Source of the DNA: an uncultured bacterium
Lineage (GTDB): Bacteria; Patescibacteriota; Minisyncoccia; Moranbacterales; UBA2206
Length of the DNA stretch: 64,000 nucleotides
Assembly: GCA_903937035.1 (NCBI GenBank)
Contig: CAIZXS010000005.1
Location: forward strand, 62,746-126,745
Reading direction: 5' to 3'
Shown piece after piece: positions 1 to 64,000 of the stretch. Within the stretch, counting starts at the first letter, position 1. The number at the start of each line of letters is the position of its first letter. The translations under genes were made by a program, and so were the position numbers. The notes under the pieces are model-generated. The model worked only from the letters and a program-made list of their open reading frames with translations. It made no database searches and was not told where the DNA came from.

Positions 1-2277
1 TGAGAAATCTTTTTCCTTGCACTCATCCTTTGGAGCGCTGTCAGTGGAGTAGCCCTGGTCTTTGAGCCAATTTTTTATACCATCCTCCCAATTTTCAAAC
101 TGAGGATCATCTTTGGGGTTTTTAAGGGGATCTCCTCGAACATCATTCTTATTAATGTAATAAAGAATGCTATGTGCATCGGAAAATTTCTTCTTTTTTG
201 TTTTACTCTCTGGGCAAGCGTCATTAGCTAGGCAATATTTGTCATTTTCGCCAGGAATTTCACAAACCTTTAATTCCTTTTTCATTTCCAATTTACCATC
301 AAGGATGTCTTTGTTGGTTTCCTCTGGTTCATATTTTGGAAAATCCTCTGAGTTGTAGTTTTTTAGGGTTTGATCCATAAAACTACGCCAAATTGGAGCG
401 GCAACGAGAATTCCATCAGCACCTTGTTTCATCGTAGAATGATCATTGTTTCCCGCCCAAACTCCCACAGCTAATGATGGCGTGTATCCCATTGTCCAAC
501 CATCACGCCACTCATTGGTGGTTCCGGTTTTTGCAGCCACAGGACGATCGCTGAAGCTGAGGGGATTTTTGTCACCAAAAACCGGAGCGCGAAGACTGTT
601 TGTGGATAATATATAATCAATCATGGCAATATATTTTTCTTCTATTACTTTCTCTCCCTGACCTGTTGTGTATTTTTCTAGTGTGTTTCCTTTGCTGTCT
701 TCAATGCGTAGTATGGCTGTTTTATTATGGCGAATGCCACCTGTTGCAAAGGTGGAAAAGGCATTAACATGGTCCAATAGTTTAACTTCTCCACCGCCAA
801 GCACGAGGGATAATCCGTAGCGGTCAGGCTCATTTAGTGTTGTGATGCCCATATTTTTAGCTGTGGATACGGAGTCTTTTGCACCAGCTAAGTAGAGCGT
901 TTTTACTGCTGGAACATTTAATGACCTCGCTAAGGCATCTTTCATTTGCATGAGACCACTATTTTTCCCGTCATAATTTTTTGGATTGTAAACTTTTCCA
1001 TCTTCTGTGCTAAAGTTAGTGTCCGTGTCCCATATATTGGTTTCCGGGGTAAAGCCTTTTATAAAAGCAGTTAAATAGACGTAGGGCTTAAAGGATGAGC
1101 CTGGCTGCAAAAGGGAGTTGGCTACATTAACGTTTGGCTCAAAAAGGCAACTTTTTCCTGGTGTGCAGCCCTTTGGTTCACTTGGAGCAAAATAATCCTT
1201 ACTGCCAACCATTGCAAGTATTTGCCCGGTTTTGGGATCCATTGCAACTAAACCTGCATTGGATGCGCCATACGTTTTTGTGTTTTTATCCGCGCCTTCC
1301 TTAACAGCTTTTTCTGCTATTTGTTGTTTTTCCCAGTCAAGTGTTGTGTAAACCTTGAAACCGCCTTGTTCAACAGCTGTATCACCATATTTTTGTTGTA
1401 AATAATCTTTGATATACATCACAAAATGAGGAGCGGCAATGATATTTTTTTGTATTTGTATTTTACTCAAAGTTGACTCTTCTATTGCTGCATTAGCCTG
1501 GTCTTCTGTTATATAACCTAATCTCGCCATGGTTTTTAGGGCAAAGTTTTTTCTCCCAATGAGGGCGTCTGTGTGTGAACCATATGGAGAATAGTAGGCA
1601 GTAGCCTGTGGTAGGGCGGAAATGAGCGCTGCTTCATCGAGAGTCAGGTCTTTAGCTGGTTTTCCAAAGAATGTTTGAGCGGCGGCTTCAATGCCGTAGG
1701 CGTTTGAGCCATAGGGGATTTCATTGAGGTACATCGCCAAGATTTCATCTTTTGAGAATTTTGTCTCTACTTCAAGTGAAAGAATAACTTCCTTGATTTT
1801 TCTCACAAGTGTTTTTTCGTTTGAAAGAAGGGAGTTTTTGACAAATTGTTGGGTTATAGTTGACCCTCCTTGGGCCTTACCAAAATTAATAATGTCCTTA
1901 AAAATCGAGCGAAGAATGGAGGTTAGTTTTATTCCATGATGATTGTAAAAATCTTGGTCCTCAAGGCTGATGGTGGCATATTTTAGGACATCAGGCATTT
2001 CATTGAAAGCAATTTGAGTTCTTTTTTCTTCACCATGAACCTCATATAGTAAGTGTTCTCCGGTGCGGTCATAAATCTTTGTTGATTCGGCAATGAAGCG
2101 ATTGTTAATTTTTCCCGGATCGGGGAGATCTTTTGAAAAATAGGCAAATATACCGATAGTTGCCAAGAGGCCAACACCAGCGAGGATGCCAAAAAGTTTA
2201 AGGAGGAGTTTCCATGGAATATGGAATTTTCTCTCTTTCAAATAGGTAGAGTTTTTGGGTGAAAAAATATTTTGCAT
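1..2277 (-). CDS. Class A penicillin-binding protein (PBP1A-like transglycosylase/transpeptidase), C-terminus off window
   Basis: Manual translation of the minus strand from ATG at 2277..2275 gives MQNIFSPKNSTYLKERKFHIPWKLLLKLFGILAGVGLLA (N-terminal TM anchor). Around 1740 the same frame reads LAMYLNEIPYGSNAYGIEAA, the glycosyltransferase family 51 signature. The frame stays open to position 1, so it is absent from the ORF track (no stop in window). Confidence 0.8.
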   Translation of the reverse strand, partial: MQNIFSPKNSTYLKERKFHIPWKLLLKLFGILAGVGLLATIGIFAYFSKDLPDPGKINNRFIAESTKIYDRTGEHLLYEVHGEEKRTQIAFNEMPDVLKYATISLEDQDFYNHHGIKLTSILRSIFKDIINFGKAQGGSTITQQFVKNSLLSNEKTLVRKIKEVILSLEVETKFSKDEILAMYLNEIPYGSNAYGIEAAAQTFFGKPAKDLTLDEAALISALPQATAYYSPYGSHTDALIGRKNFALKTMARLGYITEDQANAAIEESTLSKIQIQKNIIAAPHFVMYIKDYLQQKYGDTAVEQGGFKVYTTLDWEKQQIAEKAVKEGADKNTKTYGASNAGLVAMDPKTGQILAMVGSKDYFAPSEPKGCTPGKSCLFEPNVNVANSLLQPGSSFKPYVYLTAFIKGFTPETNIWDTDTNFSTEDGKVYNPKNYDGKNSGLMQMKDALARSLNVPAVKTLYLAGAKDSVSTAKNMGITTLNEPDRYGLSLVLGGGEVKLLDHVNAFSTFATGGIRHNKTAILRIEDSKGNTLEKYTTGQGEKVIEEKYIAMIDYILSTNSLRAPVFGDKNPLSFSDRPVAAKTGTTNEWRDGWTMGYTPSLAVGVWAGNNDHSTMKQGADGILVAAPIWRSFMDQTLKNYNSEDFPKYEPEETNKDILDGKLEMKKELKVCEIPGENDKYCLANDACPESKTKKKKFSDAHSILYYINKNDVRGDPLKNPKDDPQFENWEDGIKNWLKDQGYSTDSAPKDECKEKDFS

Positions 2278-2359
2278 ATAATAAAATTAAACCTTTTAGG
2301 TCGCTTATAGTTTAATCTAGATTTAGGGAAATATCAAGAAGAGGGGAGGTTGGTTTGAT

Positions 2360-3319
2360 TTAGGTTTCTGATAGTTTTTTCTTGAAAATATCAAGAAGTT
2401 CTTGGTACATTTCTAGCATATAGGGTTTTTCTTCTGGGGTAAAAAATAGTCCAGGCATAGAGTTTAATTCAACTATCCAGGGTTTTTTGTTTTCATCAAA
2501 CATAAAATCAATAGAATATATGCGAGGGCTGAATGTGGCGAAAACGGTATGGGCATAAGTAATAATTGGCTGTAATGATTTGGGCAATTTTTCTTTGGGC
2601 ACAATAATAAGTGAGCCGCCTTGTGCAAGATTAGCTAGGAAGCTTCCATCTTTTGGTTCTCTGATATAGGCATAGATTAATTTATTATTAACAAAAACCA
2701 ATCTAAGGTCATGCATTTTTTTTGATACGCCCGGCACGCCACAAGAAGAGTCAATAAACTCTTGCACAATATTTTCTTTTTCTATTTTCTTAATTTTGCT
2801 AGTATTTTTTTTGCCCATGATTTGAACATCTTTCCCACCACTCTCACTAATCGGCTTTAGGACAATCTTTGTGGAATGAATTTGTGGGAGAATGTTTTTT
2901 AGTTCGCCTAAATTTTTTATGACCCAGCTTTTTTTTGACCATTTATCAAAAATTAGGCTAGTGGTCAGTTTATCATCAATAAGATTGGTAAATCTCAAGT
3001 CATTAATAAAGGGATATCGCTCACCAATCAATTCTTTTTTATAGTAAACTTCTAGGCGCGATTTTGTTTTATCATAAATCAAATCTGGCTGGATGTTTTT
3101 AACCTTTTTCCAATTAGCGCCCTCACCTTCAAATACCCAGGCATATTTAAAAAGCTGTTTCTTGTAATCGTACCACTCATAAGAGGCGCGATACATCTGG
3201 ATGTTATTTTTTTTACAAAGAGAGTAAAAATATTCATAAGAATATTGATAATCTTTATTGCTAAAGGGCTTGGCTTTTTTCCAATCGCTCTTACCAAAAA
3301 GGATCATTACTTTTTTCAT
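2360..3319 (-). CDS. ATP-grasp ligase, RimK-like (fourth of four tandem ATP-grasp genes)
   Basis: 319 aa. C-terminal motif IDFMFDENKKPWIVELNSMPGL matches the ATP-grasp E-x-N...PG signature. Overlaps the upstream gene by 4 nt (3316..3319). Confidence 0.6.
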   Translation of the reverse strand: MKKVMILFGKSDWKKAKPFSNKDYQYSYEYFYSLCKKNNIQMYRASYEWYDYKKQLFKYAWVFEGEGANWKKVKNIQPDLIYDKTKSRLEVYYKKELIGERYPFINDLRFTNLIDDKLTTSLIFDKWSKKSWVIKNLGELKNILPQIHSTKIVLKPISESGGKDVQIMGKKNTSKIKKIEKENIVQEFIDSSCGVPGVSKKMHDLRLVFVNNKLIYAYIREPKDGSFLANLAQGGSLIIVPKEKLPKSLQPIITYAHTVFATFSPRIYSIDFMFDENKKPWIVELNSMPGLFFTPEEKPYMLEMYQELLDIFKKKLSET

Positions 3320-4233
3320 ATATTTAAGGAAATTAGTTGAATTATTTTTTCAGCCACATTTATTTTTGGGTACACCGATTGGAATCCATCGAGTCCGAAA
3401 AATAAATTAACCTCAATTATTAAAAATCCATTGCTTGTTGATAGGATGTCCAGCCCAGCCAGCTCGAGACCCATTTTTTTGCACACGCCAACAGCAAAGC
3501 GGCTCATTTTTGAATTGCTATATTTTTCCACATGCCCTCCGAGAGAGTAGTTGTTTTTCCATTGTCCATTTTGAGCGCTCCTTTTCATTATGCCTAAACA
3601 TTTTCCGCCAACAACTAGCGCTCTGTAATCAGCTTCGTTTTTGACGTAGGGTTGAAAAATCGTATTGGTATTTCTTCGGTTTTCAATAAAGGCAGCTAGT
3701 TCTTTTTCATTTTTTAATTTCCACACACTACTTCCGCCGCCGCCATAGCTTTCTTTAGCAACAAGGGGGAAATGAAAGCCTTGGTTTTTTAAAAAATAAA
3801 AAACGCGTTCTTTTTTATTATCGCAAAAATGGATAGTTGGAATAGCTGGGATTTTTCGCGAAGCAAATATGTGCATCTGAGAAAACTTATTATAGAACGG
3901 ATATTGTTGAAAAAACTTAGAATTCGGAGTATAGATATTTTTATCTTTCAGTATGTCGAGCAAAACACTATATTCATTTTCCAGATTAAAGGGAATTTCT
4001 ACTCCGCTAGTTTTTTTTATGATTGGGAAGCGAAAGATGTCGAAAATAACGGAATTTATTTTTCTTAGGTTTAATTTATTTTTTCCAATATATACATCTT
4101 TTTTAAAAAAAGAAAGCTCGGACCATTTTGCGTATATATGGGGAATATTTGTTTTGTTCAAGGTAGGTATTATTTGCTGTTTTGAGCTAGATTCCTCACC
4201 AATACCTATTAACAGAATTTTTTTCATAGACAA
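3316..4233 (-). CDS. ATP-grasp ligase, RimK-like
   Basis: 305 aa. Glycine-rich loop ESYGGGGSSVWKL. C-terminal AGLDILSTSNGFLIIEVNLFFGLDG resembles RimK AGVDIL...MEVNASPGLEG. Confidence 0.65.
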   Translation of the reverse strand: MSMKKILLIGIGEESSSKQQIIPTLNKTNIPHIYAKWSELSFFKKDVYIGKNKLNLRKINSVIFDIFRFPIIKKTSGVEIPFNLENEYSVLLDILKDKNIYTPNSKFFQQYPFYNKFSQMHIFASRKIPAIPTIHFCDNKKERVFYFLKNQGFHFPLVAKESYGGGGSSVWKLKNEKELAAFIENRRNTNTIFQPYVKNEADYRALVVGGKCLGIMKRSAQNGQWKNNYSLGGHVEKYSNSKMSRFAVGVCKKMGLELAGLDILSTSNGFLIIEVNLFFGLDGFQSVYPKINVAEKIIQLISLNI

Positions 4234-4278
4234 GTCATATCTAATAAGGCCTTATTATTGTGTCCCAAGCTTTGGTCT

Positions 4279-5256
4279 TTATTTTTCAGATAGGTTACTT
4301 TTTTGTGTTGTACTGAGCTTTAAAATAAAATTGATAATATCCCTGATCACGTTTCTAGATTTTCCAGAAGTTGGATTATAATGGATGTAGATGTCGGGTT
4401 TTCCATTTATTTCTAGAATCCCAAATGTTTGATTAGCTGGGTCGGCGGAAATATCCTCGCAAATTATATCAATGCCGGCGAGATAATCGCCAATGGCGTC
4501 AGCAGCCTTGGAACAGATGGAGATAATTTTTGCATTAACTATATCCGTCACATCTCGAGTTTCTCCTCCTTCAGCTAGAGAGGAGCTTTTTTTAATTGAA
4601 GCGATTTCTCCTGCAGCCAGGATGTGATTAAGGGAAAATCCCTGCTCGCTTAATATTTTTTTCAAAGTTCTGTCTATGGGCGTCTTTCTGTGAGTGCTTT
4701 TTTGTTTTTCCTCAATGAGTTTTTCAATGGTAGAAAGGCCATCACCAAAAACTCTTGGCGGAATCATCTCTAATGCTCCAATAACCTTTTCATCTAACAT
4801 AAGAACGCGATATTCTTTGCCAAAAATCATCTCCTGGGCGATAAGAGTTCTGAAATTAGAAATCTCACTCGTTAATATGGAGATTGCTTCTTCTGAGTTT
4901 TTAATGTAAGGAAAAATTCCCTGGCTATTGGAGCCAGAGGAGTCTTTGATGATGATGGGAAATTTGAGGCCAGAAAGCTTGCTGGCAATATCTTTTTTTT
5001 GAAAGTTTTTTCTGAAAAAGAAAACCGTTTCTGGTGTTGGAAGGGAGCGTCTTCGCAGTAGTGTATAGGTTAAGTCTTTGTGTGTTGTTGCTCCTGCTAT
5101 GCTAATGAAGTTTTTGGCAATTCTGAATTTTCTTGTAATTAAAAAAGCCTTCCCTCGGACATGGATATAGTAGCAGCCTCGCTCAGGAATGACCTCCTCA
5201 AATGTTCCTCCCATTTCCTCGACAACTTTTCTGATCAGTGGTGGATTTTTTATCAT
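4279..5256 (-). CDS. ATP-grasp ligase, RimK/cyanophycin-synthetase-like
   Basis: 325 aa. LAGIDIICED...FGILEINGKPDI ATP-grasp signature. Directly abuts the upstream gene (5257). Confidence 0.6.
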   Translation of the reverse strand: MIKNPPLIRKVVEEMGGTFEEVIPERGCYYIHVRGKAFLITRKFRIAKNFISIAGATTHKDLTYTLLRRRSLPTPETVFFFRKNFQKKDIASKLSGLKFPIIIKDSSGSNSQGIFPYIKNSEEAISILTSEISNFRTLIAQEMIFGKEYRVLMLDEKVIGALEMIPPRVFGDGLSTIEKLIEEKQKSTHRKTPIDRTLKKILSEQGFSLNHILAAGEIASIKKSSSLAEGGETRDVTDIVNAKIISICSKAADAIGDYLAGIDIICEDISADPANQTFGILEINGKPDIYIHYNPTSGKSRNVIRDIINFILKLSTTQKSNLSEK

Positions 5257-6663
5257 TTACTTACTTGTATCAATTAAAAACTTTTTCAAATTAACCTTGC
5301 CAATAATCATTGGATATTGCATGTGGGATCGATCAACTATAGTCATCTTTGTGGAAGTAGTGATATTGTCCATGACAAATTCAATATTTATCATTGGGCG
5401 GTATGTATAGCCATGAGAGGATTTGACGGGAATAGCGGAAATGATATCGGGAATTTTTTCATATAATTTTCGACGCTCATCTCTGTTGGTATTTTTCAAA
5501 TCATCATAGGAAATGTTTAATTTTTCAAACTCCTCTAGCGCGCTGCCATAGCCCAGTTGTTGAGCCAATGCGTTGTCTATTGATGACCAATCAGCGCCTG
5601 TGTCAATCTTGGCTTCTATTTCGATTTCTTTTCCGTCCTTGCCAATAAGCCTTACTTTTTCTATTGCGCCGATTACTTTTTTTCCCGAAATTTCTTCCAG
5701 TTCTTCTTCGATTTCTCCTCCAAAGAGATCCATGCCAACGCGAATACCTTTTTTGACAGTTTTGATTTTGATACCAGCCGCTTTTTTCAATCGTCCCTTT
5801 AGTCCATCAAGATTAGCAACTTGAATGGCAAGGCCAGGGCGTGCATTTAATTCCAAAATTACTGGTCCTCGCTCTTTGTCTATTGCTACGTCAACCCCAA
5901 GAAAACCTAGGTTGGAAATTTCTTGTGAGCGAACAGCAATATTTAAGATGTCCATCCAATAGGGGATTTTGATTCCCGAAAGTAAGAGTCTTGTGCCAGG
6001 AACGTATTCAATAATTTTTTGTTTTCCAAGGACCGCTGTCGTTGTTACGCCAGAAGCAAGGTCGATGCCGACACCAATTGCACCTTGCGCCAGGTTAGCT
6101 TTTCCATGTGATTCTTTGGTGGGGAGGCGCAACATTGCCATGATGGGCATTTTATTGAAAACAATAATGCGAATATCTGGGATGCCTTTATATGCGTAGG
6201 GCTTAAAGAGTTTTAAAAGTTTTAAGCGTTCTTCGAAAAAGGCAATATCAGGAATCCCAGAAAGTGAATACGAGCCGTCTAGAATATTCCGTGTATGGTT
6301 TTTGAGGTCATTAATCGTAATAATTGAGCCATCGGCCTTCACCCAAGCATCATCTCTGCGCTTTTTTCGTCCATAAACAACGACAATGCCTTCACCGCCA
6401 AATCCGCGATTAGGTTTTAAAACAAAGCTATCGGGTAATTTTTGCCAATCAAAACCATCCAAATCTTCTAGAGATTTGATTTGAGAGATAAGGGCGGGAA
6501 CAGCAATATCATTTTTCTTGAGTACCCTTTTGCTCAGAAGTTTGTTGTCAGCCAGTCTTTTGGCGCTAACACGGTTGAATGGACGAATGTATTCCAGATT
6601 TCTGGCATTCATTCCGAGAATTCCCCGGCTTTTTTTGATAAATTCAAACATATAGTTTATCAC
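5257..6663 (-). CDS. Fusion protein: alpha-L-glutamate-ligase-like ATP-grasp (ATPgrasp_ST type) + C-terminal retropepsin-like RimB-type putative zinc protease domain (PF05618-like)
   Basis: 468 aa. N-terminus ILGMNARNLEYIRPFN and VILELNARPGLAIQ (ATP-grasp). C-terminus EIEIEAKIDTGADWSSID (D-T-G-A aspartic-protease-like motif) and YRPMINIEFVMDNITTSTKMTIVDRSHMQYPMIIGKVNLKKFLIDTS, matching the RimK-associated protease family pattern. Confidence 0.55.
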   Translation of the reverse strand: MINYMFEFIKKSRGILGMNARNLEYIRPFNRVSAKRLADNKLLSKRVLKKNDIAVPALISQIKSLEDLDGFDWQKLPDSFVLKPNRGFGGEGIVVVYGRKKRRDDAWVKADGSIITINDLKNHTRNILDGSYSLSGIPDIAFFEERLKLLKLFKPYAYKGIPDIRIIVFNKMPIMAMLRLPTKESHGKANLAQGAIGVGIDLASGVTTTAVLGKQKIIEYVPGTRLLLSGIKIPYWMDILNIAVRSQEISNLGFLGVDVAIDKERGPVILELNARPGLAIQVANLDGLKGRLKKAAGIKIKTVKKGIRVGMDLFGGEIEEELEEISGKKVIGAIEKVRLIGKDGKEIEIEAKIDTGADWSSIDNALAQQLGYGSALEEFEKLNISYDDLKNTNRDERRKLYEKIPDIISAIPVKSSHGYTYRPMINIEFVMDNITTSTKMTIVDRSHMQYPMIIGKVNLKKFLIDTSK

Positions 6664-6789
6664 ACACTAACTTCGTGCTGGCACAAAGTGCCAAATAGCT
6701 TTTTATAATAGGTAAATAATTTTTTTCCAACATTTTATTTAACCCCCCCAGTGGTTGCTGATAAAAGCATGGAGTTAGTGTGGGACCGG

Positions 6790-7455
6790 TTAGCTTCTCT
6801 TAATAATCTCCCCAAAGCGCAAATATTCACTGAGGCGCAGCCCTGTCCACTTACCAATGATAACGTTAAGCGGAATTGTGAGAAGAATAACCCATGGGTA
6901 AAAAGCGATAAAATGAATCAAGACTTCCCAGCTAGCAATATAAAAGCCGAGGATGGAAATTAGCAGTGTTTCTGTTGCCAGGAGAATGGCGGCGCGGTCG
7001 CCTTTTTCAATTTGAACGGCAATAAACTTTTCCACCAAAGTAATCATGATAAGAATAGGAAAAATCGAGACAGAGGCGAGTCCAGTTCTTTTTAAGCTTC
7101 CGCCAATCGCGAGCATCAAAAGAATGGAAAGAGCAACAATTGTAAGCATGATGGCCACTCGGGGAAGATAGAGAAGGCGAAAAGATTTAAGGGCAATTCG
7201 CATAAGCATCCCAATGAGAATGATCATTACAAAAATTAAAATCCCATATCTGAGCCCATCCGTCGCTAGAAAGGCGAAAGTGACCAAAAGCGGAGTGTAG
7301 ATTCCAAAAGCCTTAATCCCAATCACTTGGCGCAAAAAAGCGATAAGAGTGGCAATAATCGGTAGCATGAGGATTAGCTTGATTGTTTCAAAGGGCACGC
7401 CCTCATTTAAAAAGAACGTCAAAATAGGGCTAACACTGAAATTGATTTCATTCAT
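6790..7455 (-). CDS. Polytopic membrane protein, ~7 TM helices (possibly 7TM_transglut-like, no transglutaminase domain)
   Basis: 221 aa with seven hydrophobic segments. Start overlaps the ruvC stop by 4 nt (ATGA at 7452..7455), suggesting translational coupling. Lies immediately upstream of the ATP-grasp genes. Confidence 0.4.
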   Translation of the reverse strand: MNEINFSVSPILTFFLNEGVPFETIKLILMLPIIATLIAFLRQVIGIKAFGIYTPLLVTFAFLATDGLRYGILIFVMIILIGMLMRIALKSFRLLYLPRVAIMLTIVALSILLMLAIGGSLKRTGLASVSIFPILIMITLVEKFIAVQIEKGDRAAILLATETLLISILGFYIASWEVLIHFIAFYPWVILLTIPLNVIIGKWTGLRLSEYLRFGEIIKRS

Positions 7456-7946
7456 GATGCATTTTTTAAACTAATTATAGCTCGACTATTGGCGTGACAC
7501 ACAGCAATCGCCAGTGCGTCAGCCACATCATCAGGCTTAGGAATTGCGTTTAGGTGTAATACGCTTTTGATCATTTGTTGCATTTGCTTTTTTTCCGCCC
7601 GGCCATAGCCCGTGAGGGCTTGCTTGACTTGAAGCGGTGTGTAACCAAACACTCTAACACTATTTTGGCGTAAAGTCAAGAGAATTGCCCCGCGGGATTG
7701 CGCGACTTGAATGACGGTTTTTTGGTTCTTGAAAAAAAAGAGCGTTTCAATAGCGGCTTCTGTTGGTTGGTGCTCTCTGATTATTCCCGCTAAATCATCA
7801 GAAACCTCGAGAATTCGCTCATCATCACTGTCATTCTTTGAGGTGCTGATGTGCCCATAGGCCAAAGGCAAGAGTTTATCACCCCTAATTTCAATAATTG
7901 CCCATCCAGTAGTGGCTGTGCCGGGGTCAATTCCGAGAATTTTCAT
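7452..7946 (-). CDS. ruvC: Crossover junction endodeoxyribonuclease RuvC
   Basis: 164 aa. MKILGIDPGTATTGWAIIE...AIPKPDDVADALAIAVCHA, a typical RuvC resolvase fold signature. Confidence 0.9.
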   Translation of the reverse strand: MKILGIDPGTATTGWAIIEIRGDKLLPLAYGHISTSKNDSDDERILEVSDDLAGIIREHQPTEAAIETLFFFKNQKTVIQVAQSRGAILLTLRQNSVRVFGYTPLQVKQALTGYGRAEKKQMQQMIKSVLHLNAIPKPDDVADALAIAVCHANSRAIISLKNAS

Positions 7947-7951
7947 TGTTT

Positions 7952-8668
7952 TTAGCCTAAATTGCTATAAATTTCACTCACATCATCATGGTCATCCAGA
8001 AGTTCCATGAGATTTTCGTAGGTTTCACGCATTTTTGCGTCAACCGTTATGGTAGTTTTGGGTAGATAAATTAGACCCGAGTCAATTATTTTAAGGTTTT
8101 CCTCAGCAAGGCTTTCTCGCACTTTGGCAAAATCTTTCTGATCGGTGATTATATTCAATACGCCTTCTTCCAAAATCGTGTCTTTGGCGCCAGCTTCAAT
8201 GGCGAGCATTTCCAGCTCGTCCGCTTCTTTTCCCTCAAGATCAATGCTGATGTTGCCAACTTGTTCAAAGTTCCACATCGCCGAGCCTTTTTCGCCTAAC
8301 TTGGAATTGTTTTTAGTGAGAATTGTTTTAACTTCCGATACAGTACGGTTTTTATTGTCTGTTGTACAGGAAATGAGGAGCATGAGCTCTCCTGGTCCAA
8401 CCGCTTCATAGAGAATTGCTTCAATCATCGCCCCCTTGATTTCGCCCGTTCCACGCTTAATGGCTCTTTCAATATTTTCTTTGGGCATATTCATCTCTCG
8501 TGCGCGATCAACCGCCATTCTAAGCTGAAAGTTTGATTCGAGCTTCCCTCCACCGTCTCTTGCCGCAATTGTGACTAACTTTCCGTATTTAGTGAAAATT
8601 TTGCCACGCTTAGCGTCGTTTATGCCTTTTCGTTGTTTTATTCCCGCCCAGTGTGAATGTCCTGACAT
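7952..8668 (-). CDS. yebC: YebC/PmpR family DNA-binding transcriptional regulator
   Basis: MSGHSHWAGIKQRKG...KNRTVSEVK family hallmark. The ORF track extends to 8704, but the conserved family N-terminus MSGHSHW begins at 8668. Confidence 0.85.
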   Translation of the reverse strand: MSGHSHWAGIKQRKGINDAKRGKIFTKYGKLVTIAARDGGGKLESNFQLRMAVDRAREMNMPKENIERAIKRGTGEIKGAMIEAILYEAVGPGELMLLISCTTDNKNRTVSEVKTILTKNNSKLGEKGSAMWNFEQVGNISIDLEGKEADELEMLAIEAGAKDTILEEGVLNIITDQKDFAKVRESLAEENLKIIDSGLIYLPKTTITVDAKMRETYENLMELLDDHDDVSEIYSNLG

Positions 8669-9090
8669 AAGCTCATGAAGCATAAAACATATAGCATGTA
8701 ACAAAATACAAATTGCTAGGCGTTTTGCGCTTTTTCGTTAACTATTTTATAGTTCTAGCTTAGCACTTTAATATGAAAAATTCAAGCAAAAATGATTGAC
8801 AAGAATGGTTTTATGTGCTCGAATAAATAGTCTAAGTTGGTTTTTTAAGGCTTAGAACAAGGCTAGCTCAGTTAGTTGATAAAAAGGAGCTAGAGTTTTT
8901 TGGCAAGAATGCTTTTTTAGTTCAAGGCTTATAGCACAAAAACTAAACCTATTTCCCTTTTATTATTTTTAAGGGCAAAAATATTAAAATATTTTAAAAA
9001 AGTTTTCCGCTGTGGGCGGATTTTTTTGTGGGAACTTATCTTGGTTTGATTTGTGAGAATGAGAATTGATTTCTGTGATTAAAAAATTTA

Positions 9091-9123
9091 GAAATAAAAA
9101 AAGCCAGGGTTGTCATGCCTGGC
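9091..9123 (-). terminator. Rho-independent terminator downstream of 9177..9476 gene
   Basis: Hairpin gccaggg-tgtcat-gcctggc (9103..9123), preceded on the plus strand by an A run (a T run on the minus strand). Confidence 0.5.
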
Positions 9124-9176
9124 GTAGCTTCTTTGGGCTAATCACGATTTGCAGTTAAGAATAATAAATCTAAAGA

Positions 9177-9476
9177 TTATGCCCTAGAATAGATTTTAAT
9201 TTCCCATTTCTTCTCTGCGCATTCAGTGCAAAAATATTGACCATCAAATTTTTTCACCAGGATTTTTTTTATGGCGGCTCCAATTCTTGATCTGGTACTC
9301 ACAAGCTCCATCAAGGCCATATTTACGAGCTCCTTGATGGTGATGAAGGTTTGCCTGCCATCACCTCCGCAGTTGGCGCAGTTATGAAAAACTGATTTTT
9401 GCTCAAGCAAAACATCTGCCTCAAAGCAACTATTGTCGCAGGTGATACTAATCCTGTTTTTTATTTTTGGCATCAT
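9177..9476 (-). CDS. Small zinc-ribbon protein (CxxxC/CxxC x3), function unknown
   Basis: 99 aa with Cys pairs CDNSC, CANC and CTEC. Own terminator downstream. Confidence 0.45.
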   Translation of the reverse strand: MMPKIKNRISITCDNSCFEADVLLEQKSVFHNCANCGGDGRQTFITIKELVNMALMELVSTRSRIGAAIKKILVKKFDGQYFCTECAEKKWEIKIYSRA

Positions 9477-9585
9477 TGCTCCCTTATATTTCTAGCGTTG
9501 TAGGGGTATATGTTAAATAGCAATTCAATTTGATTCTAATAAGGTACTATAGTTTAATATTTAGTAGAAGTCAATAGTGAAAGGT

Positions 9586-11625
9586 TTAAAATATTAAAAT
9601 AATTTCATTCAACTTCGCATTTATTTTTTTCCAAAATTGGTTTGGTGATTTTGCGCTTGTCGTTTTTTGAGAAATATTTTTAGTGGTTGCGGCTCCCAAA
9701 ACTAGACCTTGATTCGGCAATAACTTTTTAGATGGAGAAATATTTGATCCGGCGAAAAGCAAGGCGATTTGTTTTTCTCGTTTTGCACTCCAGCTTGGGT
9801 TTTCACTATATTTTCCTAAATCAGATAGAGCGAAGTCGGCCTTTTCTTGTTCTAGCTCTGGTGTGCTGTTTGCATTGCCCTCTGAATTATTTAATTCTGT
9901 TTCCTGACCAATAGCTGCCACTTCTGTATTATTTTGTGAGATAATTTTAGTATTAGGTAATGTCTCTGTTTCTGCATTATTTTGATCATTTGTCCATTGC
10001 CAATCATTGCCGTCTTTTCGGTAGAGCTCATCTTCTAAGATCGAATCATCTTTGCGGTCATATTTGAGTTTGTCAGCCACCTTGCCATTAGGATATCGCA
10101 GTTCAATCTTGGCTTGCTTGTTGCCGAGGGAGAATGCACAGAAATCACGTGTCAGTTTTTTTATTTCTCCAGCTTTTAGAATAAATTTCTTGTTGATTGG
10201 ATGGTTGTAGAGATTTTTCCAGCCAGTGGCAATGCTCCAACCCTTGAGATTAACTTTTTTCTTGGTGTCGTTCCGAACTTCTAGCCACTCATATTTTGAA
10301 TCTTTTCCCTTGGGATTTGGCGAAAGAGAAATGATACGAACCTTGGCTTTGCCAAATTTTTCCACTACAACTTTAAAATTAAGCACATTATCTTCGCCAT
10401 CACCAGTGATTTTTAGTGAGGCCGCATAAGCACCTGCTTTTTCATATTTATGGCGGGTTTTTTGGAGATAGCTTTTGTGTCCATCACCGAAATCCCAAGT
10501 GAAATGTTTTGCTTTCTCATTAGCCTTTGCCTCAAAGTTGGCATAAATTCCAACATAGATCGTTTTATCTTTTTCAATTTGGGAGGATAAGAGCTCATCA
10601 AATTGATTTTCTACTCCTTTTGTGTCTTTGCTCGTCCATTGCCAAGCGGAGCCGTTCCAGGCATAGGCGTAGTCGTATTTTGGTTTCACATAACTTACGG
10701 AATCGATAGAATTTTCTTTTGTGCCATCTTTGGGCACAAGAAAAGCTGTGTCTGGCGAGGTGTTATTAAATTCGAAAGTTCCTTCCAGATAAACTAGCTC
10801 TTTTGGCGCAATTAGTTTTTCAGGAAAAGTAACTTTATGATTTTTTTCATCTTCAATCCACATCCCCGAAAGAGAAATAGTTTCATCTGAAATATTAACT
10901 ATCTCCACAAATTCTTTTTCAGCGTTTTTTGTTTTTGGTGCTGGAAAAATCTCGTTGATTTTGAGCTTGCCAGTGTAGGTATCTTTTTTTTCTTTGGTTG
11001 TATCATCTTTTGGCCCATCTGATTTTCCAGAATTTTTTCCCACTAAATTAGTGGGGGATGGATTGTTTTGTGACGAAAAATCCTTAATGTTATCACCCGT
11101 ATCTTGAAAGTTTTTTCTTTCAATACTTTCTCCCTCAGCAGGATTTATGGCTGGATTATTTTCATAATCCTTAGCTGTTCCAAATCCAACCTTATCAACT
11201 AGAACTGCGCTGGCATCATATAGGAGAATGGTGTTGTTGCTGGAAATTGAATAAGAAGATCCTGAATAAGGCAGATCAGCGGAAACAGTATCCCTATAGT
11301 CAGAATGAGCGATTAAGAAATATTTACGAGAAGATAGGATCCCTGAAAATTTGGATGAAGAAATTAGATTGCTTTCTGTTCCTGTTGAGGTTTTCTTAGT
11401 TAATTTGTAGCCGGAAAGATTAATTTCTAAATCAGTTGGGTTGTATAGCTCTATAAATTCTTCCGTTGATTTTCCTGTCCCGCCGCCAGTTTGAATTTCA
11501 CTAATGATCAGATGTGAAACAACTTCTTCAGCCAAACAGTTTTTCCCAAAACAAAAAATCGCCACCGCTAAAAAAGGTAAAAATATAAACAAACTTATTT
11601 TTGTTTTTATATTTTTATTTTTCAC
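9586..11625 (-). CDS. Secreted protein with three lamin-tail domains (LTD) and one PKD domain
   Basis: 679 aa. Signal peptide KISLFIFLPFLAVAIFCF. LTD motifs ISEIQTGGG..EFIELYNPTDLEINLSGYKL, KINEIFPAP..EFVEIVNISDETISLSGMWI and VRIISLSPNPKG..EWLEVRNDTKKKVNLKGWSI. PKD motif HFTWDFGDGH...YEKAGAYAASLKITGDGED. Confidence 0.7.
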   Translation of the reverse strand: MKNKNIKTKISLFIFLPFLAVAIFCFGKNCLAEEVVSHLIISEIQTGGGTGKSTEEFIELYNPTDLEINLSGYKLTKKTSTGTESNLISSSKFSGILSSRKYFLIAHSDYRDTVSADLPYSGSSYSISSNNTILLYDASAVLVDKVGFGTAKDYENNPAINPAEGESIERKNFQDTGDNIKDFSSQNNPSPTNLVGKNSGKSDGPKDDTTKEKKDTYTGKLKINEIFPAPKTKNAEKEFVEIVNISDETISLSGMWIEDEKNHKVTFPEKLIAPKELVYLEGTFEFNNTSPDTAFLVPKDGTKENSIDSVSYVKPKYDYAYAWNGSAWQWTSKDTKGVENQFDELLSSQIEKDKTIYVGIYANFEAKANEKAKHFTWDFGDGHKSYLQKTRHKYEKAGAYAASLKITGDGEDNVLNFKVVVEKFGKAKVRIISLSPNPKGKDSKYEWLEVRNDTKKKVNLKGWSIATGWKNLYNHPINKKFILKAGEIKKLTRDFCAFSLGNKQAKIELRYPNGKVADKLKYDRKDDSILEDELYRKDGNDWQWTNDQNNAETETLPNTKIISQNNTEVAAIGQETELNNSEGNANSTPELEQEKADFALSDLGKYSENPSWSAKREKQIALLFAGSNISPSKKLLPNQGLVLGAATTKNISQKTTSAKSPNQFWKKINAKLNEIILIF

Positions 11626-11659
11626 CCTCCTTACTCCTTAAAACTAAAAAGTCAAAAAG

Positions 11660-12247
11660 CTAACGCAATTCATCATGAATTTCCCTGCGGATTACCGCGC
11701 CAAGCTCATGAGCCTCCTTTTTCTCATAGGTCTTTTGCAGATTCATTATAAGATCTTTAATTGCATAGGGGTCGGGGACATTGTGGAAGACGAAGCGTTC
11801 TTTTTCTGCGGCAGTCTGAATGTATAGGTCGCCATAATTGAGAAAGGTGGGAATGATTCCAAGAACTTCTACTGTGATATCTTGGATATTTTCCAGTTCA
11901 AGTTCGCTCACGCCACGAGAAAAGAGGCCCCGTTGTTCGATATTTACGATTCGTTCGTTAGTAACAATCCAAACGTCGAAATAATAATCAATCCAAATCA
12001 CAAAAAAGAGCATCCAAGTGAAAGTCAGGAATGAATTTTGAATAAAATATAGCAGATTGGCACCGAGAATTTCATTGAATGATGGTAAGAAAAGAGGAAC
12101 GAAGGTGAAACTTCCAAAAAAAAGAAGCAGCATCGCAAAGATTATGACAAACTGGCTCAGAATATCAAACCAATGGCGGTGTACTACCATAAGAATCCCT
12201 TCATTTGGTTTTTGCCCTTTGAAATGGAACTGGTTAAAATTTTGCAT
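11660..12247 (-). CDS. YdbS/YdbT-like membrane protein with bacterial PH (bPH_2) domain
   Basis: 195 aa, two N-terminal TM helices followed by VWIVTNERIVNIEQRGLFSR.. (bPH_2-like). Confidence 0.5.
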   Translation of the reverse strand: MQNFNQFHFKGQKPNEGILMVVHRHWFDILSQFVIIFAMLLLFFGSFTFVPLFLPSFNEILGANLLYFIQNSFLTFTWMLFFVIWIDYYFDVWIVTNERIVNIEQRGLFSRGVSELELENIQDITVEVLGIIPTFLNYGDLYIQTAAEKERFVFHNVPDPYAIKDLIMNLQKTYEKKEAHELGAVIRREIHDELR

Positions 12248-12249
12248 AG

Positions 12250-12489
12250 TTAAAAAGTGTTGAAATTATTGGAAAATATTTGGGAGATGATGTTATTCCA
12301 GTCAACAGAAGAAAAGAGCACTACGTTTGAAATTAGTAGGAAAAATGAAATAACTGAAAAAACAGTTACAATAACATGGCTGAAATGAGGATTGATAGCG
12401 TATTTAATTAGATGATAGGCGATAAAAAAAGAAATTAAAAAAAAGCTCAAAAGAAAGACGGCATACAGGCAAAAAATAATAATAAGCAT
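12250..12489 (-). CDS. Small hydrophobic protein (2 TM), hypothetical
   Basis: 79 aa ORF filling the gap between ruvB and the bPH_2 gene. Purely hydrophobic. Confidence 0.3.
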   Translation of the reverse strand: MLIIIFCLYAVFLLSFFLISFFIAYHLIKYAINPHFSHVIVTVFSVISFFLLISNVVLFSSVDWNNIISQIFSNNFNTF

Positions 12490-12505
12490 GGTAAGGCTAA
12501 AAAAA

Positions 12506-13522
12506 TTAAACTATTTTTGTGGGAAATTTAATTCCAAGGTGATTATAGGCTGCTTCAGTGGCAATTCTTCCCCGTGGTGTGCGGTTAAGAAAGCCTATTT
12601 GTAAGAGGTATGGCTCATAAACATCTTCAATCGTTTTGATTTCTTCTGATGTAGCTGCGGCAACGGTTGACAGGCCAACTGGACCGCCGGAAAATTTCTC
12701 AATAATGGTGCGAAGGATGTGTTTGTCGGCTGGCTCAAGACCCAACTCATCAACATCAATCATTTCTAGTGCTTCTCTGGCTCGTACGCTGTCTATGGTG
12801 GGATAATTTTTGATTTGAGAGAAATCTCTTACGCGCTTCAATAGGCGGTTCGCTACGCGAGGTGTACAACGGGCACATTTGGCGATTTCTGAGAGCCCGG
12901 TATCTTCCATTGGAACATCGAGAATTTTTCCAGAACGCCTGAGGATTCGTTCAATTTCTCCTTTTTCATAAAATTCCAAGCGATGAATGGCGCCAAAGCG
13001 GTTGCGCAGGGGATTGGAAAGCGAGCCAAGTTTTGTTGTTGCGCCGATCAGGGTAAATTTTGGCAAATCAAGTTGAATTGTGCGAGCAGATGGGCCCTTG
13101 CCAATCACAATGTCCAACTTAAAATCTTCCATTGCTGGGTAGAGCACTTCCTCGATAGATTTGTTGAGCCTGTGAATTTCATCAATAAAAAGAATGTCAC
13201 CATCTTGCAAATTGGTTAGAATAGAACCAAAATCGCCCACGCGTTCAATGGCTGGGCCGGAAGTGGTCTTAATGCTCACTCCGAGTTCTTTTGCGATAAT
13301 GTTGGCGAGCGTTGTTTTACCAAGTCCAGCTGGTCCATATAAAAGAACATGCTCAATCTGCTCTTTTCTCTTTTTGGCTGCTTGAATGAGGATGTCGAGG
13401 TTTTTTTTGACTTTTTCCTGCCCAACATACTCAGAAAAGCTTTGTGGACGCAAAGTATTATCCAAATTCAGATCTTCAATTTGTTCGTGGGAGTTTGTGA
13501 TCATAATAAGGCTATTATACAC
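12506..13522 (-). CDS. ruvB: Holliday junction branch migration helicase RuvB
   Basis: 338 aa. Walker [18 protein letters not shown], sensor/arginine-finger regions, C-terminal winged helix. Confidence 0.92.
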
Positions 13523-13774
13523 CTATTTGACAAAAGTCCAAAGGTGTGCTAGATTAGGAAGTCAGTGATTTTATATTTTTAATATATTGGCATTGGCAAG
13601 CAGTAAATTGCAGGCAATTGGTGGCTTCTATCTTTTGTCATCAATATGGGGAACTTTTTTCAAGACATGGGTAAAATGGTTGGCTTACTCCTTGAGCATA
13701 CTGACTGCGTTATTCCTCGATTTTGTTTCTTTTCTTGGGCTCCTAGTTCGAGATTTTTGCCTGCAGATTAGTGA

Positions 13775-13804
13775 TAATAAAAAGTGGCTATAGCCACTTT
13801 TTAT
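13775..13804 (-). terminator. Bidirectional rho-independent terminator after the tandem GspE gene
   Basis: Perfect palindrome agtggctatagccact, flanked by an A run upstream and a T run downstream. Confidence 0.55.
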
Positions 13805-13827
13805 GTTGTCTTGAATTTTTAGATTTT

Positions 13828-16800
13828 CTATATCTCTGTTACTCTTTCCACTTCCTCCAAAGTAGTCTCACCCTCTAAAACTTTCAAAATTCCATCTTGT
13901 GGCATTGTGATCATGCCTTCTTCCATGGCTTTTTGATTGAGTTCAGATGTGACTGCTCCTCGCATGACAGCTTCTTGGATTTCGCGGGAGAATGTAAATA
14001 TTTCACTGATGGTTGTGCGGCCCTTATAGCCAATGTGATTGCATTTATCGCAGCCATTGGGTTTGTGAATCTCTGATATTTCCGGGATTTCTACGCCTGC
14101 TTTTAGACTGATCGTTTTTAGGACTTTTTCCATCTTCTGTTTCTTTTCTTCAGTCGGAGCGATTTTTATTTTGCACTCACAGAGTGTGCGGACCAAGCGT
14201 TGAGCGATAAAAGCGTTGACTCCAGAGACAATATCCTCCGGTGCAACGCCCATATTGAGCATTCTAGCTACTGCTCCGGCAGCATTGTTGGTGTGGAGGG
14301 TGGAAAGTACGAGATGCCCCGTGAGAGCGGCTTGAACGGCAATGCTCGCGGTTTCATTGTCGCGGATTTCACCAATCATCATTATGTCGGGATTTTGGCG
14401 AAGCAGGGCGCGCAGGGCTGTGGAGAAAGTATAACCATCTTTTTCGCTGACGGGAGTTTGCAAGATACCTTCCATCTGATATTCGATTGGATCTTCCACG
14501 GTGATGATTTTGATTTCAGGATTTTTAATTAAATTCAAAATAGCATAGAGTGTAGTGGTTTTCCCGCTGCCAGTCGGTCCAGTATTCAAGACGACGCCAT
14601 TTGGTTTTGATACTTCAATTTTTATTTTTTCCAAATTTTGCTTTCTGATTCCTAGCTTATCCAAGTTCAGCTCCACAGATGATTTACTGAGAAGTCGCAT
14701 TACAACTGTTTCTCCAAACCCACCCAAAATTATAGACACACGGATGTCAACAGTCTTTTCTTTTAATTCTGTTAACTCTTCATCAAAACTGATACTAAAG
14801 CGACTATCGATTACACCTTGCCTCGCTTCAGTTTTCACGCCACTGAGCAGCTTGATCTGGCCCAAAAAGGTCGTGTATTCAGTAAGAGGAAGAGAGGCGA
14901 TTGTTTGGAGGATGCCATCAATGCGGAAGCGGATTTTGACGCTTTCCTTTTCTGGTTCAATGTGAATGTCTCCTACACTCAAAATTTGAGCAGCGGAAAA
15001 AATGATCTTAATGGTGTCTGTGATTTTTGTTCCAACAAGGAGCGTTTGCATTTTTTCAAAATCATTAACATTGTCCTTGGTTTTGTCAAAAAACTCCTTT
15101 TTAATCGGCAAGGTACTGCCTAGGATTTGTGACATTAATTTTTCATAAATACTTTCCAAAAAGTCCCCTTGTCCAGTGACTTTTTTCACCTCGTCAATGG
15201 AGGTGACACCACTTACGGCTTTTAGGATTCCATCTTGGAGCATTGTTACCATGCCTTCTTCAAGAACGGCCATCGTTATTTCTGTTTCACCAGCCAAATC
15301 AAGAATCAGTTTTTCTGTTTCCGGACTAATTGTGAGAACTTCAAAAATACCCATTCGTCCTTTATAACCAGTATTACCACATTTAAGGCAACCTTTTGGG
15401 CGATAGAGTTGATCAATGCTTTTGGGAATTTCCACTTTCGCTCGTGGAGAAATGATGGATAAAATTCTTTTGATTGAATCAATTGTTTCTTTGGCGGGAA
15501 CATAGGATTCTTTGCAGCTACAAAGCTTGCGAACTAGTCGTTGCCCGATAACGGCGTTTACTGCTGGGGCGATGAAAGAAGGCTTGACGCCCATTTCAAC
15601 GAGACGGGGAATGGAGGCAATTGCACTATTGGTATGAAAAGTGGAAAGCACGAGATGTCCAGTGAGGGCAGAGTTGATGGCGATGTCAGCTGTTTCATCA
15701 TCGCGGATTTCACCAACTAGAATAATATCTGGATCTTGACGCACGATTGCGCGAAGACCGGTGGCAAAAGTGTAGCCACGAGCTTTTTCGATCTGAGTTT
15801 GGGAGACTCCTTTGACTTGGTACTCGATTGGATCTTCGATGGTGATAATCTTTTTATCTGGAGTGTTTAGCTTGCTGATAATGGCATAAAGAGTGGTAGT
15901 TTTTCCGCTGCCAGTTGGCCCTGTAGTGAGGATCATGCCATTTGGGGCTTCGATTTGCTTTTGAACTGTTTCATAGGCTAATCCCTGCAATCCGAGCTGC
16001 TCAATGTTGACATTGATCGAATCTGGATCAAGGAGTCGCATTACGATGGACTCTCCAAAGCTGCCAGGAATCGATGAAGCGCGGATAGCAATTTTTTTAT
16101 TTGATAGATTGACCTCAAAAGTTCCGTCTTGCGCCATATCAGAAAGATTGAGTTTCATGCCAGACATCATCTTGATTCTTGTCGCGATTCTTTTGTGGAT
16201 ATTGAGTGGAAAAAAAGCCACATCCTGGAGTACTCCGTCGATTCGATAGCGCAAGCGAAAATCTTTTTCTTCTGGCTCAATGTGAACATCGGATGCTCCT
16301 AGTGAATATGCTCCGGCCATGATGGTGTTCATGACGTCGGTTATAGGCATTTCCTTGATTCTGTCTTTTAGGACAATCAGGTTTTTTAGGGCTGTTTCAA
16401 ATTCACCAAGTTCGCTGTCATCAATTGTTAGACTTAACTGATCAAGGATTTCAGCGAAAACAATTTTTTTGTATTTTTCCAAAACTCGATCAAAGTTGTA
16501 ACTTGAAATAACAAAGAGTTTTGTTTGTATCCCGAGTTTTTCGGAAAAAGCTTTAAGGAATTCTCTCGTGTCTTCTCTCGTGGGGTCGGTGGTTACGATT
16601 GTGGCAAGCTTGCTTTTTCGTTGGATGGCGGCAATGCCGAATTTTCTGGCAGCACTTTCTTCAATCAATTTCAAGCTATCAATGGAAACGGGAACAATGT
16701 TGGTGTCAATATAGGGGAGTTCAAGTTGGGCAGCAAATTGCGCTGTCTTTTCCTCTTCTGATTGATGCTGCAGCTTGGAAACTAATTTGCTTGAAGTGGC

Positions 16801-16848
16801 TTTTTTTTCTTCTTCTGCCCCAACTGTTTTTTTTGTTATTTTTATCAT
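13828..16848 (-). CDS. Type II/IV secretion system ATPase (GspE/PilB family) with two complete tandem ATPase cores in one polypeptide
   Basis: 1006 aa. N-terminal T2SE_Nter-like region. Two Walker A boxes (TGPTGSGKTTTLYAI twice), two Asp boxes, two His boxes (LVLSTFHTN / LVLSTLHTN) and two tetracysteine motifs (CSCK..CLKCGNTGYKGR and CECK..CDKCNHIGYKGR). Confidence 0.85.
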   Translation of the reverse strand: MIKITKKTVGAEEEKKATSSKLVSKLQHQSEEEKTAQFAAQLELPYIDTNIVPVSIDSLKLIEESAARKFGIAAIQRKSKLATIVTTDPTREDTREFLKAFSEKLGIQTKLFVISSYNFDRVLEKYKKIVFAEILDQLSLTIDDSELGEFETALKNLIVLKDRIKEMPITDVMNTIMAGAYSLGASDVHIEPEEKDFRLRYRIDGVLQDVAFFPLNIHKRIATRIKMMSGMKLNLSDMAQDGTFEVNLSNKKIAIRASSIPGSFGESIVMRLLDPDSINVNIEQLGLQGLAYETVQKQIEAPNGMILTTGPTGSGKTTTLYAIISKLNTPDKKIITIEDPIEYQVKGVSQTQIEKARGYTFATGLRAIVRQDPDIILVGEIRDDETADIAINSALTGHLVLSTFHTNSAIASIPRLVEMGVKPSFIAPAVNAVIGQRLVRKLCSCKESYVPAKETIDSIKRILSIISPRAKVEIPKSIDQLYRPKGCLKCGNTGYKGRMGIFEVLTISPETEKLILDLAGETEITMAVLEEGMVTMLQDGILKAVSGVTSIDEVKKVTGQGDFLESIYEKLMSQILGSTLPIKKEFFDKTKDNVNDFEKMQTLLVGTKITDTIKIIFSAAQILSVGDIHIEPEKESVKIRFRIDGILQTIASLPLTEYTTFLGQIKLLSGVKTEARQGVIDSRFSISFDEELTELKEKTVDIRVSIILGGFGETVVMRLLSKSSVELNLDKLGIRKQNLEKIKIEVSKPNGVVLNTGPTGSGKTTTLYAILNLIKNPEIKIITVEDPIEYQMEGILQTPVSEKDGYTFSTALRALLRQNPDIMMIGEIRDNETASIAVQAALTGHLVLSTLHTNNAAGAVARMLNMGVAPEDIVSGVNAFIAQRLVRTLCECKIKIAPTEEKKQKMEKVLKTISLKAGVEIPEISEIHKPNGCDKCNHIGYKGRTTISEIFTFSREIQEAVMRGAVTSELNQKAMEEGMITMPQDGILKVLEGETTLEEVERVTEI

Positions 16849-16912
16849 ATTTTTACCATTAAACCCGAAAAAATTATTTTTTTATAGCTCTATTCTAGCA
16901 TGAAAAGAGAAA

Positions 16913-16949
16913 ACAAAAAAACAGCCTCAGACATTCGGGGCTGTTTTTT
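16913..16949 (-). terminator. Bidirectional terminator downstream of the DHH gene
   Basis: A run, then hairpin cagcctcagacattcggggctg, then T run. Confidence 0.5.
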
Positions 16950-16973
16950 CTGGAACGGTTTTTTGATACTAAA

Positions 16974-18116
16974 TTAAGTATTTATGAGTTGGGTACTTTC
17001 AATTTTGTCTCGAATGATTCTCGCGGTTAACATTAAATCGCTCTCGGTAGATTTAATTTCTAGCGCCTCATTGATTATGGGTTGTCCAAAAAGCAAGGAG
17101 ATTTTTCGAAGCAGCTCGTTGGTTGCTGCTTTGATAATAGCGATTGAGCTATTTGGGGCATTGCTATATATAATCATGAAAATTTGACCGTCGCTATAGT
17201 TCTCTTGTAGTTTTTCCAAAATTATCGGTAGGCTTTCTGGGCTGGTTCGGCTTTGAACAAAATCATCCAGAGAGAGGCTGGCCCAAGCTAGTTTGGTTTT
17301 TTCTTCCCAATTTAGCTTGCTCATGACTCTCCCGAGTAGTTTTAGGATTGATAGTGGCTGAGTTTTGTAGAGCCAGCGAATGATGCCTTGCTGATCGGCG
17401 CCTCGATCCATGAGATCGGCGGCGGCGAGTAGGGCTTTTGGCGTGGTGTTTTTCTTTTGGAAATTTCCAGTGGCACCAATGATTCCCGTCATGAGGCAAG
17501 TTGCTACATTTTTGTCAAAACTAGAAGGATCTACGCTTTCTAGTATTGGCTTTAAAATTTCTGCGCAAGATGAGGCTGTAATATCAACTAAATTGATTTG
17601 TCCAAAATTTTCATTGTTACTTCTGTGATCGATATTTATAATAGGAACCTCGAAGAATAGATCTGAGTTGTTGATGTAAACTGTTCCTAGGCTTTCTAAG
17701 TCTGGGCTATCTAAAATAACAATGAGGTCATATTTGAATTTGGCTAGGATGAAAGAAAAGTCTCTTGGATCAATTGAGCCTTTTTCAGGCGTAAGATAGA
17801 CGTTAAAAGAATCGCCAATTGTTTCTTGGCGCAGTCCCATGATTTTATTGCGACTAGTATCGAACGACAGGACGAATTCGCGCGCACCTGATATTTCTGA
17901 AATGATATTTTTCGGACCTGGGAGGAAGTCAATCTTTGCTTCAGAGGGTTTTTTATTTGAAACGATTGTGGCGGAAATGTTCTTGTTTTCCAAAAAAAAA
18001 TTCAATGCCCAGGCGCTTCCAATTGCGTCAAAGCTGGGATTTTCAGGAATGAAAATGAGCACATCCTTGGCGCCAGTGATGAATTTATAAAATTGTTCTT
18101 GTGGATCTAGGCTCAT
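16974..18116 (-). CDS. DHH-family phosphoesterase-like protein (NrnA-like architecture, motifs partly degenerate)
   Basis: 380 aa. VLIFIPENPSFDAIGSAWAL (motif I region) and NIDHRSN (DHH-like motif III reading DHR). C-terminal DHHA1-like region without a clean GGGH. Confidence 0.5.
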   Translation of the reverse strand: MSLDPQEQFYKFITGAKDVLIFIPENPSFDAIGSAWALNFFLENKNISATIVSNKKPSEAKIDFLPGPKNIISEISGAREFVLSFDTSRNKIMGLRQETIGDSFNVYLTPEKGSIDPRDFSFILAKFKYDLIVILDSPDLESLGTVYINNSDLFFEVPIINIDHRSNNENFGQINLVDITASSCAEILKPILESVDPSSFDKNVATCLMTGIIGATGNFQKKNTTPKALLAAADLMDRGADQQGIIRWLYKTQPLSILKLLGRVMSKLNWEEKTKLAWASLSLDDFVQSRTSPESLPIILEKLQENYSDGQIFMIIYSNAPNSSIAIIKAATNELLRKISLLFGQPIINEALEIKSTESDLMLTARIIRDKIESTQLINT

Positions 18117-18212
18117 AGAAAAAATAGGGGTTAGGTTTTTAGGTAGTATTTCAAGGTAGCAGGGATTTTTGTGAGTGTCAAATGGGAGTGTTTTGTGGAT
18201 ATTTTTCCGAAC

Positions 18213-18240
18213 AAAAAAGAGCCCTAATCAATAAGGGCTC
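18213..18240 (-). terminator. Rho-independent terminator after ispG
   Basis: Minus-strand hairpin gagcccttattgattagggctc followed by a T run. Confidence 0.55.
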
Positions 18241-18259
18241 CTAAAGGAGGGCTAATAAA

Positions 18260-19312
18260 TTATAATTTCTCGATTTCTTCCAAGAGTGTCTTGAGAATAT
18301 CCTTTTCCTGAACTGATTTAATTACCTTGCCTTTGGCAAATATCGCACCCATGCCTTTTCCGCCAGCCACGCCAATGTCGGCTTCACGCGCTTCACCAGG
18401 GCCGTTGACCACACAGCCCATAACAGCGATATGGATATCTTTGTCAATATTTTTCACCGCTGCTTCAACTTTTTCAGCCAAGTCGATGAGAGCAATTTGG
18501 GTTCGTCCACAAGTTGGGCAGCTGGTAACGGTTACACCTTTTTTTCTCAGTTTTAGTGATTTTAAAATCTCCCATGCCACTTTCATTTCTTCAACAGGAC
18601 TTGCCGTGAGTGAAACACGCAGAGTGGCGCCGATGCCTTCATAGAGGAGAATTCCAAGACCAATCGACGACATAATTGTTCCACGGAAAATTGTACCGGC
18701 TTCGGTGATACCAATGTGCATTGGGTAGTCAACTTTTTTGGACAAAAGGCGATAGGCTTCAACCGTTCTTTCAATGTCCGAGGCTTTCATGGAAATTAAG
18801 ATGTCTTTAAATTTATATTTTTCCAAAATTCGAATATGGCGCATGGCTGATTCAACCATCCCTGCTGCCGTGACCTTGTCTTTGTATTTTTTTAGTATGT
18901 CTTTTTCCAAAGAGCCGCCGTTAATGCCAATCCGAATTGGAATTTTGTTTTTCTTGCAAGCCATTACCACTGCCCTTATTTTGTCTTCTGTTCCTATATT
19001 TCCCGGATTGATGCGAACTTTGTCAATACCTTGCGCAATAACTTCGAGTGCTAATTTGTGATCAAAATGAATGTCGGCCACAAGTGGAATGTGAATTAGT
19101 TTTTTGATTTTCCCCACAGCTTTTGCTGCTTCCATGTCCAAAATGGCTACGCGCACAATCTCGCAGCCAGCTTTTTCTAGCTCCAAAATTTGTTTCACGG
19201 TTGCCTTGATATCTCGCGTATCGGTGTTGCACATTGATTGTACGCGCACAGGATTTCCACCGCCCAGCTTGTATGGTCCAACTTTGACGACGCGGGATTT
19301 GTATTTTTTCAT
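18260..19312 (-). CDS. ispG: 4-hydroxy-3-methylbut-2-en-1-yl diphosphate synthase IspG/GcpE
   Basis: 350 aa. MKKYKSRVVKVGPYKLGGGNPVRVQSMCNTDT.., C-terminal Fe-S cysteines CPTCGR. Confidence 0.9.
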   Translation of the reverse strand: MKKYKSRVVKVGPYKLGGGNPVRVQSMCNTDTRDIKATVKQILELEKAGCEIVRVAILDMEAAKAVGKIKKLIHIPLVADIHFDHKLALEVIAQGIDKVRINPGNIGTEDKIRAVVMACKKNKIPIRIGINGGSLEKDILKKYKDKVTAAGMVESAMRHIRILEKYKFKDILISMKASDIERTVEAYRLLSKKVDYPMHIGITEAGTIFRGTIMSSIGLGILLYEGIGATLRVSLTASPVEEMKVAWEILKSLKLRKKGVTVTSCPTCGRTQIALIDLAEKVEAAVKNIDKDIHIAVMGCVVNGPGEAREADIGVAGGKGMGAIFAKGKVIKSVQEKDILKTLLEEIEKL

Positions 19313-19334
19313 GTAATTAGGATGTTTTAAAAAT

Positions 19335-20204
19335 TTAGGCTATTTCTATAAAAAACTGTGGGTAATATTTTTGGAGAATCTCTCTTGCTCTGAGCACATC
19401 CCTCTTTGTTTCAAAAATTCCGAAGACCGTTGGTCCCTTGCCAGTAAGGGATACTCCAATTGCGCCAAAAGAAATGAGTGCTTTTTCTAGTGTTTCTGAA
19501 ATTGGGTATTTTTTCTTAGCTACGATTGAGAAGTCATTATACAGGCATCGGCTCATTTCATTCAGGTTGGAGCTATTTTTCACAAATTTAGCAGAAAGAT
19601 TTTTTCTTTTTGGGTTGTTCATAAAAAGCAAATCTTTGTCGAGCTCGGAGTATGCCCAGGGGGTGGAAATTTCTCCAGCAGGATTGATGACTAGAATATT
19701 AAGTTTTGGAAAACTTTTGATTTCTTTGATTTTCTCTCCCATGCCACAAATGAGGGCAGCGCGAGAATTTGAGATAAAAAAAGGGATATCTTTTCCGACT
19801 TCTGCGGCTATATCGATGAGCTCTCTTTGGGATAAAATATTTTTAAAATGAGTATTGAGGGTTAAGATAACCGCTGCGCCGTTGGAACTTCCCCCGGCCA
19901 TTCCAGCCGATAGTGGAATGTTTTTCTCGATGAATATCCTTAGCCCGACGGATTTTCCTGTTTTTTTAAAAAAACGTTCAGCAATTTTCCAGCAAATATT
20001 CTTTTCGTCAATCGGGACAGCAGGGATATTGCAAATGATTTCAATACCATTTTTATTTTCATCAAAAATAAGCTCAATTTTATCGAAAAGATTCTCTGTT
20101 TTTAGCATCACTGAGCGAAGTTCATGAAAACCACTAGGTAGTTTTTTTGTCACCTCCAGAGTCAAGTTTAGTTTAGCGGGTGATTTCACTTTAATTTTTT
20201 TCAT
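19335..20204 (-). CDS. ispE: 4-diphosphocytidyl-2-C-methyl-D-erythritol kinase IspE
   Basis: 289 aa. KVKSPAKLNLTLEV, GHMP kinase motif PLSAGMAGGSSNGAA. Confidence 0.85.
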   Translation of the reverse strand: MKKIKVKSPAKLNLTLEVTKKLPSGFHELRSVMLKTENLFDKIELIFDENKNGIEIICNIPAVPIDEKNICWKIAERFFKKTGKSVGLRIFIEKNIPLSAGMAGGSSNGAAVILTLNTHFKNILSQRELIDIAAEVGKDIPFFISNSRAALICGMGEKIKEIKSFPKLNILVINPAGEISTPWAYSELDKDLLFMNNPKRKNLSAKFVKNSSNLNEMSRCLYNDFSIVAKKKYPISETLEKALISFGAIGVSLTGKGPTVFGIFETKRDVLRAREILQKYYPQFFIEIA

Positions 20205-20679
20205 CCTTGACCAGACTAATAATTACAAAAACCTGGATTCCTTCACCTTTTCCGAAAGCGGTCAGTTTTTCTCCCGAAGTAGCATTGATTCCAATTTGAG
20301 ACTTTTCAATTTCTAGGAGCTTGGTTAAACTTTCCTTCATTTTTTCTTCTAGTGGGATTATTTTTGGTCTTTGGCATTCCAAAGAAATCCCAATATTATT
20401 AATCACATATCCTCTTTCTTTTATATGGCGCATGGCTACTTTTAAATATTCACGGCTATCATTAATTCCCGCTTGATTCATTTTATCCGCATAGATAGAA
20501 AAAGACTCTCCTCCAATTGCCTGTTCTAACGCGCGACAAATCGCGTGAATTACAGCATCGCCATCAGAATTTCCCTCAAGGCTGGGCTCATTTTCAATTT
20601 CAATTCCACCTAAAATTAATTTTTTGTCCGGATTCCCTGAAAATTTATGAGAATCTTGTCCTAGTCCAACTCGAAACAT
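20191..20679 (-). CDS. ispF: 2-C-methyl-D-erythritol 2,4-cyclodiphosphate synthase IspF
   Basis: 162 aa. MFRVGLGQDSHKF.. and GNSDGDAVIHA. Confidence 0.9.
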   Translation of the reverse strand: MFRVGLGQDSHKFSGNPDKKLILGGIEIENEPSLEGNSDGDAVIHAICRALEQAIGGESFSIYADKMNQAGINDSREYLKVAMRHIKERGYVINNIGISLECQRPKIIPLEEKMKESLTKLLEIEKSQIGINATSGEKLTAFGKGEGIQVFVIISLVKDEKN

Positions 20680-20683
20680 ATTT

Positions 20684-21385
20684 TTAATAGTTTTTTAGGA
20701 TTAATTTTGCCAATTCCAAATCTAGTGGCGTTGTTAATTTAAAGTTATTTTTTGAGGCTTCAATTATTTTCACTTTTTTCCCAAATCTTTCAACAAGGCT
20801 TACATCGTCAGTGCCCAGAAAATTATCAGAGTTGGCTTTTTGAAAAGCTTTTTTTGCCAGGGTAAATTGAATTGCTTGTGGAGTTTGCATGTTCCAAAGT
20901 TTTGATCTGTCGAGAACTTGGATGGAAAGGCCATATTTATTGACTTCTCGAATAGTATCCTTTGTTCTGTGGGCAACGGCGCAAGCGCCACGCTTTCTTG
21001 CTTCCATGACACAAGAATGCAACTCCAAATTAGTTACAAAAGGGTTCGCTCCATTGTGGAAAATCAATATTAGCCCTTGTTTGCCTTTGTTGTCAAACGA
21101 AGTGTCAATAAAGTCAATCCCGGCATAACTCGAATCTTGTCTCTCTTTTCCGCCAGGAATTATTCCCAGTATTTTTTTAAATTTATATTTTTTAACGATT
21201 TTCTCGAAAGTGTTTCGGTCTTTTTCTTGAGCTACCAAAACAATGCCGTCGATATCTTTCGATTTTTCGAATGCTTCTAATACATAAAAAATAATCGGTT
21301 TTCCTCCGAGAGTAATAAGCGTTTTATTTTTCCCCGCGCCCATTCTTTTTCCAATTCCAGAAGCGAGGATGATTCCAATATTCAT
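20684..21385 (-). CDS. ispD: 2-C-methyl-D-erythritol 4-phosphate cytidylyltransferase IspD
   Basis: 233 aa. MNIGIILASGIGKRMG N-terminal nucleotidyltransferase motif. Confidence 0.85.
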   Translation of the reverse strand: MNIGIILASGIGKRMGAGKNKTLITLGGKPIIFYVLEAFEKSKDIDGIVLVAQEKDRNTFEKIVKKYKFKKILGIIPGGKERQDSSYAGIDFIDTSFDNKGKQGLILIFHNGANPFVTNLELHSCVMEARKRGACAVAHRTKDTIREVNKYGLSIQVLDRSKLWNMQTPQAIQFTLAKKAFQKANSDNFLGTDDVSLVERFGKKVKIIEASKNNFKLTTPLDLELAKLILKNY

Positions 21386-21392
21386 AGGCGTG

Positions 21393-22535
21393 TTATTTTG
21401 AAAACTCTAAAAATTCTTTTGCCATTTCTCTTGCGTCAGTTATTGCTTTCTCAATATCAGTCAATTCTGGGCTAAAAACTGGATTATGTGCATCCATAAC
21501 TTTTTTAATTACAGTCTGGATGTCGAGGAACCGACACTCATGTTTTAGGAATTTTTCAACCATATAATCATTGGCTGCGTTCATGGCTGCCGGCAATGTC
21601 CCCCCAATTCTAGCAGCTTTGAGTGCAAATCCCAAGCAGGGAAATCTTTCGAGATCCGGTTCTTTGAAGGTTAGGCTCTTGGAAAAATCCCAACGCTTAA
21701 TGGGAGCATCCCAGCGTTCAGGATAGGAAAGTGCGTATTGGATTGGCAAGCGCATATCTGGATCAGAGAGTTGAGCAATAACGCTTGCATCAGAATATTC
21801 CACCATGGAGTGTATGATGCTTTCTGGATGGATAACTACTTTTATTTTTTCGATCGGCATGTTATAGAGCCACATTGCCTCAATCACTTCAAATCCTTTA
21901 TTCATCAGTGTGGCAGAGTCGATAGTAATTTTTTTGCCCATGCTCCATGTCTTATGTCCCAGCGCTTCTTCTACGGTCACGGACGGCATTTCTTCTTTAG
22001 TCTTGTCGCGCAGGGCGCCTCCTGAACATGTGATAATTAGCTGGTGAACTGTTTTTGGATTTTCTCCATTCAAACATTGAAAGAGGGCTGAATGCTCAGA
22101 ATCAATCGGCATCAGTTTGATGTTATTTTTTTTCACTTCTCGCATCACAAGCTCTCCTGCTGCGACCAGTGTTTCTTTATTGGCAAGAGCAATGTCCTTT
22201 TTGTGTTTGATAGCTTCCAATGTGGCTTTTATTCCTGAAAGGCTGACAAGGGAATTGATGAGCGTATCATATTCGGAAAGCGCGGCAATTTTAATTGAAG
22301 CATCCTCTCCTGAAAAAACAGGAATGTTTATCTGTTTTTCCAGTTCCTTGGCTTTTTTCTCATTAGCCACTCCAGCAAAAAGCGGATGATATTTTTCTAT
22401 TTGAGTCTTTAGTAGGGTAATATTATTATTGGCACTAAGCGCAATAATCTTGAATTTGTCAGGATATTGGTCCACCACGTCAAGCACTTGTGTTCCGACA
22501 TTTCCCGTACTACCAAGAATAGCGAGTTTTTTCAT
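21393..22535 (-). CDS. dxr: 1-deoxy-D-xylulose 5-phosphate reductoisomerase Dxr
   Basis: 380 aa. MKKLAILGSTGNVGTQVLDVV NADPH-binding N-terminus and conserved C-terminal domain. Confidence 0.9.
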   Translation of the reverse strand: MKKLAILGSTGNVGTQVLDVVDQYPDKFKIIALSANNNITLLKTQIEKYHPLFAGVANEKKAKELEKQINIPVFSGEDASIKIAALSEYDTLINSLVSLSGIKATLEAIKHKKDIALANKETLVAAGELVMREVKKNNIKLMPIDSEHSALFQCLNGENPKTVHQLIITCSGGALRDKTKEEMPSVTVEEALGHKTWSMGKKITIDSATLMNKGFEVIEAMWLYNMPIEKIKVVIHPESIIHSMVEYSDASVIAQLSDPDMRLPIQYALSYPERWDAPIKRWDFSKSLTFKEPDLERFPCLGFALKAARIGGTLPAAMNAANDYMVEKFLKHECRFLDIQTVIKKVMDAHNPVFSPELTDIEKAITDAREMAKEFLEFSK

Positions 22536-22661
22536 ATATTTTTGAAAAGTTTATATAGGCAGTTCAATTAGCTCCATTATAGCCGAACGGTTTCTTTTGT
22601 AAACTTGCTCAAAGAAAGGCGGGACGCTTTTCTTTTTTTCAAAATCCGCTAAACTTGAAAT

Positions 22662-23156
22662 ATGAAAACTGAATTTGTCACACAAAATTTTAAAGAAACA
22701 AGAGAACTGGGAAAACTCTTAGCAAATGAGCTTAAAGGCGGGGAAGTGATCTGTCTTTTTGGTGAGTTGGGAGCCGGCAAAACTACTTTTACCCAAGGGC
22801 TATTAGAAGGTTTGGGGGCGGAAAAACCCTACACTAGTCCAACATTTGTTGTTATGAAGGAATATAAGACAGAAGTCAGGAGACAGAAGTCAGTGAACAG
22901 TAGAATTGGCAATGTGTATCATTTTGATGCGTATCGGGTCGAAGCTGAAGATATTTTAAACCTGGGTTGGGAGGAAATAATCACGGAGGAGAGCAATGTT
23001 TGCATTGTTGAGTGGGCGGATAAGCTGGAAAAAATCGTTCCGGAGCGGGCGATTTGGATTGGCTTTGAGTGGCTGGATGACAAGAGACGAAAGCTATTGA
23101 TCGGGAAAAAGACCAAAAACTTGCTAAAATCCCAAAAGCATGCTAAAAATACTTAA
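22662..23156 (+). CDS. tsaE: tRNA threonylcarbamoyladenosine biosynthesis protein TsaE (YjeE ATPase)
   Basis: 164 aa. P-loop FGELGAGKTTFTQGLLEGLG and VYHFDAYRVE motif. Confidence 0.8.
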   Translation: MKTEFVTQNFKETRELGKLLANELKGGEVICLFGELGAGKTTFTQGLLEGLGAEKPYTSPTFVVMKEYKTEVRRQKSVNSRIGNVYHFDAYRVEAEDILNLGWEEIITEESNVCIVEWADKLEKIVPERAIWIGFEWLDDKRRKLLIGKKTKNLLKSQKHAKNT

Positions 23157-23196
23157 GTGTGAAGGAACTTAATTTATAAATAATCTAGAGAAAACT

Positions 23197-23469
23197 ATGC
23201 CAATTAAGAAATCAGCTAAGAAATATATGCGGGTGACTGAGCGGAAGACCGAGAAAAACCGCAAAATTAAAGGTGCTTTCAAGAGCGCAGTGAAATATAC
23301 CAAGGAAGCTCTTGCCAAAGCTGATGGCGCAAAAGCGACAGAATACCTTAAAAAATCCATCAAAGCGATTGATAAGGCCGTAGAAAAGAATGTAATGCAT
23401 AAAAATACTGCTGCCAGAAAAAAATCACGACTAAATAAGGCCGTGAAAGCCTTAGTGCTAAAGAAATAA
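23197..23469 (+). CDS. rpsT: 30S ribosomal protein S20
   Basis: 90 aa. MPIKKSAKKYMRVTERKTEKNRKIKGAFKSAVK.., lysine/alanine-rich S20 pattern. Confidence 0.9.
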   Translation: MPIKKSAKKYMRVTERKTEKNRKIKGAFKSAVKYTKEALAKADGAKATEYLKKSIKAIDKAVEKNVMHKNTAARKKSRLNKAVKALVLKK

Positions 23470-23493
23470 GTTTTTTTTACTTTGAAATAAAAA

Positions 23494-23523
23494 AACCATC
23501 CCAGGATTAGGGATGGTTTTTTG
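23494..23523 (+). terminator. Rho-independent terminator after rpsT
   Basis: aaccatccc-aggattag-ggatggtt hairpin followed by a T run. Confidence 0.6.
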
Positions 23524-23530
23524 TGTTTTA

Positions 23531-23679
23531 TGTCATCCTGAGCGTAGCGTAGTGGAGTCGAAGGATCTACCTTGCGCCATCTAGAGCCTGATTTATATTT
23601 GCAAAGCTTAGGGTGGTGACTAGCAGATCCTTCGACTGCATAAATTTCCTGGTGAAAATTTATTCCGCTCAGGATGACA
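23531..23679. repeat. Repeat family A, copy 1 (inverted-repeat element, ~149 bp)
   Basis: Starts tgtcatcctgagcgtagcgtagtggagtcgaaggatct and ends agatccttcgactgc...cgctcaggatgaca. The 14-bp termini are perfect reverse complements, and inner arms gtcgaaggatct/agatccttcgac are also complementary. Confidence 0.7.
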
Positions 23680-23699
23680 ATATTTTTTTTAGGATTGAT

Positions 23700-24674
23700 T
23701 TACAACTCCACAATAAACTTATCCAGCGATAACTTTATATCCGCTTGGCCAGTTTTTATTTTCGTATCAAGCGTACCTAGCTTTTTATAAATAGAGGTTA
23801 GCTTATTTTCACCAAAATTCTTAGCTTGCATGTAGCTCTTTTTCACTACAAAGGGATGAAGCTTGGTAATTTTGGCAATTTCAAACTCACTAAAAATGCC
23901 ATCTTCCTGAAGTGACGCGATGCGCAGGAGATTTCTGAATTGATAGACAAACATTGAAAAAAGATAGAAGGGATCGTCGCCATTATCGAGATGACGATGA
24001 AATAATTCTAGCGCCTTTTTCTTTCTATTGGCACTAAGCGCTTCAATTGTTTCGAAGATATTATTATCCAAATCAGCCTTAGTTAGGAGATCGATTGCCT
24101 CGGCGCTAATCATGGAAGACCCGGAGAAGCTGATTAATTTCTCCAGTTCTTGAGTGAGTAGTGCTGTGTCATTTCCGACGAAGGTAATTAATTTTTCTAG
24201 GGCGTCTTTGGCGATGGACGCTTCAGGGGAGGAGATTTTGATGCTATCTACAATCCATTGATTTAGCTTTGTGCCAGAGAGTTTCTCGAAATTTTGCTTT
24301 CTTGATTGCACTAAGAGAAATTTAAATAGAGCATTGTTTTTTCGAGGAATCCCTTCTTCCCAAAAAAGTACGACCAAATCGGGGTCAACTTTTATTTTTT
24401 CAGCGTGTTCTTTTAGGAATTTTAGTATCTTTGCTTGCTCGTCAGTTGGCGATTCTATGATGATTCTTTTGGCGATAAATAATTTTTTTGAAGAAAAGAG
24501 TCCTGAGGCAGAAAGGGTGGCTTTCATTTTCTCGTATGCACTATCCTTTGAATCTTTGGCATCAAACAAAGACAAACCCGCGCGGGATTTGTCATTGAGA
24601 GAAAACTTATTTTTTATTTCTAGTACTTTCTCATAGGATCTGAAAGTATCTTCACCGTAGAAAAAAATAATCAT
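23700..24674 (-). CDS. holA: DNA polymerase III delta subunit HolA
   Basis: 324 aa. MIIFFYGEDTF..SYEKVLEIK start and overall delta-subunit pattern. Identity from family-level resemblance only. Confidence 0.65.
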   Translation of the reverse strand: MIIFFYGEDTFRSYEKVLEIKNKFSLNDKSRAGLSLFDAKDSKDSAYEKMKATLSASGLFSSKKLFIAKRIIIESPTDEQAKILKFLKEHAEKIKVDPDLVVLFWEEGIPRKNNALFKFLLVQSRKQNFEKLSGTKLNQWIVDSIKISSPEASIAKDALEKLITFVGNDTALLTQELEKLISFSGSSMISAEAIDLLTKADLDNNIFETIEALSANRKKKALELFHRHLDNGDDPFYLFSMFVYQFRNLLRIASLQEDGIFSEFEIAKITKLHPFVVKKSYMQAKNFGENKLTSIYKKLGTLDTKIKTGQADIKLSLDKFIVEL

Positions 24675-24708
24675 TTGGTTTTTTTAGATTGGAGCGCTCT
24701 AGTGGGAA

Positions 24709-25806
24709 CTAGGCGGCTGGAACCCATTTTAGGGCTTGTCCTGGTTCTAGGATTTCAACCCAGATTTGTCCAGGAACGAATTGTACCTCTTGACCGCTTG
24801 CGTCATAGAAGAAAAGTTTATTTTTGGCGTCAGATTTATCCTTTTTCCATGTTCCGGTTTCTTGTTTGCCGTTCATGTAGTAGAAAGCTTCACCTGAATC
24901 TGAGGTATCAAACCATGGATCGCCAAGTTGTACATTGTTGTATTGCTCACCATCAATTAGTTGATCAGATTTTGCCATCAAGACAACAACATTTTTTGGT
25001 GCAAGTCTTTTGTTGTTATTTCTGTCCGTGTCGGCTACATCAGCCCATGTTCTTAGCCAGGAATTTGTTCCTTTGTCGTAATCATATTCAACATCATAGG
25101 GCTTGGCAAAGGCAACACGCAGGTGGCCTCCAGTTGGTCTTTGGTCAAGTGGCGCTTCTTCTTTATGCGCATAGCCAACAAATTTATTTTCCATATTAAA
25201 TCCGAAATTTTTTGCTCCTTCTAGTAATTTGGCAAATTTAGCATAGCCAGTATCTACGCCCCTTGCCATCCCGGTTTTTCTGTAACAATATTGTTCAGCT
25301 GATCTTCCTGCATCGTTGTTGCAGTTCATATCGTCATAAATCTTGCTATTTAAGACTTCCTTGAACTTTTCAATGTCTGAGCGTCCCCAATGCACGAAGA
25401 TCGCATCAAGTCCTTCTGCGAGATTAAGAAAATCGTGACGTGCGCTACGCATTGAACCGACATCCTCCGGGTCTCCGCAAACGTAAACTCCCATAAGGCG
25501 GGTAATTGAGGCGGTGATAACTGGCATTTCGAAAACCATATCTGCATCAGAGAAGCCTGATGCCGGGCGGGCAGAGACGTCTGCTGGTTGCATGACGGCT
25601 ACGGCTCGACGTTTACGATTTTCACAGGGTAGTCCAGAAAGGTAACTGACTTCCTCGGAGTTTTTCGGCGTGGTTGTGTCGATTTTTTGGTTAATATTGA
25701 TTTGCTTCTTTTCTGGCTGTTTTTTGTTTTTGATAAGCAAAAATGCACCAGCTGCAATAATGATTATTGCGATAATAGCAATAATGATTTTTGACTTTTT
25801 TTCCAT
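24709..25806 (-). CDS. DUF3048 (YerB-like) secreted/membrane-anchored protein
   Basis: 365 aa. N-terminal TM anchor, then RRAVAVMQPADVSARPASGFSDADMVFEMPV matching the DUF3048 N-terminal signature. Confidence 0.5.
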   Translation of the reverse strand: MEKKSKIIIAIIAIIIIAAGAFLLIKNKKQPEKKQININQKIDTTTPKNSEEVSYLSGLPCENRKRRAVAVMQPADVSARPASGFSDADMVFEMPVITASITRLMGVYVCGDPEDVGSMRSARHDFLNLAEGLDAIFVHWGRSDIEKFKEVLNSKIYDDMNCNNDAGRSAEQYCYRKTGMARGVDTGYAKFAKLLEGAKNFGFNMENKFVGYAHKEEAPLDQRPTGGHLRVAFAKPYDVEYDYDKGTNSWLRTWADVADTDRNNNKRLAPKNVVVLMAKSDQLIDGEQYNNVQLGDPWFDTSDSGEAFYYMNGKQETGTWKKDKSDAKNKLFFYDASGQEVQFVPGQIWVEILEPGQALKWVPAA

Positions 25807-25897
25807 GGGTATTTAGATTTAAAAATTACCTCACTATTATACAGTAAAATTTGAAAATAAGGAAAGGGTGGCATTTAAGGGGAATTTTATGTGCTTA

Positions 25898-25926
25898 TTG
25901 ACAATATTTAAGCATTTGCTATATTT
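25898..25926 (+). promoter_or_regulatory. Candidate sigma70-type promoter for the Cys-rich small-protein operon
   Basis: TTGACA (25898..25903), 16-17 nt spacer, TATATT. Lies ~240 nt upstream of the first ORF. Confidence 0.35.
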
Positions 25927-26160
25927 AGCGCATGCATAGTTTGATTTTTCAAACAACCAAGCGAGTCAATAATATGACCGGGATTACCCCAGGTCGGCTT
26001 TGGTTTTTGAAAAATGAAATGTAGCGCATAAAAAAGAATCTCATTTTTGAAAAATCTAAGCCGGTTCCCAGGGACTCGGTTTTTTGTTTTTTAACAACAA
26101 AAAATAGTGTAAATATTTGGTATATATTGCTTCAACCTTAAATGAAGAGGGGGATGGGCT

Positions 26161-26502
26161 ATGAATTGCACAACGTGCAAAAATTACAGTGGGACTTGCG
26201 GAAACTTTCCTCCATTATCGGAATGGAAAGGAGATGGCTTCGGGTGTTGGGATCCTCGTGATTGGGATGCTCCAGTGAGAAGGCTGTCAAAAAGCAAACC
26301 AATCGTGAGCTCAACTAGGCTCGCGTCTTTGTTTAATGCTGTGGACGCAACTAACGGCGACAACGTGGTAATGCCAGAAGCAATTTGTTCAAACATTGTT
26401 TGCTCAAAAAGAAGTTGGTGCTGTGAAGAAATCGCCGAAAGATGCAAAAAGTTTTCGCCAATGGTCGAAGTGAGAAAGATTTCATGTCAAAGAGAGGGTT
26501 GA
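26161..26502 (+). CDS. Small cysteine-rich protein (N-terminal CxxC), paralog 1 of 3
   Basis: 113 aa. MNCTTCKNYSGTCGNF...GFGCWDP with 11 Cys in total. SD-like sequence upstream. Confidence 0.45.
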   Translation: MNCTTCKNYSGTCGNFPPLSEWKGDGFGCWDPRDWDAPVRRLSKSKPIVSSTRLASLFNAVDATNGDNVVMPEAICSNIVCSKRSWCCEEIAERCKKFSPMVEVRKISCQREG

Positions 26503-26517
26503 GAAAAGGGGGTGAAC

Positions 26518-26700
26518 ATGATTAAGAGTTGCGCTGAATGCGAAATGGCAAATCCAGGCCATCCAAGAGGACTCTGGTGTCCCTTCTATGATCTGGTTGT
26601 AAAAAACCCTGACGAGTTATTTAAAACATGCAGCCTGAAAGACTGTTTGTTTCCAAGAAAGGAGGCAGCAAATGATGCTCTGCGGGAATTGTCGGTGTAG
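26518..26700 (+). CDS. Small cysteine-rich protein (N-terminal CxxC), paralog 2 of 3
   Basis: 61 aa from MIKSCAECEMANPGHPRGLWCPFYD. aagggggtgaac SD upstream. The ORF-track start at 26512 is 2 codons earlier. Confidence 0.45.
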   Translation: MIKSCAECEMANPGHPRGLWCPFYDLVVKNPDELFKTCSLKDCLFPRKEAANDALRELSV

Positions 26701-26881
26701 TAAGTTTGTGTGGTATATGTCAAAAAATATTTGTCGGGCTAATAGAAAAGAAAGAATTATCGAAAACCCAAAAAAAATGGCAGAAGAATGTGGTTATTTT
26801 GTTCCAAGGGATGATGAGGAGGATGGTTGCGGTGACCGCAGTCATTCTCCTCAAGTGAAAAGAGGTGGCCCATGGAACTAG
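26672..26881 (+). CDS. Small cysteine-rich protein (N-terminal CxxC), paralog 3 of 3
   Basis: 69 aa. MMLCGNCRCSKF... aggagg SD upstream. Overlaps the previous ORF by 29 nt. Confidence 0.45.
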   Translation: MMLCGNCRCSKFVWYMSKNICRANRKERIIENPKKMAEECGYFVPRDDEEDGCGDRSHSPQVKRGGPWN

Positions 26882-26896
26882 ACACCTTTCTAGTGA

Positions 26897-26939
26897 GGCG
26901 GGAATTCTGAATTGAGAATTCCCGCCGTTTATTTTTTTC
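26897..26939 (+). terminator. Rho-independent terminator after the Cys-rich operon
   Basis: ggcgggaattc-tgaattga-gaattcccgcc perfect 11-bp stem followed by gtttattttttt. Confidence 0.7.
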
Positions 26940-26979
26940 AAAGACTTTTCGTGCTAGAATAGGGCTATAAAAAATTAAA

Positions 26980-28785
26980 ATGAACTATATGAAAAAAATT
27001 GCTCTCGGTTTGATTTTAATGGCTTCTGTTTTTTTATCAAATAACGTTGAGGCGCGGACAAATGTCATGGACTGGTACCTTAAAAATTTTGAGTCAGAAA
27101 TTAAGGTCAATAAGGATTCAACACTTCTCGTTACGGAAAAAATCACCGCTGATTGTGGCAATGCCTCTGGTAAGCATGGAATTTTTCGGACCTTGCCGAC
27201 AGTTTTTCGAACGACAGATAAAACAATCGCAATGCCGATTGAGCTTCTCGGTATCACAGATTTTAATGGCAATAGTTTGCACTATTCCACGCAAACTGAT
27301 TATTCAAATAAAACAGTAACTTGGAAAATTGGTGATCCTAACCGAACGGTGACGGGTGAGAATAATTATCTCATAACGTATAAAGTTAAAAATGCCGTTC
27401 TTTTTGATAAATCCGATTTTGATGAATTATATTGGAATTTGAATGGTAATTTTTGGGATCTGGAAACCGACAGTTTCACTGGCAAAATAGTCCTTCCATC
27501 AGAAATCACAAAAAGCAACACTCAAGTTGATTATTATACTGGCAGCTTGAATAGTAAGGGAAAGGATGGGGCTAGCTATTCTTGGCTTACTAATAATATT
27601 TTACAGTTTAAATCCAATAAGACTTTGTTGGTTGGCGAAGGCATCACAGCCTCTATTGCGTTCCCCAAAAATATTATTATGCCGTATGTGCCAACTTTTT
27701 GGGAAAAGTATGCGTTATATTTATGGTTAATTATCCCGCTTGTAGCGTTTGCTATTTGTTTTAGTGTTTGGGATAGATATGGAAAAGATCCGGAAGGTAA
27801 AAAAACAATTATCGCTGAGTTTGATATTCCTGAGAAGCTTTCTCCTTTGGAGCTCGGAACACTTTTCACTAATGGAAAACTGAAGACGGAGTTTATATCT
27901 GCCTCTATCATTAACTTGGCAGTTAAAAAAGTAATTCAAATTGAACAGACGGAAGGACTAGATTCTCTCAATGTTGGTTTGGCGAAAGAGGGAATTTCGA
28001 AACTTTCCGATGGGCAAAAATCTTTTGCAGATAAAGCTTTGAATTTCTTTCATATTGGGGAAGATTTTCGCTTGAAAATTATCAATAGAGATTTGATTTC
28101 AGAACTGGCAAGTCCTGAAAAAAAGTTAATACAGGAAATGTTTGGTGCAAAGGATGAAATCATGCTTTCCGGACTCAAAAATGAATTTTACAAAAGCCTT
28201 CCTGAGATTAAAAAGGTGACGTTGGATAGTCTAGAAAAAAAGCAGTTGATTGAAAAAACCGGCCTGACTTTTCAGATGATTTTTCTGGTTGCCGGATTTA
28301 TTTTAGCCTTTTCAACCTTTATTTTTACATCCATCTCTCTTTCAATTTTGCCTGCCATGATTTTGACTACGATTATGGTTTTTATTTTTTCCTTTTTAAT
28401 GCCCAAGAGAACGCCTGCTGGAGCTGAGGTGTATTGGAAAACTAAGGGTTTTAAGCTTTATATGGAAACAGCCGAAAAATATCGCGAGCAGTTTAATGAA
28501 AGGGAAAATATTTTTGAAAAACTTTTGCCCTATGCCATTATGTTTGGCATGACGAAATTGTGGATCAAAAAAATGAAGGAAATTTATGGCGAAGACTATT
28601 TCAATGCCTATCACCCGATGTGGTTCGTAGGCGGCAGCATGGCAAACTTTGATGCCGACAGTTTTGCTTCGCGTGTGGACAGTCTTTCTTCGGCTATGGC
28701 TTCTAATGTTTCTTCTGGCTCAGGTGCTGGCGGCGGCGGAGGATCAGGTGGAGGCGGAGGCGGGGGAGGCGGGGGAGGATGGTAG
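26980..28785 (+). CDS. DUF2207-family membrane protein with C-terminal poly-glycine tail
   Basis: 601 aa. Signal peptide, large extracellular N-domain, TM helices near residues 240 and 440-480, C-terminus SGSGAGGGGGSGGGGGGGGGGGW, typical of DUF2207. Confidence 0.6.
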   Translation: MNYMKKIALGLILMASVFLSNNVEARTNVMDWYLKNFESEIKVNKDSTLLVTEKITADCGNASGKHGIFRTLPTVFRTTDKTIAMPIELLGITDFNGNSLHYSTQTDYSNKTVTWKIGDPNRTVTGENNYLITYKVKNAVLFDKSDFDELYWNLNGNFWDLETDSFTGKIVLPSEITKSNTQVDYYTGSLNSKGKDGASYSWLTNNILQFKSNKTLLVGEGITASIAFPKNIIMPYVPTFWEKYALYLWLIIPLVAFAICFSVWDRYGKDPEGKKTIIAEFDIPEKLSPLELGTLFTNGKLKTEFISASIINLAVKKVIQIEQTEGLDSLNVGLAKEGISKLSDGQKSFADKALNFFHIGEDFRLKIINRDLISELASPEKKLIQEMFGAKDEIMLSGLKNEFYKSLPEIKKVTLDSLEKKQLIEKTGLTFQMIFLVAGFILAFSTFIFTSISLSILPAMILTTIMVFIFSFLMPKRTPAGAEVYWKTKGFKLYMETAEKYREQFNERENIFEKLLPYAIMFGMTKLWIKKMKEIYGEDYFNAYHPMWFVGGSMANFDADSFASRVDSLSSAMASNVSSGSGAGGGGGSGGGGGGGGGGGW

Positions 28786-28791
28786 GAATTG

Positions 28792-28926
28792 TGTCATTCT
28801 GAGCGTAGCACAGCGGAGTCGAAGAATCTGCTTGCTATAATCCCAATTTTTACTATAAATCACTAAGTCAGTAATAATGGTCAGTAGGTCCTTCGGCTAC
28901 GTCTGAGTACAGATTTCGCTCAGGAT
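28792..28926. repeat. Repeat family A, copy 2 (3-prime end degenerate)
   Basis: tgtcattctgagcgtagcacagcggagtcgaagaatctg ... tcgctcaggat. It lacks the terminal gaca. Lies between the DUF2207 stop and the DUF1653 start. Confidence 0.6.
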
Positions 28927-28934
28927 AAAAAATT

Positions 28935-29153
28935 ATGCAACTCGGAAAATATCAACATTACAAAGGAAAATATTATGAAGTGTTAGGCGTGGCACATCAT
29001 AGCGAAACATTGGAGGAATTGGTTGTTTATCGTGCGCTCTATGTCAGCCCTGAATTTGGAGAAAATGCATTATGGGTTCGACCGAAGAAAATGTTTTTGG
29101 AAGAGGTTATTATTGAAGGCAAAAGAGTTCCGCGGTTTGAATTTATAAAATAG
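28935..29153 (+). CDS. DUF1653-family small protein
   Basis: 72 aa. MQLGKYQHYKGKYYEVLGVAHHSETLEELVVYRALY...WVRPKKMF matches my recollection of the DUF1653 pattern. Confidence 0.5.
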   Translation: MQLGKYQHYKGKYYEVLGVAHHSETLEELVVYRALYVSPEFGENALWVRPKKMFLEEVIIEGKRVPRFEFIK

Positions 29154-29162
29154 AATCACCAT

Positions 29163-29190
29163 AAAGACGTCCCACTGGGATGTCTTTTGT
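29163..29190 (+). terminator. Rho-independent terminator after DUF1653 gene
   Basis: aagacgtccca-ctg-ggatgtctt hairpin (one G-U pair) followed by ttgtt. Confidence 0.5.
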
Positions 29191-29213
29191 TATAAAACAG
29201 ACAGCCCGCCAAA

Positions 29214-29385
29214 ATCCACCTCACCCTTTTACCTTCAAGCCGTTGAAGGTAAAATCTCCTTAGCAAGGAGAGGGGACGGAACGCAGAGATGTTGGGTGTA
29301 TTTATGGTGATTTTAGAATGGAAAGATGCTGAAGTAGGCCTTCTCCTTATCAAGGAGAAGGTGGTCGAAGACCGGATGAGGTGAG
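29214..29385. repeat. Repeat family B, copy 1 (extended, opposite orientation to copies 2 and 3)
   Basis: atccacctcaccc ... ctccttagcaaggagagg ... ggccttctccttatcaaggagaaggtggtcgaagaccggatgaggtg, the reverse complement of the B3 consensus plus extra hairpin accttcaagccgttgaaggt. Confidence 0.65.
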
Positions 29386-29386
29386 T

Positions 29387-30325
29387 TTACTTCTGACACC
29401 CCGCGCAGTAAAATACACTCCTTTGCGCCATCTTTTTACGCAAAACTAATCCACCGCATTTGGCAGGACAAGGCAATTTATCTCGACGATAAACTTTAAG
29501 CATTTCTTGAAAATGTCCCGGTGCGCCGTCTGAATCGCGATAATCACTGTCCGATGTTCCGCGCATTTTGATGGCGAGCTTTAGAATTTTTTTTGTTGCA
29601 AGAAAGATTTTTTTTCGTTCAACTTTTTCGAGACTTTCATTTTTGCGCTCCGGCAGAACGCCAGCAGTAAAAAGAATTTCACTGCGATAGATGTTGCCGA
29701 TGCCCGAGACGATGCTTTGGTCGAGAAGAAAAATGCCAATGAGCATTTTTGGTTTTGCATCCAATAGTGCGTTAAATTTAGCGAGAGTGAAATCGGTGCT
29801 CATAGCATCAATCCCAATCTTTTTTTCCGCTAAATATTTTTCGAGCGCTTTGGTTTCCAAGAGTCGCATCGTGGCAAATTTCCGCAAATCAGAAAATTCC
29901 AGAGTCCTATTCTTATTCAAATACCAAATGTGATGAATATATTGATTAACTTTGTCGTCGAAGAAACTCACCTCATCCGCCCTACAGGCACCTTCTCCTT
30001 GGTAAGGAGAGGGGCTTTTTGTATTTTGTTCCCTCTTCTTACTGAGGAGATGGTTAGGGTGAGGTGGATTTGACTTCACGAGCAAATGCCCAGTCATCCT
30101 CAGATGAATATGCAAAGACTTTCCGCCAGAAAGATTGAGAAATATATTTTTTCCCACTCGCTCAGCCAAAAGAATTTTTTTGTTTTTCATCTCACGCTTA
30201 AATTTTTCCAAAACCGTACCTTTAATGGCAGATGGAAAATCAGACCAGAATTTTGTAATGGTAGCGCCTTTAATTTTCTTATTCAAATCCGCCACAACTG
30301 TTTCAACCTCAGGTAGTTCGGGCAT
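29387..30325 (-). CDS. mutM: Formamidopyrimidine-DNA glycosylase (Fpg/MutM) carrying an in-frame ~34-aa insertion derived from repeat family B
   Basis: 312 aa. MPELPEVETV N-terminus (catalytic Pro2, Glu3), H2TH region and C-terminal zinc finger CPAKCGG...CAGCQK. Residues ~83-116 (VKSNPPHPNHLLSKKREQNTKSPSPYQGEGACRA) are encoded by the repeat B copy. Confidence 0.8.
   Translation of the reverse strand: MPELPEVETVVADLNKKIKGATITKFWSDFPSAIKGTVLEKFKREMKNKKILLAERVGKNIFLNLSGGKSLHIHLRMTGHLLVKSNPPHPNHLLSKKREQNTKSPSPYQGEGACRADEVSFFDDKVNQYIHHIWYLNKNRTLEFSDLRKFATMRLLETKALEKYLAEKKIGIDAMSTDFTLAKFNALLDAKPKMLIGIFLLDQSIVSGIGNIYRSEILFTAGVLPERKNESLEKVERKKIFLATKKILKLAIKMRGTSDSDYRDSDGAPGHFQEMLKVYRRDKLPCPAKCGGLVLRKKMAQRSVFYCAGCQK
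29968..30068. repeat. Repeat family B, copy 2 (inside the fpg coding sequence, in frame)
   Basis: cacctcatccgccctacaggcaccttctccttggtaaggagaggggc...ccctcttcttactgaggagatggttagggtgaggtgga, with terminal inverted repeats cacctca/tgaggtgg and two internal palindromes. Confidence 0.7.
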
Positions 30326-30329
30326 AAAT

Positions 30330-31094
30330 TTAGCTTAATTGATTATTCAACTCTGGCGATTTGCTTGGAATCATATGCCACATCGTCCTGTGGATGCTCA
30401 AAAGGCTTTCATAAATCTTCTGGCTTTCGATAATTAGTCCAAACTGTTCTTCGAAAGACATGATGCCAACTTTATTATATCCATAAAGATTGATGCTGAC
30501 TGTAATTTTGAAAAATTCTGAATTGACCGCCTTGAACCGGCGGAATTGTACAGTATTCTTTTTGGCAATTTCTTTGAATTTTTCGGTGTCTGGATGGAGA
30601 CTATTGACCCAGACCTTATTCTTTATTCGAATAGGGATGTAAATATCATCAACCCATTTGGCATCAAAATTTGAGAGCCATGTTTCTGAATACCAAGAGT
30701 ATGTCTCTTTGACCGAGCTATTGGCGATAGCCCTAAATACCTCCTTGATTCCTTCTTCCCCTTCAAAAAAGCGAATGATTGGCTTTTTATCAATCAAGTT
30801 GGTGATGGAAAGCAGTTGTGGCATTAGTTTATCGACTGCTTCCATTTTTTCTACCAGCGTATGTTTAATTTTCTTAGGATTTTCGGCGTAGTATATTGAC
30901 TTCCCTTTCTTTTTATAGTGGCTAACCAGCCCCTTCTTGCCCAGTGAGGTCAAAACTAAATAGACCGTGGTTCTTTTGACTCCTGATTTTCTCGATAAGC
31001 GTTCGACGCTGGTCTCTCCTAGTTCCAAAGCGGCCAAATAGACTTTGGCCTCGTTGGCGCTGAGATCTAGCTTTTCTAGTTCATTAAAAAGCAT
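30330..31094 (-). CDS. TrmB-family transcriptional regulator (paralog 1 of 3)
   Basis: 254 aa. N-terminal wHTH LDLSANEAKVYLAALELGETSVERLSRKSGVKRTTVYLVL typical of TrmB. C-terminal effector domain. Confidence 0.6.
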   Translation of the reverse strand: MLFNELEKLDLSANEAKVYLAALELGETSVERLSRKSGVKRTTVYLVLTSLGKKGLVSHYKKKGKSIYYAENPKKIKHTLVEKMEAVDKLMPQLLSITNLIDKKPIIRFFEGEEGIKEVFRAIANSSVKETYSWYSETWLSNFDAKWVDDIYIPIRIKNKVWVNSLHPDTEKFKEIAKKNTVQFRRFKAVNSEFFKITVSINLYGYNKVGIMSFEEQFGLIIESQKIYESLLSIHRTMWHMIPSKSPELNNQLS

Positions 31095-31308
31095 AATTTG
31101 ATTTTATTGTTTATTTTGTCATCAAAAATGACAACAAATATAGTCTAGCATAGAGGCTTAATTGAAGCAAGTATAGTGCTATAGGAAAAGAGTATATCCA
31201 TAATCTATGGACAATTTAACAATTTTCTAGTATACTACGCTGTTAGGATAAATTGTCCAAAGGATCCAGATAAAATCTTAGCCAAAATAATTATTAAGCC
31301 AAAAACCT

Positions 31309-31509
31309 ATGCAAATGATCTTGAACAGCGGAATGCGGATTGATGATCCTCCGGATATGTCGGAAAAAACCAGAAAATATCTTAATCAGTTCTGGCACTT
31401 TCCTTCCAAGGAGGATGTGATAAAAGAAAAAGATAAGCACTATAACTTTGAATGCAAGAGAGAATGGCAAAGAAGAGATGATCAGACTGAAAATGAAATT
31501 AATCCGTAG
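31309..31509 (+). CDS. Conserved small protein (MSEKTRKYLNQFWHFPSKED family), paralog 1
   Basis: 66 aa. 52 of 66 residues align with ORF 33704..33907, including identical MSEKTRKYLNQFW.FPSKE. Conserved upstream context taagcNaaaaaccNatg. Confidence 0.5.
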   Translation: MQMILNSGMRIDDPPDMSEKTRKYLNQFWHFPSKEDVIKEKDKHYNFECKREWQRRDDQTENEINP

Positions 31510-31958
31510 ATTCTAGTGGAAGATAGAAAGCACTTCTGTCTTCCCTAGAGTTTATCTGGGTCTAGATGGCTCGCAGTTACTTAAAAACAGAATAATTCGA
31601 CCAAGGCTCGGATTTGCATAGTGCGGATTCATTTGGGAGTTATTTTGGCTGAGAAAACATTATCGCCTGTATCGGTGGGATAGAAATGGAGCAGGGGGAA
31701 AATGGGAAACAGAGAGGATGTGAGTAGGATGAATAGTCCAGAGTATTCAGCTTACTGTAGTTATTGGGTTAATTCTAATAACTCTTATTCAAAGAAAAGT
31801 AATAATAAGGACGAAGAGCCATGGCACCTGAGGGGCTATGATAGGGATGACCCCTATACGCGTCACCTCAAGGGGGAGGATTAATAACAGGCTTGAGGCA
31901 ATCAAGTGAGAATCATCACAATTTATTCGTTCCATTTAATTAATATAAGGAGGTGGTC

Positions 31959-32477
31959 ATGAAAAAAATGAAAATTCTTATTGTTGATGACAAGAAAGAG
32001 AATATTACCGCCGCAAAAGTTGCTGCGGAAAAGTTTGGTCTTTGCGATGTTACGTATGCCTCTAGTGCCAAAGAAGTGATGGAGATTATCGTGACAGTGT
32101 ATGAAACCGAAAAAACTTTTTTTGATCTCGTGATTAGCGATCTTGAGATGGAGGAAGAAGAAAGTGGGATGATGGTTATGATTAAAAGCGCTGAATATCT
32201 TGCGCTGGCCATTATTGTTACTGGACGGGAAAAGGGAGGGCACGGTCACGGACCAAGCACGAAAATTCAACCGACGGGAAGGGTGGTTGATGGTAGAAAA
32301 GATGATTGTTGTGTTTGGGAAAAGGTTTTTCATGAAATCGAGAAAACCTGCACAGAAGAGCCCTATAAGCAAATTCTTGAATCGCTACAAAGCTACAAGA
32401 AATTCGTCACCAGGCCGTCTAGCGAAATTGGCAAGCTGGTGTTGACCGATTATGGCGTATACTTCAAGCGCTATTAG
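31959..32477 (+). CDS. Orphan response regulator receiver domain protein with uncharacterised C-terminal extension
   Basis: MKKMKILIVDDKKEN...FDLVISDLEM (REC domain acidic pocket and phospho-acceptor Asp). SD taaggagg 5 nt upstream of ATG 31959. Confidence 0.55.
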   Translation: MKKMKILIVDDKKENITAAKVAAEKFGLCDVTYASSAKEVMEIIVTVYETEKTFFDLVISDLEMEEEESGMMVMIKSAEYLALAIIVTGREKGGHGHGPSTKIQPTGRVVDGRKDDCCVWEKVFHEIEKTCTEEPYKQILESLQSYKKFVTRPSSEIGKLVLTDYGVYFKRY

Positions 32478-32549
32478 AATCTACGAAGAATACGATTTTT
32501 AAAAGGGAACCGTCCATCACGACCGTTCCCTTTTTTCTATGTTCAAAAT

Positions 32550-33296
32550 CTATTTTTTTGCCATCTTCCAAAGTAAATCAAAATAGGATAGATAGGATTT
32601 GCGAAAATCTTCGTTTTTTATTTCAATGCAAAACATATCTTCACCACTGCCTGTGCCATAGGAATTGAGGGTGATGGAATCGTGCCAGATGTCAAAAGAT
32701 GTCGGTGAGGAATAGCCTTCCGGCAAAAAGCGATATTCCGAATTGGCGCGTTTCACGAGCTTCGCTTCTTCGGAGCCGATATTGCCAAAAATCAGCCTTG
32801 TTTTAATATTTTTTTTCGTGCGGATGCGATTGCTTCTTTCAAATACGCCGGATTTCTGCATCAATTCTTTGAACCGCATTGCTGCGCCAGTGACAACCAG
32901 ATATTCAGAATTGATTGGCATTAAATCATCTTTTCGCATAATCAATTCGCGATAAGCTTTTGCGCCTTCATAGATCCTGATTTCTTGGCCTTTCTTCTGG
33001 CCGACCAATTTTGCATTGATTTCTTCCATCAAATTCTTAGCCACAACTTCTTGTTGCCTAATGTTATCCAAAATATTTTGCGGATTGGCGATGCGAAAAA
33101 CCAAGCGGTTATTTTTGGTGGTTTTTAGCACCATTTTTTTATTCTCGAGTCCATCCAGCGCGTCATAGGCAACTTGTCGATGCATTCCTAGTTTTTTGAT
33201 TAAGGGGCCAACCGTATTTTCGCCCAATTCTAAAAGCGCATTATAGATTTTAATCTCATTGGGTGTGAGTCCAAGTTGTTTTAGTTCGTTTTCCAT
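32550..33296 (-). CDS. TrmB-family transcriptional regulator (paralog 2 of 3)
   Basis: 248 aa. LGLTPNEIKIYNALLELGENTVGPLIKKLGMHRQVAYDAL wHTH. C-terminus ends ..YFDLLWKMAKK like paralog 3. Confidence 0.6.
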   Translation of the reverse strand: MENELKQLGLTPNEIKIYNALLELGENTVGPLIKKLGMHRQVAYDALDGLENKKMVLKTTKNNRLVFRIANPQNILDNIRQQEVVAKNLMEEINAKLVGQKKGQEIRIYEGAKAYRELIMRKDDLMPINSEYLVVTGAAMRFKELMQKSGVFERSNRIRTKKNIKTRLIFGNIGSEEAKLVKRANSEYRFLPEGYSSPTSFDIWHDSITLNSYGTGSGEDMFCIEIKNEDFRKSYLSYFDLLWKMAKK

Positions 33297-33310
33297 AGAT
33301 TTTAATTAAA

Positions 33311-33414
33311 TCCACCTCATCCGGCCTACGGCCACCTTCTCCTTGGTAAGGAGAAGGGCTCTTTTTGCATTCGTTTCCTCTCCTTACTAAGGAGAGGGCT
33401 AGGGTGAGGTGGAT
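33311..33414. repeat. Repeat family B, copy 3 (intergenic)
   Basis: tccacctcatccggcctacggccaccttctccttggtaaggagaagggc...cctctccttactaaggagagggctagggtgaggtgga. Terminal inverted repeats plus two internal perfect palindromes (ccttctcctt-ggt-aaggagaagg and cctctcctta-ct-aaggagagg). Confidence 0.7.
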
Positions 33415-33703
33415 TCTAAAAAAGTCTTATTTAATTATCATCACCCCAAAACTGACCATATTTCAAAAATCCCTTATTCTGGCTTAATTATACATCAGTT
33501 TAAAACTTATGTCAACATCGTCGCAATAATACTGTTGACAATAATCGATTTATCTGGTAAGCTTTTGAGTCAAGTTGAGAGAGGGCTCTCGAGGAGACAG
33601 GGTAATTTAACCTTATTGTTGAGTCAAGATATTCAAAATAAGCCTTAAAAAGGGCATATGTGAATAGAGAAGCTTTACAATGCTAATCTTTAAGCTAAAA
33701 ACC

Positions 33704-33907
33704 ATGAAAATGCTCTTAAATAATGGAAGTGTAATCAATAATGCTCCAATTATGTCAGAAAAGACCAGAAAATATCTTAATCAGTTTTGGCGCTTTCCTT
33801 CCAAAGAAGAAACTGAAAAAGAGAAGGAGAAATATTATATCGTTGAATGTAGTAAAAAGTCGCAAACAACAGATGAATTTGTAGTTGAGCATGATATCTG
33901 CATATAG
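33704..33907 (+). CDS. Conserved small protein (MSEKTRKYLNQFWRFPSKEE family), paralog 2
   Basis: Aligned start MKMLLNNG matches MQMILNSG of paralog 1. The ORF track starts 8 codons earlier at 33680. Confidence 0.5.
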   Translation: MKMLLNNGSVINNAPIMSEKTRKYLNQFWRFPSKEETEKEKEKYYIVECSKKSQTTDEFVVEHDICI

Positions 33908-34008
33908 GTTCCAGTCGAAGACAGAAAAAGCTTCTGTCTTCCCTGGAGTTTATCTAAATTCTTAGGTAGCTCGTAGTTTTTGAACATTTAAAATTGGAGG
34001 AATGAAGA

Positions 34009-34572
34009 ATGCAGATTAAATCAGTAGGTTTCTTCGGCGGCACGAACCTGCAGGATGGTTCGGTGGGGTATCTAATCCTTGAAGACTTGGGGAAGCAGCT
34101 GGCGCTTATCGGAATTGAAGTAATAACTGGCGCGCTCAGTGGCGCCATGGAAGCGCCGGCAAAAGGTGCAACTTCTGTTGAAAACGGAAAGGCCAGAGGG
34201 TATACCTTTCTGGGACTGGGTTGCAACAAGTATATTAATGAGCCGGTTGATTGTTCCACTTTCTGCGGGGAGGCCCTGGTAATGGAGTTGCAGTACGGAG
34301 TTCGCTTAGGGTACCTACTCTCCTCTGATGCATTTGTTGTCACAGAGGGAAACGCGGGGACATTGGTTGAGGTCATGGCCATCATGAACTTTAACTCTCG
34401 GGGCTGGAAGCCCCAAAAAAAAGTGGCCTTCATTGACCCTAGTGGGAATTGGACTAAAACACTTAACATGCTCAAGGAGAATGGTTTTATCTCTGAGAGC
34501 GCGTTGTTGCCCGTTAAAATTTTTGAAAGTTCTAAGATTCAGGAGATTATCAACTGGATTTGCGAGAAGTAA
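34009..34572 (+). CDS. LOG/TIGR00730-like Rossmann-fold protein (lysine-decarboxylase-like family), noticeably GC-richer than flanks
   Basis: 187 aa. ITGALSGAMEAPAKGA (GGG-x-G-x-M-like loop) and VVTEGNAGTLVEVMAI (PGG-x-GT-x-EE-like motif). aggaatgaagaatg SD-like sequence upstream. Confidence 0.45.
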   Translation: MQIKSVGFFGGTNLQDGSVGYLILEDLGKQLALIGIEVITGALSGAMEAPAKGATSVENGKARGYTFLGLGCNKYINEPVDCSTFCGEALVMELQYGVRLGYLLSSDAFVVTEGNAGTLVEVMAIMNFNSRGWKPQKKVAFIDPSGNWTKTLNMLKENGFISESALLPVKIFESSKIQEIINWICEK

Positions 34573-34701
34573 ATAATTGTTCTTTTTGAAAGGAGGTGAT
34601 CGTAGAGTTGAAGTCTTTGATTGAACTAATCAAAGACTTCCTCACACTAGAGCTTGAAAAAATCGAGCTTTGATATGAGTTAATAATAAATTTAAATAAT
34701 T

Positions 34702-36108
34702 ATGAAAAAATTACACAGAAAGTCACCAAATAGCCATCTTTTCACTGAAGAGGATTTCCACTTGTGCGAGCTGACACAAACGTTTAGCGTCAGTAATATT
34801 TGGCTGGAAAAAGGCATGCAAAATCAGATTGCAACTTATGATTTAATGATTCGCGATATGCCGAAAAATAGGAGTTTTTTTGTGGCAAGCGGACTGGAAG
34901 AATTGGTCAGTCATGTTTTGAAAAATCGCTATTCCAAGGAGGATATTCGATACCTGCAAAAATTGAAAGTGATCACGCCAAAATTTGCCGCGTACCTGAA
35001 AAAGTTTAAATTTAGCGGAGACATTTGGGCGATGCCGGAAGGAACTATTTTTTTCCCCGGCGAACCGATTGTGCGCATTACCGGACCAATCATTGAGGGG
35101 AATATTATGACCATTCTTCTCATCAATTCGATTGTCAGTAATACTATTTTTACTTCTAAGGTAATCCGACCGCTTATTGCAGCTCAAGGTCGATTAGTGA
35201 TTGGCCCGGGGATGCTGCGAGCACAAAGTTTTGAGTCTGGCATGAAAGCCAGTCGCGCGTCATATATCTGTGGACTAGCACAAAATCTTATGGCACTTCA
35301 CAGGAAATATAATCTTAGGCAGTCTGCGCCAATGGCCTATTCCTATCATGCGTTCATGAAATCTTTTGATGGTGAAATTGAAGCCATGCGAGCAATGACC
35401 AACATCTTCCCAGCTGCCTATTTCATGGTGGATACTTATGATTTTGATGAGGGACTCAAAAATGCAATTAAGGTTGCCAAGGAATTGGAAATGCGTGGTA
35501 AACGACTAGCGGGGATAACGATTGATAGCGGAGATTTGGTTGCGCTTTCCAAAAAAGTCCGTCGCGAGCTTAATCGACATGGCTTGCAGTATGTCAAAAT
35601 TTCGGTGGCCAGCAATTTGGATGAGTATAAAATTGCCAAAATGATGAAGCAGGGAATTGCAGCCGATAGTTTTCTTTGTCAGACGGAAATGATTACCGTA
35701 ACAGATGAACCAAAATTGGAAGCTATTTTCAAGCTGGCCGAAATTCGTGATGGCAAAACAATTAAGCATATGGCCAAATTGACCCCAGGGAAATTATCAC
35801 TTCCCGGTCGAAAGCAAGTTTATCGGATCTATGACAAAAAAGGCAAATTTAAAAAAGATATCATCGGATTAGAAAATGAAAAAAATGGTGGCGTTCCGCT
35901 ACTATTGCCAATAATTCAAAAAGGCAAAGTAGCCTATAAATTCCCAACATTAGATGAAATCGCCCTGCACGTCAAAAACCAGATTCAGAAACTTCCTGAA
36001 AACTTGTTGGATGTGACGAAGACGAATCCGTATGAAGTGGGAATTAGTAGGAATGTTTTGAAAATATTGGATGATCTGAGAAAAAAACATCAAAGTCATA
36101 ATGGATAG
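34702..36108 (+). CDS. pncB: Nicotinate phosphoribosyltransferase
   Basis: 468 aa. FMVDTYDFDEG and GITIDSGDLVALS motifs of the NAPRTase family. Confidence 0.75.
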   Translation: MKKLHRKSPNSHLFTEEDFHLCELTQTFSVSNIWLEKGMQNQIATYDLMIRDMPKNRSFFVASGLEELVSHVLKNRYSKEDIRYLQKLKVITPKFAAYLKKFKFSGDIWAMPEGTIFFPGEPIVRITGPIIEGNIMTILLINSIVSNTIFTSKVIRPLIAAQGRLVIGPGMLRAQSFESGMKASRASYICGLAQNLMALHRKYNLRQSAPMAYSYHAFMKSFDGEIEAMRAMTNIFPAAYFMVDTYDFDEGLKNAIKVAKELEMRGKRLAGITIDSGDLVALSKKVRRELNRHGLQYVKISVASNLDEYKIAKMMKQGIAADSFLCQTEMITVTDEPKLEAIFKLAEIRDGKTIKHMAKLTPGKLSLPGRKQVYRIYDKKGKFKKDIIGLENEKNGGVPLLLPIIQKGKVAYKFPTLDEIALHVKNQIQKLPENLLDVTKTNPYEVGISRNVLKILDDLRKKHQSHNG

Positions 36109-36164
36109 TTGCTGTTTGTTGATAGGATAATAAAAACCCAGTACTTTAAAAAAAGGAGAGCAAT

Positions 36165-36482
36165 ATGTATAAAAAAGTTATTATTATGGCGGCTTTGGTA
36201 CTACTGTTGGTATTTGTCACGCAGTCTCAATTGCATGCGGAATCTAAGACATACGAAATTACTGGAATATTGCAAGACGTAATATTCAATTTTGATGGGC
36301 CATCATTCACTGCCTTTTGCCTTAAGGGTGGCAAGACTAGAATGATCGTAATTGCCGATGTTCCAAGGGAGATTGCTCTCGAAAGGGGAAAAATGTGTGT
36401 TGTGCGATATGCTGAGGGCGATGATGGATTCTATCATTTTTTAAGCATCGAATATAAAAGCGATGTGACAAAAGCACCATAA
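36165..36482 (+). CDS. Small secreted protein, hypothetical
   Basis: 105 aa. Signal peptide MYKKVIIMAALVLLLVFVTQSQLHA. aggagagcaat SD-like sequence upstream. Confidence 0.45.
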   Translation: MYKKVIIMAALVLLLVFVTQSQLHAESKTYEITGILQDVIFNFDGPSFTAFCLKGGKTRMIVIADVPREIALERGKMCVVRYAEGDDGFYHFLSIEYKSDVTKAP

Positions 36483-36498
36483 AAATTTAGGAGTAAAT

Positions 36499-37242
36499 AT
36501 GCCAAATAGACAAGACAGTATGTTTGCGGATACTGCCGCAATGTATGATGCTAAGGCTAATGAATATGCCGAGGCAGCAAGGCGAGAGTTGCGAGAGCTC
36601 ACGCTTCAACCAGCGTTGATCAAGCACCTGGGCAATCTGAGCGGAAAGAGGGTATTGGATATCGGTTGTGCAACCGGAAATTCGAGTCGCCTGGCTCTTT
36701 CGTGCGGAGCGCAGGAAGTGGTCGGTATAGATTTCTCAGAAAAAGAAATTGTTACCGCGAGAGAAATTGATAAGGGCAGGTCGATCAAGTATTTTGTTCG
36801 AAATGCTGCGGATGATTTGAGCGATTTGGGAAAATTTGATTTCGTAACAGCCATCTTGTCTGTGCATTACTGCACTGAACGAGCGATGCTGGAAAAAATG
36901 TTTCGTAATGTGCAAAAAGTGCGCAAGCCCAATGGAAAATTTCTGGCAGTCGTGGTCCCGTTCTCTTCTTATGATGGTTATGGAGTGAAAATCTCATCAC
37001 CAACCGGCCAAGAAGGCGAGCCTTCGAATGTTTCTCTTTCAGATTTTCAGGGCAAGAAGTTTTTGGACTTCGATGATATTTATTGGAGCGAGAAAACATA
37101 CCAGGAAGTCCTGAAAAAAATCGGTTTTTCTGTCGAGTGGCTTCCGTGCATTGTGTCGGGAGAGGGAATCCAAAAATACGGCGAAGGCTTTTGGCAGAAG
37201 TTTCTGGATGACCCAATCTATAAAATATTTTTGGCAAAATAA
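36499..37242 (+). CDS. Class I SAM-dependent methyltransferase
   Basis: 247 aa. Motif I VLDIGCATGNSS and post-I acidic residue IDFSE. Confidence 0.7.
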   Translation: MPNRQDSMFADTAAMYDAKANEYAEAARRELRELTLQPALIKHLGNLSGKRVLDIGCATGNSSRLALSCGAQEVVGIDFSEKEIVTAREIDKGRSIKYFVRNAADDLSDLGKFDFVTAILSVHYCTERAMLEKMFRNVQKVRKPNGKFLAVVVPFSSYDGYGVKISSPTGQEGEPSNVSLSDFQGKKFLDFDDIYWSEKTYQEVLKKIGFSVEWLPCIVSGEGIQKYGEGFWQKFLDDPIYKIFLAK

Positions 37243-37270
37243 GAAAGGAGAAAAAGATTTCTTTTGCAGG

Positions 37271-37312
37271 GAAAATTAAAAGGAGTTGCATGGCGTTGCG
37301 ACTCCTTTTTTC
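37271..37312. terminator. Bidirectional terminator between the convergent methyltransferase and polA genes
   Basis: A run, then ggagttgcatggcgttgcgactcc hairpin, then T run. Confidence 0.55.
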
Positions 37313-37340
37313 TTTGCTTTTTTTCTGGCGGAAGTGTGAG

Positions 37341-40067
37341 TTATAGTTCTCCCCAATTATCTCCAATTTCAACATTGGCGACTAGTGGAACGCGGAGTGT
37401 GTAGGCTTTTTCTAGAATCGTTTTGATTTTTTGTGCCACTTCCTCGGCCAGCTCTTCCTTTACTTCCAAAATAATTTCATCGTGCACTTGGAGAAGCATT
37501 GCGACATCAGAATTATTTTCAAATTCTTTCGCCACATGGAGCATGGCGATTTTCATAATATCAGACGCGAGGCCTTGAATAGGCATATTGATCGCCATGC
37601 GTTCGGCGGCACTTTGGACTTGAAAGTTGGATGAATTAATTTCGGGGATATAGCGACGCCGGCCGATTTCTGTTTCGACGTAGCCGAATTTTTTGGCAAA
37701 TTCTTTGGTTTCGCGCATGTAATTGGCGACACCTTGGAATTTTTCAAAATAGGCGTCGATAAATCGTTTAGCATCATCACGCGAGATGCCGGCGCGAGCG
37801 GAAAAACCAAATGAGCCCATGCCATAAATAACACCGAAATTTAATTCTTTGGCAGTGCGACGAATCTTGTCCGTTACTTGTGAAGGTGTCAAATTATTGA
37901 TTTCAGCCGCGGTGGCGCGGTGGATGTCTTCGCCATTGTGGAATAGCTCAATCATTTTTTTATCTCCACTTACATGTGCCACAACGCGCAAATCAATTTG
38001 TGAATAATCGGCGCTGACTAATTTGTAACCATCTTCGGCGACAAAAGCGGTGCGAAGAAGTTGTCCGAGATCGGTGCGTGTGGGAATATTTTGCAAATTT
38101 GGATCGGATGAGGAGAGACGACCAGTCGCTGTGACGGCTTGATTGAAAGTGGAATGCAAGCGTGAATTTTTGTCGACCATCAGTGGTAATGTGTCGAGAT
38201 AGGTATTTTTTAGTTTGGTGATTTCCCGGAATTCTTCAATTTTTTCAATAATTTTATGCTCACCGCGCAGTTTGTCTAGTTCTGCGGAAGCGGTGGAGAT
38301 GACGCCGGATTTCCCCTTTTTGATGTTACCGACAGGCAGCTGCATTTTTTCAAACAAAACTTCTGAGAGTTGTTTTGGCGAAGCAATATTAAACGTCGTG
38401 CCAGACATTAAATAAATATTTTCTTCCAGTTTTGCAATGCGTTTGGTGATCGTCTGCGAAATGCCGGAAAAAATCAGCGTGTTTAATTTGATACCCTTTA
38501 TTTCCATTTGTGCTAAAACCTTAGCAAGGGGGATTTCTAATTTAGCATAGACTTCACTGAGTGTATTTTTTACCGCATTATTATTTTCAACCTGTTCAGC
38601 ACTGATTTTTTCGATTGCCTCTTTATGGATTTTTTTTAGTTTGAAAATGTAGTCTGCGATAGCACAATTTTTCTGAACTATTTCTTGGGCACTTTCAATT
38701 TCAAGCCCGAGTTGTCCCTTTTTTAAATCCTCTTTCATTTCTTCTTGCAAAAATTCCGCCACAAGATCGGAAAGAGTTATTTTTCTGCCCGGACTGAGGA
38801 CATAGCTGCTAAGTAAGATATCAAAATAGTTTCCAGCTAAGTTGATCCCAGCCTTTTGCAAAATCTCAAAATCACTCTTAAGGTCAAAGCAAATTTTCTC
38901 CGACTGAGGATTTTCCAAGAGTTTTTTTATCTCGGAAAATATTTCTGTATTTTCTAGATCAAAATAAATTGCCCGGCCAGTTTTATAGCCAATGGCAATG
39001 CCGGAGAGGGTACTGGTATGGGCGGTCGCCCCGTTAGTTTTTAGTTTTATAGCTAATTCTTCTTGGTCCATCAAGCTTTTCATTAGTTCTCGGAAGTTGC
39101 TTTGGTTGGCTAGCTCAAATTTAAAGTCTTTTACGCCATCAGTTTTTTTCAAGGCGGGATTGCTATCGTTCGTTTTTGTTTCGGGGATATTGCCGAGCAA
39201 GCGTTTTTTGAGACTATGAAAATTCAGCTCAGTAAAAAGTGCCACTAATTTTTCTTTATCAAAATCTTTTGTTATGGACTTTTCCAGATCAAGCGTGACT
39301 GGAACCTCTCGGGAAATCGTGGCGAGACCCTTGCTTTGAATGGCAATCAAGCGATCTTTTTCTAATTTTTCGCGCACTGGTTTTTTGATCTCTTCCAAAT
39401 GGGCATAAACATTTTCCAATGTGCCATAGGTTTTTAAAAGATCAATAGCGGTTTTCTCGCCAATCCCTTTTACGCCAGGAATATTATCCGATGGATCACC
39501 GCGCAGACCCTTGTAGTCAATCAATTGTTCCGGCGCAAGTGAAAAGCGTTCAAAAATTTCTGCCTTGCCATAGAGCACGGAATCAGTCAGGCCTCGGCGC
39601 ATTGTGTAAACTTTTGTAACATCATCAACGAGTTGCAAAGTATCCATGTCACCAGTGACAATAATCGTTTGTAATTCTTTGCTGTTTTCTTTGGCTTGTT
39701 TTGCTAGCGTGCCAATCACATCATCAGCCTCAAAACCGCTGACAGCATAGATTGGAATGCCAAACGCCTCGGTCACTTCTTTGACACGGGGGATCTGGGC
39801 ATATAGTGCATCATCCGCCTTCACGCGCGTTGCCTTATACTCCGCATATTCGATGTGGCGAAAAGTTGGTCCGGCCAAATCAAAGGTGGCAATGATATAT
39901 TTCGGCTCGAATTTAGCAATAATGGAAAGCAACGTCGAAGCAAAGCCATAAACCGCATTCACTAGCTCGCCATTTTTCGTTGTGAAGGGGGGGAGAGCGT
40001 GATATGACCGATGAATGATGGCATTGCCATCAATGAGGATGAGTTTTTCGGGTTTGATTTCAGGCAT
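37341..40067 (-). CDS. polA: DNA polymerase I
   Basis: 908 aa. 5-3 exonuclease N-terminus LILIDGNAIIHRSYHA.., polymerase motifs RRTAKELNFGVIYGMG (motif B) and LLQVHDEIILE (motif C). Confidence 0.92.
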   Translation of the reverse strand: MPEIKPEKLILIDGNAIIHRSYHALPPFTTKNGELVNAVYGFASTLLSIIAKFEPKYIIATFDLAGPTFRHIEYAEYKATRVKADDALYAQIPRVKEVTEAFGIPIYAVSGFEADDVIGTLAKQAKENSKELQTIIVTGDMDTLQLVDDVTKVYTMRRGLTDSVLYGKAEIFERFSLAPEQLIDYKGLRGDPSDNIPGVKGIGEKTAIDLLKTYGTLENVYAHLEEIKKPVREKLEKDRLIAIQSKGLATISREVPVTLDLEKSITKDFDKEKLVALFTELNFHSLKKRLLGNIPETKTNDSNPALKKTDGVKDFKFELANQSNFRELMKSLMDQEELAIKLKTNGATAHTSTLSGIAIGYKTGRAIYFDLENTEIFSEIKKLLENPQSEKICFDLKSDFEILQKAGINLAGNYFDILLSSYVLSPGRKITLSDLVAEFLQEEMKEDLKKGQLGLEIESAQEIVQKNCAIADYIFKLKKIHKEAIEKISAEQVENNNAVKNTLSEVYAKLEIPLAKVLAQMEIKGIKLNTLIFSGISQTITKRIAKLEENIYLMSGTTFNIASPKQLSEVLFEKMQLPVGNIKKGKSGVISTASAELDKLRGEHKIIEKIEEFREITKLKNTYLDTLPLMVDKNSRLHSTFNQAVTATGRLSSSDPNLQNIPTRTDLGQLLRTAFVAEDGYKLVSADYSQIDLRVVAHVSGDKKMIELFHNGEDIHRATAAEINNLTPSQVTDKIRRTAKELNFGVIYGMGSFGFSARAGISRDDAKRFIDAYFEKFQGVANYMRETKEFAKKFGYVETEIGRRRYIPEINSSNFQVQSAAERMAINMPIQGLASDIMKIAMLHVAKEFENNSDVAMLLQVHDEIILEVKEELAEEVAQKIKTILEKAYTLRVPLVANVEIGDNWGEL

Positions 40068-40144
40068 AGTGGTTAAATAAAAAAGCCATTAAAATTTAAT
40101 GGCTTAATTATAGCAATTGAAACGAAAAAATGCACTATTGATTG

Positions 40145-40345
40145 CTATTCGCGTTCTTCAATAAATTCTTCTCCTGTCTCCGGGTCGACTCTGTCCAGAT
40201 ATTCTTGCTCTCTTTGTTGTTCTAGGGTAAATCCCTGAGCTTGTTTTTCGCGTAGTTGCGCTAAATCTTCCTCAGTTTTCTTTCTAGCTTTTTCTTCTAG
40301 TTGTTTTCTGACTTCGTCAGCTGAGGGCATTGATAATTCTCCCAT
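40145..40345 (-). CDS. Small acidic coiled-coil protein, hypothetical
   Basis: 66 aa (or 61 aa from the second Met, which has a ggaga SD 8 nt upstream). Same strand as, and immediately downstream of, TrmB paralog 3. Confidence 0.3.
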   Translation of the reverse strand: MGELSMPSADEVRKQLEEKARKKTEEDLAQLREKQAQGFTLEQQREQEYLDRVDPETGEEFIEERE

Positions 40346-40469
40346 ATGTTTTGTTGCTATTAATTATTTAAGACTAACTCTTAGCAATTTAAGTATAGCA
40401 GATTTTTACTCCCGAAGGAATGAGTTACGCTTCCTAGTTAAGGTGGAATAATTATAAAACGAAAGTCAA

Positions 40470-41279
40470 CTATGTAGGTGCCATCTTCCACAACGCTTCA
40501 AACCAAGCACGGTTCATCCCATAGATATTTTTGTCTTCGATGAGGATGGAGATGGTATTGCTTTTGTCAAAAATCTGGTAGGAAATTTTGCCGTCATAAA
40601 TTTGGATGTTGGATTTGAACGGATCAATAAGATCATTGAGATAGCGGATTTCTGTGATCGCGTCATATTTATCATCCGACGTGCCAAAGGTAATTTCCGG
40701 TTTTTTCCCCGCGCGTAGAATGCGTTTTTTGAGGCCTTTATATTTTCTTTTTCTTTTATACTCATCATTGATTGCCTTAAACTTTTCTTCCGTTTGCATG
40801 GCGTTGGTGTTTATGAAAAGCAAAATTTCTGTTTTGGAGGTGAGGGTATCGTCGAGAATTTTTTGCATCCCTTCTTCACCTTCATAGAATTTCACCCCAG
40901 GTTTATTGAGCGTAATGTTATAGCTGGAAATGAGACTGGGCAGAGTATCTTCAAAAGTTTTTTTATCTTGATTGAGTTCAGCTTCTTTGTTCTCCAGAAT
41001 TTTCTCCAAATTACGCGGATGAGTCGCGCGCCACTTCGCCACTTCTTTTTCCTTTTCGATTTTTTCCACCAGATTTAGCGCAAGCAGTTCTTCCAGGGCT
41101 TTATAGGCCACTCCGCGTGGATGGTTAGCAATCTTTGCCACATCGCTGGCCTTCGTTTCGCCATGCTCAAACAAGCAATCCAGCACAGCGGATTGGGTTT
41201 TGGTGAGGCCGAATTTTTGGAGTTGGTCGTTAAACATTAGGTTGTTCGCTTCATGAACCCCGCCTTCTAGCGGGGACAT
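40470..41279 (-). CDS. TrmB-family transcriptional regulator (paralog 3 of 3)
   Basis: 269 aa. FGLTKTQSAVLDCLFEHGETKASDVAKIANHPRGVAYKAL wHTH. C-terminus ..WFEALWKMAPT. Confidence 0.55.
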   Translation of the reverse strand: MSPLEGGVHEANNLMFNDQLQKFGLTKTQSAVLDCLFEHGETKASDVAKIANHPRGVAYKALEELLALNLVEKIEKEKEVAKWRATHPRNLEKILENKEAELNQDKKTFEDTLPSLISSYNITLNKPGVKFYEGEEGMQKILDDTLTSKTEILLFINTNAMQTEEKFKAINDEYKRKRKYKGLKKRILRAGKKPEITFGTSDDKYDAITEIRYLNDLIDPFKSNIQIYDGKISYQIFDKSNTISILIEDKNIYGMNRAWFEALWKMAPT

Positions 41280-41302
41280 ACGAATTAGTATTCGCCATGG
41301 AC

Positions 41303-41340
41303 AGGAGCTGAGCTTCTGGAGCTCCAGAAGCTCAGCTCCT
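41303..41340. promoter_or_regulatory. Perfect 19+19 bp palindrome immediately upstream of TrmB paralog 3 (candidate operator)
   Basis: aggagctgagcttctggagc|gctccagaagctcagctcct. No T run on either side, so it is unlikely to be an intrinsic terminator. Confidence 0.4.
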
Positions 41341-41386
41341 GTTTCGCTAGCTATTATTTAAGGTGCCAAATTGGAACCTTAGAAAT

Positions 41387-42088
41387 TTAATCCTTTTCTA
41401 TAGTATTGTCATAAAATCCAATTCTCTTTTTTGGCTCAGTATCTTCTTTCATCAGCCGCGCAATCATTTGAAAAACAACCTTGAAACTCTTGTCATATTT
41501 ATTTTCCATCAGCTCAACTTTTTCACGCAGTTGCTTGTGAGTGGACAAAATCTCTCGCAGTTTTACAAAAGTCCGCACAATTTGGATACTAACCGCCACC
41601 GCGCGCTTGCTTTTGAGAACGGCAGAAAGCATCGCGACGCCTTGCTCGGTGAAAACATAGGGAGCATATTTCAGATGTTGTCCACGACCTTTCTTCAAGG
41701 TCACAAATTGTGACCTTGAAGATTTGTTATTGTTTAAGATTCCATTTTGGAATCTTAAAGATTTTTTGTCACTTGAGGTCACAAATTGTGACTGCAAGTT
41801 TTCATCGTTCAAGGTGCCATTTTGGTACCTTGAAAATGCGGTAGCCTCTTTTTCACTTAATTGAAACATGAAATCTTTTGGAAATCGGTCAATATTTCTT
41901 TTAACAGCTTTATTTAAATTTCCTGTGATTACGCCATAAAGTTCAGCTAAATCTCGGTCAAACATCACCTTTTCCCCGCGAATAAAGTAAATTTGGCTCA
42001 TTATGCGTTCATCGGGGACTGCACTTGAGGTTCCATTTTGGAAGCTCAAGTTTTCTTTCTTGGCCATATTTTTTGATTTTTTAGACAT
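41387..42088 (-). CDS. ORF6N-domain protein (phage anti-repressor/Rha-like family) with internal in-frame duplication
   Basis: 233 aa. IYFIRGEKVMFDRDLAELYGVITGNLNKAVKRNIDRFPKDFMFQLSEKE is the ORF6N N-domain. C-terminal region has YAPYVFTEQGVAMLSAVLKSKRAV. There is an extra ~38-aa insert with FQNG/SQFVT repeats. Confidence 0.6.
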   Translation of the reverse strand: MSKKSKNMAKKENLSFQNGTSSAVPDERIMSQIYFIRGEKVMFDRDLAELYGVITGNLNKAVKRNIDRFPKDFMFQLSEKEATAFSRYQNGTLNDENLQSQFVTSSDKKSLRFQNGILNNNKSSRSQFVTLKKGRGQHLKYAPYVFTEQGVAMLSAVLKSKRAVAVSIQIVRTFVKLREILSTHKQLREKVELMENKYDKSFKVVFQMIARLMKEDTEPKKRIGFYDNTIEKD

Positions 42089-43336
42089 TTTATACTCTAA
42101 TTCTAGCAGGTTTTTGCATCTTTGTCAACATTGAAAATGACAATATGCAAGTTAAGATAAGCCAAAATAGTCTTTTATGTTAGGGGGAATGGTGACAAAA
42201 GTCTAAAAATGCCATAGTTTCTATGGACAAAATGGTGAAATTCTGATATACTACGCAGTCAAGATGAATCACCGAAAAGAGAAGGTGGTCGAAGAAGAGA
42301 GAATCTTCACTTGATAAACAAGAGTACCTTAAATCAAATAATGTATCCCAATTGTCCTGGAATCTCCCAATCTTCGAAAGAAGAAAAGGAATCCAAGACG
42401 AAACGGATCATTGAATGGCACAACGAAACAGCCGGCATACCAAAGTCCTATGCAATCCTAAAAGGATAAAGAAGAGAGAAAAGATAGTTCCATAAATCAA
42501 TATCATTGATTTGTAGAATTTCTTTAGGACACGGCCAACAAGGTTGTTTCACATTTCGCGAGCCATCGCGAGATGGAAAGTGGTCTCCGGTTCTAATTTT
42601 TTTTTGGAATCGGAAGCAGGCTTTCCAAAAAAAGCCTAAAGTACATTTGATTTACAAATAGTAAAGAAGAAGAGAGCTAAAGATGAATTTTTTTTCAAAA
42701 AAAATACCAATTCGTCTTTAGAAAAATGTCAGTGATAGTTCATTTTGATTTTTCGTCAAAATCTCTCTTCTTCGAAAATCAAAAGAGCTTGTCTCACAAA
42801 TGGTTTTCATCGCGAAAGTTTCCATTTTTGAGCGAAAATTGTGAAAGACGAGGAGGAATATTGAACATATTCCGACGAATCTTGAACAATTTGCAGCCAA
42901 AAATGGGAGCTTGTAGTAGGAAAGCATTTGCGAGACAGGCTCTATATCACTGGCATTTTTGTGAATTGAAGGAGAGAGCAATTCATAAAAAAAGAAATGT
43001 TCTTTAACAATTGAATAGAAATTAGATTGATTTTTCCCCGCAAGGTTCTTTTTCGAAAAGAATCTGACGGGGGAAATGTCAATTAAAAAAAACTCTTTTT
43101 TCGAAAGTAAAGTTGCGATAAATCCTTGAGTAATGGGACGCGACGAAGGCAATGGAGTTTTGTCGGAGTAATTGTTTAATAAAAGTCCACCAAAAAAAGG
43201 ACATAATAAAAGCGAGAAAGACGAGACAGAGGAGCCACGGGAAAAGGAAAAAAATTGGACTTTCAGTGAAGTGCTTAGTCAGCACTGAGAAAGTCCCGGC
43301 CACATAGCGGCCGTAATTCTTCGAAAGGAGGATGCT

Positions 43337-43921
43337 ATGAATACAATGAGAACAGTATTATTGAGATCCCACTGGACAGAGTTAGTCATTGGGGTTTGTA
43401 ACCTCAATGACCGCCCCGACCCCCTTTGGGCTACCGCCTCTGGTTGCGGTGGCTGGGAAACTGGTTTGGACGGGGGTGGAAATGTCCACTCCCCGTCAGA
43501 ATGGGGAGTTATTTTTTCTCGGGCCCACTGGGACCGGGAAGGGGTGGAGGACCTCTGGGTTCTCCGAGTTCATGAAAAATTTTCCCAGGAGCATAATGAC
43601 CACTCTTGGGAGGCGGTGTACCGGCACCGCAACCCAGCCAAGCTGGGAAAAAATCCTCCCAATTGGGAGGATGATGGCTTCTGGGAAGAAGCCGTCATGA
43701 ACAAAGAACTCTGGGAGCGGGTCGAAAACCCACCCCTGGATGTTCTGGGGGTGCTACAAAGGGCACTCGCTTTGTCCCGCCGGTCGTGGGGGCAAGGGAA
43801 TTTTGATAGACTCTTTGGCGAGGAGGAGTCACCTGCTTCGGCGGGTGATGTTGTTGAAGGAATAATCGTCGTACCTCGGGCAAAGTCCCGATACGACGAG
43901 GAGTATGAAAGCGAAGTTTAG
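43337..43921 (+). CDS. Hypothetical Trp-rich protein encoded in a GC-rich island
   Basis: 194 aa. Strong SD gaaaggagg 6 nt upstream. Composition visibly GC-richer than the surrounding genome. W/G/R/E-rich product with no recognisable motif. Confidence 0.4.
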   Translation: MNTMRTVLLRSHWTELVIGVCNLNDRPDPLWATASGCGGWETGLDGGGNVHSPSEWGVIFSRAHWDREGVEDLWVLRVHEKFSQEHNDHSWEAVYRHRNPAKLGKNPPNWEDDGFWEEAVMNKELWERVENPPLDVLGVLQRALALSRRSWGQGNFDRLFGEEESPASAGDVVEGIIVVPRAKSRYDEEYESEV

Positions 43922-44321
43922 CTTTCATGATCCCGACACTGACAAGTCGCTAAACTGTCACGAGAGAGCCACTTGTTAAAACTTCTTTGAACCGTCTTCA
44001 TAAAATTGTCCAGCGTTGAGTTATCCATACTCAAAGCACCATGGGACCCACGCCACCGATTCAGTCGGTCGGCAAGAAGGCGGCAAGGTAATTTCTTTTG
44101 TCTAGTTCTTTCCCAAAAAGAAACTAGACGCCCAATCCGAGTCGGGCAAAAGACTGGGATAGCTGGCTCCGGCGATCGGATGGGCAAAACCACAAATAGC
44201 GGAAAGGATGTCCACCATGACACTTTTCCGCTTTTTTATTGGGGAAAATTTAGAAATTTTGATAAATTGCGCTATTATAATAAAATTAGCTTGCAACAGT
44301 TTAATATTTAAAATAAAAAAT

Positions 44322-45524
44322 ATGTTTTCAAGAAAATTAGAATCCATTTCGCCGGAAGAGAGAAAAGAAATAAAAGAAAAAATAAAAAAAGAAACAGATG
44401 ATATGTTGGCAGGATTAAATGAACATGGTGCTATTATTGATATTAAGCTGGCAATGTCAAAACAGGCGATAAAAGATTCCAGAAAACGGGCCGATATTCA
44501 GAGAAAGATAAAAGAAATGGAAAATATTGGTCAACCAAATGAAAACGAACTGGAAGAAGCCATGGGAAAAGCAGAAGTTCTAGTCAGAAAAGAGGAACGG
44601 CTTAATTTTATTTTTCAAAAATATGAAGAATTGATTAGTTTGGCAAATAGAGGTGATCAGGCGCTAAGAAGAACTATCTTGAAAGATGGGCAAAAGAGCG
44701 TTCCTGCTCGTTTATCAGTGGTTGTTTTGGAAAAAATAAAAAAAGATTTTCAGTTTTTTCTTCCCTTCAAACAGGAGAACTTTTTTTTGAAAAAAGTGAA
44801 AAAGTTTTTTTCTGAAGCTAAGCTAGAAAACTCGAAAGAATTCAGCGAGCAGGAATTGGATGAATTGATTAAACAAATAAAGAAAAAAGAAACAGAGATA
44901 GAGCTTATTTCCGCCTTGCTCACCGCGACCAAAAAAGCCGGGGCGGAGCAGAATGTTTCGGGGATAAAAGGCGTGGAGTTGGAAGTTGTTGATGGAAAAA
45001 AATTGGCAGAAAATGAGCCGTTAGCGGAAAAATTAACAGTGATGTATCGTGCGAATAATTCGCATAAATCAGAAAAAGATCTGGAAAGATTGCTGGGTGA
45101 TTTTGAAAAACATAAGCAATATGAGCCAAAATTTAATTTAATTTATTTTGACAGGGAAAATAAAACTAATCCAAAAAAGTCTTTGGAAAATTTAGTCGGT
45201 TTTATGCGTTCATCCGGCTGCATTACAAAATTTGAAGAGCAGCCGCTCGTTGAATTGCCGGAAGGCGAGCGCTATCTCGGCGCGATGAATATTGACCCGA
45301 TTTTGCAAAAATTCTATTTCGGGGAAAACTTTTTGCGTGAGATTATGGAAAAAGAATTTTCCAGCGGTACGAAAAAACTGATCGCGCATGTGCCGGAAAA
45401 TGGACCGTCACATAAAATTGTTAAACTGCTGGGTTTTGAGACTGTGGCCGAAGAAGGGGATTATCGGGATGATGCCGGCGATATTATCGCGAAGAGATTG
45501 CGGGTGGAGTTGGCGAGAGACTGA
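44322..45524 (+). CDS. Hypothetical K/E-rich coiled-coil protein
   Basis: About 400 aa from MFSRKLESISPEERKEIKEK. The ORF-track start at 44208 lies inside an AT-rich promoter-like stretch, so ATG 44322 is the more plausible start. Confidence 0.45.
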   Translation: MFSRKLESISPEERKEIKEKIKKETDDMLAGLNEHGAIIDIKLAMSKQAIKDSRKRADIQRKIKEMENIGQPNENELEEAMGKAEVLVRKEERLNFIFQKYEELISLANRGDQALRRTILKDGQKSVPARLSVVVLEKIKKDFQFFLPFKQENFFLKKVKKFFSEAKLENSKEFSEQELDELIKQIKKKETEIELISALLTATKKAGAEQNVSGIKGVELEVVDGKKLAENEPLAEKLTVMYRANNSHKSEKDLERLLGDFEKHKQYEPKFNLIYFDRENKTNPKKSLENLVGFMRSSGCITKFEEQPLVELPEGERYLGAMNIDPILQKFYFGENFLREIMEKEFSSGTKKLIAHVPENGPSHKIVKLLGFETVAEEGDYRDDAGDIIAKRLRVELARD

Positions 45525-45677
45525 AATCAGTTTTATTTTATGTGAAATTCCTTTACTGGCCCTTTGTGCGTCCCCTCTCAGGGATGGAGGCTGATATGCA
45601 TGGAAATTATTAAGCCAGGGTATTTGCGTGCAATTTTTCTTTGTCTCATATATAATGCAAAATATGAAGCTAAAAAT

Positions 45678-46259
45678 ATGATTGGAAAAATCAGAGGAAA
45701 AATTGAATCAATCAAAGAAAGTTATGTCATTATTGATGTGCATGATATTGGCTATAAGGTTCAGATGAATAGCTATTCTTTGGCGAAAATTGCTGGCACT
45801 GAAGTGGTGGAGCTTTTCATCTACACGCATGTGCGTGAAGACGTGCTGGCGCTTTATGGCTTTATTACCGAAGAGGAGCAAGAGATGTTTGAGCTTTTGA
45901 TTTCGATTTCTGGTATCGGCCCAAAGGCGGCTTCGAGCATCTTGGCGATCGCCAGTCCAAAAACGATCAAAGCTGCTATTGTTAATGAGGATCCGTCAAT
46001 TTTGACTAAAGTTTCCGGTATCGGCAAGAAAACGGCTGGTCGGGTGATTTTGGAATTGAAAAATAAAGTGGGAACGATTTCGCAGGATGATCAAGATGAA
46101 ACGACGGGTGATTCTAATGCAATTGAGGCTTTGATGGCAATGGGGTATAGTGCCTATGAAGCGCGCGAAGCTTTGAAAGTTGTTCCGGCGGATGTTCAGG
46201 ATATTGGAAAGCGAGTGGGCATGGCACTAAAAAACATTGGTAAGAATAGAAAAAATTAA
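45678..46259 (+). CDS. ruvA: Holliday junction DNA helicase RuvA
   Basis: MIGKIRGKIESIKESYVIIDVHDIGYKV.. OB-fold N-terminus, HhH motifs ISGIGPKAA / VSGIGKKTA, C-terminal domain III. The ORF track starts 38 codons earlier. Confidence 0.85.
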   Translation: MIGKIRGKIESIKESYVIIDVHDIGYKVQMNSYSLAKIAGTEVVELFIYTHVREDVLALYGFITEEEQEMFELLISISGIGPKAASSILAIASPKTIKAAIVNEDPSILTKVSGIGKKTAGRVILELKNKVGTISQDDQDETTGDSNAIEALMAMGYSAYEAREALKVVPADVQDIGKRVGMALKNIGKNRKN

Positions 46260-46277
46260 TTTGTTAATATTAATAAA

Positions 46278-46817
46278 ATGAACAAGCAAAAAATTGCTAT
46301 TGGCGCGGTAACTTTTATTGCAATGCTGGTAATTTCTGGTTGCGGACCAGATTTGGGGAAAACAATCATAGAAAAAACGATTGAATCGCAAACAGGCGGA
46401 AAGGTGAGTATTGACTCTGATAAGGGTGAGGTAAATATTAAGTCAGATCAGGGAGATTTGAGTGTGTCTGGAAATGGAACAGCTTCATTGAACAAGGATT
46501 TTCCCAAAGATATCTATATTGCTCCAGATGCTAAAGTAATAATGTCGCTTGCAAATGGCGAGAATAAAAGCTATTCAGTTGTCTATACTACAGCTATGAA
46601 ATCAGATGAAATTTATGTGAAGTATAAAGAAGAACTAATGGCAAAAGGCTGGACAACTGATCCGCAAACAGAGATTGTTTTCCAGGATTCTAAGACAATG
46701 CAATATAAAAATGGAGCAAAGAGGTTGACTCTAATCATGGGGCTTAGCCAGGAGTCACAATTTGAAGGCAGGACGCATGTGCAGGTGATTGGTGCGGAAG
46801 ATCAGTCGGGAAATTAG
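46278..46817 (+). CDS. Lipoprotein, hypothetical
   Basis: 179 aa. Signal peptide with lipobox MLVISGC. Confidence 0.5.
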   Translation: MNKQKIAIGAVTFIAMLVISGCGPDLGKTIIEKTIESQTGGKVSIDSDKGEVNIKSDQGDLSVSGNGTASLNKDFPKDIYIAPDAKVIMSLANGENKSYSVVYTTAMKSDEIYVKYKEELMAKGWTTDPQTEIVFQDSKTMQYKNGAKRLTLIMGLSQESQFEGRTHVQVIGAEDQSGN

Positions 46818-46835
46818 TTTTTAGTTTTTTGTAGT

Positions 46836-47816
46836 ATGGAAGAGGAAAAAAAGGCAAAATCAGTGCAAGAAAATTCTCCCTCAGGAGAATTTTTGCAGTC
46901 GAACGAATGGCTGATGTTTCAGGAAAGTGTTGGGCGAAAAACTTTCAATCTTGCTGGCAAGAATTTTTCGGCGAACATCATTGAGCACAGGCTTCCAATA
47001 GCTGGAAAGTATCTATATATTCCTAAAGGGCCAATCTTTTCATGTAACATGCAGCATATAACATGTAGCATTGATGAATTAATAAAGCTTGCAAAAGAAA
47101 ATAAGGCGGGGTGGATTCGGATTGAGCTGGAGACAGAAGAAATTTTGGAAATAGTTAGGAAAAATATAGACTATAAAATTGTCAAAGCCCCGCATGATGT
47201 GCAGCCGAAAGAAATTTTTGTCATAGATATTTCTAAGAGCGAAGATGAATTATTGGCTGAAATGAAGCCCAAAACACGATATAATGTGAAGTTGGCGGAG
47301 AAGAGGGGTGTGATAGTGAGCAGTGGCCAGCGAACAGTGACCAGCAAAAATGTTGATGAATTTTTGAGACTTACGCAAGTAATGGCGAAGAGACAGGGGA
47401 TTGTTGCGCATCCGGCAGAGTATTATCGCAAAATGATTGAAAATATTTCTGGTGACATCTTGAAACTATATGTTGCGGAATATGAAGGAAGAGTTATTGC
47501 GGCTAATCTCGTTGTGTTTTTTGGTGAAGCTTGTGTTTATCTTCACGGTGCGTCGGATGATGATTATAGGAACGTCATGGCGCCCTACCTTTTGCAGTGG
47601 CAGCAAATTCAAGACGCGAAAGAGGCGGGTTGTGTGAGATATGATTTCGGGGGAGTTTCCGCGATCAATTGGCAGGGGATTACTAAATTTAAACTTGGCT
47701 TTTCGCCAAAAACAATGCCAACTATTTTCCCTGGTAGTTACGATATCGTTATTAGTATGACAAAATATCGATTATATCGAAGTATCCAGAGATTAAGGCG
47801 TCTGCGCAGGGACTGA
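46836..47816 (+). CDS. FemAB-family aminoacyltransferase (peptidoglycan interpeptide bridge formation)
   Basis: 326 aa. KTRYNVKLAEKRGV and YLHGASDDDYRNVMAPYLLQWQQIQDAKEAGCVRYDFGGV resemble FemX/FemAB acyltransferase-fold signatures. Confidence 0.6.
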   Translation: MEEEKKAKSVQENSPSGEFLQSNEWLMFQESVGRKTFNLAGKNFSANIIEHRLPIAGKYLYIPKGPIFSCNMQHITCSIDELIKLAKENKAGWIRIELETEEILEIVRKNIDYKIVKAPHDVQPKEIFVIDISKSEDELLAEMKPKTRYNVKLAEKRGVIVSSGQRTVTSKNVDEFLRLTQVMAKRQGIVAHPAEYYRKMIENISGDILKLYVAEYEGRVIAANLVVFFGEACVYLHGASDDDYRNVMAPYLLQWQQIQDAKEAGCVRYDFGGVSAINWQGITKFKLGFSPKTMPTIFPGSYDIVISMTKYRLYRSIQRLRRLRRD

Positions 47817-47872
47817 TATTTTCAGGCGTGTTGCCTTTTTGTCTAAGAGCAGAACTTTCTTGTTAGCTGGTG

Positions 47873-47900
47873 CTTTACAATTTTCATAAATACTATACAA
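47873..47900 (+). promoter_or_regulatory. Candidate promoter for the surface-protein cluster
   Basis: TTACAA, 16 nt spacer, TACAAT, located ~65 nt upstream of 47966. Confidence 0.3.
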
Positions 47901-47965
47901 TTTATATAGTAGTAGGTTTAGTGAAGACTTTGGTCTATTTAAAAAAAGTTTAAAATAAAAAAAAT

Positions 47966-48610
47966 ATGAAAAAGACGATTAAGATGACGTTGGCGAGTAG
48001 TGTGGTGCTAATGCTACTTTTTGTTATTCTTGAGCCACAACTAACAAAAGCCGTTAGTGATTCCGTTACTGTTTCTCAATCAGTTACCGCCGAGATCACC
48101 ATTTCTTCTCCGTCTGACGTGACAATGTCAAGTATTGCTGGTATCACTGGCGGAACCGGAACAGGGTCGGCCATTTGGAACGTCAAGACTAATAATTCCA
48201 CAGGATTTAATATGGCATTGAAGGCTGGCGCGGCCCCAGCACTTGCTAGCGGTGGAAATAATTTTGCTGATTACGGGGAGGCCACTCCCGATACACCTGA
48301 TTATACTTGGTCGATTGCAGCCACTGATTCAGAATTTGGTTATACGGTTGAACCAGCAACAGCTGGTGACGCTACAGTGATGTTCCGGGATAATGGGACA
48401 ACGACTTGTGGAACAGGAGCTAATCAGACTGCTGACAAATGTTGGATCAAGTTTAAGACAACTGATGTAATTGGGATTAACCGGTCTAGCGTAACAACTG
48501 CAGCTGGAGAAGACGAGGTGGTGAAATTCCAAGCTCAATCTGGCGCATCGCACTTTCAACCACAAGGAACATATACAGCTACCATTACCGCGACTGCCTT
48601 GGTTAACTAA
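47966..48610 (+). CDS. Secreted beta-rich surface subunit, SCPU/DUF4402-like (type 1 domain)
   Basis: 214 aa. Signal peptide. C-terminal strand GTYTATITATALVN resembles the G-x-Y-x-G-x-F-T-V-T-V-x-Y-N end of DUF4402/spore-coat-U-like fimbrial proteins. Paralogous to the C-half of 52762..53514. Confidence 0.45.
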   Translation: MKKTIKMTLASSVVLMLLFVILEPQLTKAVSDSVTVSQSVTAEITISSPSDVTMSSIAGITGGTGTGSAIWNVKTNNSTGFNMALKAGAAPALASGGNNFADYGEATPDTPDYTWSIAATDSEFGYTVEPATAGDATVMFRDNGTTTCGTGANQTADKCWIKFKTTDVIGINRSSVTTAAGEDEVVKFQAQSGASHFQPQGTYTATITATALVN

Positions 48611-48647
48611 GTAGATTTCAGATGCAGGGGGTCGGTCTAATATATCT

Positions 48648-49622
48648 ATGAAAAAACTATTACTTTTCTTTTTTGCGATTTGTCTTTTTAGCAAAATTGG
48701 GGCTGCCCCAGTTTTTGCTTATAAAATAGAAGCTTTGGACGACTCTGAGACTAAGGGTGATTTTGTTTTGGGACCAGGTAAGACGGAGCTTTTTATGAAT
48801 CCGGGAGAGACCTATACAAAGGAGCTGATGATAACCAATCGTCTAGGTCGTACGATGGAGTTTGGTGTAATCGTTGAGGATTTTAAGGGTTCGAAAAATC
48901 CAGAAGAGAGTGTAAATCTTTTGGGTGATGAGCGAGGACCATTTTCTTTGCGCGACTATATTAAACCGGAAATTACCAAATTCACATTGAAAAATAATGA
49001 AAGGATTCTTTTGCCGACAGTCATTGCGATTCCGGCTGGTTCTGAACCGGGTGGTCTCTACGCATCTGTTTTAGTGGTCACCAATCCATCGGAAGAGGAA
49101 TTGAAAAAAGAGGATGAGAATAAAGGAAAAACAAAACTTATTTCTCGCTTGGGCACGCTATTTTTTGTGCGCGTAAAGGGTACTGCTAAGGAAGAGGGAG
49201 TTCTCAAGAGTTTTAATGTTAAAGATAATAAGCTTTTTTTTGAAAAAGCACCAGTATCCTTGGAAGTTCTTTTTGAAAATACTGGCAGTGTTCATTTGAT
49301 GCCTTATGGCTCGATTGAGATCAAAAATATTTTGGGTCAAAAAATTGATGAGATTAATGTTGATCCATGGTTTATTATGCCCGGGTCAATGCGGTCACGA
49401 GTGATTGAGTGGAGCGGGAAGAAACTATTATTTGGTAGATATACAGCTGAATTGGTTGAAAATAGAGGGTATGGGGATATTTTAGATAAAAAATCAATTA
49501 GCTTTTGGATTATTCCTTGGAAAGTTGTTTTAGCTATACTTTTCTTTTTATTCCTACTTAGCTGGTTTTTTCGCTGGGTGGGACGTCAATTTCATTTTGA
49601 AGTCAAGAGAAAGAAAAAATAA
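48648..49622 (+). CDS. DUF916/DUF3324-like cell-surface protein with C-terminal TM anchor (CscA-like), paralog 1
   Basis: 324 aa. Signal peptide, EPGGLYASVLVVTNP and FENTGSVHLMPYGSIEIKN beta-sandwich motifs, C-terminal TM VVLAILFFLFLLSWFF followed by basic tail RKKK. Confidence 0.45.
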   Translation: MKKLLLFFFAICLFSKIGAAPVFAYKIEALDDSETKGDFVLGPGKTELFMNPGETYTKELMITNRLGRTMEFGVIVEDFKGSKNPEESVNLLGDERGPFSLRDYIKPEITKFTLKNNERILLPTVIAIPAGSEPGGLYASVLVVTNPSEEELKKEDENKGKTKLISRLGTLFFVRVKGTAKEEGVLKSFNVKDNKLFFEKAPVSLEVLFENTGSVHLMPYGSIEIKNILGQKIDEINVDPWFIMPGSMRSRVIEWSGKKLLFGRYTAELVENRGYGDILDKKSISFWIIPWKVVLAILFFLFLLSWFFRWVGRQFHFEVKRKKK

Positions 49623-49639
49623 ATAAAAAAACCTATTCA

Positions 49640-50344
49640 ATGAAGTATTATATTGCCGTTTTCTTTTTAGTGTTATTTGCTTTTGGCGCTCCCTGTTTTT
49701 CATTGGCTGGAATGAGCAGTCAAAATTTTTCCATCCAAGCTGATGCGATTGATGTTGGAGGTACGCGTTCTTCATCTGGGGGAGTTTCTTTGAATGATTC
49801 GCTCGATGAGCTGGCAACGGGAGAATCAAGGAGTCTTTCTTTTATGGCGGATATCGGTTTTTGGCCAATGGTGGGCAATGATGAGGTTATCTCTTTCACC
49901 GTGACAGACGCGATAGCTAGCTTGGGAACACTTAGTCATTCGGCAGTGAGATATGACACAGCTACTTTCCGCGCTGCAACAACAGCCAAGGGCGGTTATT
50001 CTATCCAGTTTTTTGGGGTACCATTAACTTCTGGGGGTAATTTGATTAGTGCGCTGAGCACACCAACGCCTTCTGCGACTGACACGGAACAGTTTGGGTT
50101 TAACTTAGTGGCCAATAATTCCCCAGCGGTGGGCGTTGACCCTGTGGGTGGATCAGGTCAAGCTGCAGTTGGCTATAATACGCCAGATAGCTTCAAGTTT
50201 GTCTCTGGTGAAACAATTGCTCAAGCAGCTTTGCCCTCTAACTTTACCAACTACACAATGTCAATCATCAGTAACATTACAGGAATAACTGACGCGGGAA
50301 ATTATGCCACAAACCTAACCGTTGTTGTGACAGGAAGGTATTAG
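49640..50344 (+). CDS. Secreted beta-rich surface subunit with N-module MSSQNFSIQAD.. (type 2 domain)
   Basis: 234 aa. Signal peptide. The N-module is shared with 52762..53514. C-terminal strand GNYATNLTVVVTGRY. Confidence 0.45.
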   Translation: MKYYIAVFFLVLFAFGAPCFSLAGMSSQNFSIQADAIDVGGTRSSSGGVSLNDSLDELATGESRSLSFMADIGFWPMVGNDEVISFTVTDAIASLGTLSHSAVRYDTATFRAATTAKGGYSIQFFGVPLTSGGNLISALSTPTPSATDTEQFGFNLVANNSPAVGVDPVGGSGQAAVGYNTPDSFKFVSGETIAQAALPSNFTNYTMSIISNITGITDAGNYATNLTVVVTGRY

Positions 50345-50436
50345 TTGATTTTGAAAAAAATAGCTTTACTCTTTTATTATTTTTGGTATAATAAAATAGA
50401 TGGAGAAAATATAAATAATATATTAGTAAAAACAAA

Positions 50437-51522
50437 ATGCAACAAAAAAAAGGATTCATTGTTGGCTTGGGGGTTATGGTGCTTATTACGCTTGGAGTGT
50501 TTATTCTGAAAGCTCAAGCCGCATCACTTACAACAGCAAGAGTTTATCTTAATCGAAATGCAGAAAATCTCACCACAGGCGTGGCACACGAAATCCAATT
50601 TACCCCAGCGACAGCTGTCTCTGGTGGGGCGGGAGTGAATAAAGTAATTTTGGTTTTTCCAGATGCTGATGATGGTAAGTGGTGTGCCACTGCGGGAGCA
50701 CTTGTTGTCACGACTACAGGACTAAAAGATACAGCTACTGCGCTTCCTGGCACTCCGACAGCTGCTTGCGTAAAAGGAGTGGGCGCTGCCAGCTACGACA
50801 CTATCACAATCAGCGCCGTTGATGATTTATCCGCTGCAACACTTTATGGTGTAAAACTGACAGATACTGGAGTGGGAAAACTCGGTACGCCGGCTAATAC
50901 AACATCAGGCATCATCACGATGAAAACCAATAACAATACGATTGACATTGATAGTACTAATTTTGTTATTGACATTCTTGCTAGCGATCAAATTTCTATC
51001 TCAGGTGTGGTTGACCCAACTTTGACTTTTTCTATTTCAGATAGCTCAATTGGTTTTGGAACAATTACTTCAGCTGCTGTGAGATATGTCACAGCAGATT
51101 TGCTGGGTAGCGCGACTGAAGCGACCAACGGGTTGCCATCGACAGTAACTGTTTCAACTAATGGTACTGGTGGTGTTGTAGTAGAAATCAAGGATACTAA
51201 TGCTAATTCAGCTTCTGGTCTCTATAGCAATGCTGGATCAGGAAAGACGATCGCTTCTGCTGCTAGTACTGCTGTTACCTTAGGGAATGAAGGTTTCGGA
51301 GTATATGGAAAAAATTCCAGCAACATTACGCTCAGCGAAGCGTTTGACAATGACAGCACCGCTGATCTGGCAATTAGCACAACTTTTCAAACTATTGCTT
51401 CAACAGCTGGTCCTGTTAGTTCCGGCTCATTTGATATCTCAGCCAAGGCTGGCGTGTCCGGTTCGACTCCTGCTGGTAGCTATGCCGATACGCTGACAGT
51501 TGTTGCAACAGGAAAATTCTAA
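50437..51522 (+). CDS. Secreted/anchored beta-rich surface subunit (type 2-like domain, larger)
   Basis: 361 aa. N-terminal TM/signal. Region TFSISDSSIGFGTITSAAVRYVTADL parallels ISFTVTDAIASLGTLSHSAVRYDTATF of the preceding gene. C-terminal GSYADTLTVVATGKF. Confidence 0.45.
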   Translation: MQQKKGFIVGLGVMVLITLGVFILKAQAASLTTARVYLNRNAENLTTGVAHEIQFTPATAVSGGAGVNKVILVFPDADDGKWCATAGALVVTTTGLKDTATALPGTPTAACVKGVGAASYDTITISAVDDLSAATLYGVKLTDTGVGKLGTPANTTSGIITMKTNNNTIDIDSTNFVIDILASDQISISGVVDPTLTFSISDSSIGFGTITSAAVRYVTADLLGSATEATNGLPSTVTVSTNGTGGVVVEIKDTNANSASGLYSNAGSGKTIASAASTAVTLGNEGFGVYGKNSSNITLSEAFDNDSTADLAISTTFQTIASTAGPVSSGSFDISAKAGVSGSTPAGSYADTLTVVATGKF

Positions 51523-51545
51523 ATTAATCCTTACTCTTAAATCAA

Positions 51546-52535
51546 ATGACTGCGAAAAATAAATTTCTTGCTTTTCTTAGAATCGGTGCATTTCTTTACT
51601 TTATTTTTCTGGGAAAAGGAGCATTTGCTCTCACAATTTCTCCTCCAGTGAGGGAGATGACAGGGGACCCAGGAACAAAAATCAGTGGGATTATAAAGCT
51701 TTACAATGAAACCAATAAGGACCTTTCCGTTACTCCTTCGCAGTCAGACTTTGGCGCCAAGGAAACTGGTGACGGCGAGCCAGAATTTTTTGAGTTGAGC
51801 GGAGAAAAATCAAAAGATTTAGCCAGTTGGATTAAGGTTCCCGCTGGTCCTTTTGCAGTTAGATCGCTTGATTGGCAAAATATTATTTTTGAAATTGATA
51901 TCCCAAAAGATGCTGAGCCCGGAGGTCACTATGCTGCAGTTTTCTTCAGTCCGCAGCAATCAGAGAAAGACAATAATGGATCAGTTAGTGTTGACTATAG
52001 AACTGGGACATTGATTCTTCTCACGGTTTCGGGAAAAATGAATGAAAGTGGAAATTTGAAAAGTTTCTCTCTGAAAGATGGCAAAAAATTCTATGATCAC
52101 ATTCCGGTTAATTTTGAATTGAATGTTGAAAACAAGGGCAATGTTCATTTTAAACCAGCGGGAAATATCATTGTTAAAAGTATGTTTGGCGGAAATATCG
52201 CTGAGCTGCCAGTCTTGAAGGTTGATTCTGGTGGAAATGTTTTGCCCAGAAGCAGCCGTCGATTTGAGATTGTTTGGGGTGATTCGGATGAAAAGAAAAT
52301 GCCTAAAACTTTTTGGGAAAAGGCTAGATATGAATGGGCTAATTTTTATGTCGGAAGATATAGTGCGCTTGCGAGTGTGACGCTTCCTGGAAGCGGTCAG
52401 GTGACTTCCAATGTTTCATTCTGGGTTTTTCCTTGGCAGTTGCTTATTGTGCTGGCCATTGGACTGGTTGTGTTATTGTTTGCGTTTAGAACGTATAACC
52501 GTTGGATTATCAAAAAAGCCAGAGAGAAAAAATAA
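51546..52535 (+). CDS. DUF916/DUF3324-like cell-surface protein with C-terminal TM anchor, paralog 2
   Basis: 329 aa. EPGGHYAAVFFSP, FELNVENKGNVHFKPAGNIIVKS, C-terminal TM LLIVLAIGLVVLLFAF plus basic tail. Collinear with 48648..49622. Confidence 0.45.
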   Translation: MTAKNKFLAFLRIGAFLYFIFLGKGAFALTISPPVREMTGDPGTKISGIIKLYNETNKDLSVTPSQSDFGAKETGDGEPEFFELSGEKSKDLASWIKVPAGPFAVRSLDWQNIIFEIDIPKDAEPGGHYAAVFFSPQQSEKDNNGSVSVDYRTGTLILLTVSGKMNESGNLKSFSLKDGKKFYDHIPVNFELNVENKGNVHFKPAGNIIVKSMFGGNIAELPVLKVDSGGNVLPRSSRRFEIVWGDSDEKKMPKTFWEKARYEWANFYVGRYSALASVTLPGSGQVTSNVSFWVFPWQLLIVLAIGLVVLLFAFRTYNRWIIKKAREKK

Positions 52536-52581
52536 AAAAGTATTAAGGATTTCTATTTATATAAAAAATAACCCCCCCTAT

Positions 52582-52720
52582 TGTCATTCTGAGCGTAGCG
52601 CAGCGAAGTCGAAGAATCTGCTATGAGTTATTCTAATCCTTGCTATATTATAGAAAGCTTATGGTAGTGGATGGCAGATCCTTCGACTGCGTCCGAGTAC
52701 GGACTTCGCTCAGGATGACA
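52582..52720. repeat. Repeat family A, copy 3
   Basis: tgtcattctgagcgtagcgcagcgaagtcgaagaatctg ... gcagatccttcgactgcgtccgagtacggacttcgctcaggatgaca. Preceded by a C7 homopolymer. Confidence 0.7.
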
Positions 52721-52761
52721 TTTTTATTTAAATGCGCAAGTCCTTTTTTCAAAAGTTCGCT

Positions 52762-53514
52762 ATGAAAATTTATTTTGCTCTATTTATTCTTTTCTTTGGT
52801 CTTGGGACTGCCTCGGTTTTTGCTGCAATGAGCAGTCCAAATTTTTCTATTCAAAGTGATGATGTTTCCGTGGCCGGTTCTCGTTCTGAATCGTCCAATT
52901 TTCGTGCTGAGGATACTTTGGGCGAGTTAGCTACCGGAGATTCATCTAGCGCTTCCTATCGCTTGCGATCGGGCTATCAAAGTATGCAAGAGGTGTATCT
53001 TGCACTAAGCGCTCCATCGGATGTGACGATGACCCCAACTATTCCTGGTGTGAGTGGTGGCTCTGGCAATGGTTCTGTTTTTTGGACTGTGACAACAGAT
53101 AATCTAGCAGGCTATTCTTTTTATGTTAGAGCAGGAGCAGCCCCAGCTCTCACTAAATTAGGTAACCCTGGCGTATTTTTTGATGACTATACTCCTGGCG
53201 CAGCTCCTGATTATGCCTGGCAAGTTGATTCGACAAAAGCCGAATTTGGCTTCACCCCGGAAGGGTCTGATATTGTGCAAAAATTTCGTGATAATGGATC
53301 ATCTTGCAACACAGGAACATTTGATACGCCAGATGCTTGTTGGTATAATTTTGTTGCATCTAACCCGGGCGAGCTGATTGCTCACTCAGCCGGTTCCAAT
53401 CATCCAACTGGCATTGCCACCACCGTCAAGGTGGAGGCTCAATCGAATTCTTCTCATTTGCAAGAGGCTGGGACCTATCAAGTAACAATCACCGTGACAG
53501 CATTGGCAAATTAA
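52762..53514 (+). CDS. Secreted mosaic surface subunit: N-module of the 49640 type + C-terminal domain of the 47966 type
   Basis: Start taken at MKIYFALFILFF (signal peptide). The ORF track starts 10 codons earlier at 52732. AAMSSPNFSIQSDD...GELATGDSSSAS parallels 49640. LALSAPSDVTMTP...GTYQVTITVTALAN parallels 47966. Confidence 0.45.
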   Translation: MKIYFALFILFFGLGTASVFAAMSSPNFSIQSDDVSVAGSRSESSNFRAEDTLGELATGDSSSASYRLRSGYQSMQEVYLALSAPSDVTMTPTIPGVSGGSGNGSVFWTVTTDNLAGYSFYVRAGAAPALTKLGNPGVFFDDYTPGAAPDYAWQVDSTKAEFGFTPEGSDIVQKFRDNGSSCNTGTFDTPDACWYNFVASNPGELIAHSAGSNHPTGIATTVKVEAQSNSSHLQEAGTYQVTITVTALAN

Positions 53515-53538
53515 AAAAATATTAAATTAAAATTTGAT

Positions 53539-54777
53539 ATGGATAAATTGAAATTATTCATTAGGCAAAAATCAGCAATCAGAAAATTAATGAGCTTAAC
53601 CTTTCTTTTAACCTTTCTTTGGATGGATTTTTTTGTTTTCGGTGTGATAATTGGAAAACCCCTAACCTTTGCTCAGGCAGAGAGCACGATTCGCGTTGGG
53701 CTAAGAGTTCTTCCTTCGAATCCTATTGAAAATACTGAAAAAATAATTCCAAATAATGAGAAGCATGAATCATTGTCAGACTTAAGATCTTCCAGTTTTC
53801 GCTTGATTTCTTCTGTTGAAAATACAGATAAGAGTCTTCAGCTAAATGAAACCTCTCAGCCTGGTGAAAAATCTGATCAAGTCATGGAGTCAGATGGAGT
53901 TGTTTTGGGGAAATCAATTGTGGATTTTCAGGGCAAGGCGATTTATCCAAATTCAAATGTGCTCCTAGAGATTAGATCTTCTCCATTTTTAACTTCAGTA
54001 ATCAGTGATAGTCAGGGAAATTGGACTTGGACTAACTGGTGTCATCCTCTTGAAGATGGAGAGCATTGGCTGGAAGCGAGCAATGTTTCCCCCTTTGACT
54101 TATCAGGAAAAAGAGATATTTTCATACAAAGGTTTAAATTTTTTGTCAAAAACCAAGTAGATAGTAAACTAACTGACCAATTAGCACTTGAGAAATTAAT
54201 ATCCACAGCGGGTACTGATGGTGTAGCCGATATATTGGGCAAGGGGAATGTGAAAGATTTGTATTTGTTTAATATTGCCCTCCTAAACAAGAAAGAATAT
54301 AATCCACAAGATGAAATGTTTTTGCAATTGCTATTTAATCCTCTTGGACAAATTTCCGATAAAGAAGCCTTGATAAAATATGAAATTTATGGCGTAGACG
54401 AAAATGGCAGTATCGACCAGCCTCTTTTGGAGCTAAATGACAAAATAGAGCTTGCCGAAAATAAGGCTTTTCTAAAAAAAATTAAGTTACAAAAAGAGAT
54501 CACTGGTAACGAGTATTTTATTAAGGTAATGGCCTATATTGGTGGCAATGAATACGTTCAATCAGCTAAATTTGGAATAGCTCCCAAGATATTGCTTCAG
54601 GTGGGTGAAGTGAAGATAGATCAAGATAAATTTAGTAAGATCATTGTCTGGAATTCTTTGGTGGTTGTGGGTTTTGCAATCATAGTCCTTCTGTTGATGA
54701 TTTTTGAGTATCACCAGATGTCTCAATCTGATCTGATTAACGCTAAGATGTTAAAAAAACGACACTATTTTTCTTAG
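53539..54777 (+). CDS. Membrane-anchored protein with Ig-like domain, hypothetical
   Basis: 412 aa. N-terminal TM/signal, KSIVDFQGKAIYPNSNVLLEIRSSPFLTSVISDSQGNWTW (bacterial Ig-like pattern), C-terminal TM IIVWNSLVVVGFAIIVLLLMIF. Confidence 0.4.
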   Translation: MDKLKLFIRQKSAIRKLMSLTFLLTFLWMDFFVFGVIIGKPLTFAQAESTIRVGLRVLPSNPIENTEKIIPNNEKHESLSDLRSSSFRLISSVENTDKSLQLNETSQPGEKSDQVMESDGVVLGKSIVDFQGKAIYPNSNVLLEIRSSPFLTSVISDSQGNWTWTNWCHPLEDGEHWLEASNVSPFDLSGKRDIFIQRFKFFVKNQVDSKLTDQLALEKLISTAGTDGVADILGKGNVKDLYLFNIALLNKKEYNPQDEMFLQLLFNPLGQISDKEALIKYEIYGVDENGSIDQPLLELNDKIELAENKAFLKKIKLQKEITGNEYFIKVMAYIGGNEYVQSAKFGIAPKILLQVGEVKIDQDKFSKIIVWNSLVVVGFAIIVLLLMIFEYHQMSQSDLINAKMLKKRHYFS

Positions 54778-54807
54778 TGAGTGTATTAATTTTTAATAAA
54801 TAAAAAT

Positions 54808-55110
54808 ATGGAACACGTGGCTTGTCTTATCAATCTATGTAATGCCCTGTTTTTGATGGCAATCATACTTTTTACCGTGATTATTATAATAAAAACAGAA
54901 AAAGAGCTGAAAAAAGTTTTTGAATTATTTTTTGTTTCTTTTTCGATTTTATTTTTATCAAGTGTTTTCGGGCTAAATCGTTTCTTTGAAATCATTACAC
55001 CGGTTGAAGCGGAGTTGGCGCTAGTTATTTCTCGGTTAATTTCTCTAATTTTTGTTTTTTTTGCGTGTTTTTTAATGATGAAATTGGTAAAAAATATGCA
55101 ATCAAAGTGA
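54808..55110 (+). CDS. Small integral membrane protein, hypothetical
   Basis: 100 aa, three hydrophobic helices. Own terminator downstream. Confidence 0.35.
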   Translation: MEHVACLINLCNALFLMAIILFTVIIIIKTEKELKKVFELFFVSFSILFLSSVFGLNRFFEIITPVEAELALVISRLISLIFVFFACFLMMKLVKNMQSK

Positions 55111-55209
55111 AAGTGATTAGTGTGGTAGTTGAGATGGGCTACCAGGCTTAACTTTTGGCCTAAATCTGCTATAATTAAAGAGTTATAAGTGTCTTCAAGG
55201 GGGATGCGA

Positions 55210-55240
55210 AAGACGGGTGAGCCCGTCTTTTTGTTTGTTC
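55210..55240 (+). terminator. Rho-independent terminator ~20 nt upstream of the giant gene start
   Basis: aagacgggtgagcccgtctt hairpin followed by tttgtttgtt. Confidence 0.55.
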
Positions 55241-55261
55241 CTTGAAAATTTGCACTAAAAT

Positions 55262-58200
55262 ATGCCGCCGCTAAAACAAAAAAATCAAAACACAATATCT
55301 TTTCAAAAGACCTCCTTCGTGTTGATTTTCTTGGCAGTTGTTTTCCTCGTTGGCGTGAAAAATTCTCAGGCGGTAATTTCTGAGAAGATTAATTATCAAG
55401 GAAAATTGACTGATTCGAGTAACGTAACTGTAGCTGACGGAGCATATGACATTGTTTTCAATCTTTACACGACTGCTGGTGGTGGTTCTCCAATTTGGAC
55501 AGAGTCTTGGACAAACTCAGCCCTTTTCACAAATTCTGGAACAACTTTCACAAATAATGGTTGCGCGGCAGGAGTGGATCGCATGGCCTATACTGGAGAC
55601 ACTAACGAGGGAACACTTTCAGCGGGACAATATCTTTGGAATACAACCAAAAAGGAATCAGCCGTAATTGAGTCTGTGAGCACTTCCGGTTCTGGCGGGT
55701 ATATTTGTTTTTATGATCCCTATTCAACTTGGGCAAGTAGTGATGCTATTTCTAACCGCATCTATGTCCGCAGTGGAATTTTTTCCACTATGCTTGGAAG
55801 CGTGCAAAGTCTCAGTGCAATTGATTTCAATCAAACGCTCTATCTAGGAGTGACAATCGGAGGTGATCCAGAAATGCAACCAAGAAAAGTGATTGGTTCT
55901 GCTCCATCAGCTTTTACAGCCAAAACATTGAATAATAATGGCACTGCAACAATAGCCACCAATGCCGGGGCGACAATTAGCATTGGCAATACAACTGGAG
56001 CAGCTACTGTGCTTTCCGGCGGAGCATCTTCTTGGGCTAACACGAGTGGAAACCTGACTGTTTCTACGGTGACTTCCGGAACGCTCGCTGTGACATCAGC
56101 TGGAGCACTTAATTTGTCTGCCGCTGCCGCTTCGACTGCAACGCTCGCCAATGTTGCTGATGCATTTAATTTTGATAGCAACACTCTTTCTGTTGATGCT
56201 CTGAATAATCGAATCGGAATTGGGACGGCTGCTCCAACCGCATTTTTGGACATAGCAGCATCCACAACTGGCGCTGCTAGCTTGCGTTTGCAAACAGGAG
56301 TTGCTCCGACAACTCCGAATATCGGTGATATGTGGTTTAATGGGACTAATCTATATTTCAGAAAAGATGGTACAACATCGCAAGACTTGTTGGCTTCAAG
56401 TGGTAGCGGACCTTGGACTGACGGCACTGGCGTTACATATATAACTGACACAGCAGAGGACTTGGCAATCGGCGCAGCAACATTGGTTGCGCCTTTTTCC
56501 GTTGATGTTTCCCTGAATACTGCTCGCATCGGTACTGGAGCGACTAATAATGGAATTCTAAACATGTATGCCTCAGATGGTGATACTGGTTCGCTTGCTT
56601 ATACCACCGACGATGCTTGGACTTTCACGGGTGGTAATGTGGGAATTGGCACTACTCAACCATGGAGTGCTCTTCATGTCACTAGTAGTGTATTGTGGGG
56701 TTCAAATGTTTATCTCGAAGCCACCAATGCTGGTGCGGATTTTCCAGTTTGGACATTTAAGAAATCCAGAGCAGGCGCTTCGGTGAATGCTTGGGATTCA
56801 TTGGGGGAGATGAAATTTGCTGGAGTCAACAGCACGGGAAGTTCAGATTCTGATTTTGGAACTATTATTGGTATTGCGGAAGATCCAACTTCGGGTTCAG
56901 AAGATGGAAATTTTATGTTTTCTGTTGTCAGAGGTGGTGCAATGATTGAACAAGCAAGATTTAGTGGGCCGGAGGGAGTTAATTTTAATTACCAGAACTC
57001 TCCCAATGTTGATTTTACGGTTTCAGGAGACACAATCAGTCAACTCATATTCGCTGATGCCAGCACAGACACAATTGGGATTGGTGTTGCTGCGCCAAAA
57101 GCTTTTCTGTCACTAGCCGGTGCTACGGCTGGAAAATCTTCCCTGAATATTGCTACTGGCACTGCTCCAACCGGCGGTAATCTCTATGATGGTGATATGT
57201 GGTATGAAACTGGGCATCTCTATTTCCGCGATACGACAACGAAAGACCTCTTAGCTGGAGGAGGAATGGCAATTGGAGGAACAATCTCAAATAGTCCCAA
57301 TGATACGTCAATACTATTCGTGAACGGTTCAGTTCTCGCCCAAGATACCAATTTTACTTGGAACACAACTAATGATGAATTGGGAATTGGAGTGGCTCCG
57401 ACATATAGAGTTGATGTTGCAACGGCGGTGGCAAGTGATCGTGGAGTTAATATTTCCAATACTGCTGCAACAGGAACAAACTATGGTATCTTTTCTTCCG
57501 TCACCGGCGCAGCGACTGCTAATTATGGTGGAAATTTTGCATCCAGTGGCGCTGTTACCAATTATGGCGTGAATATTGCTGGCATGACAGGGTCGGCTAC
57601 AGCTTTGAATAACTATGGCGTATATGTGGGAACCATTACGAGCACCAGCTCAACCAATGCGGTTAATTATGGAATATATGTCAATGGAATAACTGGAGTT
57701 ACAGCCGAGGATAATGCTACAAACGTTGACTTATACCTAGGAAATATCACTGGCTCAACCACAACTTCAAGTAATATTGGACTCAAGATGGGAACCATCA
57801 CAAGCACCTCTGGAACCGGATCGAACTACGGAATTCAATTAGGTGCCATTTCTGGCGCAACAAATAATTCCTATGGCATTTCACTTAATACCTTGACCGG
57901 AGGCGTTCTGACCAACACTCAAATTGCGACTGGCCAGATCACTGTAACAGGCGCAGTGACTGGAAGCTATGCTCTTAATCTGGGTGGGTTGACGGGAACA
58001 GCTAACGCAGCGACTAACGCTGGAATCAATCTTGGTGCAATAAATTCCGCCGGAACAACGAGCACAAACTATGGAATTCGCTTGAGCACAATGACCGGAG
58101 GAACAACCGCAAATTATCAAATTGCGACTGGCGCGCTCACAAACACTGGTACGACCAACATTCAGCTCGATTTAGGCGGACTTTCTGGTTCTGTTGCATC

Positions 58201-61200
58201 TTCGAATAATTATGGAATTAGACTTGGCGCAATCAGCTCAGCCGGAACCACTTCGAATAATTATGGAATTAGTCTTGGAACATTGACTGGTGGCACGACT
58301 TCCAACACGCAAATTGCCACAGGCGCAATCACAATTACCTCTGTTTCTAACTACGGATTAAATATCGGCGGACTTTCTGGCTCTGTTGCTTCTTCTAATA
58401 ATTATGGCATCAATGTTGGCGCAATCAGTTCTGCTGGAGCAACTTCCAATAATTATGGAATGAATATCACATCAATCACTGGTGGTGTAACGGCTAACTA
58501 TGGTTTAAATGTCGGCGCAATCACAACCACTGGTGCGACCAATTCTTATGGTTTGAATGTGGCTGCAATGACTGGCACGGGAGCATCTAGTTATGGATTA
58601 AATGTGATGGCGGCGACTGCCACGGGAACAAACGTGTTTGGTATGCAAATTAATGGAGCGACTGGTGGCTCAGCTAATAGTTATGGCTTAAACGTGACGG
58701 TGCCGATCAATGCTACTGGGCACAAGGCAGGCATTGAAATTGGAGCAGCTTCCACAGCAAGTGGAAATTGGGCGCTTTATTCTGGTGATACAAACGGATC
58801 ATATCTAGCGGGAAATTTAGGCCTTGGAACAGCAGTGACCACAACTTCATTTCTCAGTCTGGGTGCCCATACCACTGCAAAATCAAGTCTAAATATTCCA
58901 TCTTCTGGTGGCGCTGTTCTTTCTGCTCCTGTTATTGGGGATATGTGGTTTAATGGAACCAGTCTATATTTTAGGAAAGATGGTTCAACTTCGAGCGACC
59001 TTCTTGCTGCTGGGGCTGGAATGTCGATTGGTGGAAGTATTAGTAGCTCAACTTCTGGTTCTATTCTCTATGCTAATAGTTCCAACCAAATGGCTCAGGA
59101 TAATGCTAACTTTTTTTGGGATGCAACGAACAAGCGCCTAGGAATTGGAACAACTGCTCCATCACAAGCGTTGACAGTTAATGGAAGCATCAGGTTGGCT
59201 GCTGGCGTGACAAATAGCTTAGTCTTTCAAGATGGAACGACAATGACGACGGCTGCTGCCACCTCCACTGGCTATACGAGTACAACTGATTTGAACTTTG
59301 CGGCGGACAGTGATACTAATGGTTCTGGTACGATGTTTTTTGCTACTAATGGCCTGGAAAGAATACGTGTCACAAATGCTGGACTAGTTGGTGTCGGCAC
59401 AGCATCAGGAACCGCGCAATTAGCAGTCAATACAACTGGTACAAACAATCTTTTGCAATTGCAAAAAGCTGGACTGGATAAGTTTGTAGTGGATAATAAG
59501 GGTGGCGTGACAGTCAACGGAACATCAGCAAATAACGTCAAGACAACTACTGGAACAACCAATGTGACAGATTTTTCCTTTACTGGCTCAACCTTTACTA
59601 ATGTCACTTCGCAAAATGATGAAGTTGATATTGATGCCGGATCGGTGGTAACAACTTTCTCATCAGCCGCGGCTAATACTGCAGTCAATGCTGGAGCGGG
59701 ATCACATAGTATCGTGCGTGATGATGGCAGAGTAATTGTTGTTCATGGCGGTGGCGCAGCGACTGGATCATCGTGGGACGGATCATCTGCGACGATGACT
59801 TCAGTCACCGTTGCTTCGGCTGCTTCAGTTGGAGCAGGCGCAATCTCTCTGAAGCGTCCTAACGGAAGGTATCTTCTGGTGCACGGTAATGGTTCGGCTG
59901 GACTTTCTTCTGTTTATGACCCTTGGAATATTACAGCAGCCGCTGCTGGCCCAGCAGTTTGTGGAGGTGGGGCAACAACAACGGGAACTAATGCTTTTAT
60001 GCGACCAGATGGAAAATATGTCATTATGTGCGGAGGTTTGACAGCTTGGGGTGTCTATGATCCTTCGGCTGCTGTCGCAGCTGGATACACTGCAGGCACA
60101 GTAGTCGCTTCAGCTTTTGGCGCTGGCGCTTTTGCGATCCAAAGAGATGATGGAACGTTTTTAGTTTTTCGCGGAGGCAGCACAACCACACATTGGATTT
60201 ATAATCCTTTTGCTGGTGCGACTGGAACCTGGACAATAAACCCAATCACAACTAATATGCCAACAATTTCTACTGGAGCTTTTGCTATCCGTAGGAATGA
60301 TGGAAAATATTTGATTGTGGGAGGAGCGATTAATACTTCAACTATCTATAACCCAACGACAACGACTTCTAATTCTGGTGCGGGAGCTTTTGAGCTCATT
60401 AATGGTGGTGTAGCAGCAGCCGGTTTCGGGCCAATCACCACTGCTCTTGCAGACGCTGCTCAAGTAGTGCGTCGACAAGATGGGAAATATCTGATGGTGC
60501 ATGGTGGCGCTTCAACGCTAACTGATATCATTGATCCATCTGTCACGACCAATCAAATGTTTTTAGCTGGAACAGCCCTTAATAATGCCATGGGTGCTGG
60601 CGGACATTTTGTTCCGAGGCCAGACGGAAAATATGCCATCATTCGCGGAGGCGCTGCAACCCCAGTCGATACTTATGATATGGGCTTTGTGATGGGAGGG
60701 AATGGATCAGGATCGCAACTTTCGAGTTATGAAACGGAATGTATGACAGCGACCTCACTTAATCAATCTTCCACACTCAACTGGACAGCTAATATGGAAG
60801 GAACGCTTATTTTTCAGGTAAAAACAGGAACAGGTTCTTGTTCTGGAGCTTATAAGAACATTCTAAATAGTGGGGATTTAATTCGTCCTGTGGCAGGAGA
60901 TAATCGCGTTCAAGTTAAGGTTTTTTTCAAGCGCCCATTTTTTATCGGTTACGACCAGGAGTGGTCTTTGTGGCGTGGTCTTAGCCAGCCACGTTATCGT
61001 GCGAAAGTGGCCGATCCAACACTATATGACATTAAGGTTGATAATTCCTCTCAGCTACATCGCTCCCTGTTTGACTTTGGTATTGGAACAAATAATGCCA
61101 CTACCGATCCATCTGGACCAGTATCTTCGAATTTGAATGTGACTATGGATGGTAAATTACAGTTAGCAGCTGGTGTCGGAATGCAAAATCTTGCCCCAAC

Positions 61201-64000
61201 TACTGTTCCCTCTCCTACTCTTGGACTTGCTTATGGTGGCGCCTATGCAACACAGTCAGCTCTCACGACCGGTGCCTTAGAGGGCACTATCGTGATGAGA
61301 CGTCCAGATGGAACCTTTTTGGTTATTGCGGGTAATGCAGCGACAGCTAATGCGCAAGTATATGATCAAAATACAGGTGTATTTACCGCTAATGCTAATG
61401 GGGTGTATGGTGCTACTTGTAGTGGTAATTGTGTACCAACAACATACGCCAAAAGAGGAGCTCTTGCTTTCAAGCGTCCTGATGGAAAATATTTAGTGGT
61501 ACTTGGTGGTGCTTCTACTACGACAAACATATATGATCCAGTCGCAAGCACATTCACTGCTGGGCCAGCAGTTACTGCTAATGTTGCTCGTGGATCGCAA
61601 GTAATTCCACTACCTAATGGTCGGGTGCTTATTATTCATGGAAACACAACTGCAACAACATCTATTTATGACCCAATTCAAAATATAATGCTTATTGGTC
61701 CATCGTCGCCAGTGAATGTTGGTCCAGGATCATTAGTGATTCCTAATGTTAATGGTACTTGGCTTCTTATTCCTGGTCTTCCGGATACTGGTACGGACAC
61801 AGCAATTACCTGTGGAACGCCCGTTACAACATCAACCATCTTTGATTCATATTCTATGCTATTTTCTCCAACAGCTTCAGCGCCAACGATTGTTACGGGA
61901 ACTGGTCCGGGAGCGCTTGCTTTACAGCGTTCTGATGGGTTATGGGTTATCACAAAAGGTGGTGCCGTAGTGACGACATGCGCTACCACGGTACTTACTA
62001 CTCATATATACAATCCAACCACTGGAAAGATTGTTGCTGGTCCAAGTGTAATAACCCAAGCTCCTGGGCAAGGTAGTCATGTAATACAGCGCCCCGATGG
62101 AAATAGAATAATTGTAAATGGTGGAGGAACAGCGACATCGCAGGTATATATAGAAAAAGATATTGCAGCAACACATGCTTTTGGTGAACAAATTGGTCTT
62201 TTCGTAGCCGGCGGACCAGCTCCTGCTGCCATTGGATCAGGATCAGTTTCTTTTCAGAGGGATGATGGAAAGCAAGTAACGATTTCTGGCGGAACAACCA
62301 CTACTGCCATATCTGTTGGTACTGTCAATACGGGCGTGCAAATGCTTGATTTGGGCTGGGCGGCGACAGGGGCATATCGGACAGAACAAATCAATGTTTC
62401 TGATCTCAGCACCGACTCAACACTTAACTGGAAAGCGACACCAAATATGAACAACATTTCAGCTGAAGTGCGCACAGCCACAAGTCAGCTTGGACTTCAA
62501 TTGGCCACTTCTCGCGATATCACAACATCCGGTGGTCTCATTAATCCTGGCGGATCAGAAACTTGGATTCAGATTCAATTTAATTTCAAGCGAATATTCC
62601 CAAATAATCCTGGAATTTGGAGTGATGTGTGGTGGAATGGTGGCTCGACAATGGCATTTAATTTGCGTACTATTACTAATCCGACTCTCAGTGAATTCAA
62701 GGTAAGTAAGGATGTCGATTTGGTTAACTTAAAATCAGACGGTTTGTCGATGTTTCGGGTTGGAACTAATGGTAGCATCTATACTTCTGCGACTGGAGTG
62801 ATTAATTCTGGTGGCGCCGACTTGGCTGAAAATTATACTTCAAATGATGCGTTGGAAAAAGGCGAAATTGTGGCGATTGATCCATCTGATAATCATAATG
62901 TTAAACGTTCTGCGTTGCCATATCAAAATGATCTTTTGGGAGTGGTTTCGACTGCTCCGGGTTTTGTGGCTGGCTCATATACCAAGGATTCTCATCCAAT
63001 TGCGCTGGTTGGACGCGTGCCGGTCAAGGTTTCTTCCGAAAATGGAATGATTCGCGAAGGTGATCGCATTACATCAGCTTCAATTCCTGGATTTGGTATG
63101 CGCGCGACATTCAGTGGGCGAGTAATTGGAACTGCGCTTGAATCAATGGATTCGGTTAATCTGGAAACTTGTCCAGCTGGTGGATATATCATGCCCAATG
63201 CAAAATGTGGTGAGATTATGGTTTTTGTTAATCTGGTGGATTATTCTGGAATGTCAGTGGACACATTGATGGCTGAGTCGAATGATGACACTGAGTCTGA
63301 AACAGAAACAGTTGATCAAAGTTCGCCTTTTGCTCAATTTGCAACGCAAGGAAAAATCCTAAATTTCTTGAAGAAAATGCGAGCAACTCAAACTAATTAC
63401 CGAGGTAGCGATATTTTGACCAGCAACGTGAGTGCAATTGGTCAAGTCGTTAGCCCGCTTATTGTGACAGACACTTTGATTGCCAAAAATATCAAAGCGG
63501 AAAATATTGAAGGGTTGCAATTTATCCAAACCGGAATCACTGACGCACAAAATGGCGTCTCAACCAACGCCACGGAAGTCAAAAACTTGGGACAACAATT
63601 GATTGACCTGCAAACTATGATGAAAGCGTTGACTGACAAATCCAATGGTGTAGATGCTGACGCGGTCAAAGAGATGGCAGTTAGCTATGGCTTGGTGGAG
63701 AGTGGACCGGCAGAATTCAAAGGACAGGCAATATTTAAGGCGATTGCAGAGTTTGTTGACAAGGTAATTTTCAGAAACAATGTTGAATTTGCTGGTCAAG
63801 TGATCTTTAATGAGGATTCAGCCGGATATGCCATTGTGAATAAAGGTGAGAATAGCGTGAAAGTAGAATTTGCCAAGGAATATGCCAATGTGCCAATCAT
63901 CAATGCCAGCCTTTCCGTGCAAGACATTAAAGATGAGGAATTGCGCAGTGCGACAGAAGATTTGATTTTGGCAACAGATGTTAAATATTTAATCACGAAT
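55262..64000 (+). CDS. Giant secreted/surface protein (>2900 aa, C-terminus off window) with NYGI-type beta-helix-like repeats, recurrent IGDMWFNGTxLYFRKDG modules and >=14 Kelch-like repeats
   Basis: Manual translation from ATG 55262 (in-frame TAA 6 nt upstream) stays open to the window end. N-terminal TM/signal ISFQKTSFVLIFLAVVFLVGVKNSQA. Repeats such as GAISSAGTTSNNYGIRLG. Kelch-like units of the form R-x-DGKYL-V-x-GG ... IYDP. Conserved (N/K)xLGIGTxAP..L.V motifs. Confidence 0.8.
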   Translation, partial: MPPLKQKNQNTISFQKTSFVLIFLAVVFLVGVKNSQAVISEKINYQGKLTDSSNVTVADGAYDIVFNLYTTAGGGSPIWTESWTNSALFTNSGTTFTNNGCAAGVDRMAYTGDTNEGTLSAGQYLWNTTKKESAVIESVSTSGSGGYICFYDPYSTWASSDAISNRIYVRSGIFSTMLGSVQSLSAIDFNQTLYLGVTIGGDPEMQPRKVIGSAPSAFTAKTLNNNGTATIATNAGATISIGNTTGAATVLSGGASSWANTSGNLTVSTVTSGTLAVTSAGALNLSAAAASTATLANVADAFNFDSNTLSVDALNNRIGIGTAAPTAFLDIAASTTGAASLRLQTGVAPTTPNIGDMWFNGTNLYFRKDGTTSQDLLASSGSGPWTDGTGVTYITDTAEDLAIGAATLVAPFSVDVSLNTARIGTGATNNGILNMYASDGDTGSLAYTTDDAWTFTGGNVGIGTTQPWSALHVTSSVLWGSNVYLEATNAGADFPVWTFKKSRAGASVNAWDSLGEMKFAGVNSTGSSDSDFGTIIGIAEDPTSGSEDGNFMFSVVRGGAMIEQARFSGPEGVNFNYQNSPNVDFTVSGDTISQLIFADASTDTIGIGVAAPKAFLSLAGATAGKSSLNIATGTAPTGGNLYDGDMWYETGHLYFRDTTTKDLLAGGGMAIGGTISNSPNDTSILFVNGSVLAQDTNFTWNTTNDELGIGVAPTYRVDVATAVASDRGVNISNTAATGTNYGIFSSVTGAATANYGGNFASSGAVTNYGVNIAGMTGSATALNNYGVYVGTITSTSSTNAVNYGIYVNGITGVTAEDNATNVDLYLGNITGSTTTSSNIGLKMGTITSTSGTGSNYGIQLGAISGATNNSYGISLNTLTGGVLTNTQIATGQITVTGAVTGSYALNLGGLTGTANAATNAGINLGAINSAGTTSTNYGIRLSTMTGGTTANYQIATGALTNTGTTNIQLDLGGLSGSVASSNNYGIRLGAISSAGTTSNNYGISLGTLTGGTTSNTQIATGAITITSVSNYGLNIGGLSGSVASSNNYGINVGAISSAGATSNNYGMNITSITGGVTANYGLNVGAITTTGATNSYGLNVAAMTGTGASSYGLNVMAATATGTNVFGMQINGATGGSANSYGLNVTVPINATGHKAGIEIGAASTASGNWALYSGDTNGSYLAGNLGLGTAVTTTSFLSLGAHTTAKSSLNIPSSGGAVLSAPVIGDMWFNGTSLYFRKDGSTSSDLLAAGAGMSIGGSISSSTSGSILYANSSNQMAQDNANFFWDATNKRLGIGTTAPSQALTVNGSIRLAAGVTNSLVFQDGTTMTTAAATSTGYTSTTDLNFAADSDTNGSGTMFFATNGLERIRVTNAGLVGVGTASGTAQLAVNTTGTNNLLQLQKAGLDKFVVDNKGGVTVNGTSANNVKTTTGTTNVTDFSFTGSTFTNVTSQNDEVDIDAGSVVTTFSSAAANTAVNAGAGSHSIVRDDGRVIVVHGGGAATGSSWDGSSATMTSVTVASAASVGAGAISLKRPNGRYLLVHGNGSAGLSSVYDPWNITAAAAGPAVCGGGATTTGTNAFMRPDGKYVIMCGGLTAWGVYDPSAAVAAGYTAGTVVASAFGAGAFAIQRDDGTFLVFRGGSTTTHWIYNPFAGATGTWTINPITTNMPTISTGAFAIRRNDGKYLIVGGAINTSTIYNPTTTTSNSGAGAFELINGGVAAAGFGPITTALADAAQVVRRQDGKYLMVHGGASTLTDIIDPSVTTNQMFLAGTALNNAMGAGGHFVPRPDGKYAIIRGGAATPVDTYDMGFVMGGNGSGSQLSSYETECMTATSLNQSSTLNWTANMEGTLIFQVKTGTGSCSGAYKNILNSGDLIRPVAGDNRVQVKVFFKRPFFIGYDQEWSLWRGLSQPRYRAKVADPTLYDIKVDNSSQLHRSLFDFGIGTNNATTDPSGPVSSNLNVTMDGKLQLAAGVGMQNLAPTTVPSPTLGLAYGGAYATQSALTTGALEGTIVMRRPDGTFLVIAGNAATANAQVYDQNTGVFTANANGVYGATCSGNCVPTTYAKRGALAFKRPDGKYLVVLGGASTTTNIYDPVASTFTAGPAVTANVARGSQVIPLPNGRVLIIHGNTTATTSIYDPIQNIMLIGPSSPVNVGPGSLVIPNVNGTWLLIPGLPDTGTDTAITCGTPVTTSTIFDSYSMLFSPTASAPTIVTGTGPGALALQRSDGLWVITKGGAVVTTCATTVLTTHIYNPTTGKIVAGPSVITQAPGQGSHVIQRPDGNRIIVNGGGTATSQVYIEKDIAATHAFGEQIGLFVAGGPAPAAIGSGSVSFQRDDGKQVTISGGTTTTAISVGTVNTGVQMLDLGWAATGAYRTEQINVSDLSTDSTLNWKATPNMNNISAEVRTATSQLGLQLATSRDITTSGGLINPGGSETWIQIQFNFKRIFPNNPGIWSDVWWNGGSTMAFNLRTITNPTLSEFKVSKDVDLVNLKSDGLSMFRVGTNGSIYTSATGVINSGGADLAENYTSNDALEKGEIVAIDPSDNHNVKRSALPYQNDLLGVVSTAPGFVAGSYTKDSHPIALVGRVPVKVSSENGMIREGDRITSASIPGFGMRATFSGRVIGTALESMDSVNLETCPAGGYIMPNAKCGEIMVFVNLVDYSGMSVDTLMAESNDDTESETETVDQSSPFAQFATQGKILNFLKKMRATQTNYRGSDILTSNVSAIGQVVSPLIVTDTLIAKNIKAENIEGLQFIQTGITDAQNGVSTNATEVKNLGQQLIDLQTMMKALTDKSNGVDADAVKEMAVSYGLVESGPAEFKGQAIFKAIAEFVDKVIFRNNVEFAGQVIFNEDSAGYAIVNKGENSVKVEFAKEYANVPIINASLSVQDIKDEELRSATEDLILATDVKYLITN

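Follow-up and report, generated by a model that had tools for sequence, protein, structure and literature searches.

A paired triplex-motif repeat in the reading frame of the DNA repair gene fpg of a CPR bacterium

In an uncultured bacterium of the Moranbacterales, the coding sequence of fpg (mutM) contains a palindromic repeat. This raises the questions to which kind of repeat the insert belongs, how it came to lie within the gene of a repair enzyme without closing its reading frame, and why it is found in some strains only. The locus was analysed within a contiguous stretch of 64,000 nucleotides, which is referred to as the window in the following. As a whole, the observations are best explained by a paired triplex-motif repeat that replaced a loop of Fpg, is read through in frame and is tolerated, with the resulting loop allele being spread by recombination. 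We consider this explanation to be probable.

The insert in fpg and the encoded protein

The first-pass annotation had placed a repeat copy of about 100 bp at 29968-30068 inside the Fpg reading frame. This was borne out by the repeat, terminus and hairpin searches, which agree with these borders to within 4 nt at each end (copy A, Table 1). Copy A comprises 108 bp and reached an nhmmer score of 96 against the family profile. The open frame and the peptide quoted in that annotation were found as well, the element-encoded part being N86-V119.

Table 1. Features of the fpg locus and repeat copies in the window (positions within the window)
Feature	Position	Strand	Description
fpg (mutM) CDS	29387..30325	minus	312 aa; interrupted by repeat copy A with the frame preserved; based on ORF list, Pfam, homologs and structure model
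Repeat copy A	29964..30071	minus	palindromic pair of triplex-motif units, in frame in fpg; based on repeat search, terminus and hairpin scans, nhmmer
Translated part of copy A	29969..30070	minus	N86-V119, NPPHPNHLLSKKREQNTKSPSPYQGEGACRADEV; open frame, 34 residues
Copy A unit 1, TTA loop and third block	30054..30071	minus	plus strand TTA-GGGTGAGGTGGATTT; coding-strand terminus AAATCCACCTCACCC-TAA
Copy A unit 1, hairpin	30031..30053	minus	plus strand CCCTCTTCTT-ACT-GAGGAGATGG; 7/10 canonical triads
Copy A, central spacer	30015..30030	minus	variable in the family, 10-15 nt up to ~60 nt (family alignment)
Copy A unit 2, hairpin	29991..30014	minus	coding strand CCCCTCTCCTT-ACC-AAGGAGAAGG; 8/10 canonical triads
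Copy A unit 2, mini-hairpin in second loop	29979..29989	minus	coding strand GCCTGTAGGGC
Copy A unit 2, third block and terminus	29964..29978	minus	coding strand GGATGAGGTGAGTTT
Repeat copy C	29212..29388	plus	177 nt; variant with extra 28-nt hairpin module and long spacer
Repeat copy B	33308..33415	minus	canonical, intergenic, 108 nt; 8-9 canonical triads per unit

A homology search with the window Fpg yielded 6956 homologs, the closest named ones being Fpg of Moranbacteria. The earlier statement that the catalytic, H2TH and zinc-finger parts are intact agrees with the Pfam matches of the 312-aa frame (Fapy_DNA_glyco, 7e-26; H2TH, 6e-20) and with the catalytic residues P2/E3, K59 and M77 and the four zinc-finger cysteines, which are invariant across 35 relatives. 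Solved Fpg proteins (E. coli, Neisseria and others) aligned in two blocks, comprising query residues 1-83/88 and 135-312, and showed no residues opposite the insert, so that the segment is absent from E. coli Fpg as previously noted.

At least 15 contigs, which stem from independent assemblies (ENA, JGI, NCBI and Logan), encode the identical 312-aa protein. Therefore, an assembly artefact or a frameshift is very unlikely, and neither a frameshift nor a stop was found in the insert. Concerning the size of the change, the first-pass annotation had described the addition of about 34 residues. An insert of 34 residues was indeed determined; a simple addition, however, was not. Compared to the nearest element-free ortholog with 291 aa, the window Fpg shows a net gain of 21 aa, and the sequence comparison indicates that copy A took the place of a native loop of about 14 residues.

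The structure model of the protein, which is of modest overall confidence (mean pLDDT of 74), showed TM-scores of 0.74-0.80 on the target when compared to solved Fpg/MutM structures. As had been suggested before, the insert was placed on this model. Residues 91-127, with a pLDDT below 50, appear as a low-confidence excursion between the beta strands 79-85 and 130-136, and a position of the insert at the surface, away from the DNA, is presumed.

Architecture of the repeat and its relation to known repeats

Altogether, the window holds three copies of the modular palindromic repeat. The 14-nt terminus AATCCACCTCAYCC occurs six times in three pairs (0.65 expected) and the inner hairpin motif five times (0.02 expected). 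Copy C directly adjoins fpg on the 3' side, and its terminus extends into the TAA stop codon (29387-29389). The corresponding site is empty in L004, in which fpg and DUF1653 are 8 nt apart, and a repeat copy was found at the matching position in L137. Copy B precedes a TrmB-family gene (32550-33296, minus strand), the start codon of which lies 12 nt further downstream.

A full-length element of this family is palindromic and modular and comprises about 105-110 bp. Each half consists of a pyrimidine block CCCTCTCCTT, a purine block AAGGAGAGGG pairing with it in a hairpin, a short loop and a second G-rich block GGGTGAGGTGG. Since the two units face each other, their third blocks resemble terminal inverted repeats. 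In the family alignment of 19 sequences the stems are invariant, while the loops and the spacer vary. Every full copy pairs a unit with a TTA/TAA loop with a unit of different second loop: the loops of unit 1 comprise 3 nt and 3-4 nt (TTA, TAA, GCTA), and the second loop of unit 2 comprises 12 nt with a 4-bp hairpin of its own, compared to a published limit of 1-6 nt for such motifs. This mini-hairpin shows compensatory changes (GGCC/GGCC, GGTC/GACC, GCCC/GGGC), two of the pairs being double-sided and present in 3 and 4 of the 19 sequences. A search of Rfam with the element gave only sub-threshold microRNA look-alikes and no family match.

In copy A, the block order of unit 1 equals that of E. 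coli TM type A, GGGAGAGGG-TTA-GGGTGAGGG, and its hairpin is degenerate, with three stem mismatches compared to the family consensus CCCTCTCCTT-AGT-AAGGAGAGGG. In the third block of unit 2, an A at the third position covaries with an A-T pair of the unit 2 hairpin. The spacer of copy A is homologous to that of intergenic copies and is thus not a remnant of the native loop. For the segment, a folding energy of -56 kcal/mol was calculated (z = -5.9 compared to shuffles). A weaker mRNA structure was considered as a general trait of in-gene copies and dropped, since it holds true for the window copy only and not for the other in-gene copies.

Judged by its blocks, the element is a CPR version of the boxC/TM_ECO/PIT intrastrand-triplex-motif repeats and not peculiar to one lineage. 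boxC/TM_ECO have been described as strictly intergenic repeats, for which neither a function nor a mode of spread is known (PMC4666352). TM_ECO is defined as CCCTCNCCC-N3-6-GGGNGAGGG-N3-GGGNGAGGG; the ITxF search definition allows loops of 1-6 nt, and the second loop of TM_ECO comprises 3 nt (PMC4666352). The triplex criterion demands three blocks in a row, the first being a C-rich stem, followed by its G-rich complement and by another G-rich block, which form G·G-C, A·A-T and T·A-T triads with at most one mismatch. The intergenic units in the window showed 8-9 contiguous canonical triads, compared to 9/9 for E. coli type A, and each block is identical to TM_ECO at 8/9 positions. The ninth triad is altered on all three blocks together, from C-G·G to T-A·T. 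Due to this threefold change the published literal regular expression finds no match, while the triad rule still holds. According to these rules the element should be able to form a triplex. In the experiments described by Holder et al. (2015, NAR 43:10126; PMC4666352), a stable triplex of TM_ECO was obtained in vitro only with single-stranded oligonucleotides, and in vivo no footprint was observed.

The covariation of the three blocks was determined for 78 half-elements from many phyla. G/G/C was found in 58 cases, to which 12 cases with a pyrimidine partner not found or differing have to be added, A/A/T in 7 and A/A/C in one, with no discordant combination of third strand and purine; as kin copies are treated as independent, this count is not to be read as a probability. 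For single units, a control with shuffled third strands was only modestly significant (2-11%).

A comparison with E. coli showed further agreement. The blocks are arranged as CCCTCTCCC-loop-GGGAGAGGG-TTA-GGGTGAGGG in E. coli and as CCCTCTCCTT-loop-AAGGAGAGGG-TTA-GGGTGAGGTGG in CPR, and both repeats form inverted pairs of a TTA-loop unit with a unit of other loop. In E. coli, such inverted pairs of two TM unit types (type A with TTA and type B) were described for five loci (PMC4666352). The spacer between flgG and flgH (L170) shows the two-unit layout of the CPR element; BLAST against E. coli genomes had given non-significant matches of 37-41 nt (E = 1-4), and inspection revealed the TM pair there. 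Both repeats also share conserved stems, variable loops, the lack of a known associated transposase and a connection to local sequence variability and rearrangement. The differences concern single triads, loops and location. In the CPR element, T·A-T takes the place of one G·G-C triad of TM_ECO, and a further one is changed to A·A-T in the second unit, in accordance with the low GC content of the genome. With 12 nt and a mini-hairpin, the second loop of unit 2 exceeds the 3 nt of TM_ECO, and optional extra modules occur in the CPR element. While TM_ECO was reported to be always intergenic in E. coli MG1655 (PMC4666352), about one fifth of the CPR copies are intragenic and in frame. CPR/Patescibacteria are absent from the description of the TM survey of 2015 (PMC4666352).

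The clear terminal inverted repeats (AAATCCACCTCAYCC ... GGRTGAGGTGGATTT), the size of about 100-180 bp, the many dispersed copies and the modular variants could also be explained by a conventional MITE, that is, a deletion derivative of an IS that is moved in trans by a transposase reading 14-15-nt TIRs and lies in frame by chance. In-frame fusions of MITE ORFs to host genes are known, and ERIC, pneumococcal BOX, QMITE1 and the Anabaena MITEs are likewise small, non-autonomous elements with inverted termini that extend or fuse host frames (PMC10969869). In contrast to the CPR element, however, MITEs are linked to ends of the transposase type and, as a rule, to target duplications. Among 33 copies with flanks no target-site duplication of at least 2 nt was found; a duplication of 1 nt may be hidden by the ends, which are A...T. 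In about 45 loci no cognate autonomous IS with matching ends was detected, and in the loci examined no pair of termini encloses a transposase-sized segment, distant pairs being two separate short copies only. Furthermore, covariation links the termini to the internal hairpins in the manner of third strands of a triplex, which is not predicted for transposase-binding ends, and the 14-15-nt inverted termini are equally explained as third blocks of two inverted triplex units. The relatives in E. coli were reported to be associated neither with transposases nor with other mobile elements (PMC4666352). The two orthologous "empty" sites are not clean: in fpg the native loop has been exchanged, and the site 3' of fpg carries additional terminator sequence. 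Altogether, a MITE origin is regarded as unlikely.

A REPIN, that is, two inverted REPs moved by a RAYT (Y1/HUH) transposase in the form of a single-stranded hairpin, would be in line with the doublet of inverted units forming one long hairpin, its invariant stems, variable loops and compensatory changes, the high copy number and the missing target duplication in the 33 flanked copies. Even the tetranucleotide GTAG was found in the mini-hairpin of many copies. It is variable, however (GAAG, GGAG, ATAG, AGAG and AAAG also occur), and lies in the loop, whereas the tetranucleotide of REPs of the GTAG/CGTC-tagged kind is located at the head of the palindrome as described in PMC3733652. REPs are moreover described as extragenic, no RAYT gene was evident in the loci examined, and the covariation of three blocks is not predicted by the REP model. 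We therefore consider a REPIN to be quite improbable and retain the paired triplex-motif repeat as the preferred assignment.

In-frame copies, selection and recombination

The DNA of the element was found about 40 times between genes in the loci fetched, while copy A and at least nine further copies are intragenic and in frame. Searches with the insert peptide contributed little to this number: a doubled-consensus search matched 2 proteins and an exhaustive search of representatives gave 3 weak matches. Due to their low statistical power, DNA pattern scans combined with an analysis of the ORF context in the loci fetched were used instead. These revealed the further in-frame copies the first-pass annotation had proposed to look for. 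Copies are present in Fpg (window, L006, L137, L154 and L167), in FemAB at two sites (L089, L149 and L161), and in IleRS at L131. All close in-gene copies of the Moranbacteria family share the same strand and the same frame (NPPHPNPLLSKERG...SPSPYQGEGGRRPDEV). More divergent in-gene relatives, the frames of which are partly different, were found in IleRS (L026), UvrC (L069) and UPF0489 (L125). In IleRS, two insertion sites were counted.

Some candidates were not counted. A 149-aa ORF across an antisense copy in L155 was dismissed as probably spurious. In the long stop-to-stop ORFs of L153, L156 and L164, the element precedes the likely start, and the spanning ORF in L061, from a GC-rich proteobacterium, looks like an artefact of the non-coding strand.

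Palindromes inserted in frame into genes are known from Rickettsia (Rickettsia palindromic elements, RPEs; Ogata et al. 2000, 2002). According to the summary in PMC10969869, these comprise about 100-150 bp and are located between genes or, in frame, within housekeeping genes that are not related to each other; the peptide they encode is conserved, and the host protein seems to tolerate it in terms of fold and function. By description, the CPR element works like an RPE, although it is not filed as one. It is a palindrome of the same size class, lies in frame in Fpg, FemAB, IleRS, UvrC and UPF0489 with the peptide NPPHPNPLLSKERG..SPSPYQGEGGRRPDEV, occurs in small-genome bacteria too and seems to be compatible with the host fold, since the rest of the Fpg model superposes on solved Fpg/MutM. 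On the other hand, RPEs belong to Alphaproteobacteria and not to CPR; a sequence relationship is not expected, RPEs are not described as triplex motifs, and a spread of one allele between strains by recombination has been documented for the CPR element only. The earlier interpretation as a selfish palindrome tolerated as a loop in the manner of RPEs agrees, by analogy, with the in-frame copies in other genes, the disordered model and the following contrast in dN/dS.

Among alleles carrying the triplex motif (TM+), fpg outside the insert showed a dN/dS of 0.03-0.08 at a dS of 1.0-2.1, which corresponds to strong purifying selection. For the insert, a dN/dS of 0.4-1.4 and a dS of 0.11-0.27 were determined. 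Hence, the peptide of the insert evolves nearly neutrally, yet its DNA is conserved. The low synonymous divergence could originate from a recent spread, from conversion by other copies or from selection at the DNA level. The orthologous insert cores comprise 93, 99, 102 and 123 nt, with a nested 21-nt hairpin in L167. All later indels in the insert are multiples of three (-9, -3, +21 and +21 nt), and no stop was found in six alleles. Altogether, the peptide itself is unselected, and the frame and the absence of stops alone are maintained.

An open frame alone could be incidental, if the insert were untranslated, be it that the gene had recently been disrupted and become a pseudogene or that the transcript loses the element. 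In its canonical form, the element has a length divisible by three and one frame without stops, and the core length is divisible by three in 14 of 28 intergenic copies too; an open frame directly after insertion therefore needs no selection. The mRNA hairpin is also very stable. Against this reading, the flanking codons are strongly purified between TM+ alleles that are saturated at synonymous sites, the indels described above preserved the frame without introducing a stop, and a matching pattern was found in FemAB and IleRS. An untranslated insert is accordingly held to be highly improbable, and we infer from the sequence pattern that the insert is translated.

The first-pass annotation had assumed the insertion to be specific to its lineage. 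This does not hold, as homologous peptides were found in the same loop of distant CPR Fpg proteins (P0015, P0031, P0032 and P0035) at 58-75% identity, with the frame kept in all of them, and the element family is related to boxC/TM_ECO. Such homologous segments had been named as evidence for an ancestral domain. This implication, however, did not stand. If the segment were a selected, lineage-specific Fpg domain, ancestral in CPR and repeatedly lost, with the intergenic look-alikes being derived or coincidental, its presence at the same position in distant proteins would be expected. About 85 of 101 CPR Fpg proteins, however, lack the segment and have short, mutually homologous native loops instead, and the insert junctions differ between lineages. 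The same DNA is abundant between genes and present in unrelated genes, the dN/dS of the insert by far exceeds that of the host gene, and the model assigns no structure to the insert. The ancestral-domain reading is thus already largely refuted and extremely improbable.

Since the segment is missing from most orthologs, the junctions differ and this DNA also occurs as a repeat between genes, the segments in distant Fpg point to repeated colonisation of a permissive loop. The native loop of Fpg is hypervariable and colonised by repeats across CPR. In L169, the Fpg of which is 62% identical, the right junction nearly coincides with that in the window, which could reflect a preference for the target site beyond mere tolerance of the loop.

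Within the Moranbacteria group a different pattern was observed. The TM+ Fpg proteins do not form a clade once the loop is masked, and all TM+ alleles share common junctions with the native loop gone. The alleles are mosaic: L154 (TM+) and the motif-free L166 (TM-) are identical in the first 200 nt (200/200), compared to 76% and 71% beside the loop. Repeated independent insertion among close relatives was rejected, since the analyses of informative sites and segment identity showed recombination tracts and the junctions are common. The patchy presence of the motif in Moranbacteria is best read as short-tract homologous recombination of one repeat-bearing allele, and presence or absence among close relatives tracks recombination tracts and not descent.

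Proposed course of events and implications

Based on these results, the following course of events is proposed. In each unit, the third block has a sequence suited for binding along the purine strand, by which a purine-motif triple helix would form. One copy would have landed in the hypervariable turn between two beta strands in the N-terminal part of Fpg, where it replaced the native loop. Since the length of a canonical copy is divisible by three and one of the frames is free of stops and hydrophilic (Pro/Gly/Ser/charged), the ribosome would read through it. Fpg would acquire some 34 residues as a flexible loop, placed at one end of a beta-hairpin, the other end of which carries the DNA-wedging Met77, and would remain functional; retained enzyme activity is likely on sequence grounds. 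The repeat-bearing loop allele would then have moved between diverged Moranbacteria strains by short-tract homologous recombination, while related elements would have entered the same loop independently in other CPR lineages.

A triplex-motif pair would thus become part of the polypeptide of an essential-type repair enzyme and likewise of IleRS, FemAB and UvrC of CPR. In-frame selfish palindromes have so far been treated essentially as a curiosity of Rickettsia, and a MITE review of 2024 only speculates on similar remodelling of proteins beyond this genus (PMC10969869). The repeat provides a concrete source for loop insertions specific to CPR, and the triplex-motif superfamily reaches very distant phyla with a three-way covariation.

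A further-reaching possibility, which we regard as rather doubtful at present, is that paired triplex-motif repeats are transposase-free selfish DNA colonising coding loops of CPR at high frequency, that loop alleles pass between strains or species by short-tract recombination, and that the triplex-prone structure is both the conserved trait and the cause of the breaks or stalls driving the copying. If this were true, such repeats would be a main source of the lineage-specific insertions that characterise CPR proteomes and a natural system for asking whether intrastrand triplexes form in vivo.

For annotation, Pro/Gly-rich "PSP..GEG" segments in CPR proteins should be regarded as repeat-derived. 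TM+ and TM- alleles that are otherwise nearly identical represent a natural experiment. Sample 3300037810 contains contigs of both kinds, with P0002 (TM+) and P0017 (TM-). The matched Fpg pair of P0005 (TM+) and P0017 (TM-), which is 95% identical outside the loop, can be used to gauge the cost of such inserts.

Repeat copy within fpg

The Fpg of the window comprises the Pfam domains Fapy_DNA_glyco (residues 1-153) and H2TH (residues 170-258), and its nearest database relatives are formamidopyrimidine-DNA glycosylases of Candidatus Moranbacteria/Moraniibacteriota, a CPR lineage. The first-pass annotation had placed a palindromic repeat in frame within the gene, which was borne out by the repeat statistics, the open reading frame, the comparison with solved Fpg proteins and the recurrence in other assemblies. 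The 14-nt repeat terminus occurs six times in the window compared to 0.65 expected occurrences and the inner hairpin motif five times compared to 0.02, while the segment of copy A, the copy inside fpg, folds with a z of -5.9; the repeat nature of copy A is well above chance expectation. Solved Fpg proteins align with residues 1-83/88 and 135-312, leaving the insert unmatched, and the exact 312-aa protein recurs in independent assemblies, on 15 contigs or more.

Coordinates of the repeat copies and of neighbouring features (window positions, except for L170)
Feature	Position	Strand	Remark
fpg ORF	29387..30325	minus	312 aa
Repeat copy A	29964-30071		inside fpg
Peptide encoded by copy A	29969-30070		residues N86-V119, NPPHPNHLLSKKREQNTKSPSPYQGEGACRADEV
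Repeat copy B	33308-33415		canonical intergenic copy, 108 nt
Repeat copy C	29212-29388		177-nt variant, terminus overlaps fpg stop codon
TM_ECO palindromic pair	L170 80-185		E. coli R32_14_1F, flgG-flgH spacer, unannotated intergenic
TrmB-family paralogs	30330-31094; 32550-33296	minus	
Segmental duplication	30330-31557; 32550-33955		with the TrmB-family paralogs
Related ~255-nt segments	31302-31557; 33697-33955		73-84% identical
Second palindromic family	23520-23650; 28781-28926; 52571-52716		~135 nt (D5, D16, D19)
Tandem and dispersed repeats	57978-58485; 59984-62277		

An alignment of 33 distinct copies, taken from the window and 39 metagenome contigs found by a family-specific pattern, showed that the repeat is modular. 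It consists of a terminus AAATCCACCTCACCC, a TAA or TAG linker (for which an optional hairpin module of 24-28 nt may substitute), hairpin 1 (CCCTCTCCTT-NNN-AAGGAGAGGG), a variable spacer of 10-60 nt, hairpin 2 (CCTTCTCCTT-NNN-AAGGAGAAGG), a mini-hairpin, e.g. GGCC-GTA-GGCC, and a terminus GGATGAGGTGGATTT. The 19 short copies differ in loops and spacer but hardly at all in the stems, and two pairs of the mini-hairpin have compensatory changes. Of the seven broken stem cells in this 19-copy alignment, four fall in copy A, which also has the weakest folding energy among the short copies (-45.6 kcal/mol, compared to -50 to -64); copy A is therefore old or decaying. No family matching the repeat was found in Rfam.

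Relation to triplex-motif repeats

A scan for the termini only (CCACCTCAYCC-N65-95-GGRTGAGGTG) in one genome per species yielded at least 119 loci, about 34 of which we estimate to be chance matches. CYTCTCC/GGAGARG hairpins are also present in the interior of at least 51 of these loci, and among the matches listed their hosts include Alphaproteobacteria, Bacteroidales, Gemmatimonadales and Ignavibacteria as well as Saccharibacteria, Gracilibacteria, Uhrbacteria and Moraniibacteriota. Thus, of the proposed element family the in-frame behaviour resembling Rickettsia palindromic elements (RPE) stood, but not its confinement to one lineage, as the repeat belongs to the known triplex-motif (TM) superfamily, which spans many phyla. 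Termini of the form CCACCTCAYCC...GGRTGAGGTG(G) also enclose two other palindromic families among the matches listed (loci L013-L126), whose interiors are unrelated to those of the hairpin-bearing loci. The first (at least 29 loci, mostly Rhodospirillales and Reyranella, e.g. L022, L042, L080) carries the interior ...CTGAGGAGCG...GTCTCGAAGG..., and the second (at least six Gemmatimonadales loci, e.g. L030, L047, L119) the interior ...CCGAGCGCAGCGAGGGATCT....

TM_ECO, formerly boxC or PIT, is a G/C-rich intrastrand triplex motif for which Holder et al. 2015 (PMC4666352) give the pattern CCCTCNCCC-N3-6-GGGNGAGGG-N3-GGGNGAGGG and report 3610 copies in 262 proteobacterial genomes. According to these authors, the motif in E. 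coli is always intergenic, unconnected to mobile-element genes and at times arranged in inverted pairs of a TTA-loop unit and a second unit type, and its triplex was observed in vitro with single-stranded DNA only. When the G-rich strand is read, both halves of the window element take the form CCCTCTCCTT-loop-AAGGAGAGGG-TTA-GGGTGAGGTGG, sharing the three blocks of TM_ECO with 8/9 identical positions in each. The two-unit architecture was also found, as a weak BLAST match, in the flgG-flgH spacer of E. coli, where the pair reads CCCTCACCC-CGG-CCCTCTCCC-ACA-GGGAGAGGG ... CCCTCTCCC-TCGA-GGGAGAGGG-CTA-GGGTGAGGG in the layout of the window element. Counted under purine-motif rules, the intergenic window units comprise 8-9 contiguous canonical triads and E. 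coli TM type A 9/9, compared to 7/10 and 8/10 in copy A.

The G/A difference between termini (GGGTGAGG vs GGATGAGG) mirrors that between hairpins (GGAGAGGG vs GGAGAAGG), and in at least 78 half-elements from the termini scan the combination of third block, purine strand and pyrimidine strand is G/G/C or A/A/T, none being discordant. Because the blocks covary, the best reading of the "terminal inverted repeats" is that each supplies the third strand to one of two triplex units in inverted arrangement, and the sequence would confer triplex potential on the CPR repeat units. The covariation argues against insertion as a classical MITE, which is improbable also because no target-site duplication was seen in the 33 copies and neither a transposase-sized segment between the termini nor a partner transposase was found in the loci examined. 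A GTAG-tagged REP is very improbable, since the GTAG of the repeat is variable.

In-frame copies and their fate in proteins

All copies in the examined loci (L-numbers, contigs of other genomes and metagenomes) were profiled and then checked for long ORFs spanning them. Copies of the close Moranbacteria family lie in frame in Fpg (window, L006/L148, L137, L154, L167; a half-copy in L162), in a FemAB-family protein (L089, L149 and L161, the last with a second half-unit near the N terminus) and in an IleRS of 989 aa (L131); Pfam confirmed the identities of these host genes. Divergent relatives lie in frame in an IleRS fragment (L026), in UvrC of a Saccharibacteria genome (L069, between GVYFF and LYIGKA) and in a UPF0489 protein of Gracilibacteria (L125). 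Altogether, about 9-10 of the ~50 full copies sampled are intragenic, at three orthologous sites. The copies in L153, L156 and L164 were dismissed because they merely precede the likely start codons.

Within the close Moranbacteria family, every intragenic copy has one and the same strand and frame (NPPHPNPLLSKERG...SPSPYQGEGGRRPDEV), from which some of the divergent relatives deviate. The remaining frames are closed by TAA or GTAG loops or comprise hydrophobic runs (IHLTLTLSLVRRG..., ...LLLTKEKVAVGRMRWI), and were found only in short intergenic ORFs. The modal core length is 102 nt; a multiple of three was determined for 6/6 in-gene compared to 14/28 intergenic copies. In-frame occurrence in genes is likewise described for RPE in PMC10969869, and our literature search found no paper connecting RPE-like in-frame elements with CPR bacteria. 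The element joins RPE-like in-frame palindromes with boxC/TM triplex-motif repeats, both of them known kinds, and is new in its host group and coding setting, not in category. The finding would gain weight if triplex structure drives the spread, or if CPR-specific protein loops commonly originate in such inserts.

A mini-motif NPPAGG(R/D), derived from a CCNCCNGCNGG-type palindrome, lies in frame in a ComEC-like protein (L156), in UvrC (L069) and in the loop of the Fpg protein P0034 (P-numbers, related Fpg proteins), and may represent a further family of in-frame hairpins.

In an AlphaFold2 model based on 35 homologs, the ordered regions fit onto Lactococcus and Geobacillus Fpg/MutM at target TM-scores of 0.74-0.80. 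Residues 91-127 (pLDDT <50) show no regular structure and lie between strands 79-85 and 130-136. The former strand begins directly after the conserved M77, which corresponds to Met73 of E. coli Fpg, the residue inserted into the helix in Fpg-DNA complexes, so that the insert would be located at the far turn of the M77-strand hairpin. Among TM+ alleles, which carry the repeat in the loop, codons outside the insert showed a dN/dS of 0.03-0.08 (dS 1.0-2.1), compared to 0.4-1.4 (dS 0.11-0.27) for the insert, whose DNA is far less diverged than the host gene. The gene is clearly functional and the enzyme presumably active, while the insert peptide is without selection at the protein level. Later changes comprise losses of 3 nt in the window copy and of 9 nt in L137, a gain of 21 nt in L154, which bears the optional hairpin module, and a 21-nt nested hairpin (CCTGCC-GGTA-GGCAGG) in L167. 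Since all these indels are in frame, the insert is probably read through in translation and not excised. The earlier proposal of a palindromic insert tolerated as a loop in the manner of RPE was essentially right, given the disordered model, the selection on the flanks and the in-frame copies elsewhere; the insert would form a harmless disordered surface loop.

Loop replacement, exchange and neighbouring repeats

The element replaced the native loop. In the closest element-free ortholog, P0009 (L004), the site holds QETRSKKQTKGNTN, originating from a purine-rich 42-nt stretch, while all TM+ alleles are without the native loop and have identical junctions. Once the loop is masked, the TM+ proteins form no clade: P0005 (TM+) and P0017 (TM-, without the repeat) are 95% identical, and P0002 (TM+) and P0011 (TM-) 93%. 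The corresponding contigs L154 (P0005) and L166 (P0017) are identical at 200/200 positions at the 5' end, decrease to 76% immediately left and 71% right of the loop, and return to 88-89% downstream; the loop flanks of L154 match other TM+ alleles, not L166. As L167 and L168 showed a similar mosaic, one TM+ loop allele was exchanged between diverged strains through short-tract homologous recombination. P0002 and P0017 originate from one and the same sample, and in the genome of P0011, the FemAB gene of that very contig bears the element.

Outside this group, related elements with other junctions occupy the Fpg loop of P0015, P0031 (L169), P0032/35, P0063, P0064, P0100 and P0113, and many CPR Fpg loops contain other apparently repeat-derived peptides (PAYAKAPAGRQ, NPPAGGQ, FQFPIFNFQSISNDQ, VKRETRNVKR). 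The loop is a permissive site that was colonised repeatedly. Homologous segments in distant orthologs, which the first-pass annotation would have taken as a sign of an ancestral domain, were thus formally found, but they do not point to such a domain, because ~85/101 orthologs are without the segment and its DNA is that of the intergenic repeat.

Further repeat-looking loop peptides are LPALKLRQA, LPTGRQ, EILNSKSETNYK and RNASRSDAGG; proteins with such peptides are P0007/8/11, P0012, P0014, P0034, P0036, P0042/59, P0056/73, P0068 and P0085. Two loop peptides correspond to small hairpins in the DNA, CCTGCC..GGCAGG (L167) and CCTGCCTACGCTAAAGCTCTGACAGG (L168). In the distant CPR lineage of P0032 (contig in JGI 3300075153), the last 30 nt of a reverse-transcriptase gene (RVT_1, 329 aa) overlap the beginning of the TM+ fpg.

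In the related genome L006 a different palindromic element, GTCATTCCCGCGAAGGCGGGAATCC ... GGATTCCCGCCTTCGCGGGAATGAC (3943-4176), follows right after the fpg stop at the position of copy C, and in L004 the gap from fpg to the DUF1653 gene is only 8 nt; the junction between fpg and DUF1653 is a hot spot for insertions. The second palindromic family of the window (TGTCATTCTGAGCGTAGCGCAGCGRAGTCGAAGAATC ... GATCCTTCGRCTRCGTCYGAGTACRGAYTTCGCTCAGGAT) has three intergenic copies, one directly upstream of the DUF1653 gene beside fpg. Copy B lies just upstream of the second TrmB-family paralog; each paralog is followed by one of the related ~255-nt segments, which include a small ORF as well as a hairpin. 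Three tandem 192-nt repeats and several dispersed 25-40-nt repeats reading GGAGCTTTTGCTATCC..GATGGAAAATAT (families D1, D6, D9 and D20 with the tandem set) are probably repeated domains in a large protein.

Follow-up and report, generated by a model that had tools for sequence, protein, structure and literature searches.

TrmB-family regulators divergent from a lineage-specific cassette of a small-protein gene and RNA hairpins in Candidatus Moraniibacteriota

TrmBL2 is a global chromatin-like repressor. As in TrmBL2 of Thermococcus and Pyrococcus (5BOX, 5BPD) and in TrmB (3QPH, 2F5T), the regulators described here combine a PF01978 winged helix with a long helix and an alpha/beta C-domain, and their length of about 250 aa is that of TrmBL2, the sugar-binding subdomain of TrmB being absent. 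They differ from the archaeal TrmBL2 and TrmB in that they are bacterial (CPR), with 16–17% identity, and in that several divergent paralogs exist, each beside a small-protein operon.

The window, a stretch of 64,000 nucleotides, derives from a member of Candidatus Moraniibacteriota (CPR/Patescibacteria) with a tiny genome; the small protein S1 has a 100% identical counterpart in the Moraniibacteriota MAG ELA543, with about 89–92% identity in the DNA around it. The window holds two members of a multi-copy, lineage-specific arrangement in which a minus-strand TrmB gene is divergent from a plus-strand small ORF across a gap of 214–407 nt (Table 1). An earlier note on this DNA had left open whether the module is multi-copy elsewhere; related genomes contain at least 3–5 copies each. 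A TrmB-family gene is divergent from the small gene in every one of the more than 20 loci examined, and the pairing is kept even in the most distant small-protein members, P0046 and P0048. Regulator and small gene form a conserved pair, in agreement with the regulator/effector cassette that had been proposed.

Table 1. Features of the locus, in coordinates of the window
Feature	Position	Strand	Basis or remark
TrmB1, TrmBL2-like winged-helix regulator, 254 aa	30330..31094	-	PF01978 57.2 bits; AF2; Foldseek
Perfect palindrome TTGTCAT-N5-ATGACAA, candidate operator	31116..31134	.	sequence ttgtcatcaaaaatgacaa
Putative promoter of S1 small-gene operon, TGGACA-17-TATACT	31208..31236	+	promoter scan
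Conserved 5' leader of S1	31237..31308	+	GTTAGGAT...ATCTTAGC inverted repeat, then ATTAAGCCAAAAACC before ATG
S1, small protein, 66 aa, new orphan family	31309..31509	+	coding signature, pN/pS, homologs
HP1 (about 19 bp, stop codon in base) and HP2 (6 bp), S1	31509..31568	+	covariation, folding
Module b, three-part hairpin, structured RNA	31590..31655	+	RNAalifold 16 pairs, 4 compensatory; z -2.96
Module c, hairpin (U/C)CGCC-UGUAUC-GG(U/C)GG and GGAG-rich ribosome-binding site	31661..31701	+	just before next ORF
60-aa ORF, no known family	31702..31884	+	called as gene in L004
Receiver-only response-regulator-like gene	31959..32477	+	PF00072 29.8 bits, just under 30.2 cutoff
Canonical bidirectional intrinsic terminator AAAAGGGAACGGTC...GACCGTTCCCTTTTTT	32501..32536	.	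between receiver gene and TrmB2
TrmB2, TrmB-family regulator, 248 aa	32550..33296	-	PF01978 46.0 bits
Putative back-to-back divergent promoters, TrmB2/S2	33487..33563	.	promoter scan and sequence
S2, small protein, 67 aa, S1 paralog, 55% identical	33704..33907	+	alignment, coding signature
HP1 and HP2 of S2 cassette	33907..33968	+	covariation, folding, covariance model
SLOG/LOG-like gene, downstream of S2	34009..34572	+	gene call, profile search
NAPRTase, downstream of S2	34702..36108	+	gene call, profile search
TrmB3, third paralog, unpaired with S-family gene	40470..41279	-	PF01978 43.5 bits
Perfect palindrome, 42 nt (21+21)	41301..41342	.	between ORF6N gene stop and TrmB3 start

The three regulators are the only TrmB-family genes in the window, and all score above the PF01978 gathering score of 25.6 bits; their assignment to this family, rather than to a different HTH family, stands as first made. 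The AF2 model of TrmB1 (pLDDT 88), the only regulator whose fold was searched, matched TrmBL2 best in Foldseek (5BPD, E = 5e-12), followed by TrmB (3QPH, E = 6e-10, with 239 aligned columns on a target of 335 residues; 2F5T, E = 1.7e-4). The TrmB profile aligned over its full length with TrmBL2 5BOX, positions 8–250 to residues 11–262 (E = 2e-7). By its predicted fold TrmB1 is TrmBL2-like, with the N-terminal winged helix, long helix and C-terminal alpha/beta domain in place. The sugar-sensing TrmB and TrmBL1 proteins are a different matter: the present proteins have 248–269 aa against about 340 aa, the scores of 35.8 bits for TrmBL1 (cutoff 650) and 20.6 bits for TrmB (cutoff 600) lie far under the NCBIfam equivalog cutoffs, and the sequence-profile match to TrmB 3QPH is limited to the wHTH region (chain residues 7–99). 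Since the proteins are too short for it, the sugar-binding subdomain is absent in all three. Regulators of this type, about 245 aa long, abound in Patescibacteria (692 hits). TrmB1 and TrmB2 are ancient paralogs, 32% identical across the N-terminal 116 aa and 23% over the full length, and a comparison of their genes found no DNA similarity. TrmB3, which is not present in the L018 relative, probably starts at the ATG at 41237, as judged from the alignment. The palindrome upstream of it is perfect, as had been reported, with a length of 42 nt instead of 38; no T-run follows it.

The small ORFs are truly coding and under strong purifying selection, as indicated by the differences at the three codon positions (1358, 849 and 2428, a third-position excess) and by pN/pS values of 0.04–0.33; the low coding potential that would have spoken against them was not seen. 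A 75-aa version of S2 starting at 33680 was rejected because this upstream ATG is conserved in no homolog. The family comprises 43 clusters, every one with E < 1e-16, and an exhaustive HMM search of 1.84 billion proteins returned 10 representatives, all belonging to the family itself; its members all come from Moraniibacteria or close relatives. Across 44 sequences conservation runs from Met 1 to about Tyr 45, and the C-terminus is variable. The 66-aa protein has no match in Pfam, NCBIfam, PHROGs or PADLOC and no significant one among PDB profiles (best E = 0.61), so that the earlier description of a conserved family without evident function is upheld. The low-confidence model (pLDDT 65.8) predicts mostly one long helix with short additional elements and found no fold match in Foldseek (best E = 1.7). 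The protein is hydrophilic (GRAVY -0.8 to -1.6), with no signal-like segment and no metal-binding or other recognisable motif.

It is conceivable, if rather doubtful, that the small protein acts as partner and not as target of the regulator, namely as an anti-repressor or co-repressor binding the TrmBL2-like protein in a two-gene feedback switch with the logic of SinI/SinR or Cro/CI. No feature of the family is more conserved than the pairing with TrmB, which even members at E of about 1e-6 keep, a long-helix model of mediocre confidence would suit a protein folding on its partner, and regulators without the sugar-binding subdomain would need another input. However, at L016b and L018, which belong to one genome, small proteins 82% identical (DNA 80% over 320 nt) stand beside regulators only 19% identical, which argues against a specific co-evolving interface. 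The small protein also shows no similarity to any TrmB segment (hhalign probability 0.1), and the TrmB1 ortholog of L018 persists without a small gene.

The palindrome at 31116–31134 precedes the start of TrmB1 by 22 nt and overlaps the putative TrmB1 -35 box, with promoter-like matches on both strands around it, and the L018 ortholog keeps the same element with one change. Palindromes specific to the regulator type, with TGTC/GACA cores, are found at equivalent positions in related loci, those adjoining TrmB starts being TGTCAT/ATGACA, TGTCCG/CGGACA and ATGACG/CGTCAT. The inverted repeats suggested earlier as plausible operators are present, and the palindromes at equivalent positions would fit such a role as candidates, but in the second module the arms of the repeat TGTCAACA-N15-TGTTGACA (tgtcaaca-N15-tgttgaca, 33510–33540) are simply the two -35 boxes of the TrmB2 promoter (minus strand, TTGACA-17-TATAAT, a 12/12 consensus match) and the S2 promoter (plus strand, TTGACA-17-TAAGCT), which counts against an operator there. 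Conservation of the small-gene promoter, with its TATACT/TATAAT -10 and TTGACA-like -35 elements, extends to 13 loci, paralogous or orthologous. No conserved palindrome overlaps this promoter in the S1 type; the nearest is about 75 nt off, close to where TrmB1 starts. Both copies show the start context taagcNaaaaacc(N)atg noted before, with a 1-nt indel between them. The conserved leader contains no Shine-Dalgarno sequence, a feature that had gone unremarked. Its weak stem shows zero compensatory changes in the alignment and a fold z-score of 0.03, and because the stem lacks thermodynamic and covariation support, what is conserved is the sequence and not a demonstrated structure.

Two covarying, strand-specific RNA hairpins, HP1 and HP2, begin at the stop codon of the small gene. 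In an alignment of 20 distinct sequences 95% of cells are paired, compared with 35–55% in slid controls; 5–6 pairs show double changes, one U-G pair is invariant, and the outer stem of S2 carries a compensatory change (UUCCAG/CUGGAG). The S1 hairpins fold with -33.4 kcal/mol (z -4.8 for the plus strand, compared with -1.2 for the minus strand), and a covariance model scores 71–95 bits on the sense strand versus 16–31 bits on the antisense strand, matching only after small-ORF stop codons, with no further copies in the window. The shared 3' hairpin described earlier is confirmed by a 51-nt repeat and by the motif of its 3' arm, of which the window has exactly two copies where 0.02 would be expected. 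The base of HP1 contains the stop codon in 20/20 sequences. Rfam 15 gave no gathering-level match in the window, and at E ≤ 5 only spurious miRNA and Termite-leu matches between 31100 and 34100, none on the hairpins. Their tail, UUUAUCU, has no canonical U-tract, and they do not appear in the output of the terminator scan; unlike them, the element at 32501–32536 is an ordinary T-tract terminator and indicates that such terminators are in use in this genome. L020, the most distant relative with sequence downstream of the small gene, keeps the protein without conservation of the hairpins. In some copies conserved structured RNA continues for about 120 nt beyond the hairpins: module b is common to L009, L010, L011, L012, L014 and L016a, and module c precedes unrelated genes at more than 10 loci, with one compensatory C-G to U-A change in L015. 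Neither the covariation of two hairpins at the stop codon nor this further structured RNA was part of the earlier note.

A probable longer unit behind the small gene had likewise not been described. Co-directional genes follow every copy, functionally unrelated between loci, and the gaps of about 100 nt after the small genes show no evident promoter and have a Shine-Dalgarno sequence at their end; in the case of S2 the gap measures 101 nt and has no recognisable promoter for the genes downstream. It appears that a longer transcription unit begins with the small gene as its first cistron, co-transcription and transcription start sites being read from sequence only. The receiver gene probably belongs to the S1 unit as its distal gene, and receiver genes also lie downstream of small-gene cassettes in L012, L015 and L027; at the position of the 60-aa ORF relatives carry genes of 168–222 aa. 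At the TrmB1-ortholog locus of L018 the small ORF, HP1/HP2 and module b are missing, and palindrome, promoter, leader and module c are joined directly to the downstream gene.

This arrangement could also be that of a cis-acting leader, in which translation up to the stop codon decides whether HP1 forms as a weak terminator; we regard this as unlikely, and equally so that downstream expression is coupled to translation status or to nascent-peptide arrest. The invariable stop codon in the HP1 base, the UUUAUCU that follows HP1 and the co-directional genes without an evident promoter would all suit such a leader, and the conserved non-Shine-Dalgarno start context suggests special initiation control. 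The conservation of the protein points the other way, in that it covers the N-terminal 45 residues including Met 1 to Gly 8 and is least pronounced in the C-terminal part, the expected site of an arrest motif; it is not confined to regulatory codons or to such a motif. Nor was a conserved antiterminator pairing for HP1 detected, the downstream genes have no function in common, distant relatives keep the protein and not the hairpins, and L018 presumably expresses its downstream gene without the ORF.

Similar DNA in the two modules is confined to a cassette of about 300 nt with leader, 66/67-aa ORF and 3' hairpins (31302–31481 versus 33697–33876, 180 nt, 73%; 31507–31557 versus 33905–33955, 51 nt, 84%). 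As the regulators lack a DNA match, the duplicated unit is the small-gene cassette alone, so the likeness of the two modules noted earlier holds for the cassette (73–84%) and not for the regulators. Identity contrasts indicate that the phylogenies of cassette and regulator are decoupled. The L016b and L018 loci show this in one direction; in the other, L016a and L010 have regulators 95% identical and small proteins 58% identical, with an identity profile that drops from about 90% to 50–78% across the cassette. From these few contrasts we infer exchange of the cassette between loci; its similarity would be kept by purifying selection together with exchange or gene conversion. The cassette is multi-copy, has a phylogeny decoupled from its neighbours and shows presence/absence polymorphism with clean boundaries, as would suit a semi-autonomous selfish or mobile unit of about 300–400 nt that invades the leaders of TrmB-controlled operons, but such a unit is quite improbable: terminal repeats, target-site duplications and a transposase are lacking, the cassette is never away from a TrmB gene in the loci examined, the protein is under strong purifying selection, and homologous exchange between paralogous sites is the simpler account. 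Recent segmental duplication of the whole regulator-plus-effector module, for which the two adjacent modules of the same layout 2.4 kb apart would speak, has next to no probability left and is refuted by the protein and DNA comparison of TrmB1 and TrmB2 given above; a pS of 0.66 between S1 and S2 and the separate positional orthologs of each module in other genomes also speak against it. The arrangement of regulator and small-gene cassette is real and lineage-specific, and not a recent duplication.

We favour, with somewhat more confidence than doubt, operons controlled by TrmBL2-like regulators in which the small protein is the first cistron and an RNA attenuator or stabiliser follows. In this reading a TrmBL2-like regulator gene is divergent from a sigma-70-type promoter driving a short operon, whose first cistron, behind a leader without Shine-Dalgarno sequence, encodes the conserved hydrophilic protein of about 66 aa and is followed at its stop codon by HP1/HP2; in S1-type copies two more structured modules lead to the ribosome-binding site of variable downstream genes. 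Each TrmB paralog may bind the palindrome of its type between the divergent genes and, when bound, repress its own gene and the divergent operon. The hairpins in the mRNA may act as a partial terminator, as a 3'-end stabiliser or as both, so that more of the small protein would be made than of the distal gene products; with the stop codon in its base, HP1 would be melted by a ribosome that terminates there. Operator function, co-transcription and hairpin role are thus putative assignments, and to see in the small protein a shared effector or adaptor under several different sensors is a guess.

Two classes of gene pair were rejected on comparison. A Rgg/SHP-type (RRNPP) pair does not apply, the regulator being of the wHTH/TrmB and not the TPR type and the small protein being hydrophilic with no signal-like segment, and a type II toxin-antitoxin pair does not apply to divergent genes 214–407 nt apart with no match to a toxin or defence family. 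The strong hairpin after the first cistron, with a short U-rich stretch and the stop codon in the stem base, resembles intercistronic stem-loops and leader-ORF attenuators; it differs from these in having no canonical U-tract, no alternative structure detected and no Rfam 15 match, and the product of the ORF is a protein, its conservation extending over 45 residues, and not a regulatory peptide. In layout the arrangement resembles classical divergent pairs such as smtB-smtA and the autoregulated MarR-type divergons, where a winged-helix repressor gene also stands back-to-back with the promoter of a small-protein gene or operon and palindromes lie between them. Unlike those divergons, the target here is a hydrophilic orphan lacking a metal-binding or other recognisable motif, and one target family stands behind several paralogous regulators and exchanges between them.

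We read each of the two modules, with somewhat better than even confidence, as a TrmBL2-like repressor gene set divergently to an operon that would open with the cistron of an orphan small protein; sense-strand hairpins lie 3′ of that cistron and probably act by attenuating readthrough or by stabilising the proximal mRNA. The TrmB family that the earlier note assigned to the regulators was borne out for 3/3 genes, and an HMM built from the TrmB subfamily found no fourth member in the 64 kb window. TrmB1 and TrmB2 share 32% identity over the first 116 residues and 23% over the full length. The regulator profile aligns full-length to TrmBL2 structures, and for the TrmB1 model (pLDDT 88) the best Foldseek match is TrmBL2 (E=5e-12), ahead of TrmB and, in third place, the effector-domain N-subdomain of TrmB. 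The proteins are about 250 aa long, lack the sugar-binding subdomain and score far under the equivalog cutoffs that NCBIfam sets for TrmB and TrmBL1, and because of this, together with the TrmBL2 matches, they are TrmB-family regulators of TrmBL2-like architecture and not sugar-sensing TrmB orthologs.

Regulator genes, divergent small ORFs and promoters in the window
Feature	Position	Strand	Description
TrmB1 gene	30330-31094	minus	Pfam TrmB PF01978 above cutoff
TrmB2 gene	32550-33296	minus	Pfam TrmB PF01978 above cutoff
TrmB3 gene	40470-41279	minus	Pfam TrmB PF01978 above cutoff
S1	31309-31509	plus	66 aa, divergent from TrmB1
S2	33704-33907	plus	67 aa, divergent from TrmB2
S1 promoter	31208-31236		TGGACA-17-TATACT
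TrmB2 promoter		minus	perfect TTGACA-17-TATAAT
S2 promoter			TTGACA-17-TAAGCT

The start of TrmB3 is probably the ATG at 41237 (MFNDQLQKFGL). Together with a co-directional acidic ORF of 66 aa (window 40145-41279, minus) this gene is absent from the related locus L018, where polA directly abuts the ORF6N-domain gene. The acidic ORF itself (40145-40345, minus) has no family match; its TATACT box and A-rich leader without a Shine-Dalgarno sequence recall the S-gene leader. A perfect palindrome does lie upstream of TrmB3, between it and the ORF6N stop, but it spans 42 nt (41301-41342, ACAGGAGCTGAGCTTCTGGAG/CTCCAGAAGCTCAGCTCCTGT) and not the 38 given earlier; it is followed by no T-run and is unlike the TGTCA-type palindromes of TrmB1 and TrmB2. 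Within the ORF6N-domain gene (41387-42088, minus; PF10543, E=1e-31) there are five inverted-repeat units, each about 34 nt long (TTAAGgTnCCAttTTGGnAcCTTAA), and the gene strongly matches PDC-S05, a defence candidate in PADLOC (E=9e-54).

The small proteins belong to a family that is clearly under selection and is undescribed in the libraries searched. The S1 protein is 100% identical to its counterpart in the Candidatus Moraniibacteriota MAG JBAXPY01, the flanking DNA being about 89–92% identical; an alternative 75-aa reading of S2 begins at an ATG found in no homolog. Among 15 copies, the differences at codon positions 1/2/3 number 1358/849/2428 and the pN/pS of the small ORF is 0.04–0.33, a pattern that rules out a chance or non-coding ORF, and with homologs beyond this genome the small ORFs are both conserved and coding. 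A word-indexed search with the profile gave 43 clusters, each with E<1e-16 and each annotated hypothetical, and when 1.84 billion proteins were searched exhaustively by HMM, only 10 family representatives and no remote homolog came up. One 66-aa member (P0008) is named "type VI protein secretion system component VasK" by JGI, a label that is clearly spurious given its size and sequence. The conserved stretch runs from Met1 to about Tyr45 (MKMLLNNGxVIxNAPxMSEKTRKYLxQFWxFPSKEExEKEKEKYY) and is followed by a variable C-terminus, the protein as a whole being hydrophilic and near neutral. No match was found in Pfam, NCBIfam, PHROGs, PADLOC or PDB profiles, in agreement with the earlier view that the family has no evident function. 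The AF2 model (pLDDT 65.8, low) features a small β-hairpin, a short helix and a long helix, and Foldseek with this low-confidence model gave nothing below E=1.7. Mimicry of a TrmB segment was considered and rejected (hhalign probability 0.1).

Pairing with TrmB is the most constant feature of the family. A divergent TrmB-family gene lies upstream at every locus inspected in related genomes and metagenomes (L006-L018 and L027-L030, plus the most distant members, L019 and L020), so the regulator and small gene form a conserved pair, as had been proposed. Related genomes hold 3–5 copies each of the cassette (leader, small ORF and 3′ hairpins, about 300 nt), and a metagenome scan gave at least 5 loci among the matches listed, which were dominated by the low-complexity peptide pattern EKEKYY. 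The exact TrmB1 protein occurs on contigs of several metagenomes in the same gene order. In Patescibacteria the ~245-aa TrmB type is widely distributed (692 matches), and outside the S loci it adjoins unrelated genes; beside TrmB homologs of other CPR clades the same partner was not found at the loci checked, the neighbour being an unrelated Cys-rich 64-aa ORF in Falkowbacteria and a 447-aa gene at another locus. A literature search on TrmB in Patescibacteria or the Candidate Phyla Radiation found nothing. A small protein acting as co-regulator alongside TrmB would fit the universal pairing, but the apparent cassette swapping between regulators and the absence of a common interface signal speak against it, and we consider this unlikely.

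Two hairpins, HP1 and HP2, follow from the stop codon of the small ORF and are supported by 13, later 20, distinct sequences. HP1 has about 19 bp and one bulge, with the stop codon within its base, and HP2 has 6 bp. Across the alignment 95% of the cells are paired, as against 35–55% with slid partners; compensatory double changes are present in 5–6 pairs (e.g. UUCUAG/CUAGAG to UUCCAG/CUGGAG in S2), along with one invariant U-G pair and many G-U variants. The covariance model scores 71–95 bits in sense and 16–31 bits in antisense, recovers six loci left out of its building and has hits solely right behind the stop codons of small ORFs, and the S1 element folds at −33.4 kcal/mol with a z of −4.8 on the plus strand and −1.2 on the minus strand. 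These results point to HP1 and HP2 acting as sense-strand RNA. Since the tail reads UUUAUCU and the terminator scan gave no flag, the element does not look like a canonical terminator; ordinary T-tract terminators do occur in the same genome, for example at 32501-32536. Rfam gave no match to the hairpin element at gathering level or at E<=5, and HP1/HP2 is a covariation-supported RNA motif undescribed in the libraries searched. The stop codon within HP1 would suit a small ORF that serves as a cis-acting leader, but all of the N-terminal 45 residues are conserved, which makes such a role quite improbable.

Upstream, the small gene has a conserved ATTAAGC(C/A)AAAAAC context in place of a Shine-Dalgarno sequence. 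The GTTAAGAT/ATCTTAAC repeat of the leader is conserved in sequence; given absent covariation and a fold z of about 0, no leader hairpin is claimed. Type-specific palindromes adjoin each TrmB start (TGTCAT/ATGACA in the S1 type, TGTCCG/CGGACA in the L007 type and ATGACG/CGTCAT in L015) and are conserved between orthologs, which fits candidate cognate operators, for autoregulation at least. The inverted repeat TGTCAACA-N15-TGTTGACA, proposed in the earlier note as an operator, is present, but its arms are exactly the opposed −35 boxes of TrmB2 and S2.

Co-directional genes, varying from locus to locus, follow every cassette copy after gaps of about 100–195 nt, each of which closes with a Shine-Dalgarno sequence and in none of which a promoter was seen. 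In S1-type loci conservation reaches about 190 nt beyond the stop, and the further structured RNA there consists of module b, a three-part hairpin with 16 pairs (4 compensatory), and module c, made up of a small hairpin whose loop, UGUAUC, is invariant and of a GGAG-rich ribosome-binding site. L018 4275-4535, the ortholog of window 31095-31720, retains the TrmB1 palindrome, the TGGACA-17-TATACT promoter, the leader and module c; it has no small ORF, no HP1/HP2 and no module b, and the leader joins module c and a 168-aa gene directly. This layout argues that one promoter would serve the small ORF and the distal genes, the small-ORF segment being a putatively separable module. The module c hairpin (window 31661-31701) is followed by GGUAGAAAUGGAGCAAGGAG and is also found in L012, L013, L014, L015, L018, L024, L025, L027 and L030; hairpins with the UGUAUC loop recur immediately 5′ of unrelated genes and may be a shared translational control element. 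Receiver-only response-regulator genes recur downstream of cassettes (window 31959-32477, L012 4073-4417, L015 2356-3423 and L027 4054-4404), and in L015 a 135-aa gene read as receiver-like is followed by two more small ORFs.

Comparison between loci suggests that the cassette evolves separately from the regulator. Within one genome, L016b and L018 have regulators of 19% identity, small proteins of 82% and cassette DNA of 80% over 320 nt; the regulators of L016a and L010 are 95% identical and their small proteins 58%, the DNA identity falling from about 90% to 50–78% from the leader to the end of the 3′ structures. In our reading, these contrasts probably mean that paralogous sites have undergone homologous exchange or gene conversion. 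It is conceivable, if rather doubtful, that in Moraniibacteria small protein and structured RNA form a portable output unit plugged by such exchange behind many varied TrmBL2-like sensors, so that signals would converge on one effector, which might bind the hairpins or the regulators and feed back on the operon; if true, this would be a regulatory architecture not described before and confined to CPR bacteria, which are ultra-small and have few transcription factors. A selfish mobile unit is very improbable, as neither ends nor target-site duplications were found and the cassette never occurs apart from a TrmB gene. Recent duplication of the whole module, one reading of the earlier note's "segmentally duplicated module", is refuted by the 23% regulator identity and the lack of DNA similarity between the regulators, the repeat being limited to the small gene and what follows (180 nt at 73%, 51 nt at 84%; about 290 nt aligned in total, from the "ttaagcc" leader to "gctcg" past the hairpins). 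At L017 (CAYOTC010000003.1) the contig with the cassette is binned as "uncultured Bdellovibrionales"; a GIY-YIG-like 84-aa ORF separates the small gene from the TrmB gene, and the HP1/HP2 motif is absent. Either the contig comes from CPR and was mis-binned, or the cassette was transferred.

A MITE-like palindrome repeat, about 107 nt long and with the core CCTTCTCCTTGGTAAGGAGAGGG ... GGGTGAGGTGGATT, is present at window 29212-29392, 29964-30070 and 33308-33415. One copy lies in frame within the fpg/mutM ORF (29387-30325) and adds a loop, ...SPSPYQGEGACRADEVSF..., not present in the L009 and L018 orthologs; the long 5′ stretch ahead of TrmB2 has another copy. The arrangement recalls that of in-frame palindromic elements in Rickettsia.

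In CPR/Patescibacteria, whose genomes are tiny, regulation is almost uncharacterised. The locus offers a regulon unit that is defined and testable, from regulator, palindrome and promoter to small protein and RNA structure, and in which the small-ORF deletion and the cassette swaps between regulators are natural variants akin to genetic experiments. If TrmBL2-like regulators share the small protein as an effector or co-factor, this would help to explain signal integration with few regulators; if they do not, the locus is an ordinary repressor-operon with an uncharacterised first gene. Set beside known systems, the regulators fall within a known family and the divergent layout of regulator and target is ordinary, and the pattern of many regulators with one cassette, with exchange, is an unusual variant.

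Follow-up and report, generated by a model that had tools for sequence, protein, structure and literature searches.

A putative giant RNA leader of conserved predicted structure ahead of interchangeable small genes in Moranbacteria

In order to establish why a compactly organized genome of the CPR (Patescibacteria) lineage Moranbacterales should contain more than a kilobase without genes, positions 42089-43336 of a 64,000-nt stretch (contig CAIZXS010000005.1, positions 62,746 to 126,745 of the forward strand; hereafter, the window) were analyzed together with the 194-aa open reading frame (ORF) that follows. A first-pass annotation, made from the sequence alone, had described this region as an island of strongly purine-skewed non-coding DNA followed by a GC-rich, Trp-rich ORF, and had interpreted it as a degraded prophage, integrative element or foreign DNA, with a large non-coding RNA as the alternative. 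The observation was confirmed by our analysis. The interpretation was supported only in part, since the main reading was not supported whereas the alternative was. The features recognized in the region are listed in Table 1.

The gene-free stretch and the ORF that follows it

No credible ORF was found between 42089 and 43336. The longest were 144 aa on the - strand (42718-43152, TTG start) and 93 aa on the + strand, and neither had a Pfam match. Moreover, neither can be conserved, because close relatives lack the 160 nt at 42784-42944 that lie inside them. The frame at 42239-42470, which the first-pass annotation had regarded as decayed, is open but is not a decayed gene: relatives keep the nucleotides, while indels shift the frame and place a stop in it. 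The purine bias was overstated, as the leader (A 37%, G 21%, T 26%, C 16%) is 58% purine and the + strand genes just downstream are at least as skewed. The motif [AG]A[AG]GAGAG occurred 4 times on the + strand of the 1.08-kb leader, compared with 15 times on the + strand and 9 on the - strand of the whole window. The 17-mer said to be shared with a repeat family is real (42279-42295 = 29355-29371) but weak (BLAST E 0.007), lies in a hairpin arm that varies between relatives, and was among the short matches at chance level that were the only copies of the region detected elsewhere in the window.

The 194-aa ORF has the ribosome-binding site GGAGGA and a GC content of 54%, against 40% for the window. 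Its identity to a homolog in the related locus L029 (loci with the prefix L are the related loci and sequences recovered in this analysis) was 0.63/0.75/0.40 by codon position, which is the pattern of a true, although fast-evolving, coding sequence. Misassembly is unlikely, since the same junctions occur in independent assemblies (L001, L029, L036 and L044) and the identical protein is recorded on 18 contigs.

Table 1. Features of the region, in window coordinates (promoters, terminator and RNA structures are predictions).
Positions	Strand	Feature	Description and support
40470-41279	-	TrmB-family regulator	Pfam PF01978, E 2.9e-11; a TrmB-like gene lies at the upstream edge of the unit, directly or with an ORF6N gene between, in every locus that extends that far (L004, L006, L014, L027, L029, L047, L049)
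41387-42088	-	ORF6N (anti-repressor-like) gene	Transcribed divergently from the unit; Pfam ORF6N, E 9.7e-32; PHROG anti-repressor families; PADLOC candidate PDC-S05, E 8.7e-54
42100-42143		Control region of the ORF6N gene	Promoter-like site on the - strand (42128-42100; 11 of 12 promoter matches) and inverted repeat TTGTCA-N10-TGACAA (42122-42143); the block 42089-42268 is 74-93% identical in 6 of the 7 relatives compared
42212-42252	+	Promoter of the unit	Palindrome CCATAGTTTCTATGG overlapping the -35 box TGGACA, 17-nt spacer with TG, -10 box TATACT (10 of 12 matches; promoter-like site 42224-42252); predicted start near 42259; conserved in relatives; paralogous copy at 31200-31240
42259-42425	+	Leader domain S1	Helix P1 (42259-42268 with 42306-42314) encloses hairpin H1 and the first GAAGAGAG motif; long hairpin (42340-42412) capped by CUUC-GAAA-GAAG
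42426-42537	+	Variable linker	Second GAAGAGAG motif (42471) and a lineage-specific hairpin; relatives carry different hairpins and GC-rich insertions here
42538-42631	+	Block B	Hairpin with invariant loop GCCA, closing helix GAAAG/CUUUC with invariant G.U pairs, variable-sequence hairpin; invariant junction sequences GAAAGUGGUC and GCAGGCUUUC
42640-42986	+	Domain D3, a pseudoknot	Helix P-a, GAAGAAGAGAG (42666-42676) with CUCUCUUCUUC (42763-42773); helix P-b, GUCAGUGAUA (42728-42737) with UAUCACUGGC (42945-42954); hairpins c (42677-42721), d (42747-42763) and e (42961-42986)
42784-42944	+	160-nt hairpin insertion	Seen only in this window among the sequences compared; absent from L029, L036, L004 and L044; folds as one long hairpin
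43022-43254	+	Accessory module D4	88-90% identical in L029, L036 and L044; second partial copy after the first ORF in L036; relatives of another subtype carry modules X-Y here instead
43255-43339	+	Z element (85 nt)	Three hairpins, then the hairpin AUUCUUC-GAAA-GGAGGAU that pairs the ribosome-binding site, then GCUAUG with the start codon
43337-43921	+	Cargo gene	194-aa Trp/Gly-rich protein of unknown fold; only 3 protein clusters among 5.8 billion
43922-44197	+	Structured 3' UTR	Last ~40 nt (44158-44196, ...GGAUGGGCAAAACCACAAA) shared with loci that carry other cargo (L004, L014); consensus fold of 3 sequences
44198-44240	+	Intrinsic terminator	AGCGGAAAG ... CUUUUCCGCU followed by UUUUUU; same layout in L014, L004, L029, L034 and L038
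44322-45524	+	p438	Own promoter-like site at 44259-44286; predicted long helical N-terminus and C-terminal GNAT-fold domain (AlphaFold2 pLDDT 85-94 for residues 210-400; Foldseek hits to GNAT acetyltransferases, E about 1e-7, TM 0.6-0.69); only 11 clusters among 5.8 billion proteins; just downstream of the unit in every locus where a homolog was found

Conservation and predicted folding of the non-coding DNA

About 15 related Moranbacteria loci carry the same non-coding DNA, which is 76-91% identical where four-fold synonymous sites of PolA are near saturation (0.42-0.50). Homologous leaders were found in L001, L004, L014, L027, L029, L034-L036, L038, L042, L044, L051 and L052, and divergent ones in L047 and L049, while four of the 11 metagenome hits from pattern scans (L037, L039, L041 and L043) were unrelated GC-rich DNA. 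In the comparison with L029, identity was 0.76 for the 5' part of the leader, 0.91 for the middle, 0.90 for the 3' part and 0.91 for the 3' UTR, whereas the ORF was only 0.59 identical, and four-fold sites were 0.49 identical in PolA and 12 of 47 in the ORF. The stretch is therefore under strong purifying selection, rather than in neutral decay.

The leader folded far better than shuffled sequences (z-scores of -8.3, -9.9 and -5.9), and so did the 3' UTR (-5.1). Four parts showed compensatory base changes. In S1, RNAalifold on 12 sequences gave 35 pairs, 91% of them canonical against 31-45% when partners were slid, and 15 pairs with changes on both sides against 3-6, in agreement with the single-sequence fold. 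In block B, 29 pairs were 98% paired against 28-55% in slid controls, with 14 compensatory pairs. In Z, 92% were paired against 30-46% when slid, with 6 compensatory pairs, and RNAalifold independently found all four hairpins. In D3, helix P-b was 100% paired in 12 sequences and 5 of its 10 pairs were compensatory, whereas P-a was 89% paired but almost invariant, so that covariation does not prove it; as P-a and P-b cross, both together make a pseudoknot. For block B, Z and the pseudoknot, 0 of 500 shuffles reached the observed paired fraction or covariation score. These tests used 11-12 sequences each, from 4-5 lineages, and the counts thus partly reflect shared ancestry. For D4 and the 3' UTR there were too few sequences for compensatory evidence: among the 67 predicted pairs of D4, variation was mostly one-sided towards G.U, with no double changes.

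The RNA was assigned to the + strand, since G.U against A.C counts in the helices were 36:1 for Z and 16:2 for block B, and a covariance model of block B scored 84-111 bits on the + strand and 16-25 bits on the - strand, with one copy per locus. The hairpin that pairs AUUCUUC with GGAGGAU was predicted both in the alignment of 11 Z copies and in the minimum-energy fold of the window, so that the ribosome-binding site is predicted to be paired in a conserved hairpin directly upstream of the start codon. The junction GUUCUUUGACAAUU, conserved after D3, was considered as an internal promoter, but no consistent -10 box follows it in the lineages inspected by eye; as a partner of AAUUGUC in S1 it was likewise rejected by eye, because the L014 type does not covary.

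No known RNA family was recognized. There were 0 matches to Rfam 15 at the gathering thresholds in the window and 0 in seven related loci totalling 101 kb (the families including OLE, ROOL, GOLLD, HEARO, raiA, group I/II introns, riboswitches, RNase P, tmRNA and 6S), and a permissive scan of 41200-44400 gave only sub-threshold matches, the best with 25.5 bits against a threshold of 90. Tandem Repeats Finder (minimum score 30) found nothing in 42089-43336, and thus no array of direct repeats such as that upstream of the toxin gene in type III (ToxIN-like) toxin-antitoxin systems. Literature searches returned no description of such an RNA in Moranbacteria, Patescibacteria or CPR bacteria.

A replication origin was also considered, because genes switch strand here (- strand at 37341-42088, + strand at 43337-54777). 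However, no match to TTATCCACA at one mismatch or fewer lies in 42089-43336, so there is no DnaA-box cluster, cumulative GC skew rises monotonically through the region without a minimum, and the unit is absent from close relatives; this reading is contradicted and most improbable.

Cargo genes and genomic setting

In relatives, the same leader and Z precede at least 14 unrelated small ORFs. In total, 20 cargo ORFs were listed, which formed 14 groups after duplicates and close homologs were merged, with no BLASTP match between groups at E 1e-3. None of 9 other cargo proteins scanned had a Pfam match above threshold. A covariance model of Z found 14 copies, one before each of the ORFs concerned, including three Z-ORF units in tandem in L049. 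For the Trp-rich protein, no match was found in Pfam, PHROGs or PADLOC, and the AlphaFold2 model, built from 3 sequences, had a pLDDT of 50 and was unusable.

The decayed prophage or coding remnant proposed by the first-pass annotation draws on the lack of a long ORF, the frames open without a start codon, the neighboring anti-repressor-type gene and the accessory nature of the locus. Nevertheless, it is contradicted by the conservation, the extensive covariation and the lack of preserved frames in relatives, and is very unlikely. No blastn match was found in 50,697 phage or 72,556 plasmid records, three pattern scans of viral contigs found nothing, and the only PHROG match was the ORF6N anti-repressor. 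No tRNA or tmRNA lies in the window and no repeat pair flanks 42-44 kb. A syntenic homolog of the Trp-rich ORF, named beforehand as evidence against foreign origin, was found in L029 (54% aa identity), in the order PolA, TrmB, ORF6N, 1.2 kb of non-coding DNA, ORF, p438 homolog and RuvA. One part of the island idea does survive: the whole unit is accessory, being absent from L002, L003, L017 and L020, where PolA lies close to RuvA; its cargo ORFs are GC-richer than their host loci; and in relatives it sits among toxin-antitoxin and defence-like genes.

The association of unrelated small ORFs with a conserved imperfect palindrome, the tandem units behind a single promoter in L049 and the GC-richer cargo could alternatively suggest that Z and its variants Z' and Z'' act at the DNA level, as recombination sites of an integron-like array at which promoterless cassettes are inserted. 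This is considered unlikely. No integrase or recombinase gene was seen in the loci examined, and specifically no recombinase domain occurred among the Pfam annotations of L029, L045-L047, L049, L051 and L052 or of the eight scanned window ORFs next to the unit (40145-46259). Integron attC sites lie 3' of each ORF with core sites RYYYAAC / GTTRRRY; read by eye only, without an attC model, Z lies 5' of the ORF and shows no GTTRRRY core. Moreover, Z contains the ribosome-binding site and the start codon, its stems keep pairing through G.U on the + strand only, which points to selection on RNA, and the single-copy 5' core is not explained by this model.

Interpretation and comparison with described systems

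Our best reading, held with moderate confidence, is that 42224-44240 is one + strand transcription unit of an accessory locus, and that the non-coding DNA is a cis-acting structured leader for swappable cassettes. In this view, a sigma-70-type promoter, flanked by palindromes and facing the divergent ORF6N and TrmB genes, gives an RNA of about 2 kb whose first ~1.08 kb (42259-43336) is a multi-domain leader. The constant core (S1, block B and D3; 42259-42986, 728 nt here and about 570 nt without the local insertion) is followed by exchangeable accessory modules (here, D4), Z, an interchangeable small-protein gene, the conserved structured 3' UTR and the terminator. The promoter, start site, co-transcription and terminator are all predictions from sequence. 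The scan of the + strand missed the terminator, presumably because its 16-nt loop exceeds the 3-8 nt limit of the scan, and the only terminator-like hairpin that it found between leader and ORF is weak and lies inside Z.

The analysis itself demonstrates that the non-coding parts are conserved well above neutral sites, that folding and covariation place the RNA on the + strand, that the ORF is a real coding gene, and that cargo differs between loci sharing the same leader and Z. By contrast, it is by inference that the leader and ORF are taken to be co-transcribed, that the Z hairpin would gate translation by masking the ribosome-binding site until something opens it, that the core would be a sensing, protein-binding or stabilising platform for the cassette mRNA, and that cargo would be swapped by homologous recombination between the conserved RNA-coding flanks. 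The repeated GAAGAGAG motifs may serve as binding sites or as alternative partners of the single CUCUCUUC tract.

A less favored, though possible, explanation is that the core (about 570-730 nt) is a stand-alone, trans-acting or RNP-forming RNA in the manner of OLE, ROOL or GOLLD, with the Z-ORF cassettes as passengers using the same promoter or read-through. The core is constant while everything after it varies, block B has invariant junction nucleotides between covarying stems, as in ribozyme or aptamer cores, and the size, GNRA loops and pseudoknot resemble those of the large ornate RNAs. Moreover, in L027 and L051/L052 an oppositely oriented MNT/HepT toxin-antitoxin pair sits between the core and the Z-type elements with their ORFs, and the core may therefore work apart from the cargo. 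However, these inserts are bounded by inverted repeats that could loop them out of a continuous RNA, no convincing terminator follows the core in the window (the hairpins there are followed by A-runs, not T-runs), and Z, D4 and the 3' UTR are conserved as strongly as the core. A more speculative and rather unlikely possibility, which the evidence leaves standing, is that the ~0.6-0.7-kb core is a new class of large catalytic or RNP-forming RNA specific to CPR bacteria, a docking platform for exchangeable cassettes rather than a passive leader, which could for example process or activate the Z-tagged mRNAs, or work with the always-adjacent coiled-coil GNAT protein, in a host-interaction or defence role.

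Among described systems, the large ornate RNAs of unknown or recently emerging function (OLE, ROOL, GOLLD, raiA, HEARO) share with this element a multi-domain length of several hundred nucleotides, many GNRA-capped hairpins, a pseudoknot, strongly conserved junction nucleotides between covarying stems, a narrow lineage range and a location in accessory DNA. The present RNA differs in that it matches no Rfam model, runs without a convincing terminator into a ribosome-binding-site element and an ORF, has 3' modules exchangeable between loci, belongs to a CPR bacterium and was found without tRNA or phage context. Hairpins that sequester the ribosome-binding site (RNA thermometers such as ROSE and fourU, and other translational riboregulators) are comparable to that of Z, where GGAGGA is paired in a 7-bp hairpin with two G.U pairs just before the start codon; yet the Z hairpin is GNRA-capped, preceded by three further conserved hairpins, nearly invariant in sequence, repeated before each cassette ORF, and not known to respond to temperature or a ligand. 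Integron cassette arrays likewise have one promoter followed by variable, unrelated, promoterless small ORFs, each tied to a conserved imperfect palindrome and sometimes in arrays of several units, although here a ~0.7-kb single-copy structured core precedes the array, in addition to the differences given above. Finally, variable small-gene loci next to a conserved regulator in mobile DNA (for example anti-CRISPR acr-aca loci and phage 'moron' slots) also place unrelated small proteins of unknown function beside conserved DNA-binding regulators (here TrmB and ORF6N), with toxin-antitoxin and defence-type neighbors, but this unit keeps one chromosomal position, between PolA and RuvA, across species, showed no phage, plasmid or viral similarity in the searches above, and has a kilobase-long RNA leader without counterpart in those loci.

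Bacterial RNAs longer than ~500 nt with complex, covarying structure are few, and the studied examples turned out to be ribozymes, RNPs or large assemblies. The present one lies in a CPR lineage, whose genomes are small and tightly packed, and in this window too a conserved non-coding kilobase stands out among closely spaced genes. An anomalous gene-free, compositionally odd stretch next to a phage-type gene can be the most conserved feature of a locus rather than junk. The architecture, in which one constant RNA core is followed by a repeated element predicted to mask the ribosome-binding site and then by unrelated small proteins with no detectable family, is not known to have a described counterpart. 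It suggests a dedicated way of expressing and exchanging accessory genes in episymbiotic bacteria, and gives a handle, in the Z element and the core model, for finding those proteins.

Gene content and sequence conservation of the locus

The window comes from a Candidatus Moranbacteria (CPR) genome, whose PolA is 95% identical to that of the MAG JBAXPY010000030. The order of the genes around the analyzed region was PolA, a 66-aa ORF, a TrmB-family regulator, an ORF6N gene, 1.25 kb without a credible ORF, a Trp-rich ORF of 194 aa, about 320 nt of GC-rich non-coding DNA, a 400-aa ORF (here called p438) and RuvA. The description given in the first-pass annotation, i.e. a stretch devoid of long ORFs and rich in purines followed by a GC-rich ORF, was accurate. 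The longest ORFs within the stretch were 144 aa (- strand) and 93 aa (+ strand), both without Pfam matches, the leader (the non-coding sequence preceding the Trp-rich ORF) was 58% purine, and the GC content of the Trp-rich ORF was 54%, compared with 40% for the window. However, the purine bias was no greater than in the + strand genes downstream; it fits + strand transcription and is not an anomaly.

Coordinates of the features described in the window and in related loci (L followed by a number)
Feature	Position	Strand	Remarks
Repeat family starting TGTCATTCTGAGCGTAGC...	23531-23596, 28792-28857, 52582-52647		three copies in the window
Repeat family B	29326-29392, 29964-30070, 33304-33415		GC-rich inverted and direct repeats (AAACTCACCTCATCCG...CTCCTTGGTAAGGAGA...); one copy inside the ORF at 29387-30325, the others in intergenic DNA
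TrmB-like gene	30330-31094	-	faces the stretch 31094-31923
Promoter like that of the unit	31200-31240		CCATAATCTATGGACA, 17 nt, TATACTACGC
Small ORFs	31309-31509, 31702-31884
TrmB-like gene	32550-33296	-	faces the stretch 33296-33954
Small ORF	33680-33907
PolA	37341-40067	-
66-aa ORF		-
TrmB-family regulator	40470-41279	-
Perfect 42-nt palindrome	41301-41342		ACAGGAGCTGAGCTTCTGGAG / CTCCAGAAGCTCAGCTCCTGT; 89% copy in L038 at 10675-10720
Palindromes of the ORF6N gene	within 41358-42058	-	e.g. 41692-41722 (TCTTCAAGGTCACAAATTGTGACCTTGAAGA), 41733-41759, 41811-41833, 42025-42049
ORF6N gene	41387-42088	-
Stretch without a credible ORF	42089-43336
Promoter-like site	42224-42252		TGGACA, 17 nt with TG, TATACT
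S1	42259-42425	+
Block B	42538-42631	+
160-nt hairpin	42784-42944	+	found only in this window among the sequences compared
Z element	43255-43339	+
Trp-rich ORF	43337-43921	+	194 aa
Predicted terminator hairpin and U-run	44198-44240	+
p438	44322-45524	+	400 aa
Three tandem copies	57978-58485		192-nt period, 62-80% identical; in a stretch with few long ORFs (56565-59272)
Insert starting TGTCATTCCGGAC...	L042 (oriented) 3331-3411		in the loop of the X module
MNT/HepT insert	L027 (oriented segment) 461-1170; L051 1920-2635	opposite	~18-nt inverted repeats (TTCAACYGAAACAAAAG)

In order to evaluate whether the non-coding DNA was conserved, related loci were retrieved through a PolA search of one genome per species (at least 28 loci), a pattern scan of metagenomes (at least 11 stretches, seven of which were real homologs, one of these being a duplicate of locus L030), and look-ups of contigs encoding homologs of the Trp-rich protein and of p438. 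At least about 15 loci contained, in blocks, DNA homologous to the stretch without a credible ORF. Full synteny was found in L029 (PolA-TrmB-ORF6N, 1.2 kb of non-coding DNA, a 193-aa homolog of the Trp-rich ORF, a p438 homolog and RuvA). The identity of the window to L029 was 0.90 for the promoter region, 0.76, 0.91 and 0.90 for the 5', middle and 3' parts of the leader, respectively, and 0.91 for the 3' UTR, yet 0.59 for the Trp-rich ORF, 0.49 for four-fold sites of PolA and 12 of 47 for four-fold sites of the Trp-rich ORF. The non-coding, RNA-coding DNA is therefore among the most constrained sequence in the locus, and is not decaying, while the Trp-rich ORF is a real gene that evolves fast (codon-position identity of 0.63/0.75/0.40). 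The open frames that had been taken for decayed genes were not preserved, as relatives keep the nucleotides but indels shift the frame. Moreover, the 17-mer described as shared between the leader and repeat family B was a weak match (BLAST E 0.007).

Evidence for a structured RNA on the + strand

Single-sequence folds were far more stable than those of dinucleotide shuffles, with z-scores of -8.3 (42259-42640), -9.9 (42641-43020), -5.9 (43021-43340) and -5.1 (43922-44240). Comparative tests were based on 11-12 sequences from 4-5 lineages, and part of the counts therefore reflects shared ancestry. In block B (29 pairs tested), 98% of cells were paired, compared with 28-55% when partners were slid, and 14 pairs had changed on both sides; the corresponding values were 92%, 30-46% and 6 for the Z element (19 pairs), and 91%, 31-45% and 15 (3-6 when slid) for S1 (35 pairs). 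In domain D3, helix P-b (10 pairs) was 100% paired with 5 pairs changed on both sides, and helix P-a (11 pairs) was 89% paired with 2 such pairs. The D3 test used an alignment built from the four helix strands joined by A4 spacers, and its slid control was run on both helices together (94% paired vs. 39-53%). For block B, Z and D3, none of 500 shuffles reached the observed paired fraction or covariation score. Block B showed the invariant junction sequences GAAAGUGGUC and GCAGGCUUUC. Depending on the lineage, helix P-b appeared as CAGUGAUA/UAUCACUG, CUAACGAGCU/AGCUCGUUGG or CAGCAAGU/ACUUGCUG, and it crosses P-a (GAAGAAGAGAG with CUCUCUUCUUC), which makes a pseudoknot, although P-a is nearly invariant and thus rests on complementarity and not on covariation. 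For module D4 and the 3' UTR, the sequences were too few for compensatory evidence.

Regarding the strand, G.U pairs far outnumbered A.C in the helices (36:1 in Z and 16:2 in block B), and the block B model scored 84-111 bits on the + strand and 16-25 bits on the - strand. Variable regions behaved like RNA expansion segments, with hairpins of different length and sequence at fixed positions, such as the 160-nt hairpin. No Rfam family matched the window or seven relatives. An insert in the X module of L042, similar by eye to the repeat family starting TGTCATTCTGAGCGTAGC..., suggests a small mobile hairpin element that lands in RNA loops.

Predicted transcription unit and variable cargo

The palindrome CCATAGTTTCTATGG overlapped the -35 box of the promoter-like site, while the promoter region of the ORF6N gene carried the inverted repeat TTGTCA-N10-TGACAA, both palindromes being conserved in relatives. 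The Trp-rich ORF was followed by a 3' UTR ending in ...GGAUGGGCAAAACCACAAA and then by the hairpin and U-run, and the same tail occurred in loci with different cargo. The only terminator-like hairpin between the leader and the ORF was a weak one inside Z. One RNA of about 2 kb, from about 42259 to about 44238, is therefore inferred, as a prediction from sequence alone.

Module mapping resulted in a common order: promoter, S1, variable linker, block B, D3, D4 (or X-Y in other subtypes), Z (or its variants Z' and Z''), an ORF, sometimes followed by further units of a Z-type element plus ORF, and the shared tail and terminator. The Z element ends in the hairpin AUUCUUC-GAAA-GGAGGAU, which pairs the ribosome-binding site, followed by GCUAUG. 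A model of this element (R1) found 14 copies, each directly before an ORF, with three in tandem in L049. The ORFs behind these elements were 78-288 aa long and, after merging duplicates and close homologs, formed 14 groups with no BLASTP match between groups; none of the nine scanned had a Pfam match above threshold. All 16 cargo ORFs measured (from the window, L004, L014, L029, L034, L036, L038, L042, L044, L045, L049 and L051) were GC-richer than their host loci by 3-15 points, although unrelated to each other, which could reflect a shared external gene pool or selection on mRNA structure. The Trp-rich protein had only three clusters among 5.8 billion proteins, and its fold could not be predicted.

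The best supported interpretation, considered somewhat more likely than not, is a cis-acting, multi-domain leader co-transcribed with interchangeable cassettes, in which Z would gate translation by masking the ribosome-binding site and cargo would be exchanged by recombination between the conserved flanks. Conservation, the structured RNA on the + strand, the coding nature of the Trp-rich ORF and the differences in cargo were shown by the sequence comparisons, while co-transcription, gating, cargo exchange and the function of the RNA remain inferred. The main alternative, possible though more doubtful, is that the constant core is a stand-alone large RNA, given that in L027 and L051/L052 an oppositely oriented MNT/HepT toxin-antitoxin pair lies after D3, between the core and the Z-type elements with their ORFs. 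These inserts, which look like a mobile toxin-antitoxin cassette with terminal inverted repeats, could nevertheless be looped out of a continuous RNA by the repeats that bound them. An integron-like DNA mechanism is unlikely, as no recombinase was found in the loci examined, the element is 5' of the ORF and contains the ribosome-binding site, and G.U pairing is strand-specific. The interpretation put forward in the first-pass annotation was only partly supported: the prophage-remnant reading is contradicted, while the large non-coding RNA that it had offered as an alternative is supported. The reading as oriC is contradicted as well.

Genomic context of the unit

The unit is accessory. L002 and L003 lacked the leader, cargo and p438, in L017 and L020 PolA was located directly next to RuvA, and in L047 the unit was found in a different neighbourhood, again beside a TrmB-like gene. 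In every locus where a homolog was found, p438 followed the unit; it combined a long, low-confidence helical N-terminus with a confident predicted C-terminal GNAT acetyltransferase fold, and had only 11 clusters among 5.8 billion proteins. Neighbours in relatives included AbiEii, MNT/HepT pairs and an AAA_14 ATPase, and ORF6N matched the PADLOC candidate PDC-S05. The ORF6N gene carried several 20-30-nt palindromes in frame, with one more just past the stop codon; its Pfam match needed an insertion of about 41 aa, and homolog lengths ranged from 193 to 233 aa. These may be in-frame palindromic element insertions or repeat expansion. The perfect palindrome between the TrmB and ORF6N genes, whose copy in L038 occurs at an unrelated place, may be a small repeated element or a two-way terminator.

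In addition to the regulator beside the unit, the window holds two more TrmB-like genes, each facing a non-coding stretch with small ORFs. The one at 31.2 kb has a paralogous promoter with the same palindrome and similar predicted first transcribed bases, and by eye a Z'-like hairpin lies before the small ORF starting at 31702, while the one at 33.5 kb has a TTGACA-type promoter and a similar predicted transcript start. Together they form a local family of TrmB-linked small-ORF units, of which the unit at 42 kb is thus the long-leader member.
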